Below the pieces are notes generated by a model that saw only the letters and a list, made by a program, of their open reading frames with translations, had not been told where the DNA came from and did no database searches. This document shows, piece after piece, positions 1-64,000 of a DNA stretch of 64,000 nt; position 1 is the first letter of the stretch, and the number at the start of each line of letters is the position of its first letter. Source of the stretch: Takakia lepidozioides (lineage: Eukaryota > Plantae > Bryophyta); contig CM060732.1 in the NCBI GenBank assembly GCA_030704615.1, positions 46,934,001 to 46,998,000 of the forward strand. The letters are read 5' to 3'. Both the position numbers and the translations under genes were made by a program.

Positions 1-3766
<3,766 letters not shown>

Positions 3767-5789
3767 GAAATAAATTAAAGTGCTCATCTCATGCAGTTTA
3801 ATCAAGGTATCTTGTTCCAATACATAAGCGTATAGGTCTTTAAATTCAGGAAAGCTAACATTTGTCACTCTAGCATTGGCAAGGGGGCTCCAGGCCCAGA
3901 GCACCACCTATATTGTTCATTCGTGAGGGTAATGCTGGGGATCTATGTATACCGTGCAAACTGCTATATATTTGCTAGATTCGTGGTTGATGTAAAAGCG
4001 AGTCAGAGCAATTGAGGTTTGACTGGTCAATGGAATGACATAGTTGGCCAAGACAGGTTTCCAGCATATTCATTGTAAGTGGTCACACCTGCAAAACTGT
4101 TTGGACTCCTTGGAGAGCCAAAAGACACTGCAAAAAGGTATTTGACACCAATGTTGTTGATGTGGAAGGGACAAAGCTTCCTAATGGAGGCCTGTGTCCA
4201 GAGCTCAAAGCAAAGTTTGTCATAAACTTCTCAATTTGTTGATACTTCTCTTTGTGCAAAGTGCGGGCTAAACTTCATAGCATATTTCTGAGAACAAGTT
4301 ATGTTTCAGCGCCTTCAGTGTCATGATTATACACATTCAGCCTCGTTTCAGTTTTAGCTTTTGGGAGAAACGAAGGATGCAAGCTCGCGGGAGATCTTGT
4401 CAATTACAGTCTCCCCTCCTTCGCCAGCCGCATGTGGGTTTTGTATAGGAGAAGGCCTGAGTGGAGGGCCTTCCGCCATTTGAGGGCGGTGGCAGCCCGG
4501 GGCCAGGTCCCAAAAATGGCAGAAGGCCCCACATGCGGGCCGAAGTCCATGGAAGAAGTGGTAAGAAAGTACTTTACAGTTGAACAGACAGGAAGTTCTC
4601 CAAGACGATCAAATATGGCCTCGGAGGATGTTGTTTGGGTATGGAAAACACAAAAAATACCTCAAGATCAGACCCAACAGCAGGCACCTACACATCGCAA
4701 ATGTACTTGGGTCATGACAACCCTCTTCCACAGAAAACAGAGAATTTTCAAACACCTCCCCAAGAGGATAAGCAACATGAACAGACCCATGAGAGAGAAC
4801 CCGACAATCTGACACATGAAAGACATGTTCACTCATTTTGCTTGCTCATGGTCTTTTTCCAAAGATTTGTCCATCTGCAGGGGATCCACAATTACTTGAT
4901 TACATATCTAATTATGTGCAATCTAGTGGGCACATGCGTAAGAAATCAGCCAAGAAGCGATGGTTACAATATCATATACAAGAAGGGGCAGCTGAATATA
5001 ATGAGGTTTGCTCTTCATCTTCATTTCAGGGAGTCTTTTGCAATGGGTCTGTTCATGATAGGTCTATTGTAGTGGTTCCACTGGGTGGGTGGTCTGTTCA
5101 TTTGGGTCTATTGCTACATGTGTTAAATGGTTATGTTCTTGTGGGTCTGTTTCTCTAGGTCTATTCTAGTGGTGTTACAGAGGTCTGTTGCAGTGGGCCT
5201 GTTGCAGTGGGTCTATATGTCTATATGTGGGCAACTTGTGAAGGTTGTCTGACCACTGACAGTGAAGGCTACAACGTTACAACCAGAGAAACCAGATTAT
5301 AGCACAAGCATTATTTCTGTGTAGAGACCAGCTGCCACCTGAACCATGGTTCATATATTGCTGAAAGGTTGCAATGTTTTCTTCCTTGCAGACTTACCAC
5401 CTACTTGAGCACATAACTGACAGAGGAAGAGGAGAGATGGAGGAACATGGAATTCAAAGACAGGTACAGGTAAATACAATGACACAGTTGCATATCTGAT
5501 AGTAAACGTAAATAAGCGTCCCAACATTATTGTGCGATTCAGAAACTATCTTTTTTACAGGCTGGAGTAATGCGATTACAAATGCCCCCTGTTTGCACTG
5601 TAACCAAAGAGGGTCAAATCCTTGTCACACTAAAATGTTCTACTCCTGGCTCGGTTTTTGAGCAGAAACCCTTCACAAAGTTATAGAGGTACGTCAGCAA
5701 TACACAAATGAAGGGAACAATCATTCTCTACTTCTGCCTGCAAGTAAGCTTTGGATTCCATTTTTTATATAGACCATGAACAAACCGGA

Positions 5790-8123
5790 CTATTATACAT
5801 AAGAACAAGAGAGGGAATACTTATGGTGGCAGCAGATATCACTACTGATAATCCACACCCATTACTGAAGCAATCCCCCCAGCAGCCAACTGCAATCCCA
5901 TCTGGCCCATCACACCAGTGTGGGGACCCCCTACTTTGCTGTACTTCACTTCAATTCGCAAACGCTCTCCTCCACAATCTTTTAGACTTCACTCCCAGGG
6001 TAAGCAGGACACAGTTCCAACCACATAGCCCATCTCATTGTCGTGTCCAGTACCAGGGAGGGGAGCAGCGTGGCAAATCACACGCCCATCTTCCCAAACA
6101 GAGTATGCCAAAGGATGCCGAAGGACGCAAGTGCGACACTGCGAAGATCACATCGCCTAGTGTATCTATACAATCCTGAGAGGAGGGATCAGTGTTGCCA
6201 CATCCCTCAACAGTGTAGTCGTTATTGTGTGCTGACGTCGATGAACATCTCTGACAGGGGCTCAACGCACTCATCCCAAGTAACATATTCCCATGTGTAC
6301 TGCACCATACAGCACTCCCATATTTTGTCAGGAAATGAAAACCTGACTTGTATGGCACATACACGTACCTCTCAACTCATCACCTCATCATCAACAAGCT
6401 AAACTTGCATTAAGGCAAAACAACATCCACTTCAATGTCTTTATGCCTGCGGGACAAAAGATGGTACAGCCGAAGTATCCAAGGGCCCACACTTCAAAAC
6501 TCAGTCAGTACTATCTGCAGCTGATTTCCAATGCTGTCAAAAAAGGGCATGTTAAGTGAAGTTGCTCACTGAAAACCAAGTGACCACGATAAGGGGTGAA
6601 GCAGTTCACCTGTAGGAAGATGGTCATCTCAAGCTCATCACCTTCAAAGCCCTCCTTCACAGCACAGCGCCTCCCATCTGTGCAGCACTGAAGGCCTCCC
6701 AGATAACTTTCTGATAAAGGATCTCCTTTGCGGTCCACAGTCGCATTGTAAAGATCACACCTACAAGTCCTCCCAAATTAGAACAACCATATAACATGTA
6801 GCAAGTACCCAGTACACATTCATAATATGACGTGCTGATCTTTATGCAAGGAATGAGATGAGTAGTATATCTCACCCCAAATCCAGAAACTGACTGTGTC
6901 ATAGCCTCTAATTCGGGTGTAATAATAAACACAATTGGATTGTTCAGGCACCACAGACCTCGTGGCAATACACCGATCCACAGATTCTTCTCTATTTCTA
7001 CCTTCCATTGTTATAGGGTTAACACGGCACATGATTACTTTGATAGTCACTACTTCCGAGCTATCTGTGATGTCACAAGCAAATTTGATATCACTCTACA
7101 GTATAGTTTGGTAAGCTTGCCCACACTCTTTCTTCCCCGTGCCTTTAATCTCTCGTCAGTGTTTCACAGCACATTAATAAAACAGACATGTGTATCCACC
7201 TGCCACAAGCTAGGGGGCTGGAGGAGCAGTGCTGGAATCGATCTCATGCTTTTAAATTAAGACGTCAACATCAGCCCTTAAATTTACCACTCAGCTCCCT
7301 GCAAAGGATTGTTGTCGGCTACAGCTAAGGGCAATGTCAATGGAAATTATGGGCTAAGTAAACCTGGTGGGCTGAAGCTTTTCGGAAGGCTTTCAGTATC
7401 TGGCGGGGAGGAGGCCCTTACATTCTGTCTTTCTGTGGAGAACTTCCTCAAAACAGGTGTAAAAGATTTCAGAGAAGAGTAGAAGAGAACCAACCGACAC
7501 TCAAAGCACCCCACTTTGTTGAGGGCGCCCCGTGTGTCAAGGCCGTGGACATTAACCATCCATATCGGCTCATAACCCTCAGCCAGCTTGGAGCCTTGGA
7601 AGGAGCTCCAGTCTCTCTTGCAAAGGGCGCGGGAATTCTTGACTTGGTGCCCCTGGTCTCCGCACCAGCACCCCAGAACTGCATCACCCCCGGTCTATCT
7701 GCGGAGCTTTGACAGGCCAGTGCCAGCAGCTTCCAATGAGGCAGCGTGTGAGGTGGAGTGGTAGTGTGAAATGAACTTCTTCTCCATAGATTTCACATCG
7801 TTGCTCGGGTAGAGAGAACTCATACATGACCCAGTGGTGCAGGTACACATCGCTCACAGGCACAGACACGCCCTCTCGTCCGCATAGAAGTCCCTAATTC
7901 CCAGATGGCCCTTCGGAGCATCCACCACGAAGTATTTGTTCCTCACGTCCCCAGGACGGAACGTCAATGGAGGAGACAAGAACGATTTCTTCTGCAGCCC
8001 ACTAGCCTGCAGCGATTTACAAGCACTACCTCCCTCCTGGACAAATATTCCCCGCGCTGCAGCACCTCCCCCTAGCGCACACAGCAGCGCCACCACCATC
8101 CACAGCTTCGCTATGCACTCCAT
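5790..8123 (-). pseudogene. SURNod19 (stress up-regulated Nod19)-like gene, multi-exon, frameshifted
   Basis: Signal-peptide-like start at ATG 8123; family-like motifs FLSPPLTFRPGDVRNK, YLHHWV, QFWGAGAETRGT, WMVNVHGLDTRG...GCFECR, YLGGLQCCTDG; motifs fall in different frames near 7870 and 7600; lower boundary approximate. Confidence 0.8.
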
Positions 8124-8126
8124 CAC

Positions 8127-8405
8127 GAAAACCACTGCCGTGTGGTCGGGCTAGGGATTGAACCTAGGACTTCCCCCATTCCGGTGGGGTGCTCTACCAC
8201 TGAGCTACCCGTCCCGTTCTGTTGTCAAAGTGTTCTGTTGTCAAAGTGTCGTGCAAGGGCTATAACCTTCACACTCCAACACTCCCATAGCCCTTAATTA
8301 AAGCCCACCCATTCTGACCACCGCCCCAACCTTGGCTCTAATACCATGTTGGAAAACCACTGGCGTGTGGTCGGGCTAGGGATTGAACCTAGGACCTCCC
8401 CCATT
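8127..8405 (-). mobile_element. Miniature LTR retroelement (TRIM): 5' LTR remnant 8347-8405, internal 8282-8346, 3' LTR 8127-8281
   Basis: On the minus strand: ...TTTTCCAACA, then TGGTATTAGAGCC (iMet-type PBS), 65 bp internal region ending in purine-rich AAGGGCTATGGGAG, then TGTTGGA; 54-bp direct repeat 8127-8180 vs 8352-8405. Confidence 0.8.
8143..8214 (-). ncRNA. tRNA-derived cloverleaf with Pol III A and B boxes inside the TRIM LTR (not a canonical tRNA)
   Basis: GGACGGG TA GCTC AGTGGTA GAGC A CCCCA CCGGAAT GGGGG AAGTC CTAGG TTCAATC CCTAG CCCGACC A; D and T arms intact, mismatches in acceptor and anticodon stems, no U33. Confidence 0.75.
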
Positions 8406-10205
8406 ATTGGAATCTCACTATCTAGCATAAAGTAGTCAATGCATAATGATCAAGACAAAGCAAAAGTTATGGAAGCAAACAAAGCCTTTAGTACTTAGAG
8501 AGCCCCAATCTTTGCGATGCACTGGTATATCTACCCATCGTCAAAAGAAAAAACCATCAAGATACATGCACGCCACCATAGGCAATAGTAGGTCATGATC
8601 AGGGGAAAAACGGGGGAAAACCGAAATTCAAAAGTTATAGGCACACTAGTGCCACGTAGAACTATGTGCTATATTCTAACATCTTGTGAACAAACCCTCA
8701 TGTAACTATTCTACTGTTTCAATATATCTGTAACACTCCCACTTAGTATAATAGTTCATGACTTCTGTAGACAATCACCAACTGTCACCTCCCACTTCAT
8801 GTACTATTCGCTGTCTGGAGGAATCAAACGCAGGAGCTGGCGGAATCGCAGAAACTTATCATATGCAAGTGACTTCGTAAAGATGTCAGCAACTTGATCA
8901 CGAGTACCAATGTAGGTCAAGAGAATGTATCCGCGCTGATGAAACTCCCGAAGCAAGTGATATTGAATATCAATATGCTTGGTACGGCGATGATACTCTG
9001 GATTGATGACCAACCGAATCGCGCTTTGATTATCACTATAAAGAATCGTGGGCGTAGTCTGTGCATGCCCAATATCTGCAAGAAGCCGTCTAACCCAAAC
9101 AATTTCCTTAGTAGCAAGACATGCCGCTATGTACTTTGACTCCGTCGTAGATGTTGTTGTACAAGTCTGTTTACGGCTAATCCATATGACTGGACCATTG
9201 TTGAGGTATAGAACACAGCCACTTCGAGACTACGATCCTATAAGTCCCCAACAAAATCTGCATCAGCAAAAGCCTTCAGAGTATTCTGTTCATCACCTCC
9301 TGAGTATTCAAGACTATAATGTGCAGTACCGCGAAGATATCGCAAAATGCGCTTGATGGCTGTGCAATGAATCTGTCTTGGATTCTGAGAGAACTTCGAT
9401 GCCATACTAACAGCATATGATAGGTCAGGTCTGAACCCTATCATGGCAAACATAACACTTCCCAAAATCTCTTGATAAGGAAAGTCTGGGTCTGGAAAAT
9501 CTTCGTGTGTACCCAGGGGTGTACAAAGCTGTACATTAGGATCTGAGGGTGTCAAAACGGGATTGCAATTATCAAAACCAAACTTCTTCATAATGAAGAA
9601 AATGTAGCGAGTTTGGTCAATCCACAAAATTCGTAAAGCTCTGTTTTGGGAGATCCACAAGCCAACGTAGCAATCAGCTGGTCCAACTGTCACCTCGAAC
9701 ACTTTCTTCAGATGATCAATAACACCATGAAGCTTAGGGTATCAGTACATCCTCCCAAACCATCATCTACATAAATGGCAAGTATCATCTGTGAAGGAGA
9801 AGCATTGTAGTAGATACAAGGATCAGCTGTGCTGGCTGTCAAATTGAATTGTGCAAGGAACTCATGAAATTTGACATTCCACATGCGTGAAGCTTGGCGC
9901 AATCCATATATGCTCTTCAGGAGTTTGCAGACGTGTGCTTCTTGCCCTGGGACGATAAAACCCTTAGGTTGCACCATATAAATTTCTTCATCCAAGTTAC
10001 CATGGAGAAAAGTTGTCTTAATATCAAATTGAAGTAGTTCCATGTCCTGAGCTGTAGCTATGGCCAAGAATGTCCTGATAGACTCAAATTTCACAACTGG
10101 CGCATACGTCTCTTGATAATCAACGGCATATTCCTGTGTAAATCCTTTTGCGACTAATCTGGCCTTAAATCGCTGGATGCCACCATCTGTGTGCCTCACT
10201 TTCTG
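8405..10205 (-). mobile_element. Ty1/Copia remnant: RT and RNase H (degenerate), PPT, 3' LTR about 8405-8735
   Basis: RFKARLVAKGFTQ, DIKTTFLHG, LLKSIYGLRQA, YVDD, ADADF, RTKHIDIQYH, QVADIFTK; GTGGGAG then TGTTAC at 8735; LTR ends CCAATA at 8405, abutting the TRIM LTR remnant. Confidence 0.9.
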
Positions 10206-11059
10206 ATTGCTGGGTTGCATTCTTCGACCGCCAACCTTTGACAGGAAAGTGTGCTCCATCTTCCTCATCTTCTACTGGTTCCCTTGATGCTTTACCTCGT
10301 ATGTCTTCCTCCTCATGTTTTAGCAGCAGCTCCCATGCTTGAATTGCTACTTTTCCTCATAGTTGATCTTGTGCTTTCTTTTTTCTCTGTAGCTTTATCA
10401 ACTGTTTTGTCTTGGCAGCTCCATTGCCATGAGTGTCTTGTCTCACTGCATCTCCCTTGGCTGCCCACCATCCGTGGAGTCTTTCTTGCACTATTCTGAC
10501 CCTCGTTGGCATGCACTTTGCTGCGATGCCCCACATGTATTTGCTGCTCCATTTAATCATCAACATAGTGCTCCAGAGCCAGTTCCTCATTGTTGACGAG
10601 TTGACCTTCTCAGCCCTTGGACCCCATTCTCCCTTCTCCCATGTTGCATCGTCTTTCTGCTTCATCATTTGCTTTACTTGCACGATGTTGCTTCTTCCCT
10701 ACAACTCATCATGTGTTGTGGCTATTTCCCATGTTGCACTCACTCCCATCACACGTTGTGCAGTTGATAAGAATGAGATGAGTTGATGCAGGATAGGGGG
10801 AGGGCTTGCTGGTATATGTTGTCCGATAGGCCCCACGCACAGAGTCAAAGCTGGAAGTCAGCCTTGCAAGGACCCAAGTGAGAGAAGTCTGGTGGGGGTA
10901 GCATCTTGGGGGATGGCAGTTTATGGCAATGTGTGTCTAGGGCAATATATGTCATAGCAGCAGGTGATATGCTGCCAATTTTGAGAATAGAGACAACCTG
11001 CAAGCTGTAGATTTGTATCAGTGGTTTCTTCTGACACATATTGCTCCCAGTTTGCCACA

Positions 11060-11183
11060 ACCAGTTTTGTTTGCGTTTGTAGTGCATGTGCGAGCCTGCT
11101 GGGGAAGGGCAAAGAGGTCCATGGTTGCATCGTCAAAGCTGGAATTGTGGCAGATGTCATTCTGAACAATACCCTTGTGGACA
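11060..11183 (+). pseudogene. PLS-class pentatricopeptide repeat fragment
   Basis: SFVCVCSACASLLGKGKEVHGCIVKAGIVADVILNNTLVD resembles a PPR L/S motif; isolated. Confidence 0.6.
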
Positions 11184-11231
11184 GGGAGTGTTCAACAATA
11201 TGGCTGAGCGAAGGATAGGGTGTAATGACTG

Positions 11232-12310
11232 CTAATGAAGGTACCTTCTTCAATTTCACCTTGTTTTCCCCTCTTATCAGAATCACCCCTACTTATTCAT
11301 GTCTGAATTCTACAAGTTAGCTGGTTGAGTGAAGCTTTGATAGTTTGGAGTGACTTTGACATGATTCTGCCAATGTGACAACAGGAAAGTATCAGAAACA
11401 GGTAACACAGACGAGGAGAAGTTGTGGAATGAATACTTTTCTGACCCCAGTCAATGGTGGGACAATCGAGGCAAGAAGGTGAATGTTTGTTGGATTATAG
11501 AGAGTAGCAGATGCAATTGAGCGTAGGAACTAGTGTGATAAGTTGAGTTGGGTGCTTCCTAGAACAAGTCTAGGGTGTCATCGTCAACTGCTAGCAACAA
11601 GGCAAGGTTGTATGCATGATTCATGCGAGGCATGGATAGCTAAAGGAGCAAGGATAGAGTGTGGGTGTAGATTCACCCAAGAGGGCCGGACTTCAAGCTC
11701 CAGATTAACTATGAAGCTACAAGAAACCTGCATGGGTTGATGGTCAACTGGCAGCAACGGCACAATTGATAAAATCAGACATTGTTAATGAAGGCATCTT
11801 CTTCAGCACAATTCACCTTGTTTTTCCCTCTTATCAGAATCGGCCCAAAATTTCCATGTTGAATTTTGCAAGTTAGCTGGTTGAGTGAATCTAGTTTGGA
11901 GTGACTTTGACATGATACTGCTATGTGACAACAAGAAAGTATCAAAAAACAAGTAACAGACATGAGGAGAAGCTGTGGAATGAATACTTTTCTGCCCCTA
12001 GTCAATGATGGGACAACCGAGGCAAAAAGATGAATGCCTACTACATTTCAGAGAGTAGCAGACGCAATTGAGCATAGGAACCAGTGTGATAAGCTGAGTT
12101 GGGTGTTTCCTAGAACAAATGTAGGTTGTCATGTCAGCTACTAGCAGCAAGGCAAGGATGAATGCATGATTTGTGCAGGGGCATGGATAGCTGAAGGAGC
12201 AGGGATAGAGTGTGGTCCAGATTTATCCTAGAGGGCCAAATTTCAAGCACAAGATTACCTATGATTCCCTGTGGATCAATAACTACAAGAAACCTCCATG
12301 GGTAGATGGT
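11232..12310 (+). repeat. About 550-bp diverged tandem duplication, each copy with an OSB/PDF-motif-like exon remnant
   Basis: 11232-11760 aligns with 11786-12310; copy 1 encodes EEKLWNEYFSDPSQWWDNRGKK (11413-11478) followed by GT; copy 2 has a stop in the WW pair. Confidence 0.65.
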
Positions 12311-13145
12311 CTATTCCGTGGAACTCACTGAAGTCTTGCATTATGAGGATCAGAACTGCTTGGCAGCTTACTTGCACGAGGCCTTGACCCTTAGGCAATC
12401 CCCAGAGCAGTAGTAGCTTTTGGGCTGCTTTTTTACTTTGTGTTTTTCATTTTGTCCCATAAGCTCTTTGAGCTTTCCGCAGATGTAATAAAGTACCATT
12501 TTGTTTCATTTCATTCATTTTCATTTCATTTTGTTTCATGGCATGTCTTTCATCGTTTGTGCATTTCTAATGCATGATTAGTTCCCTTGTATGGCATTAT
12601 TAGTCGACTCACTACAAACACCAAAACTCCAAAGCATGAATCACTATGAATGATTGTTCAAGTAATTTCGAGCATTTCATGTAAAGTAGTAAAGCAGTGG
12701 TTGCGCCAACTTCCGCAGTCGCAATTGCCACTGGGCATGTAGCATTGCAAGTTATGTCGTCTACTACCACGTGGCAGCAGTGCTGCTCGTCGTGGCGCCG
12801 CCACGTCGGCGTCCACATCGTCGTCCACGTCCGCGTCCATGTGTCACCGCGCTTCGGTGAGTCGGTCCACTCATCCGGAGGGAAAAATCAAAGTCAGCCC
12901 AAAAGGTCAGACACACGGGCGGCCCGCCTGGTTACGCACGTGGTTCTTCAACATTAATCGCATTAATCGTTGAGCAGTTGTTCGCGCGTCTGCGTCCTTT
13001 ACCACTCCAATCATTGGATGTCCAACCCAACTACCACGTCTGTTGTAACTAGTCGTTTGTAACTTCCAGTCGATCCCAATTTTTTGACTTTTACGACTCA
13101 AAATGAGTCGTTACCCCAGTGGTAAATGACATGAATGCTTCTAGT

Positions 13146-16100
13146 GTGGCCCAGCCGGGAGGAGGTATAGGCCACTGCGAGTCTTGTTGGACTCGGGAGC
13201 ACAGCCATTGATGTTGGGAAGAGCAACAATTGCAGGCTTGGGCCTTACAAAGGCGCATTTGGAGCCTTCCCTTTCCAAATTCAAACATCTTTGGGCGGTT
13301 CAGAGAAGGCACGAGGGATTACATGCCATGAGCTCTTCATTCGATTACAGCCGGATCATCCTACGGACGGCTCAGTCATGAGAGCTAAAGCCATTGTTAC
13401 GGACGCGATGTCTTATGATGTGCTTGTTGGTGGGGCGGTGTTATACCCCATGGGATTCACTCTGGATTTTTGGGAGGAAACGACATCCTACAGGCCGGAA
13501 TGGCAGTCAGGAGATGGCCGACGTGCACTGCTCCCAATGCGGTTTATTGGGAATGTAGCGGTGGATCATAGGAACATGATGTCCACATTGGCTGCATTCT
13601 CAGGGGTGGTGGCTTGGGGTGGTGAGCTCTTGGGGGGAAATAGCCATGCAAATGATAGGCCATCACCTGATGATGACAAACAATTGGCATACAAGGCTGA
13701 TTTGCTTCCTCATGTGTCTGTGCATAGTCCACTGTGGGGTACGGTTGGGAATTTGCATCGAGTAGCAGGCGAGTGTGTGCACCAAGCATGGCAGGAGGCC
13801 TTTCCATTGGTGAGTGAGGGGAGTTCAGTGACATCACCTGGACCTCCTGAGTTAGCTCCTTTGGACACAGTGCCCATTATCTGGCAACCACCTGACTCAG
13901 GGATTTGCTTGCTAGACTTGTTTGGCGGCATGAGCACTGGGCTTGCAGGAGTATTGCAAGCAGGGATTAAAGTACGCAAGTACTTGTATGTGGAGAAGGA
14001 TGAGATAGCTCGACGTATTTCTATGCGCCACATCGCCTTGCTCACACACCAATATCCTGAGTTGTTGCCTCTCTCAGCAGTTCAAGGGTATCAAAAGGCC
14101 TTGTCAGCAGACATTACCTTGCAGGGGGCGGATGATTTGGACCGGCATGGTTCCATTGACTTGGTGAGAGCTGGATGGCCTTGCCAAGAACACTCTCCTG
14201 CAGGTCATGGGAATGGCTTGCATGATGCACGATCGCATTTGTTTTGGGAGATGTTGCGATTGTTGCGTGACTTGCAGGTGAGGCAAGTGCAACCTCCAGC
14301 TTACATCCTGGAGAATGTGCCTCTCATGGGGGATTCTTGGGCCAAGGTTATGACCAGTGTGCATTAGATCCGGTCATGGATTGGACCAGCTGTATTGTTG
14401 GATGCAGCTGCAGTGGGTTCACAGGCACATAGGCCTAGGTTGTGGTGGACCAATCTTGCACCACCAGAGTTGCTCAAGAGAGCCTATGATTCCATTCAAC
14501 GGCCACCCAACCTCACGGTTGAGGGCATTTTGGACCAAGGAAGGCAACCACAGAGGGTGCGACATGATGACCGTCCACCTCTAGCAGTGGTAAATCGAGT
14601 GGGGCAGCCACGTGCAGCCTTGCCTTTGCTCATGAGCTTTCCCTCATCTCATGCTTTTAGAGACAATGGTCCTGGGTTGATTGGGACAGTGTGCATTGGT
14701 GGAGCCCAATGCGGATGAGCGAGAGCGGGCAATGGGATTTGCCACGGGCACTACAGCTATGCCAGCTCTGTCAGAGGCATCACGACGCCAGGTGTTGGGT
14801 CAGGCCATGGATCTCAATTGCTTGACATGGGTCATTGGCTTGTGCATGGCTGAGCAACAGAGATTGCAAGCATTAGCGGCTACTTCTGCACTTCCATTGG
14901 ATATTGCACCATCTCTGCCAACCGGGACGGTGGAGGCAGTGAGTGGGGGCGAGCACAGGATCATGGGGTGCAAACACCCATGGCAGATGTGGGATGAGAT
15001 GCGCAAAGAGAGAGTCATTGGATCTCTCAAGCAGCAGTATGAGGAGTGGGGAGAGCCATGGACTGAGGATCAGTTGGAGGCCAAGGTGACCAAGGTTTTT
15101 GAAGAGGTTGAGAATGTTTCTTGCTCAGATGATGTTCTCAAGGTGGCTATGGCGGAGCAAGTGGAGGCTACGCCATAGTCAGATTGGGCGGACAAGGCCC
15201 AAGAGGTTGCTATCTAGCAACCAAAGGATTTGTCTCCTACCTCCAAGCCTGGTGTACCTAAGGTTGCAGTCACTGAGGACAATTGGGAGCCAGATGTTGG
15301 ACCTACAATCACCAGAGGAGAGAAACGGAGGATCCAGCGATTTCTAAGGGCTTATAGAAATTGCTTTGCCTTCAGTTTGAAGGGTCAGGAGATTCGTATT
15401 GATTTGGCAAGTGACACGCCAATCTTTCGAAGGCCCTATAGGTATAGTGATATGGAAAGGTCTTTGATCCAGTCATGGGCTATGGAGTTGTTCGAAGCTG
15501 GATTGGTGGAGTTGTCAGGCGGGGAGTATGCCTCGGCAACGGTGATGCCAGCTAAGAAGGATATCTATGGCAATTGGACAGAAAGGAGGATGTGTGGGGA
15601 TTACCGTCCTCTGAACCGTTAGACTAAGTCCGATAGATATGCCATGCCAACTCCAGAGGAGATCTTTGATGCCATTGGGCATGCAAAGGTGTTTAGCACA
15701 TTGGACTTGCGATCCGGTTATCACCAGTTGCCAATCAAAGAGGCTGACAAGCAAAAGACGGCATTCTGGGGGATTTACCAACATGGGAAGGATTGCTTGT
15801 ACCAATGGCGGTTCCTACCGTTTGGGTTGAAGAATGCTCCTGTAGAGTTTCAGAGGGTTTGGATAGGATTCTTGCAGGGCTAGACTTCGCCCGGTGCTAC
15901 ATTGATGATATCATCATCTTTAGTGCCTCGGTTGAGGAGCATGAGAAACACCTTAAGGTGGTGTTTGAGCGTTTGAGGGCGCATGGATTGAAACTGCACC
16001 CTGGAAAGTGCAAGTTCTTCCACGATCAGATTGAGTATTTGGGCCACATGATATACCCTGGAGGATTGGGTATTCAAAAGACGAAGGTGGAGTCCAATTG
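13146..16100 (+). mobile_element. E1: internal fragment of DNMT-Gypsy retroelement (PR-DNMT-RT), same subfamily as E3
   Basis: LDSGAQP, LDLFGGMSTG, GWPCQEHS, ILENVP, HRPRLWWTN, TAGCAACCA at 15215, YIDD; closely similar to 38560-41530; many stops and frameshifts; no termini. Confidence 0.92.
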
Positions 16101-17990
16101 CTCCTGGGCGTGGGTCAGTACCTGCATCATGGCAGGTTTCCAAAACATTCATGATTTTGAAATTGCGACGATGTCCAACACAGAATAGGAGAAAATTATA
16201 CCTGATGCCACCAAGTCATGACATTGAGCCAGTCGTTCATTTTGTCGTCTGTTGGCTCGATGGGAAAGTGGTACAGCAGCTTCGTGTTTGTATGGCCGTT
16301 CCAGATTCGCAGCCACCTCGTCTGCAGCCACCTCACATCGGTCAGACAAGAACTCAAACATAAGAATCGCGAGAAGTCACAAAACAAGAATAAACACATG
16401 CTTACCTTCTCCGCCGGCTCAACACAGGACACTGCGATGTGATGAAGTTTCTCCATGGACATTTCCGGTTTCATGGGTCTGGAGTAATGCAGTCCTATCT
16501 CCGCCAGGAACTCGGCACCAAGACCAGGGTCAGCGATTGCAACTTGCTTAACAAGTTTGGACCTGTACTTGGTCCGGGATTGCTTCCCTGCCTGCACAAT
16601 ATGACTCTCTATCGACGCGTCCGCCTTGTTGGGGGCATCATTCCCAAAGAACTGCCTTTTGGCATAGGCCAAGTCATCCCTGATGTTCGTCTGCATTCCC
16701 ATACCCAGCAGATACAGTCAGGCCACGGATCCCTGCAACAAATAACATTAAATTGATACTGAAATTTGAGATGAACCTCACCGAATAGAGGATCTCCACC
16801 ATGGCGTCCAGTGTTGGTCGGTACCAGGTGCGATCTGCTTTCGCTAGGGACTTCCTGTACAGCTCGGGATCGAGGGACTTTTGGAAGTCCGTCAGCGGAG
16901 CTGTCACCACTTCTTGCACTCTGTAGAGCGTATGTGCCAGATGAGTTTCCACGAAGGCCCTCTTTGTTACCCTACCATGGAGAAAAAAAACAACATGAAA
17001 ATATGATTTCGGCACAGCAATCCAATTTCCAGTTCATAGAGTGCATGACAGTGGTGAACATTGCCTATTTCGGCGCCGCAATAGGCAGTACACAAGGATG
17101 TAATTGTATACTTACATATTTATATCCGCCATGGCACCCTTCAACAGTCCTCTGTCCCTGACGTCCACCGCATCTGTGTTTTCTGAAATTGACTGCAAAC
17201 CCAATATCTCCGCTTCCAGTCTCCCTAGGGGTTTTACTGGCGAAGCCATGGGCTCCTTCTGCTTTCTCGGCTTCCAAACTCTAGGTGGGCTTTTCGGAGG
17301 CGATATCTGAGGTGTTGAATGAGGACTCGTCTGCCTCGATGCACTTCCACCTTGTGAGCGCAGCACCCGGGCAAGAGTATCCAAAGTTGACTGTGTTGCC
17401 TCGCCCCCCTGCGATCCCTCCCCAGCTCCCATGTCAAACAAACAGGAAAACATGAGACACTGCACGCCAAAACAAAGGTGTAAAAGGAATATTGCGTATG
17501 GAGTGCTTCACATCCGCGAAGCACGAATCTCTCACTGGTGGGCGATCCGAGTCTCCGGATAACGAGGTCTGCATTTCATGCATGAGACGGAGCTTAAGTC
17601 GTGTCGTCGGCGGCTTCCCAAAATCCCGCGTCCTCCTCTTTGCCGGAGTCGCCTGACCTTCCACAAACTCTATGCTACCACTATGCCGCATAAGGAGAGG
17701 AAACGCAGGAGAATGTCACTGCAGAAGGGCAAGGAGCGAGAGACCGAAGCGGTGGAACATGCAACCACTATGCACGAGCAGATGCGTAAGCAGCCACGTC
17801 TCCCGAAGCGTTGCCACCGTCCACCACTTTCTGCCGTATGGGTGATGAAGAGATGTGACCCCTGACACGTTCGCACGGATGAAGTCGACTGGAACACGAC
17901 TCGTGCCAGTTCCAGCCACCAGTGTATGACGGTTTATCCGAATTGCGGCACCGAAATACCTTCCGTTCACCGGATGCTGTTCCCGGAGCA
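16100..17990 (-). CDS. Putative multi-exon gene of unknown function, divergent from the MULE transposase
   Basis: Consecutive minus-strand ORFs 17716-18066, 17112-17465, 16674-17015 and 16196-16702 separated by short T-rich intron-like gaps; no recognised domain. Confidence 0.35.
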
Positions 17991-18750
17991 GCCGGCATTG
18001 AATGAAATATCCGCACATCATGAAACCCAACCGCCATGAAAATCCCCTGCATATGACATTCAACAATCAGGTCGGTACGTTTCATCAGCGGACGGATGAA
18101 TTTCGGCGCCGAAATTCATCCTATTTAAGTGCTTTCATACACAAACTTACAAATGTCGGCGCCGCAATTCATCGCTTCCCAAGTCCTCATTCGTCATGAG
18201 CAAACCTGTCAGTGGGATATCGGAGCCGGAATTAATTCCGGGACAACGGAAACGGTTGCACTTCGGCACATTTCATCCATATTTCGGCGCCGAAATTCAT
18301 CCAGAGCGAAGACTAAATCGGCACGATGCTATGCTTTGCCGCCATCATTGCCCCTGACGGATGTTGTCCATGCCTGTTGGACTTGCCATTTCTGGACATT
18401 TAACTATAATTTCGGCGCCGAAATTATACTTTATGTGCGGCAACGTCCCGTGCGAAAAAGACCACTTAATGGATACTGTCGGTTTCAAATGAAAAAAAAC
18501 CGGCTAAAATGCAATTAATTTTGACAGAAGTGGTTTAATATGCCGATTTCTCCATTAAATGCAGAATATTCCTGTTATATTCGTCGGAACGGGGTATTTC
18601 CAACGATTTACGGAAAATTATCATCCAAAAGCAAAAAGTAAGTGCCGGGTTTGGACGAATTTCGGCGCCGAAATTCATCCGTCGCATAGAAAATGTAATA
18701 TTAGAGTTACTCATTGCGGACAGTAAGGATGAATTTCGGCGCCGAAATTG
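17060..18750. repeat. Array of palindromes GAATTTCGGCGCCGAAATTC, left part
   Basis: Perfect 28-bp palindrome at 18094-18121; further copies near 17065, 17940, 18280, 18410, 18657, 18730. Confidence 0.9.
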
Positions 18751-18757
18751 ATCCATT

Positions 18758-19107
18758 TGTCAAGTTAAATAAGCACAGTGTGAAAACAGCTAGCATAAAA
18801 CTAGTTGTTTGTATTTAACACTTGGATTTAGGTCAAGTGTTAAATCAGGTGTCAAGTTTAGTTTGACACCTGGTCCGTCTTATCTTCACCAGAGCGGCAG
18901 TCGCGCGGCTCATCTCTCTCGAGTTGAGCCTGCGCGACCGAGCTCTTGCAGCGTTTAGGACTGAGTGTGCTTATGATGGGAGTATAGGTTGTTGTGGGGT
19001 GGAGTCCCCATAGCTTGGGGTGCCCCTGGCTCGACTTCTATTCTAAAGAGTGATGGTTTTGGTTGTCATGTTTTGTGTCAACAGTGTGTTCTTAGCTTTT
19101 CTTATCA
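18758..19107 (+). repeat. E2 repeat A1 (350 bp, TG...CA)
   Basis: Matches 30639-30988 with two differences seen. Confidence 0.96.
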
Positions 19108-19123
19108 CTCGAGAGAGATGAGC
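19108..19123 (+). promoter_or_regulatory. E2 self-complementary primer-binding site
   Basis: CTCGAGAGAGATGAGC directly after A1 is the reverse complement of GCTCATCTCTCTCGAG at 18908-18923; no TGG-type tRNA PBS. Confidence 0.8.
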
Positions 19124-19441
19124 GTTATCTAGTGAGCTGGTGCTAAGCTAGATACAATGTTTGTTTTAGCATTATTATAATATATATCTTGGGGCGGGAG
19201 TCCATCTGGCCCTACTGTTTCTATGGGTTGTGCGCGCAGATTTAGTTGTCGTCTCTGCTCGTGAGTTTGAAAACCAAGAGGTGTGGAGGTTGAAGACTTT
19301 GATAGTTGGCTTCCCTACTCTCTTTCACTAGGACGGAGGGAGACGAGACTCGTGTAAACTTTTGGATTCGGACCCAAAACAGTCGGGAGTGGCTGGACCA
19401 CGAAGTGCAAACAGTTTGGGGTGGCGTCATCCCTGGTTGTG

Positions 19442-19543
19442 GTGGCTTCCTCTGGTGGAGGTGCTGCTGCTGCACCTGCCGGAGAAAAGGAGGAAGCGAA
19501 GGAGGAGTCTGATGATGACATGGGTTTCAGTCTTTTCGACTAA
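19442..19543 (+). pseudogene. Captured C-terminal fragment of a 60S acidic ribosomal P protein (P1/P2 type)
   Basis: Reads VASSGGGAAAAPAGEKEEAKEESDDDMGFSLFD-stop (TAA 19541-19543); no in-frame ATG upstream, so absent from the ORF track. Confidence 0.88.
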
Positions 19544-21711
19544 GCTTGGGATGTAGTGTTGCAGCGCATCCGATGGTCTTTCGCAGTTGACAGTAGGTCG
19601 AGCCACAGCCGAATGGAAATGAGGTTGCTGATAAACCCAATTGGAGAAGGTGCAGTTGATGTTATCTCAACTGCAGGTGGCTGCTGAGCATTACTTAACA
19701 GCCGTTTTATACCTGCGCTGGTGCTGGTAGAGGCTAGGAAGAAGGAGTGAGCTGGAAGATTCCCGCCCTTCTTCAAGCATGCTAGGCTCAGGGTGGAAGG
19801 TTCAACTTACGGCGGGCTGCTGGAGAGCTAAGAGGTCTGCCACCTATCAGCCTCTGCTCTAGCCTCTGCTCTGCCTATTCTGTGTGAGTGGATTGTTCCA
19901 CCGAGGGTAAAGCGCTGGCTGGGATTTGGTGACCAGCGATATTCCGCCATCACGAGTGGGACTGGCTTCCTTGGGTTAGTTCCGATTTGCAAGGCAGCAA
20001 GTCTGCATTGTTTGCTGTCTCTCGCAATGGCCATTTGCTGCAGGGTTGGAAGTTCAAGGTCAGGCCCTCAGGTTCCCTTTTCGGGCCAATCGTTGCTGAC
20101 ATTCCGGAAAATCCATACTATGCTATCAGGGTTTTCTGCTTAGTAATAGGCCAGGTGAACCCTTCTCTCGTGAACGGCCTACACACCAACCCCTTCCTGC
20201 ATTGGTTCCTTCAGGCACCAGTTACCTTCGCCAATTTGATTCCAGGGAGTGGGTGTGGAAAGACAAGAAACACAGCCCGTTTTTCAAGTACATTGTCAAA
20301 TTGGACTATAGCCAGCCACTATGAAGGAGTAGTTGTGGGCTGGTTGATGTGAGGTTGTCTAGCTGTACATTGCGAGGAAGCAAGCTTTCTTATCTTAGCA
20401 AATGGATGGACAGGGTCAGGCTAGATTTTCTAGCAAGTGCGTAAGCTGCTGTCCAGCAAGGAAAAGCTGATCAGCAGTAGAAGCATGAGATGCGGCGTGT
20501 GTGACTTGAGATAGATGTACACAGGGAAGGACCAGCCGCGTAGCCTGCTTTGCGATCAGGTCTTGCATCAGGTCTAGGCGACAGTGGCGGCATTAATGTT
20601 TGTGAGACGGGGTGATCTCATATATTAACATTGCAGCCTAGTGAAGGAAGACCAGGTGAGGCTCTACATACATGACCAGCGGTGCTTTGATCCGGAGTTG
20701 CAGTTAGAAATTGTGAGACAAAAAGGAAAAAACATTGTAGTACATTTGACCTTTCGGCCACCAGCAGGTGCAGGTCCAATTATATCACTTGGTCCTTGAA
20801 GTGGTACACCAGGCCGAGCTTCTCCCTTTTGATTTTGCGTTCAGTTGGGAGCCCGCTATCAGTTCTCAAGATGGGGCAGCTTCATCCCATCGCCTTGGTT
20901 CTGTGCATGTCCCTGGTCATGGGGATGTAATAACCACCCTAAGCCAGTTTAGAGTGGTGTTTGAGGTCCTGGAGAGCTTGAGCGTTTACAGCACCAGCGT
21001 ATACTGTAACCCTCTCTGCTATGGCGATCTTCAGGCTGCTCTTGGGGTATATGCCAATGGTCGATGAAGGTATTAGCACCACCTTGGAAATCACAAATTG
21101 AACGTGATGGTCTTATTGCTGTGGTTGATATGTATTTGCCCAGTACATGAATGGTTGCGGAAAGCCATCCTGGTTGTGGTCACTCTGACAGGGCAGTAGA
21201 CATGGGCTCTCATACAACAACGATAAGATGGCATTGATAGCAGCAGCTTCAACAAGGTGTTCTCGTTTTGAAAATCTGGCATACCAATGAGGACATTACC
21301 TTTATCATGGTAATTCCACTGTGGAGAGATTGAGTTAAGAATCTAAGGAATTCTTAGGGAACCAGGGAACAGGGAACCTGCAGTGAATCCCAACAGACGT
21401 GGGAACAGTTTTTAATGGTGAGAACATTTTGGTGTTAAAAAAAAAAAAAAAAAAACCTTTTGATCTAATTTAAAGGATTTAGAGCCTGGTTGGTCATATC
21501 TTTGTCAAATGAGCTCCGTTTGACTCAGTTTTTGAGGGGATAGCTGCAGAAAGGGGAAATCTACCTACCTAGACCTGATTTTTGTTTTTAGGACTCTGCT
21601 AAAAATCTATGGAATGTTTAGAGTGTGAGTGTGCCATGAAAGATCCACAATTCTGTTTCTAGAACTTGTGCTGGTCTATATGATAGACAAATCTGTGGAT
21701 GTACTCCTTGT

Positions 21712-22461
21712 ATGGCTGGGGGAAATGAGGACGTAATTGAAGGGCAGGTCTCTTCTCTTAGCCTGTGCACACAAGGGGACAAGATCTATGTTTCCCAAGG
21801 AACTCAGACTGATTTGAGTGGAGAACAGTTGGACGAGTTGATTGCATACTGGGAGTCAGGCATTAGCAGTAGACAACAGACTGCTGTAGTTGGCATTGAG
21901 GGCCTCAATATCGCCTTGGACAGTCAGAACTCTGTTGGAGCCAGCAGTTCTGCAGCTGTAGGTGAAATACCAAAGTGGGTGAAAGCTAGGCTTGGAACAC
22001 AGCCAAAGACAGCTCCGGGGACCAAGGTGTTCAGCCACAAGGCCGTGGTGTACTGGAGCAGAGGAGCAGGAGCTGCACAAGTTTGTGCAATTAGACAGTG
22101 TTGCAGACGGACACGCTCTGCACAAGGCAACCACGAGCGGGGGTTCATTAGCGAGGACAAGTTTGTTCTGTTTGAAGGCGATGCAGTCATCCGCAATGAA
22201 GACACCCGCAACCGTCTCAAAGCTTTCGAGTTGAGAGACTATCAGACCCTACCTTTGTTTTCTTTAGTGTTCAGTGAGCGGGAGATAGGGGAATACTGCT
22301 TTGTCTCTACCTGGCAGAAAGAGGAGGAGGGTTGGTTAGAGCGAGCTACTGTAGCTTGGGACAAGGTTAGTGGCAGGTTTCTGGACATAGATATACCTCC
22401 TACACCTTACCATCAAGCAGAGCGAGGCACTTTGAGAGAAGTCTGGAAGTTGATAGCATAG
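21712..22461 (+). CDS. Extra 249-aa ORF of unknown function in the E2 leader
   Basis: Uninterrupted ATG-started ORF upstream of gag; no counterpart seen in the E4 leader. Confidence 0.5.
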   Translation: MAGGNEDVIEGQVSSLSLCTQGDKIYVSQGTQTDLSGEQLDELIAYWESGISSRQQTAVVGIEGLNIALDSQNSVGASSSAAVGEIPKWVKARLGTQPKTAPGTKVFSHKAVVYWSRGAGAAQVCAIRQCCRRTRSAQGNHERGFISEDKFVLFEGDAVIRNEDTRNRLKAFELRDYQTLPLFSLVFSEREIGEYCFVSTWQKEEEGWLERATVAWDKVSGRFLDIDIPPTPYHQAERGTLREVWKLIA

Positions 22462-22980
22462 ATCAGGATTAGATCTTGCTTGGGCGGGCTTCTATTCTTC
22501 CCCTCCATCTCTGTACTATTTTCATTACCTTGTACTTGTAGTTGCCAAAGCCTCTCTTGGTGGAGGCCAGTCAGTCCGGGGTTTTGGGCTGGGATATTCT
22601 GCAGGATCAGCATTGCAGCTGGATTTTGGTGTGGGGGTGTTGATGTTTTGATTTCTTGTGTTTGGATCCCCCCCAACACCTGCATGCTTGACTGTGCGCC
22701 ATGTTGGTTTTGTGTGGGCGCTTGCTTTCATAGGGATTAGGCCGGATTTGATCACCGGTCAATCCTAGAGTATGCTGTCGGTGGTGAGGCTGGAGTGATG
22801 ACCAGCAAGACCACCAGTGTTTCTTCTATGGTGAGGCTGGGTTGATGACCAGCCAACCATAGGAGTTCTTGCGGTGGATGCAGGTACAGGTGCCCTGAGC
22901 CATTGGGATATGACCCTTAGACTGCAACAGGTGCCCACCCGTGTCACTATTAGATTAGTACTAGAGCCTTATAGTGTCAC

Positions 22981-25900
22981 GTGGAGGAGGTGCACATTGT
23001 GAGTGTCATTACGGAGTTACCCAAGGGTTTTGAGGGGAGTACGGCTACAAGCAGTGATAGTGAGAGTGGGTTCACAAGACAAGGTATTCGGTTCAGACCA
23101 CCTTCACCGCCACCCTCAACTACTGTAGAGTCAGACACAGACTCGGAGGCTTCATCAACAGGTGTGCACTTTCATTCGCCATTGTTGTGGGACGACATGG
23201 AGGAGATGTATGGAGCTACCAAGGGGCCTCGTAGGTACTCTGGAGCTGTGGGCACAATCGAGTTGGATGACTTTATCCAGGAGTTCGACAGCTGGTGTGA
23301 TTTGCAGCAGATGCGCAATCCACAGCTATTCACCCCATTCATGGCGTGGAAGGGACTGTTCCAGCATTTGGAAGGCCCGCCTATGGACGATTACCACGAG
23401 TTCAGGCGAGGACATGAAGCAGAGATTGAGGAGTGGAGGATGTATTGGTCACCTGACTACGTCTCCATTACTCGAGGCACGACGCGACCAGTAGCTGCAT
23501 CAGTACCAATAGCTCCCACTGCCAGCACTAGTAGTGGAGCAAGTAGTGCTGGTACTTCTGTAGGTGGTACCAGTTCAAAAGGTGCTACTACTTCTCCTGC
23601 CACGACTACAACACATGTGCCTAGATTCAACCCGGTGGTGGAGTTCTTCCAGGAGTTGCGGAGGAACTACCAAGGTGTACGGACAGAGAAGCTGCGAAGT
23701 TTGCAAGACTTCCAGCGCAAACCCAGTGAGAGCCTGCGAGAGGCGTACACTCGTATGAGGCGCTTGATAAGTGTGACCCAAGGGGTTACTGAAGCTCAGG
23801 CAATCCAGTTTTGGTATGGAATTCTGGACAAGGAGCTCAAGAGAAGGGTGCGAGATGCAACCCTGTTACAAGCAGCCCAACCCACATTAGCAGATGTGTT
23901 TCTGCTGGCTGAGCGGATTGAGCTCAACATGGTGGAGGAGCGAGTTGTTACAATTGGATTTGGCAAGGACATGCCTGTACGGGGCACAGCTGTCAGCCCA
24001 CAAGCACAAGGGACTGCCCAACAGCGTGGTCAGGGGGGCAAGGTTGCCCAGCCCAAGTTCCATGGAGCTTACAGGGGACCTCAGGTGCAGAGGCCCGTGG
24101 CATCTTTTGCAGGCCAACAGCAACCAGGGGTGATATGTTGGACATGTGGAGGACCCCATGTCAAGAGAGATTGCCCAGAGAGTGGCAGAAGCCGGCACAA
24201 GCACAGCCTGCACAGTTGCAGTGTGGGCATTGTGGCAAGTATGGGCATGGAGATGCCCAGTGTTATGACTTGCATCCTGAGTTGCGCCCAGGCCAGTTCC
24301 AAGGGAACAATGGTGGCCGGGGGCGAGGTGGACCAGCCCAAAGAGGACGAGGTGGTCGGGCACGAGGTGCAGGCCAAGGCAAGCTCCACATGGCCAAGGA
24401 CGCGGAGGTCAGGGTGTTGACCAAGGCATGGCCAATCGGCTTCAGCAGCTAGAGTAGAGGCTCGCTGCCATGGCTATAGCTCAGGCGATACCGGCTCCCA
24501 GGCAGGATGGCCCACCTCCCGCTCCTGAGGGAGGAGATATGGGAGGCATGGGATTTATGTGCGGAGCAGCACTACCACTAGAGCAGGTGGAGTCTGCTGC
24601 AGCCGTGACTCGAGGAGCAGCACGAGTTCCTGAGCCACGAGGTGCAGAGGTGGAGTTGGATCCACAACGTGGGGAGGCAAGCCGTCAGGCGAGGCTGCCT
24701 CAGTCATTCACCTTGGCGGAGACAGTGTCAACGCCATCCATGGCACCTAGTTCTCGCCCGACTGTTACCGAGGCGGAGGTTACTATGCCATTGGGGAGAG
24801 CTACACGTGCAGCACTGACACCTGCTACCAAGGCTAGTGCAGCCGGTGTGTTATTGGGGGCAGCCATCTCTGGCAACCATGATTGCGACGCCGGGGGTGA
24901 GACCAGCTGCAGTGTTCAGACTAGCAGCAACTCTCTGTGAGAGTGGGGAGGTCACTTCATCTTCTACGGAGTTAGTGGAAGGTATAGTGGCAGAGGGATC
25001 CTCGGATTTGAGGGTCAAGACTGCCACGGCTGCGCCATGGCAAGTTGCAGCTGCCAGGTTGACGGAGCTGCCAGCTAGGCCAGCCATTGAGCGCGCCATG
25101 GTGACACCTGGAGTTGTCTTGTTAGACAACCAGGGAGGCATTTTCACTTTGAGTGGACCGGCAGGCAAGAAGTACCGGCCACTGCGGGTCTTGTTGGACT
25201 CAGGAGCTCAGCCACTGATGTTGGGCAGAGCTGCTATTGCAAGTTTGGGCCTCATGGAGGCGGATATGGAGCCTTGTCCTTTCCAGATACAGACATCTCT
25301 GGGAGGATCAGAGCAGGCTCGCGGCATGACACGGCATCAGTTGGCTATTAGACTGCAGCCGGATCATCCTGTAGATGGCTCAGTGATGCGAGCCAAGGCC
25401 ATTGTGACAGACGCGGTCTCTTACGATGTCCTCGTTGGTGGGGCAGTGTTATACCCCATGGGCTTCACCCTGGATTTCTGGGAGGAGTCAGCATCCTACA
25501 GGCCTGGATGGCAGTCAGGGGATGGTTGCCGTGCACAGCTCCCTGTGACATTCATTGGGGGTATTGCAGCTGCCCAGCGGGGCAAGATGCCAACACTAGC
25601 CGCCTTCACAGTTGCCGTTAGTTGGCCTGGAGAGTTGCTGGAAGGCAATGCCCATGCAGAGGATGTGCCACCTCCAGCAGAGCAGGATGACATGCATGGT
25701 ACGGCGGAGTTGCCTGCCATGGTTGCTCACACTCCGTTGTGGGGTACGAGCAAGGATTTGCAGCAAGCTGCAGATGGACGGGTGCAACAAGCTTGGGAAG
25801 AAGCTTTTGTACCGTCAGGAGAGGAGGAGAGTGCGGTGATTGCACCAGGGCCACCTCAGTTGTCGCCATTGGACACCACACCTCTTGTGTGGCAGCGGCC

Positions 25901-27158
25901 GGATGAAGGCATTTGCCTTCTGGACTTGTTTGGCGGGATCAGCACCGGATTGGCTGCTGTGCTACAGGCAGGTGTGCGGGTAAGGCGTTACCTGTATGTG
26001 GAGAGGGATGAGACTGCACGACGCGTCTCACTGCGCCATGTGGCTCAGTTGGTACAGCAGTACCCTGACTTGTTGCCTGTGTCTGCAGTTCGTGGATACC
26101 AACAAGCCTTGCCAGCAGACATTTCCTTGTTGGGGGCGCAAGATTTGGAGCAGGTTGGCTCCATTGATCTGATAGTGGCAGGTTGGCCCTGCCAAGGGCA
26201 TTCATCAGCCGGGCATGGCAATGGATTGCGAGACTCGAGGACGGGTCTGTTTTGGGAGATGGTGCGGATTTTGCGCTGCTTGCAGCTTCATCAAGCTGTA
26301 TCTCCAGCATACATCTTGGAGAATGTACCACTGATGGGTGATTCTCCGGCCAGGGTGATGGCCAGTGTGCATCAAGTCCGGTCGTGGCTTGGGTCAGCAG
26401 TGTTGCTGGATGCAGCTGCAGTGGGGTCACGGGCTCATCGTCCACGACTATGGTGGACTAACTTGATGCCACCCGCACTGCTCAAGCGTGCATTTGATGG
26501 GGTGCAGCGGCCAGCACACCTCACCGTGGATGGCATTTTGGACACAGGAAGGCAGTCTCAACGTGTGAGACACGATGACCGTTCGCCTTTGGCAGTGGTC
26601 AACAGGGTGGGTCAACCACGAGCAGCATTACCTACACTGCTCAGCTTCCCAGGATCCCATGCTTTTCGGGATGGTGGACCTGGCCTCCTGTGGGATGCTC
26701 AGTTGCAGCAGTTAGTGGAGCCTAATGCCGACGAGCGAGAGCGGGCTATGGGGTTTTCCACTGGGACCACGGCGGTGCCTTCTCTTTCTGAGGCATCACG
26801 TCGTCAGGTGTTGGGGCAAGCAATGGATCTCAATTGCTTGACCTGGATTGTCAGCTTGGCTATGGCTGAGCAACGTAGAGTGCGGAGTGCACTTCCCTTG
26901 ACGGTCTCTCTGCCTACCGAGACGGTACAGGCAGCGAGTGGGGGCGAGCCGGTGAGGACCACGAGGTGTAGACATCCATGGCACATGTGGGAGGTGCTCG
27001 AGGTTCAGAGGGAGTTGGCAGCGAAGGCAGCTGTGATGGATGAGGTTGGGGATTCTTCTCGGGATGAGGAGGTTCTCAATGATGAGATGATGGGGCAGGA
27101 TGAGGCCTTGTCATTGACTGAGCAGGAAAGGGGTACTGCTCAAGAGGTTGCAGCATAG
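22981..27158 (+). pseudogene. E2 Gag-protease-DNMT polyprotein region (frameshifts near 24190, 24380, 24860; stop near 24454)
   Basis: Gag with zinc knuckles CWTCGGPHVKRDC and CGHCGKYGHGDAQC; aspartic protease LLDSGAQP; DNMT motifs; lesions are not shared with E4. Confidence 0.9.
25911..26840 (+). CDS. C5-cytosine DNA methyltransferase domain (DNMT3-like) within E2, uninterrupted
   Basis: Motif I LDLFGGISTG, II YVERD, IV AGWPCQGHS, VI ILENVP, VIII AHRPRLWWTN, IX ERERAMGF, X RRQVLGQAM in canonical order. Confidence 0.93.
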
Positions 27159-27164
27159 CAACCA
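27156..27164 (+). promoter_or_regulatory. Putative stop-codon readthrough signal TAG-CAA-CCA
   Basis: In-frame TAG followed by CARYYA; identical 9-mer in all four copies; frame continues into RT. Confidence 0.75.
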
Positions 27165-30100
27165 CGGGACGCGTCCTCTACCTCTAAGCCCACTGGACTT
27201 AAGGTTGCAGTTACGGAGGACAATTGGGAGCCTGACATTGGACCCATTGTCACCGGAGGAGAGAGACGACGTATACGGCGGTTCCTGAGGGCTTATAGGA
27301 ATTGCTTTGCCTTCAGTTTGAAGGACTTGGGAGCACTGAAGGGTCAAGAGATCCGTATTGAGTTGGCCACTGACACGCCAATCTTTCGGAGACCCTATAG
27401 ATACAGTGACATGGAGAGGTTTTGATTCAGATGAGGACTCAAGATCTCTGGGAGGCAGGTTTGGTGGAGCTCTCTGGTGGAGAGTATGCTTCAGCCACAG
27501 TGATGCCAGCTAAGAAGGATGTCTATGGCAATTGGACGGAGAGACGTATGTGCGGTGATTACCGGCCTGTAAATCGTCAGACCAAGTCCGATAGGTATGC
27601 CATGCCAACACCAGAGGAGATCTTTGATGCCATTGGGCATTCCAAGGTCTTTAGCACGTTGGATTTACGATCCGGATATCACCAGTTGCCGATCAAGGAG
27701 GCGGATAAGCAAAAGACGGCATTCTGGGGGATCAATGAGCACGGGAAGGATTGCCTATACCAGTGGCGGTTCTTACCATTTGGGCTTAAAAACGCTCCCG
27801 CTGAGTTTCAAAGAGTCATGGACAGGATTCTAGCAGGGGTGGAGTTTGCTCGGTGCTACATAGATGACATCATCATCTTTAGTGCTACGGTGGAGGAGCA
27901 TGAGAGACACCTTCAGGGGGTATTTGAGCGCTTGAGGACGCACGGATTGAAGTTACATCCGGGCAAGTGCAAGTTTTTCCACAACCAGATTGAGTATCTG
28001 GGTCACATGATATATCCTGGAGGATTGGGGGTACAGCAGACTAAGGTAGAGTCCATTGCACAGGTTCCACGCCCCACGGATGTGAGCCGAGTTCGAGCTT
28101 TCATGGGGTTAGCAAACTATTACAGACGGTTTGTTAAGGGATTTAGTGCCATTGCAAAGGCTCTAACCAAGCTGACCAAGGTGGACCAGGAGTGGCAGTG
28201 GGAAGATGAGCAAGAACAAGCTTTTCAAGAGCTCAAGGCGAGGTTGACCTCGGCGCCCATCTTGAGACGACCTATCAGGGGGCGTCCTTTTCAGCTGCAT
28301 ACAGATTGGAGCATGCTGGGGCTTGGAGCGGTGCTCACACAGGTGGATGATGAGGGAAGAGAGTTCGTAGTGGCTTATGCTAGCCGCTCGAACAATGCTG
28401 CAGAGTCTAAGTATAGCTCATATGAGGGAGAATGCTTAGCTGCAGTGTGGGCCGTGGCACACTTCAGGTGCTATTTATACGGCAATCTCTTCACCCTTGT
28501 CACGGATCACCAACCACTCAAGTGGTTGATGGAGTCAGACAAGCTTACGGGGAAGCTTGCACGGTGGGCACTCATCCTTCAAGAGTATGACTTTCAGGTG
28601 GTGCATCGACCGGGTTTGGTCAATCGAAATGCAGATGGGTTGAGTCGCAATCCATGCACGAGCCAACAGGATGACACTGGAGCTCGGTGGCATGGTGAGA
28701 CGGACGAGGAGATGGTGCCCGGATGGCATGCATCTGCATTTCTGTGTATCTTGGCAGCGGAAGGCCAGGTTGGACCTACAACAGGGATGACTGTAGATCA
28801 AGTGTCTGAGGACCCTGAGGCCAGCAATGAGCAGGGTGGCGCCAAAGATATACATGAGGATTCAGTTGTGTTGGACTACCTCCGCAGTGGAGACACGGCA
28901 GCCACTATGACTGCCAAGGAGAGGGATCGGATCCTACAACGAGCCAAGAGGTTCAGGTGGGAGGGGACACACCTGCTCCGAGTGTGGGAGGATGGTCGAG
29001 TGAGGATTGTGCCTCACCCAACACAGCGGGCACGGTTAGTGCGGCATGCCCATGAGGAGTTGGGGCATTTTGGGGTGCGACGCACTCATAGTCTACTGCA
29101 GGGGCAGTATTGGTGGCGTGGTATGCACACAGAGGTGCAACAATTTGTGGCTAGGTGCATGGTGTGTGACAGGGTGCGTGCTTCATTCAACGCCCCTACT
29201 CCACAATTGCACCCTCTTCCGATCATGGGATTGGGCTACAGGTGGAGTCTTGACTTCGCAGGGCCGTTGCCACTGACCATGCGCCACAACAAGTACGTGT
29301 TGGTGATGGTGGAGCACTTCTCCAAGTGGATTGAATTGGTTCCATTGCCTGATAAGGCTAGTGAGGGAGCTGCGTATGCATTCTTGGATTGTGTGCTTAG
29401 CCGATTCGGTGCTCCAGCTGAGGTACTCACGGACCAAGGGAGAGAGTTCTTGGGGGAGTTTCAGGCTTTGTGTGACAAGGCCTTGATAGACCACCGCACC
29501 ACTTCTCGGGATCATCCTGAGGCCGATGGCTTGGCAGAGAGAGTTGTTCAGACAGTAAAGAGGGGTTTGCGCAAGTATGGCTTGCAGAAGGGACACCTAG
29601 GAGATTGGGACCTTCAGTTACCCTGGTTAGCCATGGGCTACAGGTTCAGCAAGCAAGCATCACTTGCCTCCTTCTCACCATACTTTCTTCTCTTTGGCCG
29701 AGAGCCGGATTTGCCTACATCCATTCGCAGAGAAGCTGCTACAGTTCTTAACCTTGACGATCCGGACGTGTGGGCACGTGCATGTGAGCAGCGTGCAGAG
29801 TTGTTCAAGAGAGTCATGCCCATGGCTTTCGAGAACCTTGCCATTGCACAACACCGTGATACGTTGAGGTATGCTACCATACGTGGTGGGGGCTATCGTC
29901 CTGGGGTTCGGAGATTCAACCCTGGTGACTATGTCTATCTGCAGCAGACTGCTCCTACGACCCTGGATGTGACTGCAGGACGTGTTATTTTGAGGGTTCG
30001 AGAGGTCTTGCCCTCAGGCGTCTTGGTCTTGGAGGGTCGGGATGGCATAACTTGGAAGGACCATGTGCGTAATTGTGCGCCATGTCACCTTCCGAATGTC

Positions 30101-30292
30101 GATGGCAGGATTGACCCAAACCTGGCAGTGGTATCTGCAGGTTTGAGGTGCATGTTGTGTGGGTCTGCTAAAGGGGCAGCCACCATGCTGGTGTGTGATC
30201 GATGCTCTAGAGGTTGGCATATGGGATGCTTGACTCCACCTCTTGAGATGGTTCCGGATGGGGATTGGTTATGTCCACAATGCATTGGATAG
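27159..30292 (+). CDS. E2 Pol: RT, RNase H, DDE integrase, C-terminal PHD finger (one frameshift near 27420)
   Basis: LDLRSGYHQ, PFGLKNAP, YIDD; TDWS...GAVL, DHQPL; HEELGH...CMVC, LDFAGP, TDQGREF, AERVV; PHD at 30149-30283 (CMLC...CDRC...HMGC...WLCPQC). Confidence 0.95.
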
Positions 30293-30540
30293 TGGGAGTG
30301 GATACAACCATGGAAGGCTAACAAGCAACGCAAGGCCCAGCTACAGGAGACCTTGAATACACGAAGTCCTGGCTCAAGTTCACAGATTGCAAGACGGCGA
30401 CTAACGATGGGGCTACTCTTGTACCCGGCCTCTTGGTCTATAGAGTTTGAGTACGATAGGGACAGTGATAGAGGACTTAGTACGGCTATGGCTATTACGT
30501 CTTGTAGCTATCTGGAGGTAGAGGGACCTATCCACCAGCT

Positions 30541-30550
30541 AGGGGGGCGA
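30541..30550 (+). promoter_or_regulatory. E2 polypurine tract
   Basis: AGGGGGGCGA directly before B1; CACCAGCTAGGGGGGCGAT is shared by E2, E3 and E4. Confidence 0.85.
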
Positions 30551-30551
30551 T

Positions 30552-31074
30552 TGTGGTAGACTACTTTATTGTGCATATATGTGTGGTGTGGTTTGGACAG
30601 CGATGTAGTTGTGTAGCGATATGTATGCGCACGACAGCTGTCAAGTTAAATAAGCACAGTGTGAAAACAGCTAGCATAAAACTAGTTGTTTGTATTTAAC
30701 ACTTGGATTTAGGTCAAGTGTTAAATCAGGTGTCAAGTTTAGTTTGACACCTGGTCCGTCTTATCTTCACGAGAGCGGCAGTCGCGCGGCTCATCTCTCT
30801 CGAGATGAGCCTGCGCGACCGAGCTCTTGCATCGTTTAGGACTGAGTGTGCTTATGATGGGAGTATAGGTTGTTGTGGGGTGGAGTCCCCATAGCTTGGG
30901 GTGCCCCTGGCTCGACTTCTATTCTAAAGAGTGATGGTTTTGGTTGTCATGTTTTGTGTCAACAGTGTGTTCTTAGCTTTTCTTATCATTGTGGTAGACT
31001 ACTTTATTGTGCATATATGTGTGGTGTGGTTTGGACAGCGATGTAGTTGTGTAGCGATATGTATGCGCACGACA
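30552..31074 (+). repeat. E2 3' terminal block: B1 30552-30636, GC spacer, A2 30639-30988, T, B2 30990-31074
   Basis: B copies identical (85 bp, TG...CA); B1/A2 junction is the palindrome GACAGCTGTC. Confidence 0.95.
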
Positions 31075-31109
31075 CATTTCAAAGAAAAATAAATATTGGA
31101 GGGAAGGCA

Positions 31110-32010
31110 TTGGATGAATTTCGGCGCCGAAATCCGGCGCTAAAACCCTGAAAAGAATTTGGAGGGATGAAGTCGGCTGAATTTCGGCGCCGAAATTCAT
31201 TGCTCGCGAAGGAAAAAAAAATTTCTGGAGGACTTCGGATGAATTTCGGCGCCGAAATTCATTGCTCGCAAAGGAAAATAAAAAAATTCGGGAGGACTTC
31301 GGATGAATTTCGGCGCCGAAATTCATTGCTCGCGAAGGAAAATAAAAAATATCTCCTGGACTTGGAATGAATTTCGGCGCCGAAATTCAATGCTCGCGAA
31401 GGAAAAAAATAAAATCGGGAGGATTTTGGTTGAATTTCGGCGCCGAAATTCATTGCTCTCGAAGAAAAAGGAAAATTAAAATGGAGTACTTGGATGAGAT
31501 TCAGCGCCAAAGTTCATCTGTCGCAAAGAAAAAAAAAACAGAAAGGACTTCCGATGAATTCTGGCACCGAAATCCATCCGCAGGGCAGCAGAATTAGGGT
31601 CGGAAAAGGAGATGAAGAATGAATTTCGGCGCCGAAATACATCCATTCTGCCGAATCAGGATTACTGTCATTCGGAAGTCGGCACCGATATCCGGACACG
31701 TGGTGAATCACGACTGTAATCAGGAACACATTCATCCGTATTTTGGCATCTAAATTCAACCCATATGTGCAGATACAATTTAATGAAGAAGAAGTTCATC
31801 CGAATTTCGGCACCGAAATCCATCCGTTGGGTGTTTGGTCAGTTTAATGAGGTAAACAAATTACGATTTCTGTTGCCAGAATTCATCCCTTGGCTTCCAA
31901 AGCTGTTACATGACAGAGATGTTCATCCAGATTTCGGTGCCGAAATTCATGGGAAGGCCTGATTTATTGTACCCCAAGTGGTTGTACATTACAATTCAGG
32001 CACCAAATAT
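31110..32010. repeat. Array of palindromes GAATTTCGGCGCCGAAATTC, right part, about 65-bp period
   Basis: Near-perfect copies from 31116 to 31640 with related A-rich linkers, then decayed variants (CGGCACCG, CGGTGCCG). Confidence 0.9.
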
Positions 32011-32198
32011 CCGATGTGAACTTGCTGTTTTCGTCCGTTTTTTTAACGTACGTTACACACCTTCATCTTTACGTGCACTGATCACCCATCATGTTGGATA
32101 CGGAATCCTCCAGAAAATCATTTGTGTTATTAGGTAGGACACACTCTTCTCATTGCAGGACTTCGCTGCGGAGCGTACCGAGAGGTCCCGTCTTCAAA

Positions 32199-35100
32199 AT
32201 GGACTCCCGTGTTTGGGTCAACGTGTACTTCCATCCTGATTCTCTGAAAGCTAAAATACCCTGCGACCAAGGATTTGCGATTGTCACTGAACAGTACTTG
32301 TGTGTGAAGTTCGGGCTTCGCCCTGGAACGGTGTTTTTGGAAGAGGAGACGAAGGATGCTTATGGAAATTTTGTGGAAAGTGCCGTCATTCTGCATGCAG
32401 ATTTCGGAAAAGGCAAAGAGTGGCGGCTCCCAGCTTCTGAATCCATCCGGTACAGTGCCATTGGTGAAATCGTGCCTAAAGAGTTCCCACGCTGGAACTT
32501 GGTTGATCCTCCTTCCACAAGAGGGTCTGGCGTGCAAGATGTGAAGGATGTGGGCACCTCTTCACAAGCAGAGAAGCCCAAACATGTGAAAAGGGAAATC
32601 CAGGAAAACAGGGAAACAGTCGTCCAGGACTTATCCAGTGACGATGAAGACTGTATGGTCCTTCCATCGTATGTTTCGAAGTCGTCCGTCACTAGGAGTG
32701 TTCAGCATACACCGTCCGACTCAACTTCCGTCCGCTCAGTAATCGACATATTGCGGAGGATGAAGACAACGGGTTCCCGCTCCAGTGACCTTCTTAGGCT
32801 TGATTACGACAAAACTCCAATCCATTCTGTGGAAACTTTGCCTGATGTTGTGGATGGGAATGCTATCTACGAGTTCCCTCCAGTGCCGGCAGGCGCAGGC
32901 CCAGACGGCATGCTCGCAGGAATGAACAGGAAACATGACGGCCACCCTTGGTGTGTCACCAAAACTTCATCGTCCAACCTGGGTGATGGAGTTCGAGTGA
33001 GATATGTATTGTGTGCTGGGCATCTTAAATGTTTCTCGAGCACATGTTACCATTACACTAGCAAAGGCACCAGGAATGAGACTGACTGGATTGGCAATTC
33101 GTCGACCCCATTTTGGCCTCAAGGTAGAGTTCCTGCAGGGACGTTCAAGTGTGCCCATTGCAACGCAGCCCCTACGTGCATGGCAGTGTGCAACGCCAAG
33201 CAGTACTACATCGGGACCGTCGGCCCAGCGTGCACCAGAGCATGCCCAGGATATTATCAAGGAGGAGGTGAGGTTGAGGCCGGGTGCAAAACCAAAGCAG
33301 ATACAGCTCGCATCGGCACATAGGATTGCAATTGGCAGAATAATGTCGGAGGACGGAAGCACAAGAGAGAAGCTGGGCGAGGGGGACATGAAGGACCTGC
33401 TGGAAGCTGTCTCCCATGTGTGCAGCCCCAATGTCAGGAACCACATTGTCAGCTGCAAGAAACGAATCGGAAGAGGATCAGACATGCACTCCATCTTGGA
33501 AGTGAAGCGCACATGCGGCTACGACTTCATCCAAGGCAGCTTCTTTCCTGGTCAAGGCTCGGAGACGGACAGGTGCTTCATATTTAAGATGTCAACGTGC
33601 GGACCGGGGAGCGGCGTCGATTTGGTGAAGTGGATGACCAGTGGAGACCTCTCAAATTGTTGGGTCATGTTTGACCACATCCGGCGAATTACCAACCACG
33701 ATTGGGTGACAATGGGGGCACATGTATACGACCCACATTGCAGAAAGTTGATGACCATTGCTATCTGCGAAATGAAGGGAGAAGACACAGATTCGGAGTT
33801 GCATATGTGGCGCGGAATTAATGAGCAAATGGCGAGAGCCAAGTTGCCCCCTCCCGATTTTAGGGGCTTCATGGCTGACAATGCCCAGGCAAACTGGGCT
33901 GCAGTTAGGAGGGTATATGGGGACACCCAAAGACTCCAATGGAAGGAAAGGAGAGATCTTGCGGGTTCCACTTCATGCAGAGTTTGACGCAAAACACGAA
34001 AAGGTTCGTGGCGTCACGCCACCGGCAGGATCATATCAGTATGTGCCTAGCGTGGAAAAATGCGAATTCCATCGACGAGGCGGAGACCGAGTTTGCAACC
34101 ATACGCGCCTGGTGGGTGTCTTCAGGGGCAGTGGATGTGAAAGATCAGCCAGAACTGCAAACGTGGCTTGCGTGGTGGCATTATAGATTCTGCCAGTTTG
34201 GAGACTACATGAGACAGGTAAGACATTTCTGTACTTGACAATTGTTCTGTTTTGTGCTTGGACATTCTCCACAATCAGTGACATATCTAATTTCCATCAA
34301 CAGGACATGAGCTTGGAGGATGACACGGATATGCCGACGACGAACATGGCCGAATCGGTGCACTCTTCCTGGCGTGCTTCCTCTGCAGCACATCTCGTTG
34401 ACATGTTGACAGCAACAACAGAAGATATTGTGAGGGCCATCATGCAACAATCTCATTACTACCAGTTTCTGGGAGGAAAGCAATGGGGTATCGGACCAGA
34501 CAGGCAGGAGATGCTGATGAGGGCGGCGCATCGTTCGACCGATCCCAGAAAATGGACTGCTGCATTGCGGGAAACTATAAGGTCAACGCCGTTACACAGT
34601 CGGGGAAACTGCCTGGAGGGCGATGTCCGCAGCCGGCCGGTGAAGAGAAGAATTGAGGACATGCCCGGAGGGGATGGGGATTCATGGAGATCAGATATGA
34701 ACATCCGCACTCAACCTCGGGGCGCAACGATGTTGCGTCCCACGCCTCCACGAAGCAGGACTCGTACCCCCTCTCCTGCAGCATCCATGGAATCGCTGCC
34801 AGACTCGGGACAACATGCCGAGGATGGGCATGTTGCTCCTGTTTTCGTTACCCAATACAACATTCCAATCGTGGAGCAAGATGTGTCGGCCTCGCAGTGG
34901 AGAACTGCACGGACCCGTCCGACATTTCGTGGCAAATGTTGTGCTGTTCGTGTCGACACCAACCAGAGATGCAATGAGATGATTCGGAGGAGCCCGCAGG
35001 GCGGTGTGCCTGCCCCTTGCTTCACAGGGAGATTTGTGTGCGCAAAGTTTGTGGAGGCCACACTGAAGGAGTTTTGGTTCTGCAGGCACGACATCATGTC

Positions 35101-35730
35101 GTGTGTGTTCGGCAAGCCCAAGTATGGTGTACAAGGCATGCCTGAACCACCGGCAGTCTGGCATGTGGAAGTGGTACAGATCTTACCCTGGAGGAGCCAG
35201 ACGCTCTAGGAAGTGCAGGGTTTCGACTGGTGGAGAGGACAGACGTTCCACGAAATCCAATTCCCAATCGTCATCCTCCTCCCACGAGAAGCTCTTCGCC
35301 CCGCATACCGGTGGGTGACCCCGCAGCTTGGCCCACCCATCGGTGGGGTAAACTGAAAAGACGGCGGCCACCAACAAAGGCGAACGACACCAGGATGGCC
35401 AACGCTCTTGCAATGCCCTGCATAGTGCAAGGTTGCAGGGATGTTCCTCACCCCGGGATAGGGCGCATATTTCAGTTGTCAACAGCCGGGTCTGCTGCGC
35501 GCAGTGTCGTGTATGCAATCACGGTTTCACAGTACCCAGCTTGCAACTGTGAGGACTTCCTTGTTATGGAATCGAGGAATGCAGCATACGTCCCCTGCAA
35601 ACACCTTTATTACATTTTTATGAAGCGCATGAGTTGCATATCCGCAGTGGACGTCTTTATCCATGCTCCAACACTGAGTTTCAACGAGCTGCACAAGGCC
35701 CTACGGCAGGATACTGGTCGGACTGCTTGA
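32199..35730 (+). pseudogene. Mutator-like (MULE) DDE transposase with N-terminal Cys-rich domain and C-terminal SWIM finger; intron 34218-34303; frameshifts
   Basis: WVMFDH, GFMADNAQANWAAVRRVYG, CGFHF (CxxH), TTNMAESVHS, SWIM CNCEDF...CKHL; GT-AG intron joins MRQ/DMS in frame. Confidence 0.82.
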
Positions 35731-36186
35731 CATTCCACATTCGGGAAGGAGAAAGTGGCAATTATATTACATTCATCTTCTTGCACCCTATTTTTTTGTG
35801 AGGAATTATACACTTGGTGGTGCCGCATCGCCATGGCTACATGTGAATTTCGTCCACCTTTATGAGAAGACTCCAATTTGCTACAAATACATTGTTACTG
35901 TTCTGCAAATGTGATGCCTTTACAAGATTGCTAGTTCTGTGTCCCAGTGGGAAGGGTCCTACTGCACATTCCAGCATTTGCATACTGCACCTTGTGCAAA
36001 CAGCAATCCATACGACAAAGGACACGTCCCAGCATACTGGCAGTGAATTGCAAATAACATTAACAGAAGATTATCGAAGCATGTATATTCCCCATATGGC
36101 ACAGGGAAGCTGCTTGATTTCTGAATGAAAATGTATGTGCCATGAGTGTCAGCAAGTTGAAACATGTCTACTCTAGCATGCAAGAC

Positions 36187-36786
36187 CTATGGTCCCCTCG
36201 CCCAAGAAGAAGGAACTCGAACTGGCCTCTCAAGGACCTCCTCAGTGACCGGGTGCCTATATTTGAACAAAATGTCAGTGGTTTCTGTCGCCCGGTTGAA
36301 ACTAACGAGGATGTCGTGTTTATCGATAGCGCCCCCTTGGTAGAAGGACATTTTCACAGTGGGCCCTGTGTTCCCCTCCTCCTCATCCTCATAACTGAAG
36401 AGAATGTCCCCACTTTCCGAGCCAGTCCATCCACGCGTAAAGTTTTCACCTATGCACTCATCATACGTCCACTCGCAACAATTCCAGCGATACAACAACG
36501 CTGTGCGTGATCTGTTCGGCTCCCACACATGCGGAAAGTCCAGGTCCATGATGCGTAGGAACCACCTGCTCCCCAGCCGGGGTCCAGGAGAATCGTGCAA
36601 TCCTGGAAGAAACTCCATTGCTCTCAGCTGGACAAGTCGAGGATCGTCCCTGTAAACATCCAGGAAGACAATGATGTCGTCTGCTTTCGGGAAAATGACT
36701 CCCGTCTGGCGTCGATAGATGTGATTCGGGCACGACATGGCCTCACGACACAGCACGAACTCAAAGCAGGGAGGAGATGGGCACAA
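36187..36786 (-). CDS. Hypothetical protein convergent on the transposase (possible accessory gene)
   Basis: 199-codon ORF with globular composition, bracketed by the palindrome-derived repeats; no recognised domain. Confidence 0.4.
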   Translation of the reverse strand: MCPSPPCFEFVLCREAMSCPNHIYRRQTGVIFPKADDIIVFLDVYRDDPRLVQLRAMEFLPGLHDSPGPRLGSRWFLRIMDLDFPHVWEPNRSRTALLYRWNCCEWTYDECIGENFTRGWTGSESGDILFSYEDEEEGNTGPTVKMSFYQGGAIDKHDILVSFNRATETTDILFKYRHPVTEEVLERPVRVPSSWARGP

Positions 36787-36859
36787 CAGAGAAGAGTGAA
36801 GAGCAAAATGAGAGCAAGGCCTCCCTCACCGTAAGGCGGGTATTTGCTCTCCGACGCCC

Positions 36860-37330
36860 AATTTCGGCGCCGTTATTACATGGAGTGCGGAAGCTTCAGC
36901 CGAGAATTTTGTTTCCGCAGGTCAATTTCGGCGCCGTTATTGGTTGCAATCCCCAGCCTTCAGCCGGGTATTTGGTTTCCGGACCCAATTTCGGCGCCGT
37001 TATCGGCTGCACTCCGGTGGCTTCAGCCGAGTATTTGGTTTCTGGGGCCCATTTCGGCGCCGTTATCGCCTGCACTCCGGAGGATGCAGCCGGGTATTTG
37101 GTTGGCAGAGCCCAATTACTTTCACCGTTGTTGGCTTCACTCCCGAGCCTTCAGCCCGCTATTTCTTTTCCTGTGCCCAATTACGGCGTCGTTATACCCA
37201 ACCATCCTGCACTTCTGCAATAGTACTATCCACGGTTATAGGTCGCCATTGCGTTTTCGGAATCTGCAAACCCGGATCCTAATTCCACTTGCGTCTCTGC
37301 CTCTGGGATAATTTCGGTGCCGTTATTGCC
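36860..37330. repeat. Tandem repeats with half-palindrome core AATTTCGGCGCCGTTAT, about 63-bp period
   Basis: Copies near 36860, 36924, 36988, 37051, 37310. Confidence 0.8.
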
Positions 37331-37561
37331 CAGAATTCAGTTATTCTATGACTTGGCCTGGCGGTCCATGAGCCTGGGCTCCAAGTCATGAGCGTACACT
37401 GGTACTCATGAGCGGAGTGCTTCCAGCATGAGCGCGAAAATCTTCGATTTTTGATTATTTTATAGTTTTTGGCCCGAAATAAATCTGCCGAAATTCGAAG
37501 TGTGTTACTTTGCGGCTCATGGGTTAGCCATGCCCGCTCATGAGCTCATGGAATAGCAACC

Positions 37562-40500
37562 CCCGGCACAACCTACACAACTACAGTGTGGGCATTGTGG
37601 CAAGTATGGGCATGAGGAGGCCCATTGTTATGACTTGCATCCTAAGCTACGGCCAGGCCAGTTCCAAGGGAACAATGGTGGCCGATGACGAGACAATGTA
37701 GTCCAGAGAGGTAGAGGAGGCAGAGGTCGCATTGGAGGTCGTAACCAAAACCAAGGAGTACAAGGTCAAGGTCAAGGTCATAACCAAGGCATGGTGGATA
37801 GGCTTGCCAAGCTAGAACAACGTCTTGCTACCATGGCCACTACTCATGTTGCGCCAGCTCCAAGGCCTGAGGTTCAAGCCCCACCTGCACAACCTCCTAT
37901 GCCTAGGGAAGACCGGATTGGTATGGGCTTCATGTGTGGAGCCGCACTTGCAGGACCATTGCATGTGGACTCTGTAGTGCTATCACTCGAGCAGCAACGC
38001 GTGCTCCTGAGCCAAGAGGAGCAGATGTGGATTTTGATCCACAAAGGGGGGAAGCAAGTCGACAAACAAGGCTTCCAGAGTCTTTCACATTGGCTGAGGC
38101 AGTGCCACCTACGCCATCGATGGTACCCGCTCGCCCAAGTGTGTCAGAGATAGAGCCACGAGTGCCATTGGGGAGAGTTGGTGTGGCTCGGGATATGCCA
38201 GTGGGTGGTGCTGCAAAGCAAGGTGCAGCCAGTACATTGTTGGGGGCGACTATGGCAATTTGCCAAGCTCCATTGTTTTCTACCTCGACAATTGCAATGT
38301 CGGGGATTCGGCCAGCTGCTATGTTTAGACTAGCAGCTAGACTCTGTGAGAGTGGTGATGCATCGGCACTATCTGCGGGGATAGCGGATAATGTGCAGTG
38401 CATGGATGCCATGGACTCCAGGGTGAAGACAGCCACAGCTGCACCATGGCAAGCGGCAGCTACAAGGTTGCAGGAGTTGCCAGCTAGACCAGCCATTGAG
38501 CGTAGTATGGTGACTCCTGGGGTAGTCCTGGTGGACAATCAGGATGATGTGTTTCAGTTGGGTGGCCTAGTCGGGAGGAGGTATAGGCCACTACGGGTCT
38601 TGTTGGACTCAGGAGCACAGCCATTGATGTTGGGAATAGCAGCAATTGCAGGCTTGGGCCTTACAGAAGCGGATTTGGAGCCTTGCCCTTTCCAAATTCA
38701 AACATCTTTGGGCGGTTTAGAGAAGGCATGAGGGATTACACGTCATGAGCTCTTCATTCGATTGCAGCCGGATCATCCTACGGATGGCTCAGTCATGAGA
38801 GCTAAAGCCATTGTTACGGACGTGATGTCTTATGATGTGCTTGTTGGTGGGGCGGTGTTATACCCCATGGGATTCACTCTGGACTTTTGGGAGGAAACGA
38901 CATCCTACATGCCGGAATGGCAGTCAGGAGATGGCCGACGTGCACTGCTCCCAGTGCGGTTTATTGGGAATGTAGCGGTGGATCATAGGAACATGATGCC
39001 CACATTGGCTGCATTCTCAGGGGTGGTGAGCTCTTGGAGGGCAGTAGCCATGCAGATGATAGGCCATCACCTGATGAGGACAAACAATTGGCATACAAGG
39101 CTGATTTGCTTCCTCATGTGCCTGTGCATATTCCACTGTGGGGTACGGTTAGGAATTTGCATCGAGTAGCAGGCGAGTGTGTGCACCAAGCATGACAGGA
39201 GGCCTTTCGATTGATGAGTGAGGGGAGTTCAGTGACATCACCTGGACCTCCTGAGTTAGCTCTGTTAGACACGGTGCCCATTACCTGGCAACCACCTGGC
39301 TCAGGGATTTGTTTGCTAGACCTGTTTGGAGGCATGAGCACTGGGCTTGCAGGAGTGTTGCAAGAAGGGATTAAAGTACGCAAGTACTTGTATGTGGAGA
39401 AGGATGAGATAGCTCGACGTATTTCTATGCGCCACATCGCCTTGCTCACACACAGGTATCCTAAGTTGTTGCCTCTCTCAGCAATTCAAGGGTACCAAAA
39501 GGCCTTGCCAGCAGACATTACCTTACTGGGGGCGGATGATTTGGGCCGGCATGGTGCAATTGACTTGGTGATTGCGGGATGGCCTTGCCAAGGACACTCT
39601 CCTGCAGGTCATGGGAATGGCTTGCATGATGCACGATCGCATTTGTTTTGGGAGATGTTGCGAGTGTTGCGCGACATGCAGATGAGGCAAGTGCAACCTC
39701 TAGGCTATATCTTGGAGAATGTTCCTCTTATGGGGGATTCTCGGGCCAGGGTAATTGCCAGTGTGCATCAGGTGTGGTCTTGGATTGGATCGGCGGTGCT
39801 ATTGGATGCAGCAGCGGTGGGATCACGCGCGCATTGACCTCGATTGTGGTGGACCAATCTTGCACCACCAGAGCTGCTCAAGAGAGCATATGATTCCATT
39901 CAACGGCCACCCAATCTCACGGTTGAGGGCATTTTGGACCAAGGGAGACAACCATAAAGGGTGCGACATGATGACCGTCAACCTCTGGCGGTGGTAAATC
40001 GAGTGGGGCAGCCACGTTCAGCTTTGTTTACGCTCATGAGCTTTCCCTCGTCTCATGCTTTTCGAGATAATGGTCCTGGATTGCTTTGGGACAGTGTGCT
40101 ACAACAATTGGTGGAGCCCAATGCGGATGAGCAAGAACGGACAATGGGTTTTACCACAGGCACTACAGATGTGCCAACTCTGTAAGAGGTATCACGTCGC
40201 CAAGTGTTGGGTCAAGCAATGGATCTAAATTGCTTGACATGGATAATTGGCTTGTGCATGGCTGAGCAACGGAGATTGCAAGCATTGGTGGCTACTTCTG
40301 CACTCCCATTGGATAGTGCATCCTCTTTGCCAACCGGGATGGTTGAGGCAGTGAGTGGGGGCAAGCACAGGATCGTGGGTTGCAAACACCCATGACAAAT
40401 GTGGGATGATATGCGCAAAAAGAGAGTCATTGGATCTCTCAAGCAGCAGTATGAGGAGTGGGGAGAGCCATGGACTGAGGATCAGTTGGAGGCCAAGGTG

Positions 40501-43500
40501 GCCAAGGCTTTTGAAGAGGTTGAGGATGTTTCTTGCACGGAGGATGTTCTCAAGGTGGCTATGGCGGAGTAAATGGAGGCTACGCCACAGTCAGATTGGG
40601 CGGACAAGGCCCAAGAGGTTGCTATCTAGCAACCAAAGGATTTGTCGCCTACCTCCAAGCCTGGTGTGCCCAAGGTTGCAGTCACCGAGGACAATTGGGA
40701 ACCAGATGTTGGACCTACAGTCACCGGAGGAGAAAGACGGAGGATCCAGCGATTTCTAAGGGCTTATAGAAATTGCTTTGCCTTCGGTTTGAAGGATTTG
40801 GGGAGTTTGAAGGGTCAAGAGATTCGTATTGATTTGGCAAGTGACACGCCAATCTTTCGAAGGCCCTACCGGTATAGTGACATGGAGAGGTCATTGATCC
40901 AGTCACGGACTATGGAGTTGTTCGAAGCTGGATTGGTGGAGTTGTCAGGCGGGGAGTATGCCTCGGCAACGGTGATGCCAGCTAAGAAGGATATCTATGG
41001 CAATTGGACAGAAAGAAGGATGTGTGGGGACTATCGTCCTGTGAACCGTCAGACTAAGTCTGATAGATATGTCATTCCAACTCCAGAGGAGATCTTTGAT
41101 GCCATTGGGCATGCAAAGGTGTTTAACACATTGGACTTGCGATCCGGTTATCACCAGTTGCCAATCAAAGAGGCTGACAAGAAAAAGACAACATTCTGGG
41201 GGATTGACCAATATGGGAAGGATTGTTTGTACTAATGGCGGTTCTTACCGTTTGGGTTAAAGAATGCTCTTGCAGAGTTTCAGAGGGTCATGTATAGGAT
41301 TCTCGCGGGGCTAGACTTCGCCCGGTGCTATATTGATGATATCATCATCTTTAGTGCTACGGTTGAGGAGCATGAGAGACACCTTCAGGTGGTGTTTGAG
41401 CGCTTGAGAGCGCACGGGTTGAAACTGCACCCCGGAAAGTGCAAGTTCTTCCACAATCAGATTGAGTATCTGGGCCACATGATATACCCTGGAGGATTGG
41501 GTGTTCAATAGACAAAGGTGGAGGCAATTGCATGCATTCCACGCCCCATGGATGTGAGCAGAGTTCGTGCTTTCATGGGATTGGCAAACTACTATCGACG
41601 GTTTGTCAAGGGATTTAGCAGCATTGCAAAGGCTCTTACCAAGTTGACCAAGGTGGGTCAGGAGTGGCAGTGGGAGGAGGAGCAGGAGGAAGCCTTTGAG
41701 GAACTCAAGGCTCAATTGACTTCTGCACCTATTCTGAGGCGGCCTATTCGGGGGCGGCCTTTCCAGCTACATACGGATTGGAGTATGTTGGGGATTGGAG
41801 CAGTGCTCACACAGGTAGATGATGAGGGAAGAGAGTTTGTAGTGGCATATTCTAGCCGCTTGAACAATGATGCCGAGGCGAAGTATAGTTCCTATGAAGG
41901 GGAGTGTCTAGCTACGGTATGGGCAATGGCACATTTCAGATGCTACCTCTATGGCAATCGCTTCACCCTTGTCACAGATCACCAACCATTAAAGTGGTTG
42001 ATGGAGTCAGACAAGCTCACAGGGAAGCTTGCACGGTGGGCACTTATGCTTCAAGAGTACGACTTCCAGGTGGTGCATTGAGCCGGTATTGTCAATCGGG
42101 ATGCAGATGGATTGAGTCGTAATCCATGCACGAGCGAGCATGATGATACTGGAGCTCGGTGGCATGGTGATACGGATGAGGAGATGGTGCCAAGATGGCA
42201 TGCATTGGCCTTTTTGTGCATTCTAGCAATGGGAGCTCAAGCTAGTCCATCCCATGCGATTGGTCATGAAGATAACGTGCATGATGATCCAGAGACTAGT
42301 GATGAGTTTGGTGGTGCTAAGGATGTGCATGAAGATGCAGCAGTGTTGGCATACCTTCGTACCGGAGAGACAGCAGCTAGTGTGACTGCTAAGGAGAGAG
42401 ATCGGGTCCTACAACGAGGCAAGAGGTTCAAGTGGGAGGGGACTCATCTACTACAAGTATGGGAGGATGGACGAGTGAGGATTGTGCCTCATCCAACACA
42501 ACGAGCGCAATTGGTACGCCATGCCCATGAGGAGTTGGGACATTTTGGGGTGCGATGCACTCATAGTTTGCTGCAAGGGCAGTATTGGTGGCGGGGCATG
42601 CACACGGATGTGCAACAATTAATGGCAAGGTGTATGGTGTGTGATAGAGTGCGGGCTTCTTTCAACGCCCCTACTTCACAATTGCATCCTTTACCCATTA
42701 TGGGTTTGGGCTATCGTTGGAGTCTTGACTTTGCAGGCCCATTGCCATTGACGATTCGCCACAACAAGTATGTGCTGGTGATGGTGGAACACTTTTCCAA
42801 ATGGATTGAACCGGTGACATTGCCTGACAAGGCAAGTGAGGGGGCTGCGTATGCATTCTTAGATCGAGTGCTTAGCCATTTTGGTGCTCCAGCCGAGGTA
42901 CTCACGGACCAAGGGAGAGAGTTCTTGGGGGAGTTTCAGGCTTTGTGTGAGCAAGCCTTGATAGATCACCGCACTACTTCTCGGGATCATCCCGAGGCTG
43001 ATGGCTTGGTGGAGAGAGTTGTTCAGACAGTCAAGAGAGGTTTGCGCAAGTACGGTTTGCAGAAGGGACACCTAGGAGATTGGGACCTTCAACTGCCTTG
43101 GCTAGCTATGGGCTATAGGTTCAGCAAACAAGCTTCACTTGTCTCCTTCTCACCTTACTTTCTTCTCTTCGGCCGAGAGCCGGATTTGCCTGCATCTATT
43201 TGCAGGGAGGCTGCAGTAGTTCTCAACCTTGATGATCCAGATGTGTGGATACAAGCATGTGCCTAGTGGGCAGAATTGTTCAAGAGAGTCATGCCTATGG
43301 CTTTTAAAAACCTTGCTATTGCCCAACACCGAGACACATTGAGGTACGTCACTATACGTGGAGGGGGATATCGGCCAAGTGTTCAGCATTTCTACCCTGG
43401 GGACTATGTGTATCTGCAGCAAACAATACCTACGACCTTGGATGTCACAGCAAGACGTGTGATTCTAAGGGTCAGGGAGGTGTTGCCTTCAGGAGTGTTG

Positions 43501-44540
43501 ATTCTGGAGGGTTGAGATGGCATAGTATGGAAGGACCATGTGCGCAATTGTGCACCATGTCACCTTCCACATATAGATGGGAGGATAGATCCTAACCTTG
43601 CAGTGGTACTTGCAGGATTGCGTTGCATGCTATGTCGGCGTGCTGGTGGCGCCGCAACCATGTTGGTGTGTGACAAATGCTCAAGGGAGTGGCACATGGG
43701 ATGCTTGACACCGCCACTTGAGGAGGTTCCTATCGGAGAATGGTTGTGTCCACGATGCCTTGGACAGAGGTAGTGGGCATGACAATGGTGAGGCGGGCAA
43801 GTGATCCAAGGTCTAGCTAGTGGGCTTCAATGCCATGGATACTCAACTGAAGATCATGGATTGCATGAAGACGACTAACGATGGGGCTACGTTTGCACCC
43901 GGCCAATTGATCTATCGACTTCAGGTGTTGGGATCTGTGCGATTGAAGACCAAACGATGATCTTCTTGGGGTGGATACTTGCAAGCTATCCGTTGTTAGA
44001 GGGACCTAATCACCAGCTAGGGGGGCGATTGTGGCGTGACTTTCTAGGACTATATGCTAGGAAGTGTGGTTGGACAACGATGTATGTTGTGGCACGATGC
44101 TTAGGTGCACGACAGTTGTCATGGTTTTGTTTGTGATTAGTTAGAAATAGTTATTTCTAACTAATTAGGAAATTATACATTTATATTTGTATTTTGTTGG
44201 CATTGGGACTTCATTTGGTTCCATGTGTCAAGTGAGGTGGCGAACCTCACTTGGGACGTGGAGAGGTTATCGACGTAGGCAGGCTCGTCTTCTTCTAGTC
44301 GAGCCTCCCGAGGCCTCTCTCCCCGCCATAGCTCTAGTACTTGAGATGGAGAGTGGGTGAGGTCTGTATGGTGGAGTCCTTTAGCAAAGGTGCCATTGGC
44401 TTGACTTATATAACGTGGTAGGGTGGTTTCTCCTCTTTTCACCATTTCCGTATCTATTGTGGCGTGACTTTCTAGGACTATGCTAGGAAGTGTGGTTGGA
44501 CAATGATGTATGTTGTGGCACGATGCTTAGGTGCACGACC
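37562..44540 (+). mobile_element. E3: 5'-truncated, degenerate DNMT-Gypsy element of a second subfamily with 3' block B1 44030-44114, GT, A 44117-44456, B2 44458-44540
   Basis: Starts in the Gag knuckle region; DSG, DNMT 39307-40236, TAGCAACCA at 40627, YIDD, integrase, PHD 43624-43758, PPT 44019-44028, junction GACAGTTGTC. Confidence 0.92.
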
Positions 44541-45539
44541 TGCAGCACACATATACTCCACAATCCGGAGAGTCGCAGACCGTATACCACTTGTAAAGTA
44601 GAGTAGGAAATGCAGGAAATGGTACAATATCATTCTCCCCATGAAATAAAATTTTGGCGGTACGATTGCATGTGCACCAGACTTCCAACCTGTCTGCCAA
44701 CCAACCTGATAAACCAGTCTTCTGGCGTCTGAACCAGTCTGCTCAACCAGTCTTCTGGTGTCTGAACCAGTCTGCTGTACCAGACGGGGACTCAGTCTTC
44801 GAACAGTCTGATGTGCCAGCCTTGATCTCCTAAGCAGACCAGTCTCCCGGTTCTGAACGTGCCTACACCTGGCTGACCGTGAGCCTCATGCGGTCTGCCC
44901 ATCAGACTGGCCATTCTCAGCACGGTGGACTCTCATTACTTTGCTGACCAGACTTGGTAGTCTACTGACCAATGCCATCCGCCTGTACTCTACCACTCTA
45001 GTGACTCTCGACAGTCTGCTCACCAGTGCAGACTCATGGTTCCCAATCGCATCTGCCAGTTTGCCGGACTGGTCCCAACTCCTCAGTCTGTCGGACTCTC
45101 GTCAGTCTGGCGACATTGCCCTCTGTCTGCTCACAAGCCTAGGCATACCCTTTTCCCGTACTCTGGCAGTCTGCTGACTCTCGGCTGTTTGCTGACCAGT
45201 GGACTCCCTTGGTATGTTAAACAAAATGATTGTGTGTGCAGGGGTAAGTCCGCTCAACAACATGCAGTGAATTGGTCACAAGTCTACAGCGACTACTCCA
45301 CACTACACTCATATGCGACCAATAGGATGTGTATGCAAAGTCATATTTTATTTCGTTGCAAATGCTCAAAAGCATGCTTACATGACAAATGCGTCCTATG
45401 GTGCACCTCTAATCTCGGGCCCAGATGGATATCTATGAGGATATTGCTTTCTCAGCAGCAGTCAAACCAGTCAAGATGTACTTAAGACATTGCATCCGTT
45501 GGCCAAGTGCAAACTTGTGACGTAAACCAGTGTTTCGTG

Positions 45540-48183
45540 AAAGATACTCCTCTCTCTGCCCTTTTAGAAGAGGTTCAAGTATGCCCAGTTTGTAGCCATT
45601 CATAATATCCTTGGATGAAAGACATGACGTAAAACCCCGCATTCCCAGCTGAATGGCTGTTGGGGCACTTCAGGTTGGTTGAACTGAAATGCCCTAACCT
45701 CCTGCCAACCCGGTGAATCAACACTGTAGCCTAAACACTCCGCATGCAGCTTCCGTATCCATGACAAAACATATGGGCAACCATGCAAAGACTCGATGGA
45801 GTTTATGTGAGTGTAGCAGCCTTTCTGCACGTCGATGACAACAACGCTCCAGTGCGCCCTGCAAGACGAATCTCATGAGTCTCACGGCAACAGTCCTCTC
45901 AGCAGACCACTCCAATTGCCTCTCCAACAGACTCTACAGACTTGCAAGTAGGCTGGGTCCTGGTCCCACTACACTCAGCCGACTCGGCAGAGTCACGACT
46001 CAGCAGACTCATAAGACTCATCACTCAGCAGACTCAGCATAATGAGCAGACTCAGGGCTGAGTAGCAAGACCGAGCAGACTGTCCTCATTCAAAAGACTG
46101 GGCAGATTTGCCAGACTGAGCAGACTGAACGGACTCAACCAGCGAGAGGCATGTGTGAATGTAGTGACATCATTCAAAAGACTGGCCCGACAGAACAGAC
46201 TGGGTATGCGAGATCTTACTCCTTCACAATCGGAACGATTATATGATGGCAGTCTTTTATGTCTTTGCCGAGCCGAGGGACGCTCCAGCAAGAATGTAGA
46301 TACTCCACTAGCCTTTTCGGTGGTCCGTCCCAATGTGACATCATACGAGACCACGTTGAGGCTGGCAGAAGAGCAACAATACTTGAGTATTTCTCCTCAA
46401 CCGTCTTCTCATAGAAACGACACCACAGCTCCAACATATTATCTGTGCACTCCGACTCCACCGTCTCAAGTGGCTTCAGGTCCGGAGGCCCGATGGAGCA
46501 CTCATCTCGGGGGTCGCCTTCATAAAAGTGAACCATGCAATTGCCGGCCGCGACATTCCATCGCAGGGCCGCGGCAAAACGAGAACCCAACGGCTTGCAC
46601 ACAGACCACGGCCTTGTGTGAAAACCCATGTACGCAACGGTCTGAGCGGACTGACTCCATTCAACAGACTGCCCATACCGAGCGGACTGAGCAGACTCGC
46701 CAGACTCACCAGACCGAGCGGACTGAGCAGACTCACACTTCTGAGCAGACTGGAGTGACCAGACTCAGCAAACTGGGAGGACTACTCACTGGTGCATTTT
46801 GTCGCTGAAGAACCACTTCCTTGTCCGTATCCAATGCCATTTTGCGGTCATTGTTCATGAAGACAGCGGACTTGCCTTTCTTCGCAGGTTTCTTGGCAAC
46901 AGGACCCTCCCGAATTTCCTGAGTCTGCTCCACGACAGTCCGTTTCTTCGCTCTACTTGTGCCCAGAGATTCGGCGACTATTGTGGCCGGGTTCGATTCA
47001 GCAGACTGACGAAGTGATGTTGTCATGCTTCGCAACACGACTGTGTCTGCAGGCTTGTTCACACTTGCAGGACCCGTATTGGCAGCCTCACGGGTCGCAT
47101 GCATTGAACTAATCCGTGCATCTGTTGGCGTTGTAAGTAAGCCACATTTTCTGGTTGTGTAGCCAATGTAAGCAACATTGGCGGGTTGTGGAATTGCCTG
47201 GGAGGGAAACGGTGTCCTCAAGTCCTGTAGGTACAACAGATCCTGTCAATACACAGAAATTGAACATAAATATGAAATCACAGAGGTGGAAGACGGTAGG
47301 GCACAACCTGTACGGCGTCATTGGAAGGAAGCGATTGGGCAGACTGCTCCCCTGCTTGAACGCCCAAGTCCGGACCTGCTGTAGCCAGGGGCGTTATGAC
47401 AGACTTTGTGTGCGCGACATGCTGGCCCTCAGTCTGTCCAATGTTATCGTCAGTTTGCTGCTCAGAGCGGTTAGCCTGGTGCTCAGTCTGCTTGCCGCTA
47501 TGGTCAGTCTGTTGTCGAGTCTGGTGGACACTCTCGTGTGCGGGGGGAACGACATATTGGCCCTTAGTCTGTCCATGTTCGGCATTAGTCTGCTGCTCAG
47601 TGTCCTCAGTCTGGCTAGTCTGGTGCTCAGTCTGCTCGCCGCTCTGGTCAGTCTGCTGTCGAGTCTGGTGGACACTCTCGTGGGCGGGGCGAACGGCATG
47701 TTGGCCTTCCTTCAGAGGACCATGTTTAGCGTCAGTCTGCTGCTCACTATCCTCAGTCTGGTCAGTCTGGTGCTCAGTCTGCTTTTTGCTTTGGTCAGTC
47801 TCCTGTTCAGCCTGGTGGTCACTCTTGTGGTCGGTCTGCTCTTGCAGGGAAGAGATCAATCTATCAACTTGCAAGTCAACTGTGTCTTCAGGGTCTGATG
47901 CAAAAAAAGCTTGACTATCGCCGACATCTAAATTATCCGCGGCAACTACATCGTCTAGTTCTTCCGTAAGGTCAATGATACGGGGTTGAGTTCCCATATT
48001 GCGGTCGGTCACGTAAGAATCATCTAGAGCTTTCGCAAGCGAACGAACCAAAACCGGGCTGAGCTGAATGGAAATAGATGGCAGGCCATGGGCCACTGGA
48101 GAAGAATGGTTTACCGGTGCCCGGCTTATATCCTCAAACAATGCGCCAATATGTGAAGATGGTCCGGCGGGAAAATATGACTC
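45540..48183 (-). pseudogene. Ulp1-like (peptidase C48) gene, probably transposon-borne; upstream exons continue at about 59147-59640 beyond E4
   Basis: HHIIVPI, HWSVVVIDVQK (about 45830-45857), VPQQPFSWECGV (about 45634-45670); Q/T/E-rich repeats at 47400-47850; removing E4 restores exon AG/..ALTESYFPAGP. Confidence 0.7.
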
Positions 48184-51100
48184 TGTCGTGCGCATACATA
48201 TCGCTACACAACTACATCACTGTCCAAAACCACACAACACATGTGCACACCACACACTAGTATACCACTAGTCCACCACTAGTCCAACCACTAGTCTACA
48301 ACTAGTCAGTCACTAGGCTGCCACTATGCTGCCCACTATGGCAGTCACTAGTCCACACAATGATAAAGAAGAAGAATACAAGCACGAGCTCACAAATCTG
48401 AAGCATAAACTCATGCATATATAACCTCATCACTCAAATACAAGTCAAGCCAAGTGCACCCCACGCCATGGGGAATCCACACTACGGCGCCATAGCTAGG
48501 CGCGGTGAGGCTCAACTCGAGAAAGATGAGCCTCCCGCGCTTGCCGTGAAGATAACCACTCCAGGGCCTAAATCTGCCTTGACCCCTGGATTGACACTTG
48601 GGCCAATCCCAAATGTCAATATGTAAAAGCTAGCTATTTCCTAGCTAGTTTCACACTAGTGGTAAAATAACTTGACAGCTGTCGTTCGCATACATATCGC
48701 TACATAACTACATCGTTGTCCAAAACCACACAACACATGTGCACGCCACACACTAATATACCACTAGTCCACCACTAGTCCAGCCACTAGTCTACAACTA
48801 GTCAGTCACTAGGCTGCCACTATGCTGCCCACTATGGCAGTCACTAGTCCACACAATCGCCCCCCTAGCTGGTGCTTAGGTCCCTCTAAGTCCAGGTAGC
48901 CACAAGATGTGATAGTGACCATAACCTCACTAAGTCCTCCACCACTATCCCTACTACACTCAAACTCGATAGATCAAGAGGCCGGGTGCAAGAGTTGCCC
49001 CATCGTTAGTCGCCGTCTTGCAACCTGTGAACTTGAGCTTGGGATCTCATGTATTGACTCCTATGAGCTTGGCCTCCCATGTCTTGTTAGCTGCCTCCAG
49101 TCATGTCCACTGCCACTATCCCAAGCAGTGTGGACACAACCAATCTCCGTCAGGAACCTTCTCAAGAGGTGGTGTCAAGCATCCCATATGCCAACCCCTT
49201 GAGCATCGATCATACACCAGCATGGTGGCTGCCTCTTTGGCAGACCCACAGAGCATGCACCTCAAACCTGCAGGTACCACTGCCAAGTTTGGGTCAACTC
49301 TGCCATCGACATTGGGAAGGTGACATGGCGCACAATTACGCACATGGTCTTTCCAAGTCATGCCATCCCGACCCTCCAAGATCAGGACTCCTGAGGGCAA
49401 CACCTCTTGAACCCTCAGAATAACACGCCCTGCAGTAACATCCAGAGTCGTAGGAGTAGTCTGCTGCAAATAAACATAGTCACCAGGGCTAAACCTCCGA
49501 ACCTAGGACGATATCCTCCACCACGTATAGTGGCATACCTCAACGTATTACGGTGTTGTGCAATGGCAAGATTCTCAAAAGCCATGGGCATGACTTTCTT
49601 GAACAACTCTGCACGCTAATCACATGCACGTATCCACACGTCCGGATCGTCAAGGTTAAGGACTTGAGCAGTGTCCCTACGAATGGCTGCAGGCAAATCT
49701 GGCTCTCGGCCAAAGAGAAGGAAATATGGTGAGAAGGAGGCAAGTGATGCTTGTTTGTTGAACCTGTAGCCCATGGCTAACCAAGGAACCTGAAGATCCC
49801 AATCTCCTAGGTGTCCCTTCTGCAAGCCATACTTGCGCAAACCCCTCTTCACCGTCTGAACAACTCTCTCTGCCAAGCCATCGGCCTCAGGATGATCCCG
49901 AGAAGTGGTGCAGTGGTCTATCAAGGCTTTATCACACAAAGCCTGAAACTCCCCCAAGAACTCTCTCCCTTGGTCCGTGAGTACCTCAGCTGGAGCACCA
50001 AATCGGCTAAGCACACGATCCAAGAATGCATACGCAGCCCCCTCACTAGCCTTGTCAGGTAATGGAACCAACTCAATCCACTTGAAGAAGCGCTCCACCA
50101 TCTCCAACACATATCTGTGGTGGCGCATAGTCAGTGGCAACGGTCCTGCGAAGTCAAGACTCCACCTGTAGCCCAATCCCATGATTGGTAAAGGATGCAA
50201 CTGTGGTGTAGGGGCATTGAATGAAGCACGCACCCTGTCACACACCATGCACCTAGCCACGAACTGTTGCACCTCTGTATGCATACCACGCCACCAATAC
50301 AGCCCCTGCAGTAAACTGTGAGTGCGTCGCACTCCAAAATGCCCCAACTCCTCATGGGCATGCCGCACTAACCGTGCATGCTGTGTGGGGTGAGGCACAA
50401 TCCTCACCTGACCATCCTCCCACACTCGAAGTAGGTGTATCCCCTCCCACTTGACCTCTTGGCTCGTTGCAGGATCCGATCCCTCTCCCTGGCAGTCACA
50501 GTGGCTGCCGTGTCTCCCGTGCGGAGGTAGTCCAACACAGCCGAATCCTCATGTATATCTCTGGCACCACATGGCTCATCACTAGCCTCAGGGTCCTCAG
50601 ACACTCCGTCTACAGTCATCCCTGTTGTAGGTCCAACCTGCCTTCCGATGCCAAGATATTCAAAAATGCAGATGCGTGCCATCCCGGCACCATCTCCTCG
50701 TCCGTCTCACCATGCCACTGAGCTCCAGTGTCATCGCCCTCTGATAGGTCGTCTCAGGATAGGCGCCGAGGTCAACCTCGCCTTGAGCTCTTGAAAAGCT
50801 CGTTCCTGCTCATCTTCCCACTGCCACTCCTGGTCCACCTTGGTCAGCTTGGTTAGAGCCTTTGCAATGGTACTAAATCCCTTGACAAACCGTCTATAAT
50901 AGTTTGTCAACCCTATGAAAGCTCGAACTCGGCTCACATCCGTGGGGCGTGGAATTTGTGCAATGGCCTCTACCTTAGTCTGTTGTACCCCCAATCCTCC
51001 AGGATATATCATGTGACCCAGATACTCAATTTGGTTGTGGAAAAACTTGCACTTCCCCGGATGCAATTTCAATCCGTGCGCTCTCAAGCGCTCCAATACC

Positions 51101-54100
51101 ACCTGAAGGTGTCTCTCATGCTCCTCCATCGTAACACTAAAGATGATGATGTCATCTATGTAGCACCGAGCAAAGTCCACTCCTGCTAGAATCCTATCCA
51201 TGACTCTCTGAACTCTGCAGCAGCATTCTTAAGCCCAAAGGTAAGAACCGCCACTGATATAGGCAATCCTTGCCGTGCTCATTGATCCCCCAGAATGTCG
51301 TCTTCTGCTTGTCCGCCTCCTTGATTGGCAACTGGTGATATCCGGATCGTAAATCCAAAGTGCTAAAGGCCTTAGCATGCCTGATGGCATCAAAGATCTC
51401 CTCTGGTGTTGGCATGGCATACTTATTGGACTTGGTCTGACGATTTACAGGCCGGTAATCACCGCACATACGTCTTTCCGTCCAATTGCCATAGACATCC
51501 TTCTTGGCTGGCATCACTGTGGCTGAAGCATACTCTCCACCAGAGAGCTCCACCAAATCTGCCTCCCAGAGATCTTGAGTCCTCATCTGAATCAAAAACC
51601 TCTCCATGTCACTGTATCTATAGGGTCTTCGAAAGATTGGCGTGTCAGTGGCCAACTCAATACGGATCTCTTGACCCTTCAGTGCTCCCAAGTCCTTCAA
51701 ACTGAAAGCAAAGCAATTCCTGTAAGCCCTCAGGAACCGCCGTATACGTCGTCTCTCTCCTCCGGTGACAATGGGTCCAATGTCAGGCTCCCAATTGTCC
51801 TCTGTAACTGCAACCTTAAGTCCAGTGGGCTTAGAGGTAGAGGACGCGTCCAGTGGTTGCTATGTTGCAACCTCTTGAGCAGTACTCCCTGCCTGCTCAG
51901 TCAATGACAAGGCCTCATTCTGCCCCATCATCTTATCCTTGAGGACCTCCTCAACCCGAGAAGAATCCCCAACCTCATCCATCACAGCCGCCTTGGCTGC
52001 CAACTCCCTCTGAACCTCGAGCACCTCCCACGTGTGCCATGGATGCATGCACCCCGTGGTCCTCACATGCTCACCCCCACTCACTGCCTGTACCGTCTCG
52101 GTAGGCAGAGAGACCATCGAGGGAAGTGTACTCCGCACTCTGCGTTGCTCAGCCAGAGCCAAGCTGATAATCCAGGTCAAGCAATTGAGATCCATTGTTT
52201 GCCCCAACACTTGACGACGTGATGCCTCAGAAAGAGACGACACCGCCATGGTACCAGTGGTAAAACCCATTGCCCGCTCACGCTCGTCAGCATTAGGCTC
52301 CACTAACTGCTGCAACTGAGCATCCCACAGGAGGCCAGGTCCACTATCCCAGAAAGCATGCGATCCTGGGAAGCTGAGCAGTGTAGGTAATGTTGCTCGT
52401 GGTTGACCCACCTTGTTGACCACTGCCAAAGGCGAACGGTCATCGTGTCTCACACGCTGAGACTGCCTCCCTGTGTCCAGAATGCTATCCACTGTGAGAT
52501 GTACTGGCCGCTGCACCCCATCAAATGCACGCTTGAGCAGTGCGGGTGGCATCAAGTTAGTCCACCATAGCCGTGGACGATGAGCCCGTGACCCCACTGT
52601 AGTTGCATCTAGCAACACTGCTGACCCAAGCCATGACCGGACTTGATGCACACTGGCCATCACCTTGGCCCGAGAATCGCCTATCAGCGGCACATTCTCC
52701 AAGATGTATGCTGGAGATACAGCTTGATGAAGCTGCAAGTGGCGCAAAACCCGCATCATCTCCCAAAACAGACCCGACCTCGAGTCTCGCAATCCATTGC
52801 CATGCCCGGCTGATGAATGCCCTTGGCAGGGCCAACCTACCACTACCAGATCAATGGAGCCAACCCGCTCCAAATCCTGCACCCCTATCAACGAAATGTC
52901 TGCTGGCAAGGCCTACTGATATCCACGAATTGCAAACACCGACAACAACTCAAGGTACCGCTACACCAACTGAGCAACATGGCGAAGTGAAATGCGTCGT
53001 GCAGTCTCATCCCTCTCCTCATACAGGTAACGCCGAACTCGTACACCTGCTTGTAATACAGCAGCCAATCCGGTGCTGATCCCGCCAAACAAGTCCAGAA
53101 GACAAATGCCTTCATCCGGATACTGCCACACAATAGGTGTGGTGTCCAATGGAGACAACTGAGGTGGTCCTTGTGCAATCCCCGCACTCTCCTCCTCTCC
53201 TGACGGTACAAAAGCCTCTACCCAGGCTTGTTGCACCCGTCGATCAGCATCCCGCTGCAAATCCTTGCTCGTGCCCCACAATGGAGTCTGAGCAACCATG
53301 GTAGGCAACTCCGCCATACCATACATGTCATCCTGCTCTCCCGGAGGTGGCACATCCTCTGAATGAGCGTTGCCCTCAAGCAACTCTCTAGGCCAACTCA
53401 CTGCCGCTGTGAATGCTGCTAGTGTCGGCATCTTGCCTCGTTGGGCAACCGCAACTCCTTCTATGAACGTCACAGGGAGCTGCACACGCCGGCCCTCCCC
53501 TGACTGCCATGCAGGCCTATAGGAAGCTGACTCCTCCCAAAAATCCAGGGTGAAGCCCATGGGGTACAACACTGCCCACCAACCAGGACATCGTATGAGA
53601 CCGCGTCTGTCACAATGGCCTTGGCTCGCATCACTGAGCCATCTGTAGGGTGATCCGGCCGTAGTCTGATAGCCAACTCACGCCGTGTCATGCCCCGAGC
53701 CTGCTCCGATCCTCCCAGAGACGTCTGTATCTGGAAAGGACAAGGCTCCATATCCGCCTCCGTGAGGCCCAAGCTTGCAATAGCAGCTCTGCCCAGCATC
53801 AATGGCTGAGCTCCCGAGTTCAACAAGACCCGCAGTGGCCGGTACCTCTTGCCTGCCGGTCCACTCAAACAGAAAATGCCATCCTGGTTGTCTAACATGA
53901 CAACTCCAGGTGTCACCATGGCGCGCTCAATGGCTGGCCTAGCTGGCAGCTCCATCAACCTGGCAGCTGCAGCTTGCCATGGCGCCGCCGTGGCAGTCTT
54001 GACCCTCAAATCCGAGGATCCCTCCGGCACTACACCTCCCACTATCTCCGCAGAAGATGAAGTAACCTCCCCACTCTCACAGAGTGTAGCTGCCAGCCTG

Positions 54101-56699
54101 AACACCTCAGCTGGTCTTACCCCCGGCGTCGCAATCATGGTAGCTGAGAACAATGGAGCCTGGCATACAGATGTGGCCGCTCCTAGCAGCACACTAGCTG
54201 CCGTAGCCTTGGCAACACTAGGTAGTGGTGCTACCCGTGTAGCTCTCCCCAATGGCATAGTAACCTCCGCCTCGGTAACAGTCGGGCGAGAACTAGGTGC
54301 CATGGACTGACTCCGCCAATGTGAATGACTGAGGAAGCCTAGCCTGACGGCTTGCCTTCTCACGCTGTGGATCCAACTCCACCTCTGCACCTCGTGGCTC
54401 AGAACTCGTGCTGCTCCTCGAGTCACGGCTGCAGCAGACTCCACCTGCACTAGTGGTAGTGCTGCTCCACACATGAATCCCATGCCTCCCATATCTCCTC
54501 CCTCAGGAGCAGGAGGTGGACCATCCGGCCTTAGAGCCGGTACCACTTGAGCTGTAGCCATGGCAGCGAGCCTCTGCTCTAGCTGCTGAAACCGGTTGGC
54601 CATGCCTTGGTCAACCCCCTAACCTCCGCGTCCTTGGCCATGTTGAGCTTGCCCTTGGCCTGCACCTCGTGGCTGGCCACCTCGTCCTCTCTGAGCTGCT
54701 CCACCTCGCCTCCGGCCACCATTGTTCCCTTGGAACTGGCTTGGGCGCAACTCAGGATGCAAACCATAACACTGGGCCTCTCCATGCCCGTGCTTGCCAC
54801 AATGCCCACACTGCAACTGTGCAGGCTGTGCATGTGCCGGCCCTTTGCCTCCCTCTGGGCAATCCTTCTTGACATGGGGTCCTCCACATGTCCAGCACAC
54901 CACATCCGCCCGTTGTTGGCTAGCAAATGAAGGGAGAGACCCCTGCATCTGAGGTCCTCTCTGCCCTTCCCTGAGCTTCACCTGAGCTCCCTTGTTGCCT
55001 TGAGCACGTTGAGGTAGTGGTTGGCTAGGAACACCACTACCCCGTGGTGTCTCCTTAGCAAATCCCACCATGACCACTCGTTCCTCCACCATGTTGAGCT
55101 CTATCCGCTCTGCCAGCAAAAACACATTTGCTAAGGTGGGTTGGGCCGCTTGTAGGAGAGTTGCATCCCGCACCCTTCTCCTCAGCTCCTTGTCCAATAT
55201 CCCATACCAGAATTGGACTGTCTGAGCTTCCGTAACCCCTTGGGTTACATTTATCAAGCGCCTCATGCGAGTGAAAGCCTCCCTCAAGCTCTCGGTCGGC
55301 TTCCGTTGGAACTCTTGCAAGCTCCGCAACTTCTCTGTCCTCACCCCTTGGTAGTTCCCTCTCAACTCTTCGAAGAACTCCACAACAGGGTTGAAGGCAG
55401 GCACGGGTGCTAGTGCTGGTGCGGTAGTGGCTTGGGTGGACGTCGTAGCTACTGTACCACCAGTCCCACTAGTCCCACTGCTACTTGCTGAAGCTGCCGG
55501 TGCAGCGGCAGGTGTAGCCACTGCCCTCGTGGCTCTAGTGCCCCTAGTGATGGAGACATAGTCGGGTGACCAGTACATCCTCCACTCCTCGATCTCAACC
55601 TCATGCCCCCGCCTGAACTCATGGTAATCATCCATAGGCGGCCCCTCAAGGTGCTGAAACAACCCCTTCCATGCCATGAAAGGCGTAAATAGTTGTGGAT
55701 TGCGCATTTGCTGCAAATCACACCAACTATCAAACTCTTGGATAAAATCATCCAACTCGATGGTGCCCACCGCCCCAGAGTACCTTCGTGGCCCCTTGGT
55801 AGCTCCATACATCTCCTCCATTGTGTCCCACAACAATGGCAAAGAAACAACTTGCACCGCCGGTATGAGTCCTCCTGATTCACAATCCGAATCAGAACCT
55901 TCCGTAGAAACACAGGAGGTGAAGGTGGCCTAAACTGCACACCTCGTCTCGTGTACCCACTAGTATCGCTAGTGCTCGAACCGGCATTGTCCCCAGCAAC
56001 TAGTGGCACCTCCGTGTTGACACTCAACCGGTCATGAACATGTCCCTAACCCCCTCTCCACAAGGTAACCGGGTAGAGAACATGTTGCGGCTTATGGTTT
56101 GGAATACTAAGTTCCTAACATAGCCGACACCTGTACCTGCATCCACCGCAAGCACTCCTATGGTTGGCTGGTCATCACCTCCAACCTCACCACAGGAGAA
56201 ACAATGATGGTCTGGCTGGTCATCACCCCAACCTCACCATCGACAGCATGCTCTAGGACTGGCCGGTGATCAAATCCGGACCAATCACCTATAAAAACAA
56301 GCGCCCACACAAAACTAGCATGGCGCACAGTCAAGCATGCAGGTATGGAGGGGATCCAAACACAAGAAATCAGAACGACAACTCCCCCACACCAAAAACA
56401 ACTCCACGGTGTTGCTCCTGCAATGACACCCCAGCCCAAACTCGGACTGACTCTTGCCTCCACCTACGGAAAGGTCTTGGCCTAATGAGAGGGTGGAAAC
56501 TACGAGGAAGAGAAGCTAAAGCAATGCCTAACCCCAGCATGCCCTCATCCCAATACTCTTCCTCTCCTCTCTTCCCTCACTTGCATGACCATGGGAATAT
56601 CATGAAGATACTCCTCAAACCGCCCTCCACGAGCTTCAAAATTCGGCCTTCAAGACCACATGCCAGTCCTTAGGCAGTCCACCAGTGCCTCCACGAGTC

Positions 56700-57300
56700 T
56701 GCACAGGCCGTCCACAGGTCAACACGGGCCACCACAGACCAACACAGGCCCACACAGCTCACTGGTCACAGCCGTCACAGTCCCACATGCCCCTGGGCAC
56801 AGCCTGTCACAGCCCCTCATAGCCCGTCAAAGCTCGCCACAGCCTATCACAGCCCGTCACAGCCCCACAGGCCACAAGGCACAGCCCGCCACAGCCCGTC
56901 ACAGCTCGCCACAGCCCCTCATAGCCCCAAAGGCCTCAGGCACGGCCTGACACAGCCCGTCACAGCCCGTCACAGCCCAAAAGGCCTCAGGCACGGCCTG
57001 TCACAGCCCCTCACAGCCCCTCACAGCCCCACAGGCCACTGGGCACAGCCTGTCACAGCCCCGCACAGCCCGTCGCAGCCCCACAGGCCACTGGGCACAG
57101 CCTGTCGCAGCCCACAGGCCACTGGGCATAGCTCCTCACAGCCCGTCACAGCCCCAAAGGCCTTAGGCACGGCCTGTCACAGCCCCTCACAGCCCGTCAC
57201 AGCCCCTCACAGCCCATCACAGCCCCAAAGGCCTCAGGCACGGCTTGTCACAGCCCGTCACAGCCCCACAGGCCACTGGGCACAGCCTGTCACAGCCCCA
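56700..57300. repeat. Minisatellite in the E4 leader (CACAGCCC-based units)
   Basis: Repeated CACAGCCCGT / CACAGCCCCT / CACAGCCTGT 10-mers with higher-order units. Confidence 0.9.
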
Positions 57301-58809
57301 TCCATGGCCGCTCTGGCAGTTTAGCCATTTCTCCAAGGGGTTTAGCCACGCCAAGCTAGGGTTTGTGTCTTTTGGACTCTAGGCTTCTTTCCACCGAGCT
57401 ATGGTGGCTATGAGGAAATCAGCAAGGTATTCTTGCTCTTTCGGCTCCCACACACCACCATAGTAGCCCTAAGCCATGAGGTGGTTGCCACAAACCAAGC
57501 CTTTTTTCTCACTTAGCCTCCCCAAACACGCCACTAAACTCAATGGCAAACAACCAAGCCCTGCTGGTTCCCAGCCCTTGTGAGCACTCATTCAAGCACT
57601 CTCCTTGGCCATAGCATCTATCTTAGAGCCTATTCCAGCCCCCTACACCTGCTGCTTCAAGAGTTGCGCTCCCTTCAAGCTTGAAGTTGAAACCCCAACT
57701 CACATAGGCCCTACAAGTGCTTTTCTTTCACTCCAAGTGGAAACCAGCCCTAGACCTTCCGTTCTAGCTCTCTAAAGCTTGAAAACAAGAGCCTCAATGG
57801 GTTGAAGGCATGCTCCACACATGCCCCACTCTCACCATAAGAGAATCAGCTCATTTGCTTCATTTCTTGCACCCACAAACCTGAAAATACAAGCTTCAGC
57901 AGGCTGAAAGCATGCTCCACATGCCCTACAGGGAAACCAGCCCCTTCCTTCCTTTCTTGCACTCTCACACCTGAAAGTGCAAGCCTTCACCAGGCTGATA
58001 GTATGCTCCACACATGCACATAAGGGAAGTCAGCCCTTCCCTCTTCCTTGCTTGCCCTCCAAGCTTGAAGATGGAAGCTTCAATGAGCTGAATACATGCT
58101 CCACACATGCAACCTCTTCACACACGAGATATCAGCCCCCTATCTTGGCTCCTTGGCTCCTTGATGCTCTCTAAGATAAGACTAAGCACCCCACAACCTT
58201 TGCCAAGCTCCTGAAACCCTAAGGCTTACATTTCCAGCCACAATACATTTCTCTTGTGGTGCAAGAGCTCTTCTTCCAAGCTCTGAAACCCTAGGTGCAC
58301 ATTCCATGGCCTTGCCGCACCTCTTAGCTCCTGTTCCAGCCCTGCTCTTGCCATGACAAGAGCCCTCTCAATGTTGAAGCTCGAGATTGAAACCCAATCT
58401 CACCATACTCCACAAAGTGCACTGATTTGCCCCAAGCCAAATCAGCCCTATCACTTGGTCTTGCAATCCTTCACACAATGAAAGCTCGCATTCCCAAGTC
58501 CAGTTCTCAACTTTGCCACCAAAGCCACTATAACCTGCTTTTGACTGGTCCTCTTCCCAATCGTGCTTGCTCATGCATGTACACAATCTGAAACCATCAA
58601 GGTGCTCTGGAATTACCTGCAGCATGGTGCTTTCATCTCTGAAGCTGAAGATCGAATGCCAAGGTCTACCACCTCGTAACCCACATCGCCTCCGCTTCTA
58701 ACAACCAAGAGCTCCACGGTGCTCCTTGCATAACAACTTGGTTTCTCTCATTCTCAAGCAAAAACCACAAGTGCTACAACTAACTCGTATCTGGCACTCA
58801 CAGATACGA

Positions 58810-58825
58810 GCTCATCTTTCTCGAG
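58810..58825 (-). promoter_or_regulatory. E4 self-complementary primer-binding site
   Basis: CTCGAGAAAGATGAGC after A1 pairs with GCTCATCTTTCTCGAG (58981-58996, minus strand). Confidence 0.8.
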
Positions 58826-60809
58826 TGATAAAGAAGAAGAATACAAGCACGAGCTCACAAATCTGAAGCATAAACTCATGCATATATAACCTCATCACTC
58901 AAATACAAGTCAAGCCAAGTGCTCCCCACGCCATGGGGAATCCACACTACGGCGCCATAGCTAGGCGCGGTGAGGCTCAACTCGAGAAAGATGAGCCTCC
59001 CGCGCTTGCCGTGAAGATAACCACTCCAGGGCCTAAATCTGCCTTGACCCCTGGATTGACACTTGGGCCAATCCCAAATGTCAATATGTAAAAGCTAGCT
59101 ATTTCCTAGCTAATTTCACACTAGTGGTAAAATAACTTGACAACTCCGTCAATGCACTGATAGAAGTCACATGAAAGAAGAAGATTACTAGAACATTTGG
59201 AAACTACCCTATGGGAGGAGAAAGACAATCCAAACATCTTCAACTCTGACTGTTATATTGACACATCAGACATCAAGGTCCATGATACTGACAAAGACGC
59301 AGTCGAAGAGCCTGTTGATCCACGCGCATTTGCAGTCGTAATGACCTCGAACATCCACAAACAACGTGAATCCACATCTCCTTTCCCATTGTCCAATTTT
59401 CAAGGAGACGGTAGTGGTTGAGATGTGATGTTTCAGGAGGTGCATCTGGATGTTTGAGGACCTTCGGACTGGATCCTGTTCCGTTCATACTCTCCACGGT
59501 TCCCAGACATGTGGTGGCAGAGACGTCCCCCCCTGAACAGTCTCATCGGTGGACATAAATTCTGCAATGTATACACGCCCCCAAGTGCATATGCTTCCGC
59601 GATTTCCGCTATCGTGTTACCAATGGTTTCCTGCTCCATACGAAGGAGCTCGGACTCGGACACACACCACAAACCGTAAACGCATGCAATTTTTCCACAT
59701 ATCGTCCTAAAAAATAAGCACGTCAACACAAAACGAAGGCGAAAATAGTGGAAGCATATGCACGATGGTGGCTGTAGAGCCCCGCCAGCCCTCTCATGTT
59801 CAGGCACACCCTTCATGGTCAATAAAATCGCCATAAACAAGGACGAGTTCGTGGCAGGGTGTTACGATCTTCCATGCCCTAAACATGGATGGCGCGGGTG
59901 GGTTTCTCAGAATGAACGATCCAGATCCTTCGGCCGACGCGGATTGACAGACTGGCAGACTGGGGGGCAGTAGACGGGCACAACAGACTGTTGGATGGAC
60001 TTGCGGGGACTGACACAGCGGACTGGCGTGCACAGCAGACTGGCGGCTTGGCGGATTGAGGGGAACTGGACTCACGGGCAGCGGACTGGCGGGCAACCTG
60101 GCCACGCCGGACTGGTGGCGCGGCGGAGCGCGGGCGGGGCTGCCGCGGGCGCGGCTGGTGGGGCCGTGGCAGCAGGTGGGCGACCGCGCGCAACGGCGGG
60201 CGGGGGTGGGGTCCGGGTGGGGAAGCCGGGCATCTGTGCGCGGGGCCCACCGGTCAGCGCCATAACGTCCCAATTATTGTAAAATGACAGGCTAAATAAA
60301 ACATGGATAAAATTGGTGGTCAAACCAAGTTTTTCCATGAATTTTTTCATGATCCTACAAATAGGGGGTCACTCCCACATTATAATCTGCTCATTTCAAC
60401 GTTGGAATAGAGATGTAAAATTTTTGACCATTTGTATGATGTAGTTACTGACAACATTGTCCGGTTCATCCACATGAATGAACTTTGGCAACAAGATACA
60501 TCCACTCGAGTTAGCCCATGTCATGTTTTTTAAAAACATAGCAAAAAAGCTCTGCGTCCTTTAGGGGTTAAACTATCTTACGAAAAGCAGAATTTTGTTC
60601 CTATACATAGGTTTAAGACAACTTTGAGCTTCAACAAGGAATCAAATAGTTCGAAATCTCATCTTTTGTGAGAGAGGGAAATAACAAACATGAAATTTAA
60701 GCATGAAATTTAAGGTGAGTCCACAAAACCAGTAGCGTGAGGATGGGGTACATGCTTTTACTCGCTTCTCCAAATCCCTCAAAAGTGCATTCTCCATGTC
60801 AGCAATACG

Positions 60810-60905
60810 CAACCCCCTGCTCAAATACTTTCAAGCAACATTTCAACAGCATCTCAACCCCCCTGCTCAAATACTTTCAAGCAACATTTCAACAACATCT
60901 CAACG
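60810..60905. repeat. Two-copy tandem repeat of about 45 bp
   Basis: CAACCCCCCTGCTCAAATACTTTCAAGCAACATTTCAAC occurs twice. Confidence 0.85.
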
Positions 60906-61214
60906 CAAGATAGGCAAATCAATCCTTGCCTCAAGAAGATTGGAGATGCTTCTTTTCTCTCTCTCCCAAAAACAAAGAAAACAGCTACCTACGAGTAAGT
61001 CCAAAGATACCAAACCCGCGGTTCAGGAGATACGTACTTGTGCTATCTATACGTAGTTTAAGGGCCGGGGTAGAAAAGGGGATATGGTCATGTTATTCAC
61101 CTGAAGCCTGGGCTACGAAATCTTAAGCCCGGGTTCGCCATGCACGCTGCCGCAAGTAGGGCACCACAAGCATCTTGAATCGATCTTGCTTTACTCACTT
61201 CCCCTAAACACCCA

Positions 61215-61530
61215 AAATCCAATGTGCACCAATCTTCATACCTAAATGTCAGTGCGATTCACCAACCCCATTGCACACATGCTTTCTCGCCATGCCTGCA
61301 TCTCAAACCCCAACAACAAATCCAATGCGCACCAATCTTCCCCTACATAGCCTAATGTCAGTGCGATTCGCCAACCCCATTGCACACATACTTTCTCGCC
61401 ATGCCTGCATCTCAAACCCCAACCAAAAATGCAATGCGCACCAATCTTCCCCTACATAATTGTCAAGTGCGATTCAACACCCCATTGCACACATGCTTTC
61501 TCGCCATGCCTGCATCTCAAACCCCAACCA
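61215..61530. repeat. Three-copy tandem repeat of about 105-110 bp
   Basis: GTGCGATTC...CCCCATTGCACACATGCTTTCTCGCCATGCCTGCATCTCAAACCCCAAC occurs three times. Confidence 0.85.
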
Positions 61531-62571
61531 CTCCAACCCTACCGCTCCTTTGCTGGCAGCTGAAATCATAGTTAGATTGCAGCCACGCCTTTCGTGCCTC
61601 CAAATGTCTCGCACATCATAAACTCTCCCACGCGCAGCCTCGCAGCCCGCCATTGGCCCGGATAAAGAGCGAAAATAATTGCCGGCCTGTCACTTTCCTG
61701 CCAGCCTGGCCACCACTCACGTAATTTGGTTCTTGTTTTTAGTAATAAAAATGTTTTGCTGGAAGAGGACAAGGGCCAAGGCGCGTGTCGTCGTGGCGGT
61801 CGATAACCTCACACGCACAGCTGCTCGCGCTCCACCAGCACCAGCCTCGCCCGCCATGGAGCCTCGCTCCCCTGTTGCATCTCTCATCGCCCGGACTCGT
61901 CAGCCGTATGTGCGCTAGCAGCAGCTGGATCCGTAGTTTGTCTCCCGTTTTGAGGATCTGGAAGCAGGAACCCGGCTTGATCTGCAGCTTGTTCGGTGGT
62001 GTCATCGGAAAATTGCGCGGAGCTAGAGTAGCATTTTATTGTTGTTTCCTCCTTTAGCTGGTTGGAGAACGTGCGCTGATGGTGGCCGGAGGGAATGCTT
62101 AGATCCCTTTTGTTGTTTTGAGGTTCGGCCTTTGTATGAATTCCGAGTACCTACTTGTGTAGTTGTATCCTTCTGAGGTTTCAGAGTTTTGTCGGCCTCG
62201 GTGTGAAGTGGATCTTGTCATCGGCGTAGGGGTGTAGTGCCGTGGTCCTGTTTCGGCAGCAGGTGAGTAGTGGCTGAATCGTTCTCATCGCCGTTCGTGC
62301 CTCGGAGCTTTTCTGGTGTGCGGAGTGAAGCTAAGTTGAGGTAATTATAGGGTATTAGCACGTTTCTTTTCTGTGGTGGTGGACTTGATTGCTGCCTGAG
62401 ATTGCTGAGGACTGAATGGGAGTTGCATTATTCAGATCTTTTAAGTGTCTACTATCTTGTCGACCTGTCGAAGTCGTTCTCTTGCTCTTTTGAAGGGATG
62501 ACGAAGATGATTGTCTTCGGTTAGTGTCTTCTGTGTTGCTCTAACTTGTGGACTATTCCTCTTTGCAGGCA

Positions 62572-63874
62572 ATGGCGCCTCGCAAGCTAAGGAAGGCGCT
62601 GGGGGCTGTAAAGGATCAGACCAGCATAGCTATTGCAAATGTAGGCGGCACAAAAGCCCCAGATCTTGACATTGCCTTGGTAAAGGCTACCAGCCACGAT
62701 GAGAGTCCTGTGGATGATAAATATGTACAGGAGATTTTGCATCTGACCTCCTACTCACGGGGCTATGTGGCTGCATGTGTGGCCGGACTGGGCAAGCGGC
62801 TGGGGAAGACACATAACTGGATTGTGGCTCTTAAGACCCTCATTCTCATACATCGTCTGCTGCGGGAGGGGGATCCTAGTTTTGAGCAAGAGCTTCTGAG
62901 ACGTGGTATGCGTATGTTGAATCTTTCACACTTTAGAGATGACTCGCATTCCAATGCATGGGACTATTCTGCGTTCGTGCGCACCTATGCTCTGTTTCTT
63001 GATGAGCGTTTGGACTCGTCTGTCCCTGGTACACCCCTAGACAAGCGCCGATATGGCTATGAAAGATCCCCTACCAGGTCAAGCCATGGCACATCTCCAG
63101 GTGGTGACCGCAGATCTAGCTATGTGACATCCCCTGGCAGTCGTGATGATTCGGGCTACACCTACAGCGACCGTCCCTCACCTGGATATGAGGAGCGGAG
63201 ACACAGCTTCGACGGTGGTCGATCATCCCCTGGCGACTACCGCGACCGCAGGCTTGGTGAGGAGGATAAACGGGATAGAGAGGATGTGGCTATAAAGGAA
63301 ATGAAAGTGCAAGATTTGCTGGACAAACTTCCCATTTTGCAGCGGCTGATGGATCGCGTGCTGGGATGCCGCCCCACAGGTGCTGCCAAAAGCAACCGGC
63401 TGGTGCAGATTGCATTGTACCCGATGGTGAGGGAGAGCTTTCAGCTGTACTCAGATATATGTGACGGCATCACCATACTTCTAGACAAATTCTTTGACAT
63501 GGAACAGCCCAATTGTATCAAAACATTTGAGATTTATAACCGCACTGCCAAGCAAGGGGAAGAGCTTGCGTCTTTTTATGGCATATGCAAAAATTTCGGT
63601 ATCGGTCGGTCTTCTGAGTATCCTACAGTACAGAAGGTTTCGCAAGAGCATTTGGACACGTTGGAAGACTTTCTAAGGGATCGCTCACGGGCGCCAGCTA
63701 GCTCTCAGAGATCTAAAAGTCCAGAGCCTCAGCCCCTGCAGCTGACCTACAGGCCCCAAACACCTGAGCAGGAACCTGAAGCTAGCAGCCACACAGCAGA
63801 CATCCATGTTGAAGCCTCTCCTCCAAGAGACGTACCTCAAGTACAGCCTGTGCCTGTGCCTGTGCATGAAGGAG
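62572..63874 (+). CDS. ANTH-domain clathrin assembly protein (AP180/PICALM-like), first coding exon; continues beyond the window
   Basis: LRKALGAVKDQTSI, KATSHDE, KTHNWIVALKTLILIHRLL, WDYSAFVRTYALFLDERL; ATG follows a TTGCAG acceptor (5' UTR intron, likely donor at 62263); GTAAT donor at 63875. Confidence 0.93.
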
Positions 63875-64000
63875 GTAATATTGTGGTTTTGAAAGCAATT
63901 TGCACAGTTGTGGGCAGTAATGTGCCTTTGTTTCTATGTACCTATGAGTAGATCAAAATTGTCATCTTCTGCCCCCTGAGTCTCTGGTGATGATTCAACC

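Follow-up and report, generated by a model that had tools for sequence, protein, structure and literature searches.

A split-repeat Gypsy element of the KnitGypsy-Dnmt3 kind with a predicted self-priming site

We analysed a 64,000-nt stretch of Takakia lepidozioides DNA (the window) and observed that one of its Gypsy retrotransposons, E2, carries directly behind its 5′ repeat a site that is exactly complementary to an internal part of that same repeat. Judging from sequence comparison and RNA folding, this is very probably a self-priming site in a KnitGypsy-Dnmt3-like element, at which reverse transcription would be primed by the element's own RNA in the manner of Tf1. Self-priming and the split-repeat Gypsy-methyltransferase architecture are each already published. 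The present case would extend self-priming to a lineage that lacks chromodomains and has split repeats.

Architecture of E2 and elements like it

E2 spans 18758-31074 with the layout A1...PPT-B1-GC-A2-B2 (Table 1). The element starts with TG, ends with CA and has CATT duplications outside; E4 shows the same layout with the target duplication GAGT. Two complete LTRs were not found at the element ends, which read A...B-A-B or A...B. In one run, 35 contigs depart from B at its CA into dissimilar flanks. Pfam domains of E2 comprise gag (weak), C5 methyltransferase, RT, RNase H, H2C2, rve integrase and a PHD finger, and the protease match was weak. Gag, protease, RT, RNase H and integrase stand in Ty3/gypsy order, and the best solved-structure match was Ty3 Gag-Pol (E = 5.7e-94). 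The coding region of E2 is split over several ORFs; in relatives, protease to PHD finger lie in one ORF (P0128). We observed no chromodomain match in the E2 ORFs at E 0.01, a PHD finger standing in its place at the integrase C-terminus, and no tyrosine recombinase match among the five E2 ORFs scanned. The window holds further copies of the lineage, namely an internal fragment (E1, 13146-16101) and E3 without its 5′ end (37566-44540).

Table 1. Positions of E2 features and of the ends of E3 and E4 in the window.
Feature	Position	Strand	Remark
Left copy of the 4-bp target-site duplication CATT, E2	18754..18757	+	Empty insertion site read in contigs of three runs (X2, X3, X5)
Repeat A1, 349 bp, starts TG	18758..19106	+	3 differences from A2
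Local hairpin over primer, predicted to form with upstream sequence in RNA	18900..18938	+	Fold −31.1 kcal/mol
Predicted self-primer (16-17 nt) and predicted 5′ end of genomic RNA	18908..18924	+	Start placed by TATA spacing in relatives
Primer-binding site (PBS)	19107..19123	+	Exact reverse complement of 18908-18924; no 5′ TGG
Gag-like ORF	22975..24420	+	Retrotrans_gag E 9e-4, under curated cut-off
ORF: weak aspartyl-protease match and C5 cytosine methyltransferase	24819..27158	+	PF00145 E 1.5e-12; PCQ, ENV motifs
ORF: RT, RNase H, H2C2, DDE integrase, C-terminal PHD finger	27410..30292	+	
Polypurine-tract-like (PPT) G run	30541..30549	+	Adjoins B1
Repeat B1, 87 bp, ends CA	30550..30636	+	Identical to B2
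Palindrome GACAGCTGTC at B1/A2 junction (CA-GC-TG)	30633..30642		Predicted integrase attachment site
Repeat A2	30639..30987	+	Primer-sequence copy 30789-30805 within closed hairpin
Repeat B2, ends CA	30988..31074	+	A2/B2 junction TTATC/ATTGTG unites PBS-defined end with PPT-defined end
Right copy of the target-site duplication CATT, E2	31075..31078	+	
E4 5′ end	58810..59142	-	A1 59142-58827, primer 58996-58980, PBS 58826-58810
E4 3′ end	48184..48857	-	B1 48857-48680, GC, A2 48677-48362, B2 48361-48184; duplication GAGT
E3 3′ end	44020..44540	+	G run, B1 44028-44114, GT, A2 44117-44455, B2 from 44456

KnitGypsy-Dnmt3 of Klebsormidium nitens has been described with Gypsy domains and a C5 methyltransferase in Pol, and the legend to Fig. 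4c gives it DIRS-type repeats in the order A-coding-B-A-B (de Mendoza et al. 2018, available text of PMC5890265). Going by this published description, E2 is alike in all of these features and differs in its host, which is another plant. The available text of PMC5890265 describes no priming or integration mechanism for KnitGypsy-Dnmt3, the word "primer" occurring once, in the methods; its three supplementary files gave no match for KnitGypsy, PBS, primer binding or target site. The combination of self-priming with split repeats, and circle opening, are absent from the available text of PMC5890265 and of the preprint 10.64898/2026.05.21.726589, while the supplements of that preprint, PMC6317226 and PMC9940879 may bear on novelty. 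In the literature searched, which did not extend to subscription papers, theses, Repbase and much of the older literature, Gypsy-Dnmt3 was named in two papers, and no paper was found that explains how split-repeat Gypsy elements prime or how they might integrate through circles.

Tf1 has been shown to prime itself, Tj1, Tcn1 and TAR have been proposed to do so, and priming by a 5′ RNA derived from the element's own LTR was predicted for 12% of the plant elements surveyed (available text of PMC6317226 and PMC4600332). Tf1, Tf2 and Tj1 (Tf1-sushi), the plant Tcn1 chromoviruses and the copia TAR lineage share with E2 a PBS complementary to their own repeat. All of these have ordinary LTR...LTR ends, and Tcn1 has chromodomains, whereas E2 has a PHD finger, a methyltransferase and split repeats, with a match of 12-17 nt in its lineage. 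The Tf1 primer is reportedly 11 nt long and retained. Membership of E2 in Tcn1 was rejected by domain content (PHD finger, no chromodomain).

The A...B-A-B layout has also been described for SymbioDIRS-Dnmt3 (available text of PMC5890265). Tyrosine-recombinase retrotransposons of the PAT/TOC1/Ngaro type share with E2 the split direct repeats in this layout, but E2 differs from them in its DDE integrase, TG...CA ends, 4-bp duplications, PBS and PPT. PAT/TOC1/Ngaro-type elements pass through a circular intermediate, and fold-back priming is said to have been suggested for TOC1. We rejected DIRS membership for E2 despite its split direct repeats, an rve integrase being present and a recombinase match absent from the five E2 ORFs scanned.

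Searches with the integrase-PHD region yielded 386 relatives at E 1e-20, among them named ones from Marchantia, Klebsormidium, Haematococcus, Volvox and Chromochloris. A K. nitens integrase-PHD protein is 53% identical to that of E2. An active Chlamydomonas element, Gypsy-7a_cRei, has a PHD finger and "LTR subparts" (available text of PMC9940879) and may belong to the lineage. No relative was present in the viral contigs searched. The methyltransferase lies between protease and RT in the window (24819-27158) and in loci of the related families S1 and S2, and between RNase H and integrase in L061, L069, L077 and L079 (~50% identical) and in the Scenedesmus polyprotein P0136. The domain has moved or was captured twice within one lineage.

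E2 sits in a repeat (18099-18750, 31096-31830) that is rich in the palindrome AATTTCGGCGCCGAAATT at ~63-bp spacing. This repeat is probably a DNA transposon; empty copies exist. It adjoins unannotated ORFs at 32082-35209 (no Pfam match), and a related array lies at 36834-37195. Elsewhere in the window we observed a 10-bp-unit tandem array at 56700-57320 in the 5′ part of E4, a 144-147-bp tandem repeat at 47415-47834 and an exon of an ANTH/ENTH-domain host gene at 62545-63951. The sum of contig depth was tens of times greater over 18764-19040 than over 19058-19300 (runs X2, X3, X5); depth is no copy number, and the contrast within A may reflect abundant subfamilies with diverged A ends.

Predicted primer and site in E2, E4 and related families

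The first-pass annotation had reported that the 16 nt after A1 are the exact reverse complement of a 16-mer within A. We confirmed this pair (GCTCATCTCTCTCGAG at 18908-18923, its reverse complement at 19108-19123 adjoining the 3′ end of A1) and extended it to 17 nt, T18924 pairing with A19107. The 17-nt site starts exactly where the identity between A1 and A2 stops. Both window copies that retain a 5′ end, E2 and E4, carry the complement. A match of 17 nt did not occur in 200 dinucleotide shuffles of the 650 nt counted from the start of A in E2 (0/200, longest shuffled match 12 nt) or in E4 (0/200, longest 11 nt), and the chance expectation for a 17-mer matching anywhere within the 349-nt repeat is 2e-8. 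A variant primer-like 17-mer stands in the A2 of E3 at 44283-44299, the 5′ end and PBS of E3 lying outside the window. Across window-family contigs of four runs, primer and site were free of variants in the 40 rows viewed of 82. The flanking positions 18907 (G to A) and 19124 (G to T) are variable in window-family contigs; carried together on one copy, these changes would lengthen the duplex by one pair, though contigs give no phase.

Primer and site had also been said to change together between E2 and E4, and this held for a single mirrored position (C/T with G/A). Alone, the mirrored change is thin evidence, and the weight comes from other families. A PBS is copied anew from the primer during plus-strand synthesis, so that a primer change can pass into the site and mirrored changes need not reflect selection for two mutations; the E2/E4 change therefore does not stand for two independent events. 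This recopying is likely part of the reason why the match has stayed perfect and free of wobble pairs. Such rewriting fits the absence of G-U pairs and the sharp borders of the match.

Metagenome relatives were read at the best 80 loci of 391 confirmed matches. We observed that relatives 53-75% identical to E2 in integrase-PHD have different primer/site pairs of 12-16 nt at the same location. In family S1 (~75% identity), L002 and L040 carry ACTCAAAGAACT after A1, and L010 and L015 have its complement in their A copies; this 12-nt pair had to be assembled from different copies, with A2 of L010/L015 set beside the L002/L040 site. Six of its 12 primer positions differ from E2, and the matching six site positions differ too. 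Family S2 (~53% identity) has a 15-nt pair of unrelated sequence in L030 and L048 (0/200 shuffles each). Further pairs were found in L006 (16 nt, 0/200 shuffles) and L077 (12 nt, 1/200 shuffles). These two loci read PPT-B-A-PBS, probably as collapsed assemblies of a repeated element, so we took only primer pairs from them and did not count them as circles.

Over the 15 regions scanned, the match was at least 15 nt in five, 12 nt in one and at most 11 nt in nine, the last being at or barely above the shuffle level. Six of these nine are old S1 or S2 copies in which the A1 primer or the site is decayed or deleted (L002, L036, L040, L031, L070, L071); the other three are GC-rich relatives (L035, L062, L069) whose 5′ end may be outside the stretch. 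The check for a loss of complementarity in other subfamilies, suggested in the first-pass annotation, thus turned up further families with different pairs at the same position. These data suggest that tRNA-independent self-priming, as first proposed, is the best reading of the site.

Most plant LTR elements use tRNAs (available text of PMC6317226), and a host tRNA or tRNA half might likewise prime E2, the match to A being incidental or a relic. We consider this extremely improbable: the site lacks the TGG start (0/7 sites compared), and there are five unrelated site sequences, each matched to its own element. The longest stretch shared with a tRNA was 7 nt, in a comparison limited to two poor ARAGORN calls.

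The position of the pairs relative to TATA boxes points to where the RNA may start. TATAAAA precedes the start of the S2 primer by 32 nt in 23/23 pattern matches, the pattern having permitted 29-36 nt and the rows including repeated loci. In S1 (L010/L017, L015) the distance is 31 nt; in L006 it is 27 nt, measured to the first base of the match. Neither E2 nor E4 has a TATA box, so their RNA start is borrowed from these relatives. The earlier proposal of a transcription start near 18908 thereby gains indirect support from the TATA spacing in three related families and from the folds described below. Its second option, a cleavage at 18908 that would make the primer, was rejected because the 3′-OH must arise at 18923/18924.

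RNA folding and the predicted route of priming

The primer/site duplex is part of the minimum-energy structure of 18908-19130 (z = −4.63; 0/200 shuffles equally stable). Its probability in E2 was 0.63-0.77 for RNA starts at 18893-18913 and 0.00-0.02 for starts at or before 18860, where the local hairpin dominated (0.96-0.98). E4 folded in parallel (duplex 0.74 vs 0.00-0.01). S2 showed no hairpin in the fold and a duplex at 0.95-0.98 whatever the start, and the duplex of L077 was not favoured in folding (P ≤ 0.03).

Counterparts of the hairpin occur in E3 and E4 with base pairs changed, and similar hairpins with a site-like 5′ arm are present in S1, L006 and L077. A2, the 3′ copy, is transcribed together with its upstream part and folds into the hairpin. 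Relative to A1, a T-to-A change at 30805 (the 17th primer position) perfects the hairpin in this copy. The full 5′ arm lies upstream of the predicted start, so the hairpin would form in RNA that includes this upstream part, either from the 3′ copy of A or by read-through. Short deletions in S1 cluster in the primer hairpin (L002:3170-3200, L003:2415-2445, L036:3058-3100), the predicted landing place of the first strand transfer. The competing hairpin that had been described around the 16-mer is real in the fold; its interpretation as a conformational switch does not hold as a necessity, given the upstream 5′ arm and the lack of a hairpin in S2. The hairpin is better read, most simply, as masking the second primer copy.

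The hairpin also bears on whether the primer could be supplied in trans or cut from a longer RNA (from a partner genome, read-through or the A2 hairpin), with a start other than 18908. Such a source would suit the missing TATA box of E2 and E4, the retention in E2, E3 and E4 of a hairpin with changed base pairs and stem pairs upstream of 18908, and the clustering of deletions at the hairpin in the S1 copies L002, L003 and L036. We nevertheless regard it as unlikely. The matched stretch starts 27-32 nt behind a TATA box in S1, S2 and L006, the 3′ copy of A, transcribed whole, accounts for the upstream stem, and in longer RNAs the primer is folded away from the site.

Two extra helices were observed near the pair, one of 18925-18930 with 19028-19033 (TGAGCC with GGCTYG), just behind the primer, and one of 19048-19054 with 19104-19110 (GAGTGAT with the first bases of the site). 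Both are conserved in E2 and E4 and in part also in E3 and S1, and they may set the cut site or gate priming. As competing helices close to the site, they would also suit a structural RNA stem with a role in packaging, dimerisation or translation control, just as the DIRS/PAT-like repeat layout would suit an internal complementary region of the DIRS type, priming being by other means in either case. Both versions together appear very unlikely to us. The match begins exactly at the end of the copied repeat, where minus-strand synthesis must begin, and contains zero G-U pairs over 15-17 nt in three families. The match is moreover to the inner part of A, not to the outer edges of the element, and a tyrosine recombinase match was absent from the five E2 ORFs scanned.

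Under self-priming, the genomic RNA would start at ~18908, and its first 16-17 nt would fold back and pair with 19107-19123. An RNase, by analogy with Tf1 the RNase H of the RT, would cut at 18923/18924 and free the primer; RNase H is reportedly required for Tf1 self-priming. Minus-strand DNA would then begin at the end of A and jump to A2, whose hairpin would hold the second copy of the primer shut. Synthesis of the plus strand would begin at B1, behind the PPT. The working LTR would be B+A and the cDNA B-A...B-A. The predicted primer length is given as 16 or 17 nt because the A at the A2/B2 junction could derive from either side. The repeat end in S2 retains three of the 15 matched bases, so the S2 primer would have at most 12 nt.

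Repeat junctions and a possible circle intermediate

Going by the site, the right end of the cDNA lies at the end of A; going by the PPT, its left end lies at the start of B. Since these two mark the ends of the predicted B-A...B-A cDNA, the integrated ends would not be the cDNA ends. We infer that each integrated end is one half of the B/A palindrome and that the A/B junction joins the two predicted cDNA ends. All 17 of 17 distinct B/A junctions located by alignment read CA, two bases, then TG or TA, a count that leaves out seven palindromes found by pattern search in distant relatives (L006, L007, L035, L061, L062, L069, L077). The central two bases are GC or its C-to-T/G-to-A decay. The ten distinct A/B junctions of S2 comprise two that are full, one short by 1 nt, five short by 2 nt (AT microhomology), one by 7 nt and one by ~190 nt. 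Three S1 cases, three window cases and eight contigs have A/B junctions without loss.

Distinct 3′ ends numbered 22 with B alone, 13 with B-A-B and one with B-A (L038 and L073, which run off their contigs, were left out of the B-only count, and one locus in several contigs was counted once). The B-only ends may be assembly collapses or products of B1 x B2 recombination. The A...B copies with both ends have a single A at the 5′ end and a perfect 4-bp duplication in 3/3. Divergence did not differ between A pairs and B pairs over six elements (99/1704, 5.8%, vs 49/898, 5.5%; P = 0.79, Fisher's test). E4 was an exception in that B1 and B2 differ more than A1 and A2 (7/178 vs 2/316; P = 0.013).

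We think it somewhat probable that the integrase opens 1- and 2-LTR circles at the internal site, the CA-gc-TG palindrome. The cDNA ends would be joined, and opening of the circle at the inner palindrome would give A...B-A-B; a one-LTR circle, or cuts at both sites, would give A...B. The precise B/A palindromes, the A/B losses resembling those of end joining and the A...B copies with duplications suggest such an opening. The similar divergence of A pairs and B pairs and the B-A end of the locus L056 (below) also favour it. A symmetric circle also predicts A-B-A...B copies, and their absence counts against circle opening: this mirror product was found in 0/3 informative elements (chance 0.07 under symmetry). 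The loss-free A/B junctions of S1 and the window, the unequal divergence in E4 and the other possible origins of B-only ends also count against it.

The missing A-B-A...B copies agree better with routes that have no closed circle. In these, an end-to-end template jump of the RT would add B2, or the integrase would trim linear B-A...B-A at the inner sites, with A...B-A-B arising when ends were joined first. The excess of distinct B-only 3′ ends (22 vs 13 B-A-B) points the same way, and linear DNA is the accepted precursor in retroviruses (available text of PMC1180852). These routes seem to us possible, if on balance doubtful. The spectrum of S2 junctions (blunt, microhomology, long loss) is that left by end joining, although template jumps also can be imprecise, and the inner palindrome is still needed as the integrase site in both routes.

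A comparable reaction is the one-step cut by foamy-virus integrase of the palindromic CA-NN-TG LTR-LTR circle junction, in which both ends are processed (available text of PMC1180852). In foamy virus the palindrome arises when the cDNA ends are joined, and circles are generally regarded as dead ends; in E2, by comparison, it would belong permanently to the LTR, and the joined ends would meet at another place, A/B. If the integrase does open circles at the inner palindrome, the lineage of E2 would be a natural case of LTR circles as integration precursors, an old and mostly abandoned idea. A DDE enzyme would then have converged on the DIRS/PAT strategy, and this would explain why finders of LTR pairs miss such elements. 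The locus L056 (= L057; L056:3693-3985) ends PPT-B-A exactly at the predicted right cDNA end, without B2, possibly as an unjoined linear end captured by repair.

Follow-up and report, generated by a model that had tools for sequence, protein, structure and literature searches.

KnitGypsy-Dnmt3 of the alga Klebsormidium nitens is a Gypsy retrotransposon which carries a DNA methyltransferase (DNMT) in its Pol ORF and possesses DIRS-like repeats in the arrangement A-coding-B-A-B (Fig. 4c legend of PMC5890265; published work is cited throughout from its openly available text). SymbioDIRS-Dnmt3 also carries a retrotransposon-borne C5-methyltransferase, which methylates CG in yeast, but it is a DIRS element with a tyrosine recombinase (PMC5890265). 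EpiLTRs are retrotransposon-borne as well, while their DNMTs are sister to DNMT4 and are accompanied by a DAM domain and a chromodomain (bioRxiv 10.64898/2026.05.21.726589).

A Gypsy-type retrotransposon, of which four copies (E1-E4) each carry a C5-methyltransferase between the protease (PR) and the reverse transcriptase (RT), is present in the 64-kb window, i.e., the whole stretch of DNA analysed here. Similar to KnitGypsy-Dnmt3, it possesses the Gypsy domains, a non-permuted DNMT3-like domain and the mark of purifying selection (Ka/Ks below 0.2 in the algal element). However, the description of KnitGypsy-Dnmt3 covers a single alga and puts the DNMT in the Pol ORF (PMC5890265), while the element described here belongs to a land plant and has a conserved stop codon between Gag-PR-DNMT and RT. 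The DNMT lies in the same frame as RT and RNase H (RH) with the stop intervening in 4/4 copies, and would therefore share one ORF with them only if this stop is read through.

The kind of element is thus already known (KnitGypsy-Dnmt3, de Mendoza et al. 2018, PMC5890265), and its land-plant members and the readthrough layout appear to be new. In the available text of PMC5890265, no analysis of readthrough, self-priming, target duplication or the junction treated below was found, and the word 'Marchantia' is absent from its main text. The literature searched (outside subscription papers and Repbase) offered no description of DNMT-bearing LTR elements in land plants, no report of chlorophyte members, of the readthrough layout or of the junction, and no report other than PMC5890265 of a Gypsy element with split repeats. 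As well, the Gypsy-Dnmt3 kind is not mentioned in the available texts of PMC11982613, PMC12885004 and PMC10952607. Two subsequent papers attribute the kind to 'streptophytes' with reference to the 2018 paper; bryophyte sequences may be included in their supplementary trees.

The element and its methyltransferase domain

The four copies fall into two subfamilies, E1/E3 with 91% and E2/E4 with 86% nucleotide identity, and identity across the subfamilies is about 70-80%. By tblastn, the DNMT was located in E1 at 13903-14824 (+), in E3 at 39307-40236 (+) and in E4 at 53107-52178 (-), with 75-93% identity. Both the two diverged subfamilies and the positions of the four copies (within 2 nt) agree with a preliminary description of this DNA, which had been made from the sequence alone. 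An embryophyte host, which was also suggested there, is borne out by the gene content of the window: an ENTH/ANTH exon at 62545-63951 has only land-plant sequences among its named relatives (best 120 of 1,847), the closest of which in the same set are from Sphagnum (60-66%), ahead of Ginkgo, Ceratodon and liverworts. Judging from these best matches, the land plant is probably a moss.

In E2, a 779-codon ORF (24819-27158, +) holds the protease motif LLDSG and the DNMT in one frame. The DNMT does lie inside a Gag-PR protein, as first described. The aspartic protease extends over 25101..25553 (+), with DSG at 25197-25205; its match to the Pfam profile Asp_protease_2 (E 0.012) is below the cut-off. 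Upstream, the Gag region (23197..24750, +), recognized by a Retrotrans_gag match below the cut-off (E 9e-4) and by tblastn with the relative P0005, is disrupted by copy-specific frameshifts and one stop, and a leader ORF of 273 aa had no match in the ESM Atlas. Downstream, a profile search identified RT, RNase H and integrase (INT; H2C2, rve) followed by a PHD finger (27159..30292, +), with one copy-specific frameshift close to the RT start. This is the Gypsy order RT-RH-INT with a DDE integrase. The PHD finger (30149..30283, +; PF00628, E 1.1e-10) occupies the integrase C-terminus, where no chromodomain profile matched. None of the four copies in the window has an intact coding region (0/4), and the DNMT is unbroken only in E2, since E1 carries one stop and one frameshift, E3 three stops and E4 two stops in it. 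At three of the E2 breaks, other copies in a public sequencing run differ from E2, and these breaks are therefore copy-specific.

The DNMT domain of E2 (25911..26840, +; 310 codons) is an open frame which contains motifs I (LDLFGG), IV (GWPCQG), VI (ENV), VIII (AHRPRLWWTN), IX (ERERAMGF) and X (RQVLGQAM) in unpermuted order, where the numbers are what we take to be the standard numbering of C5-methyltransferase motifs. The motif-based assignment in the preliminary description was upheld by profile search, as PF00145 scored above its gathering score in 4/4 copies (E 1.5e-12 to 7.2e-12), and each copy retains PCQ and ENV. The best PDB sequence matches of the E2 domain are DNMT3A (E 1e-10), then HhaI (7e-4) and DRM2 (1e-2). 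An AlphaFold model built on an 81-row alignment has a pLDDT of 96.8, and every match listed by Foldseek for this model is DNMT3A, DNMT3B or DNMT3C (top E 2.3e-19, TM 0.74). Across 81-118 relatives, conservation of the catalytic C94 and E137 and of R177/R179 is 90% or higher. Judging from these matches and the predicted fold, the domain is DNMT3-like and non-permuted, with DRM and bacterial enzymes more distant than DNMT3, as had been suspected from its motifs.

Selection was estimated by pairwise Nei-Gojobori dN/dS in the four between-subfamily pairs (314-318 codons for the DNMT). The DNMT gave 0.115-0.134 (bootstrap intervals 0.07-0.19), while the other regions gave 0.09-0.15 (PR), 0.05-0.08 (RT), 0.26-0.35 (linker between PR and DNMT) and 0.70-0.81 (tail ahead of the stop). 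Within subfamilies, the DNMT values are 0.22 and 0.31, which are higher because post-insertion decay adds in, as expected. The DNMT is under purifying selection between the subfamilies, and neutral evolution of the domain, raised at the outset as the counter-case, was not observed.

The element also appears to be young and abundant, in keeping with the recent amplification proposed earlier. The outer repeats A1 and A2, which are described below, differ at only 3/350 positions in E2 and 2/317 in E4, so these two insertions are young. Summed contig depth, which does not equal copy number and is taken here solely as a sign of a high-copy element that keeps its DNMT, reached 9,700-38,300 over coding bins including the DNMT versus 10-27 over part of the leader in public run X1, and 180-1,564 versus 3-9 in run X5 from another study.

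The stop codon downstream of the domain

MuLV is known for stop-codon readthrough between gag and pol. In readthrough of the TMV type, an in-frame stop in a six-base context separates an abundant upstream protein from a scarce downstream one (PMC2754532, PMC2194720); the consensus is UAG CAR YYA, and UAA leaks in the same context (PMC2754532). Readthrough at the CAR YYA context was 32% when assayed transiently and 6-10% in stable plants (PMC2754532), while Tca2 is an example of how readthrough of a gag-pol stop need not depend on its local context (PMC2194720). Unlike these systems, the element here has a protease and a methyltransferase upstream of the stop, and we infer readthrough from the sequence.

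The Gag-PR-DNMT frame ends in TAG CAA CCA, and the RT frame resumes in the same phase, in 4/4 copies (27156..27164, +, in E2; 15215 in E1; 40627 in E3; 51862 on the minus strand in E4). This context is kept although the tail just ahead of it drifts almost neutrally (dN/dS 0.70-0.81), and in the 77 codons 3' of the stop the divergence is biased to third positions. The first in-frame ATG after the stop in E2 is codon 84, which lies past conserved RT-entry residues.

The stop context was then surveyed in 32 related loci with the DNMT ahead of RT (type I, see below), 24 of which have a readable RT entry. In 22/24 readable loci, the in-frame stop closest to RT on its upstream side reads TAR-CAR-YY(A/C), against a background of 58/7,076 TAA/TAG triplets overall. 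The strict CARYYA occurs in 4 of the 24, and CAACCC (CAR YYC) in 18 that form one near-identical family; the exceptions are L018 (TAG TAG CCA) and L027 (TAG CAACCC, then a frameshift). In the remaining 8/32 loci, a pattern search found the motif in four and did not find it in the other four, two of which end right after the DNMT. The contexts seen are CAACCA, CAGTTA, CAATCA and CAACCC; the motif is thus kept while the residue encoded by its second codon varies. The clearest case outside the window is L016, in which 1,369 open codons (Gag, PR, DNMT) are followed by a single TAG CAG TTA and then by 1,047 open codons through the PHD finger. Four Marchantia and Calypogeia proteins (P0003, P0005, P0006 and P0012) end 88-90 residues past the DNMT, which is the distance of the stop in the CAACCC family.

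Two other explanations of the stop were considered. A splice acceptor at the TAG is disfavoured, as the 40 nt upstream are only 33-40% pyrimidine and 15-20% T, and the stop is TAA in 8/24 loci. No splice joint at the stop is listed in the public sequencing runs, and one contig of a public run (X6), which may be DNA and to which no weight is given, crosses the stop unspliced. No variant at a frequency of at least 2% is listed at 27156-27164 in four runs, an outcome expected in about one of three cases by chance (32 variable sites per 301) and therefore no support for the stop. Reinitiation would be possible in the CAACCC family, where an ATG stands three codons past the stop.

The conserved context suggests that TAG CAA CCA is probably read through by a minority of ribosomes. 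Most ribosomes would stop after Gag-PR-DNMT, and the few that read on would produce RT-RH-INT-PHD. With such a layout, synthesis of the DNMT would be coupled to that of Gag, and many copies of the enzyme would be packaged, in contrast to a domain carried in Pol. The relatives P0393, P0084 and P0340 have the same domain order without any stop, and Gag-level supply of the DNMT is therefore not needed throughout the clade.

An integrase stop common to E3 and E4 was also considered as a second recoding site and rejected, since E2 has CAG at this position, in a CHG context, which makes parallel deamination the likelier cause.

Split terminal repeats and integration

The element possesses the TG...CA ends, the short target duplication and the polypurine tract (PPT) of a canonical LTR retrotransposon, yet it does not have one full LTR at each end; its 5' end carries a repeat A only, and its 3' end carries B-A-B. 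In E2 (all features on the plus strand), a 4-bp target-site duplication CATT (18754..18757) is followed by A1, 350 nt with a TG start (18758..19107), and by a primer-binding site (PBS; 19108..19123). After the coding region come a G-rich polypurine tract (30541..30550) abutting the 5' side of B1, then B1 (30551..30636, ending in CACGACA), A2 (30639..30988), B2 (30989..31074), which is identical to B1 and forms the CA end of the element, and the second CATT (31075..31078). B1 and A2 meet in an internal palindromic end-to-end junction, GACA-GC-TGTC (30633..30642).

The other copies fit this plan as far as they extend. E4 (48184..59142, -) has both ends, with the TG start, the CA end and the target duplication GAGT, and comprises A1 (59142-58826), Gag-PR, DNMT (53107-52178), stop, RT, a partly deleted RH, INT-PHD, B1 (48856-48680), A2 (48677-48361) and B2 (48360-48184). 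E3 (37566..44540, +) runs from a Gag tail through PR, DNMT (39307-40236), stop and RT-RH-INT-PHD to the same 3' end, with B1 (44029-44114), A2 (44117-44456) and B2 (44457-44540), and its 5' end was not found within the window. E1 (13146..16101, +) is a fragment with PR, DNMT, stop and the start of RT. Along with E2 and E4, L023 is complete with A-internal-B-A-B. Target duplications of 4 bp flank all four elements with both ends readable (E2, E4, L023 and L019); L019 is an internally rearranged copy that still has its duplication. DIRS/PAT elements differ from this by a tyrosine recombinase and the absence of target duplication, and no tyrosine recombinase was matched among the 33 ORFs scanned here.

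The primer-binding site lacks the TGG start of the tRNA type. Instead, it is complementary to a 16-nt segment inside A1 (18908..18923 in E2), which is likely a self-primer. Complementarity of 15-16 nt between the primer-binding site and A was found in 4/5 elements tested (E2, E4, L023 and L016; shuffle maxima 11-12), and only 9 nt in L004. The complementary segments lie about 150-175 nt into A and represent three unrelated sequences among the four elements. Self-priming is known for Tf1/Sushi and Tcn1 elements, chromoviruses that likewise have no tRNA primer site and a primer-binding site complementary to the LTR (PMC6317226); in the element here, a PHD finger replaces the chromodomain, and split repeats and a DNMT are added. 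The words 'PHD' and 'methyltransferase' are absent from the main text of the survey by Neumann et al. 2019 (PMC6317226).

With a polypurine tract before B1 and a primer-binding site after A1, reverse transcription should give a conventional cDNA with an LTR of B+A, if the established mechanism of LTR reverse transcription is applied to this anatomy. Primed by the 16 nt of A and by the polypurine tract, the product would be a normal [BA]-internal-[BA] cDNA, the ends of which would join into a 2-LTR circle. Such a circle would, as expected, contain the end of A joined to the start of B, and this would explain the exact A2|B2 junction of E2 and E4, where nothing is gained or lost. The integrase would then open the circle at the CA-GC-TG palindrome in one LTR and insert A-internal-B-A-B with a 4-bp duplication. 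A staggered cut after each CA of the palindromic B|A junction would yield two integrase-ready ends.

The junction CGACA-GC-TGTC is conserved, and every copy in the window with a readable 3' end keeps B1|A2 intact. Downstream of the PHD finger, GACA-G(C/T)-TGTC was found in 17/39 loci (4/8 of type I and 13/31 of type II, see below), including 13 of the 16 type II loci in which 2.3 kb or more could be searched downstream, while 0.3 were expected by shuffle and none occurred in 280 kb upstream. Its conservation extends to loci whose RT is no more than about 40-45% identical. In 16/17 listed junctions, a CG is placed at 5 nt from the cut end, despite a CpG observed/expected ratio (o/e) of about 0.5.

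These features make it probable that integration proceeds via a 2-LTR circle opened by the integrase inside one LTR. The mirror form A-B-A-internal-B, predicted by a circle with two equal junctions, was not clearly seen among the elements examined, and the simple circle model does not predict that in E4 B1 and B2 differ at 7/177 positions versus 2/317 for A1 and A2 (Fisher p 0.012). Circle intermediates are also formed by elements of the IS3/IS30 type. The integrase of foamy virus, a DDE enzyme, cleaves the palindromic end-to-end junction of 2-LTR circles, at the LTR-LTR junction (PMC1180852), whereas the putative cut here would always be made at one position within the LTR, leaving the LTR-LTR junction (A|B) inside the inserted copy. 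Two further loci, L009 and L013, end at B1, which alternative opening, B-B recombination and assembly collapse fit equally; the 5' end of L009 is rearranged.

Relatives and possible roles of the DNMT

Of the 7,998 candidates that were scored in a protein search with the DNMT region, 65 were matches. The named matches are from Marchantia polymorpha, Calypogeia fissa and two Sphagnum species, with identities of about 70% in the Marchantia and Calypogeia gene sets and 49-57% in Sphagnum, so the DNMT element is not special to this genome. No vascular-plant or Klebsormidium protein is among the named matches, which, given the candidate and length limits of the search, is weak evidence. A library of representative proteins contained 248 clusters with E below 1e-30, while viral contigs gave only 15 weak partial matches (best E 1e-15), and matches of the Symbiodinium type were weak too (E 8e-4 and 5e-11).

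Among metagenome loci, 184 related stretches were found and 80 kept, which comprise 32 of type I (DNMT ahead of RT), 42 of type II (DNMT between RNase H and integrase) and 6 unresolved. The type II order is also that of 38/40 long proteins in the first set taken. Names were looked up for 30 representatives, most rows being unnamed; those of type I are from liverworts or Closterium, and those of type II from Scenedesmus and Cymbomonas, to which a further set of proteins added Monoraphidium and Haematococcus. Type II is a sister type in chlorophyte algae. An IQ-TREE tree of RT (37/95 rows) separated its 12 type I rows from the others by a branch with 100/99 support, FastTree with all 95 RT rows recovered the same split (0.84), and FastTree with 177 DNMT rows grouped 60/62 type I rows (0.87). 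The DNMT trees comprise element-borne domains only, and as all trees were midpoint-rooted, they do not fix the direction in which the DNMT domain moved.

We propose, with a probability of roughly 0.55, that a conserved DNMT3-like enzyme, encoded at the end of Gag-PR ahead of a stop that is likely read through, is packaged at Gag level and likely methylates the cDNA in the particle before insertion. This reading is favoured because of the conserved catalytic residues, the selection and the position of the domain. The protease would free the DNMT inside the particle, where it would deposit 5mC on the cDNA. Possible benefits are self-like marking, protection, or a pre-silencing that spares the host. 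CpG content and mutation spectra lend this reading no support. CpG o/e is 0.43-0.55 in the elements versus 0.47 in a nearby Copia fragment and 0.39 in window positions 1-9000, and private transitions affect 19% of CG and 18% of CHG sites versus 9% at CHH and at A/T. Such CpG depletion and CG/CHG transitions resemble ordinary host silencing and hence give no methylation signature beyond that of the host, and CpG depletion was rejected as a signal of self-methylation, as the values of the elements are like those of the flanks and not discriminating.

The DNMT might instead act at or after insertion, either with the integration complex or free in the nucleus, methylating the new copy and its flanks while the PHD finger chooses the chromatin. 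Among solved PHD fingers, the closest to that of the integrase are CHD4, PHF12, KDM5A/B and ATXR5, many of which we take to read H3 tails unmethylated at K4. The ADD domain of DNMT3A likewise reads H3 unmethylated at K4. This likeness would suit an action at the insertion site, and so would the chlorophyte-type relatives (42/80 loci and 38/40 long proteins), in which the DNMT is part of the same protein as the PHD finger. In the element here, however, the stop separates the DNMT from integrase and PHD, and we regard this reading as rather unlikely.

Less likely still, the DNMT may mark the palindromic junction in a manner like restriction-modification and thereby shield one circle junction, and the junction retained in the genome, from its own integrase. 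Such protection would explain why A-internal-B-A-B is the sole form clearly seen, and it is consistent with the intact B1|A2 in every readable copy of the window, with the CG close to the cut end and with the joint occurrence of DNMT and junction in both architectural types. However, all loci were picked for their DNMT, so that this co-occurrence is no independent test; moreover, the spacer is not constant (GC, GT), and an integrase contact could by itself account for the CG.

About equally improbable is that the fold is kept for binding and not for DNA methylation, for instance as a nucleic-acid chaperone, in RNA methylation or as a decoy for partners of the host DNMT. A Gag-level amount would fit a structural function, and the elements show no CpG loss of their own. 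It would also fit the negative yeast assay of the Gypsy DNMT from K. nitens, although its authors called that assay inconclusive, as DNMT3B failed there too; two Symbiodinium retrotransposon DNMT3s, in contrast, do methylate CG (PMC5890265). The latter result, together with the conservation of C94, E137 and R177/R179 given above, speaks against a non-catalytic role.

Finally, a recently captured fragment of a host DNMT3 that is carried passively, or an assembly artefact, might be suspected from the broken DNMT in 3/4 window copies, but is made very improbable by the dN/dS of about 0.12 between subfamilies, the same position of the domain in liverworts, peat moss and Closterium, the split shared by the DNMT and RT trees, and the coverage of the element in independent sequencing runs.

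The in-particle reading can be set in a wider picture, which we put forward tentatively and consider doubtful as a whole. A Gypsy clade found across green plants would form a 2-LTR circle that is opened inside the LTR and marked by its own DNMT3, possibly shielding the junction. In streptophytes, the DNMT would have been relocated to a place ahead of RT; in the branch of the land-plant copies, a leaky stop would have brought it to the stoichiometry of the capsid. Bryophyte genomes, that of Marchantia included, would then contain many DNMT3 genes that are borne by elements and able to write methylation without the host. Neither the stop kept behind the DNMT nor the split repeats at the ends belonged to the preliminary description, and both shape the proposed mechanism.

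Examples of DNMTs carried by retrotransposons come from dinoflagellates and algae, and what they do has been an open question since 2018. A DNMT ahead of a leaky stop predicts an abundant, particle-packaged enzyme that acts on cDNA, and the internal junction, being conserved, suggests that integration takes a route other than the textbook path of linear cDNA. As close relatives occur in Marchantia polymorpha, for which genetics and methylomes are available, these predictions are directly testable. Moreover, bryophyte gene sets list many of these proteins as if they were ordinary genes, which can inflate DNMT counts.

Leader and surroundings of E2

The leader of E2, a forward-strand Gypsy copy carrying the DNMT3-like methyltransferase, contains an open reading frame of 273 codons (21640-22461, + strand), which has no match in Pfam or the ESM Atlas and no counterpart in E4, the reverse-strand copy, or in any of the 80 related metagenome loci. 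Summed contig depth is high across this frame and low across 19534-21121, indicating that the leader frame is common to many copies, while the stretch ahead of it is nearly private to E2. The element itself is surrounded by an array of short tandem repeats, the unit of which occurs on both flanks (18728-18750 and 31080-31577).

Irregular terminal repeats and junctions

In E4 (48184-48856, - strand), the two B parts of the split terminal repeats show 7 mismatches over 177 sites, versus 2 over 317 for the A parts (p 0.012), an excess possibly caused by two templates or by gene conversion. As well, the A-to-B junction at L019:13300-13330 and L020:5690-5715, in two of the related loci, retains 8 nt of the primer-binding site together with 7 extra bases, which might be what an imprecise circle junction leaves behind. 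The copy with this junction is also rearranged internally.

Other features of the window

An exon of an ENTH/ANTH clathrin-assembly gene lies at 62545-63951 (+ strand), and its closest named relatives among the matches listed are Sphagnum proteins (60-66% identity). Four open frames of 194-413 codons at 32082-35730 (+ strand) lack a Pfam match, and the CpG observed/expected ratio of this region (0.84) is far higher than that of neighbouring regions; it is possibly a further mobile element. A Copia-type RT fragment is present at 9238-10271 (- strand; RVT_2, E 9e-44). Both tRNAs predicted by ARAGORN (8142-8214 and 58014-58111, - strand) are probably spurious; one has an unreadable anticodon, and the other lies inside a repeat of the E4 leader.

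Alternative domain orders

A sister order, RT-RNase H-DNMT-integrase-PHD finger, was found in 42 of the 80 loci (within L035-L080) and in proteins P0083, P0191, P0381, and P0411. The named proteins of this type belong to chlorophytes (Scenedesmus, Cymbomonas, Monoraphidium, and Haematococcus); the portions of the literature consulted make no mention of chlorophyte DNMT3-Gypsy elements. Moreover, three related proteins, P0393, P0084, and P0340, carry the DNMT ahead of RT with no intervening stop, as single open reading frames of 2,100-2,400 aa, and are candidates for an intermediate state.

What the first reader, a model, noticed from the sequence alone, without database searches (positions are those of the whole stretch)
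30149..30283. PHD finger, not a chromodomain, at the integrase C-terminus
Seen: a C4HC3 PHD in E2, E3 and E4, with G or E rather than W two residues before the His, and the CL-PPL--VP-G-W-CP-C pattern. Known: this pattern is typical of PHDs that read unmethylated H3K4 (AIRE/CHD4/BHC80 type), and DNMT3 enzymes use a PHD-like ADD domain for the same mark. Inference: the element couples a chromatin reader for target choice with a de novo methyltransferase, consistent with E2 and E4 both lying inside transposon-like DNA rather than host genes.
Basis: partly seen in the sequence, partly recalled or inferred. Interest (0 to 1): 0.7.

Follow-up and report, generated by a model that had tools for sequence, protein, structure and literature searches.

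The report
PHD finger on plant retrotransposon integrase
A plant jumping gene carries a chromatin-reader-type zinc finger at the tail of its integrase, which likely steers new copies towards silent DNA, and it belongs to a green-plant-wide family that nearly always pairs this finger with a DNMT3-like DNA methyltransferase domain.

Summary
Observation largely confirmed. 30149-30283 is a C4HC3 PHD (Pfam E 6e-13) ending the RT-RH-integrase frame of Ty3/Gypsy element E2, with no chromodomain. E3 is intact; E4 has lost one zinc cysteine. The finger is under purifying selection (dN/dS 0.12).

Interpretation partly supported. There is no K4me3 aromatic cage, and the H3 A1/R2 contacts are kept. But the acidic K4me0 contacts of AIRE, BHC80, KDM5 and BAZ2 fingers are absent: 0 of 17 close relatives versus 193 of 268 distant ones. 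Weak or permissive H3-tail tethering is likelier than strict K4me0 reading.

PHD and DNMT3-like domains co-occur family-wide: 28 of 29 DNMT-anchored integrase proteins carry a canonical PHD. In algal relatives the DNMT sits just before the integrase. Here it sits before a conserved TAG-CAA-CCA leaky-stop motif, so direct ADD-like coupling is unlikely.

Closest known: KnitGypsy-Dnmt3 and PHD-bearing Gypsy-7a_cRei. The scan noted this PHD before on other DNA (e1-7225970). Binding and targeting remain untested.

The parts
30149..30283 (+). PHD finger (C4HC3) at the integrase C-terminus of element E2
   Evidence: (PF00628 E 6.2e-13)
27410..30292 (+). RT-RNase H-integrase-PHD reading frame of E2 (RT 27542-28012, RNase H 28199-28588, H2C2 29018-29182, rve 29237-29518, predicted beta-strand C-terminal domain about 29930-30090); a frame break near 27420 separates it from the upstream frame
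27156..27164 (+). In-frame amber codon plus CAA CCA (UAG-CAR-YYA leaky-stop context) between DNMT and RT; same in E1 (15215), E3 (40627) and E4 (51862, minus)
25893..26867 (+). DNMT3-like C5 methyltransferase domain (motif I 25926, PC 26187, ENV 26319, RxR 26439) between protease and RT
   Evidence: (DNMT3A E 4.5e-11)
25191..25211 (+). Aspartic protease active-site motif (DSG), read from the sequence
   Evidence: homologues P0300-P0302 carry PF13650
22975..24420 (+). Gag (weak Retrotrans_gag, E 9e-4, below cut-off), broken into several frames
18758..19107 (+). Terminal repeat A1 (TG...CA), preceded by 4-bp target duplication CATT; holds a 16-nt stretch (18908-18923) complementary to the primer site
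19108..19123 (+). Primer-binding site complementary to repeat A (self-priming type), with a compensatory change between E2 and E4
30537..30549 (+). Polypurine-tract-like sequence just before repeat B1
30550..31074 (+). Split 3' repeats B1 (30550-30636), A2 (30639-30988), B2 (30989-31074, ends CA), followed by the second CATT
43624..43758 (+). PHD of copy E3 (all eight ligands; Glu two before His); E3 is 5'-truncated and has stops
49125..49259 (-). PHD of copy E4 (third Cys replaced by Tyr); E4 spans 59142-48184 with 4-bp duplication GAGT
31075..37500 (+). MULE-like DNA transposon (63-bp repeat arrays, transposase-like ORFs 32082-35730) whose repeat array E2 interrupts
   Evidence: no Pfam hit

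Best explanation
The stretch is a conserved PHD zinc finger fused to the end of the integrase of a DNMT3-carrying Ty3/Gypsy retrotransposon, and it likely works as a chromatin tether that grips the free N-terminus of histone H3 and so would bias integration away from H3K4me3 promoters into silent, transposon-rich DNA. Shown: the domain, its position, selection on it, no aromatic cage, kept A1-pocket and R2-binding residues, lost acidic K4 contacts, family-wide co-occurrence with a DNMT3-like domain, and an invariant amber plus CAA CCA between DNMT and RT. Inferred: (a) binding relies on H3 A1/R2 and main-chain contacts, as in ATXR5 or UHRF1, so K4me0 preference is probably modest and affinity lower than in algal relatives; (b) Gag-protease-DNMT is the abundant product and RT-RH-IN-PHD the rare read-through product; (c) reader and methyltransferase are co-selected but act as separate proteins, the PHD choosing the site and the DNMT acting on the element's own or nearby DNA.
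For: PF00628 E 6e-13 and fold match to H3-tail readers. dN/dS 0.12 for E2 v E3 and E2 v E4, similar to the integrase C-terminal domain (0.09-0.11). All eight ligands in 16 of 17 close and 259 of 268 distant relatives; the R2-binding Asp in 16 of 17 and 258 of 268. Pro36, Gly38, Trp40, Leu14 and Asp17 line up with KDM5B P347, G349, W351, L325 and D328, of which W351, L325 and D328 are needed for H3 binding by mutagenesis. ATXR5 reads K4me0 through main-chain carbonyls and UHRF1 binds H3 almost regardless of K4 state. The finger holds the position where chromoviruses carry their targeting chromodomain. A PHD-bearing Chlamydomonas Gypsy inserts intergenically 2.6 times more than expected. E2 sits in another transposon, with the empty site seen in other contigs. 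TAG CAA CCA is in 4 of 4 window copies and shows no listed variant at 2% or more, while six flanking bases vary.
Against: No binding or insertion-site data exist for this family. Acidic residues at loop positions 10/11 are in 0 of 17 close relatives. Neutralising them weakens H3 binding 17-fold in BAZ2A, and KDM5B E321A and D308A weaken it about 12- and 6.5-fold, so this finger may bind H3 poorly. The second R2-binding Asp of ATXR5 and UHRF1 is Ser here (acidic in 0 of 17). E3 v E4 dN/dS is 0.33 and E2-E3 dS is near saturation. The Gypsy-7a bias could be selection after insertion, and its membership of this clade was not tested. Every window copy is broken.
Confidence: 0.5

Rival explanations
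1. One reading: a strict AIRE/BHC80-type H3K4me0 reader that is functionally coupled to the element's DNMT, like the ADD domain of animal DNMT3, so that one mark directs both integration and de novo methylation.
For: No cage Trp. Near-obligate co-occurrence: 28 of 29 DNMT-anchored integrase proteins have a canonical PHD and the 29th a weak one. In 99 of 122 RT+integrase proteins the DNMT lies a median 145 residues before the integrase, so a DNMT-IN-PHD fusion is conceivable in algal members, whose fingers keep the acidic patch.
Against: In this clade RT, RNase H and a stop codon lie between DNMT and PHD. The AIRE/BHC80 N-terminal Asp and the acidic wall are missing. The PHD persists where the DNMT is absent (P0122, P0126, P0141) or has lost its catalytic motifs (7 of 120, including named volvocine proteins). 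Plant and algal DNMT3s lack ADD.
Confidence: 0.15
2. In the streptophyte clade the finger no longer reads histones; it is kept as a structural, DNA-binding or host-protein-binding appendix of the integrase.
For: Mean net charge moved from -4.2 (266 distant) to +1.7 (17 close), with Lys/Arg at positions -1 (16 of 17) and 8 (11 of 17). The clade also lost the long post-PHD tail (median 5 v 270 residues). Non-ligand PHD columns are no more conserved than the linker (0.48 v 0.50).
Against: Asp17, Met13, Gly22, Pro36, Gly38 and Trp40, the H3 A1/R2 surface, stay conserved in the close clade. E2's own finger is neutral (net 0), not basic.
Confidence: 0.25
3. The finger binds H3 but acts after or apart from target choice, for example holding the integration complex on chromatin or recruiting host repair or silencing factors; the clustering in transposon islands comes from selection against genic insertions.
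For: Only two insertions with intact ends could be examined, in one roughly 50-kb island between host genes. Craig et al. leave targeting versus selection open for Gypsy-7a.
Against: Fusion to the integrase C-terminus in the chromodomain position across the green lineage fits a role during integration.
Confidence: 0.1

Closest known systems
KnitGypsy-Dnmt3 of Klebsormidium nitens (de Mendoza et al. 2018, PMC5890265; passages, section 3 part 3 and a supplement text search seen; Fig. 4c itself not visible)
   Same: Ty3/Gypsy domains with a DNMT3-like domain in the polyprotein and DIRS-like split repeats. A Klebsormidium protein with DNMT before RT (P0105) falls in the same integrase clade as E2 (support 0.97); another Klebsormidium protein (P0097) has a partial PHD.
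   Different: 'PHD' occurs 0 times in the paper's text and 3 supplement files. It treats the capture as specific to the K. nitens lineage, whereas relatives occur in named chlorophytes, Coleochaete and Marchantia. I saw no mention of a stop codon or self-priming in the parts read.
Gypsy-7a_cRei and other PHD-bearing Chlamydomonas elements (Craig et al. 2023, PMC9940879, passages; REM1 and CR1 PHDs only as cited there)
   Same: Gypsy polyprotein with a PHD finger proposed to limit harmful insertions; intergenic bias 2.6-fold.
   Different: No DNMT is listed in its domain legend; the PHD's place relative to the integrase and its kinship to this clade were not established here (one search found nothing).
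Chromoviruses (Neumann et al. 2019, PMC6317226, passages; Gao et al. 2008 as cited in PMC6673714)
   Same: A chromatin-reader domain at the integrase C-terminus; self-priming as in the Tcn1 and Tf1/sushi group.
   Different: PHD instead of chromodomain; split repeats; DNMT cargo. 'PHD' occurs 0 times in the REXdb survey, which required two matching LTRs with TG/CA ends and so would likely miss split-repeat elements.
H3-tail-reading PHDs: KDM5A/B PHD1, BAZ2A/B, ATXR5, UHRF1, BHC80, AIRE (PMC4225485, PMC5415848, PMC5499861, PMC3214078; passages)
   Same: Same ligand spacing, A1 pocket, R2-binding Asp, no cage Trp; 40-49% identity in fold matches.
   Different: No acidic wall, no N-terminal Asp, no second R2 Asp in E2-E4; only the main-chain (ATXR5/UHRF1-like) mode of K4 contact remains possible.
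EpiLTRs (bioRxiv 10.64898/2026.05.21.726589; passages and section 7)
   Same: LTR elements that combine methyltransferases with a chromatin reader.
   Different: Those carry a chromodomain, DAM and a DNMT4-sister DNMT; this lineage has a PHD and a DNMT3-like domain, and algal members add Tudor-like and amino-methyltransferase-like tails.

Membership tests
PHD finger (PF00628) | C4HC3 ligands and Pfam score above cut-off | tested here: met
   E2 49 bits v cut-off 24; E3 has all ligands; E4 lacks Cys3
PHD finger (PF00628) | Cross-brace PHD fold | tested here: met
   Predicted model, pLDDT above 90 over the finger, rmsd 0.8-2.1 A to solved PHDs
H3K4me3-reading PHD | Cage Trp two residues before the His | tested here: not met
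   Gly or Glu in E2-E4; aromatic in 2 of 285 relatives
AIRE/BHC80-type H3K4me0 reader | Acidic residue just N-terminal to Cys1 contacting K4 (AIRE D297, BHC80 D489) | tested here: not met
   Positions -4 to -1 are A-G-L-R; acidic at -3 or -2 in 0 of 17 close relatives. Contacts from PMC3214078; their offset from Cys1 is recalled
BAZ2/KDM5-PHD1 'acidic wall' reader | Asp/Glu at loop positions 10-11 | tested here: not met
   Ala-Ala in E2-E4; 0 of 17 close v 193 of 268 distant
H3 N-terminus readers (ATXR5/UHRF1 mode) | A1 pocket (Pro, Gly, Trp) and Asp after Cys3 | tested here: met
   P36, G38, W40, D17 present and conserved
H3 N-terminus readers (ATXR5/UHRF1 mode) | Second R2-binding Asp (ATXR5 D44, UHRF1 D337) | tested here: not met
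   Ser at position 20; acidic in 0 of 17 and 28 of 268
H3 N-terminus readers (ATXR5/UHRF1 mode) | Measured binding to H3 peptide | not testable with these tools
   Needs ITC or peptide arrays
Ty3/Gypsy LTR retrotransposon | Order Gag-PR-RT-RH-IN with DDE integrase | tested here: met
Ty3/Gypsy LTR retrotransposon | TG...CA ends and target duplication | tested here: met
   4-bp duplications in E2 and E4; E2 empty site seen in other contigs
Ty3/Gypsy LTR retrotransposon | Two matching full LTRs | tested here: not met
   Repeats are split A...B-A-B
Chromovirus | Chromodomain at the integrase C-terminus | tested here: not met
   No PF00385 in E2 or in the precomputed lists of 200 hit rows; one sub-cut-off hit at the far end of P0135
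Chromovirus | RT phylogeny within chromovirus clades | not tested
   No reference set was available
KnitGypsy-Dnmt3 type | DNMT3-like domain with catalytic motifs in a Gypsy polyprotein | tested here: met
KnitGypsy-Dnmt3 type | DIRS-like split repeats | tested here: met
KnitGypsy-Dnmt3 type | Common clade with Klebsormidium elements | tested here: met
   Integrase tree, support 0.97, midpoint root, FastTree only
De novo DNA methyltransferase | Catalytic activity on unmethylated DNA | not testable with these tools
   Motifs intact in E2; the K. nitens domain was inactive in yeast, inconclusive

The most novel reading that the evidence does not exclude
An ancient, largely overlooked Ty3/Gypsy lineage of green plants carries its own epigenetic kit. 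Algal members read RT-RH-DNMT3-integrase-PHD-Tudor-like-amino-methyltransferase-like. The streptophyte branch moved the DNMT in front of a leaky amber stop, so that it is made and packaged at Gag level to methylate the element's own cDNA or its landing site, dropped the tail, and retuned the PHD from an acidic K4me0 reader to a different chromatin tether. DNMT3 capture would then date to the base of green plants, not to Klebsormidium.
Probability: 0.3. Interest if true: 0.75.

Novelty: new variant of a known kind. Interest (0 to 1): 0.5.

Why it matters
Chromodomains are the best-known chromatin readers on plant LTR integrases. A PHD in the same place, kept across green algae and bryophytes, would be a parallel targeting solution. 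It is directly testable with a 55-residue domain, and the algal (acidic) and streptophyte (neutral) versions form a natural contrast. The near-constant pairing with a DNMT3-like domain, mostly missed by Pfam, suggests that the published Klebsormidium case is one branch of a much older lineage. That bears on why transposons carry their own methyltransferases and on counts of DNMT genes in algal genomes.

Tried and rejected
No whole genome is held for this window, so genome-wide insertion context and copy number were not measured.

A structure prediction of the DNMT domain with the PHD gave no result, so physical pairing is open. A PHD-H3 model was not attempted, because no histone sequence was among the session's sequences.

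The fold search of the algal tail model did not complete, so that domain rests on motifs and language-model features only.

No RNA holder is listed for the element; run X5 is only guessed to be RNA. Nothing is concluded about expression.

The first dN/dS script returned only the PHD comparisons and was rerun. The Fisher test (p 1.5e-9) ignores kinship and is not used as evidence; the loss is probably one event.

A separate zinc site in the conserved C-A-P-C-H motif before the PHD was considered; only the second Cys is nearly invariant (first Cys 60-68%), so it is not claimed.

Recent capture of the PHD from a host gene in this genome was rejected: the integrase-tail-plus-PHD unit is shared with 282 cluster representatives at E up to 1e-30.

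Gypsy-7a could not be linked to CHLRE_09g398141 (supplement cut when stored). ORF 21640-22461 inside E2 has no Pfam match and stays unexplained.

Literature searches for this combination (0 papers; no listed title or abstract describes an integrase-PHD plus DNMT3 lineage, and I read passages of only some). Repbase, the Craig 2021 thesis, REM1 (2005), figures and bioRxiv supplements could not be seen and may already record the architecture.

Full report
Observation. 30149-30283 (+) encodes a 45-residue C4HC3 finger that scores 49 bits on Pfam PHD (E 6.2e-13). It ends the 960-codon frame 27410-30292 after RT, RNase H, the H2C2 finger and the rve core; no chromodomain is found. Homologous fingers lie in E3 (43624-43758 +) and E4 (49125-49259 -). 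E4's third Cys is Tyr, so it is not a full C4HC3. A model from a 75-row alignment (pLDDT 89.9) matches solved PHDs at 0.8-2.1 A. Between copies the finger has dN/dS 0.12 (E2 v E3, E2 v E4) and 0.33 (E3 v E4). For comparison, RT gives 0.03-0.15, the integrase core 0.05-0.10 and the DNMT 0.08-0.31. E2-E3 dS is near saturation.

The element. E2 runs 18758-31074 with TG...CA ends and a 4-bp duplication; E4 runs 59142-48184, likewise. The repeats are split, A...B-A-B, and the A copies are 99% identical. The primer site is a perfect 16-nt complement of a stretch in A in both elements. The best match in 1000 shuffles was 11-12 nt, and the match falls to 8 nt across elements, a compensatory change. 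A DNMT domain, best matched by DNMT3A (E 4.5e-11) and with motifs I, IV, VI and VIII intact, lies between protease and RT. This fits KnitGypsy-Dnmt3, described with DIRS-like repeats and Gypsy domains (PMC5890265). All four window copies are broken; E2 has a frame break near 27420. The family is abundant: 11,746 contigs of run X2 lie on 1.4 kb (not a copy number). The host is likely a bryophyte, inferred from the nearest named relative, a Marchantia protein at 78%.

The family. Three searches with the integrase tail plus PHD gave 293 proteins (the last lists 150 of 7361 hits). Named ones come from Marchantia, Sphagnum, Coleochaete, Klebsormidium, Chlamydomonas, Volvox, Pleodorina, Haematococcus and Cymbomonas; most are unnamed. 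With 33 more, 159 of 326 hold a DNMT-like region by phmmer with the E2 domain, many without a Pfam flag. Of 122 proteins with RT followed by integrase, 99 have the DNMT between RNase H and integrase, 5 before RT, and 18 none. Of those 18, 15 start within 240 residues of RT, so an upstream DNMT could not be seen, and 3 lack it despite long upstream sequence. Catalytic motifs are kept in 113 of 120 integrase-side and 13 of 13 protease-side domains. A search anchored on the DNMT alone gave 38 proteins; 29 reach the integrase, 28 of these have a canonical PHD and the last a weak one; none lists a chromodomain. That search was limited to 1365-3895 residues and to shared words. An integrase tree (143 rows, from 207 segments; those of unknown DNMT state were dropped unless close to E2; FastTree, midpoint root) puts E2, the Klebsormidium protein P0105 and 16 others in a clade (0.97) with no integrase-side DNMT. 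Eleven of the 13 protease-side DNMTs also group (0.99) among integrase-side ones. This is consistent with relocation, but without outgroups it is not proof.

What the finger can read. There is no cage: an aromatic residue at the Trp position occurs in 0 of 17 close (62% identity or more, including E2-E4) and 2 of 268 distant relatives. The alignment to KDM5B PHD1 is ungapped. Leu14, Asp17, Pro36, Gly38 and Trp40 match L325, D328, P347, G349 and W351, which hold H3 A1 and R2 (PMC4225485). But the E321 and D308 positions are Ala, and those mutations weaken KDM5B binding about 12- and 6.5-fold. The BAZ2A acidic patch (D1688/E1689; 17-fold loss when neutralised, PMC5415848) maps to positions 10-11, acidic in 0 of 17 close but 193 of 268 distant relatives. 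The N-terminal Asp used by AIRE and BHC80 (PMC3214078; offset recalled) is also absent. Mean net charge is +1.7 versus -4.2, and a 13-tip clade around E2 (0.995) shows the change, so it is probably one event. ATXR5 binds K4 through main-chain carbonyls (PMC5499861) and UHRF1 is nearly blind to K4 methylation, so H3 binding stays possible. Distant, algal-type fingers look like BAZ2/KDM5-type K4me0 readers; this one looks like a weakened or retuned version.

Coupling with the DNMT. All four copies carry an in-frame TAG followed by CAA CCA between DNMT and RT, the UAG-CAR-YYA read-through context of tobacco mosaic virus (PMC3542737). Among 759 and 822 contigs of two runs of one sample (possibly the source of the window), no variant at 2% or more is listed in those nine bases, while six flanking bases vary. 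One contig of a second organism agrees. Seven homologues end shortly after their DNMT with no RT (two carry a protease hit), and nine close homologues begin just before RT. So here the DNMT belongs to the upstream product and the PHD to the read-through product (inferred). An ADD-like intramolecular link is unlikely, and plant and algal DNMT3s have no ADD (PMC12344493). In algal members the DNMT is a median 145 residues from the integrase, so tighter coupling is possible there.

Insertion context. E2 interrupts a 63-bp repeat array next to ORFs with MULE-like features (Atlas 0.92, PF10551 on 61% of members; no Pfam hit). Contigs in two runs join the two flanks with a single CATT, the empty site. 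E4 lies beside a Ulp1-protease fragment (E 2.7e-7). Host genes (tubulin, SURNod19, an ANTH protein) flank the island. Two sites cannot separate targeting from selection.

Algal tail. Distant relatives continue a median 270 residues past the PHD, against 5 in the close clade. Of 236 tails, 185 share a Tudor-like stretch and 142 a domain with DPxxG, ND and SP(W/P)F motifs; 85 of the 142 proteins also hold the DNMT. Pfam hits are below cut-off. The nearest Atlas clusters with a family are N6-methylase-like (0.94), and the model shows alternating helices and strands. No fold search was obtained.

Comparison and verdict. PHDs on retrotransposons are known (PMC6673714, PMC9940879, PMC8557442, bioRxiv 2021.11.30.470311; passages), as is the DNMT3-Gypsy of Klebsormidium. 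The scan's earlier notes report the split repeats, self-priming and this PHD on other DNA; I had noted the first two before looking. I found no paper on the family-wide PHD-DNMT3 pairing, the two DNMT positions, the amber stop or the acid loss, but Repbase, theses, figures and some supplements were not seen. Verdict: real feature, new variant of a known kind, best read as an integrase chromatin tether (0.5), interest 0.5.

Noticed in passing
window 27156-27164 (+); 15215, 40627 (+), 51862 (-): Conserved in-frame TAG plus CAA CCA between DNMT and RT in all four copies, a tobamovirus-type read-through context that would make Gag-protease-DNMT the major product.
   Followed up: yes
window 18758-19123 and 30537-31074; 59142-48184 (-): Split repeats A...B-A-B with TG/CA ends, 4-bp target duplications, a palindromic B-A junction and a self-priming primer site with a compensatory change.
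   Followed up: yes
proteins P0192, P0162, P0116 and about 140 others (not in the window): Algal relatives carry a Tudor-like stretch and an amino-methyltransferase-like domain after the PHD; 85 also carry the DNMT3-like domain.
   Followed up: partly
proteins P0113 (C. reinhardtii CHLRE_09g398141), P0108 (Pleodorina), P0107, P0109, P0177, P0044, P0205: DNMT-like domain between RNase H and integrase that has lost catalytic motifs but is retained; missed by Pfam in P0113 and P0108.
   Followed up: partly
window 21640-22461 (+): 273-codon ORF inside E2, upstream of gag, with no Pfam match.
   Followed up: partly
window 31075-37500, 18400-18757: MULE-like DNA transposon with palindromic 63-bp repeat arrays and broken transposase-like ORFs; ORF 36187-36825 (-) is unexplained.
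   Followed up: partly
window 44541-48183: Repeat-rich DNA with a Ulp1 protease fragment (45603-45872 -) and a 301-codon low-complexity ORF starting at E4's end.
   Followed up: partly
window 56674-57324 and 57756-58111: 10-bp tandem repeat arrays in the 5' untranslated part of E4, absent from E2.
   Followed up: no
window 1-1400, 6500-8150 (-), 9240-10270 (-), 62545-63951: Host genes and fragments: tubulin, SURNod19, a Copia RT fragment and an ANTH/ENTH protein.
   Followed up: no
protein P0344 (cluster of P0008): A member of this plant retrotransposon clade is deposited under an uncultured cyanobacterium name, probably a mis-binned metagenome contig.
   Followed up: no
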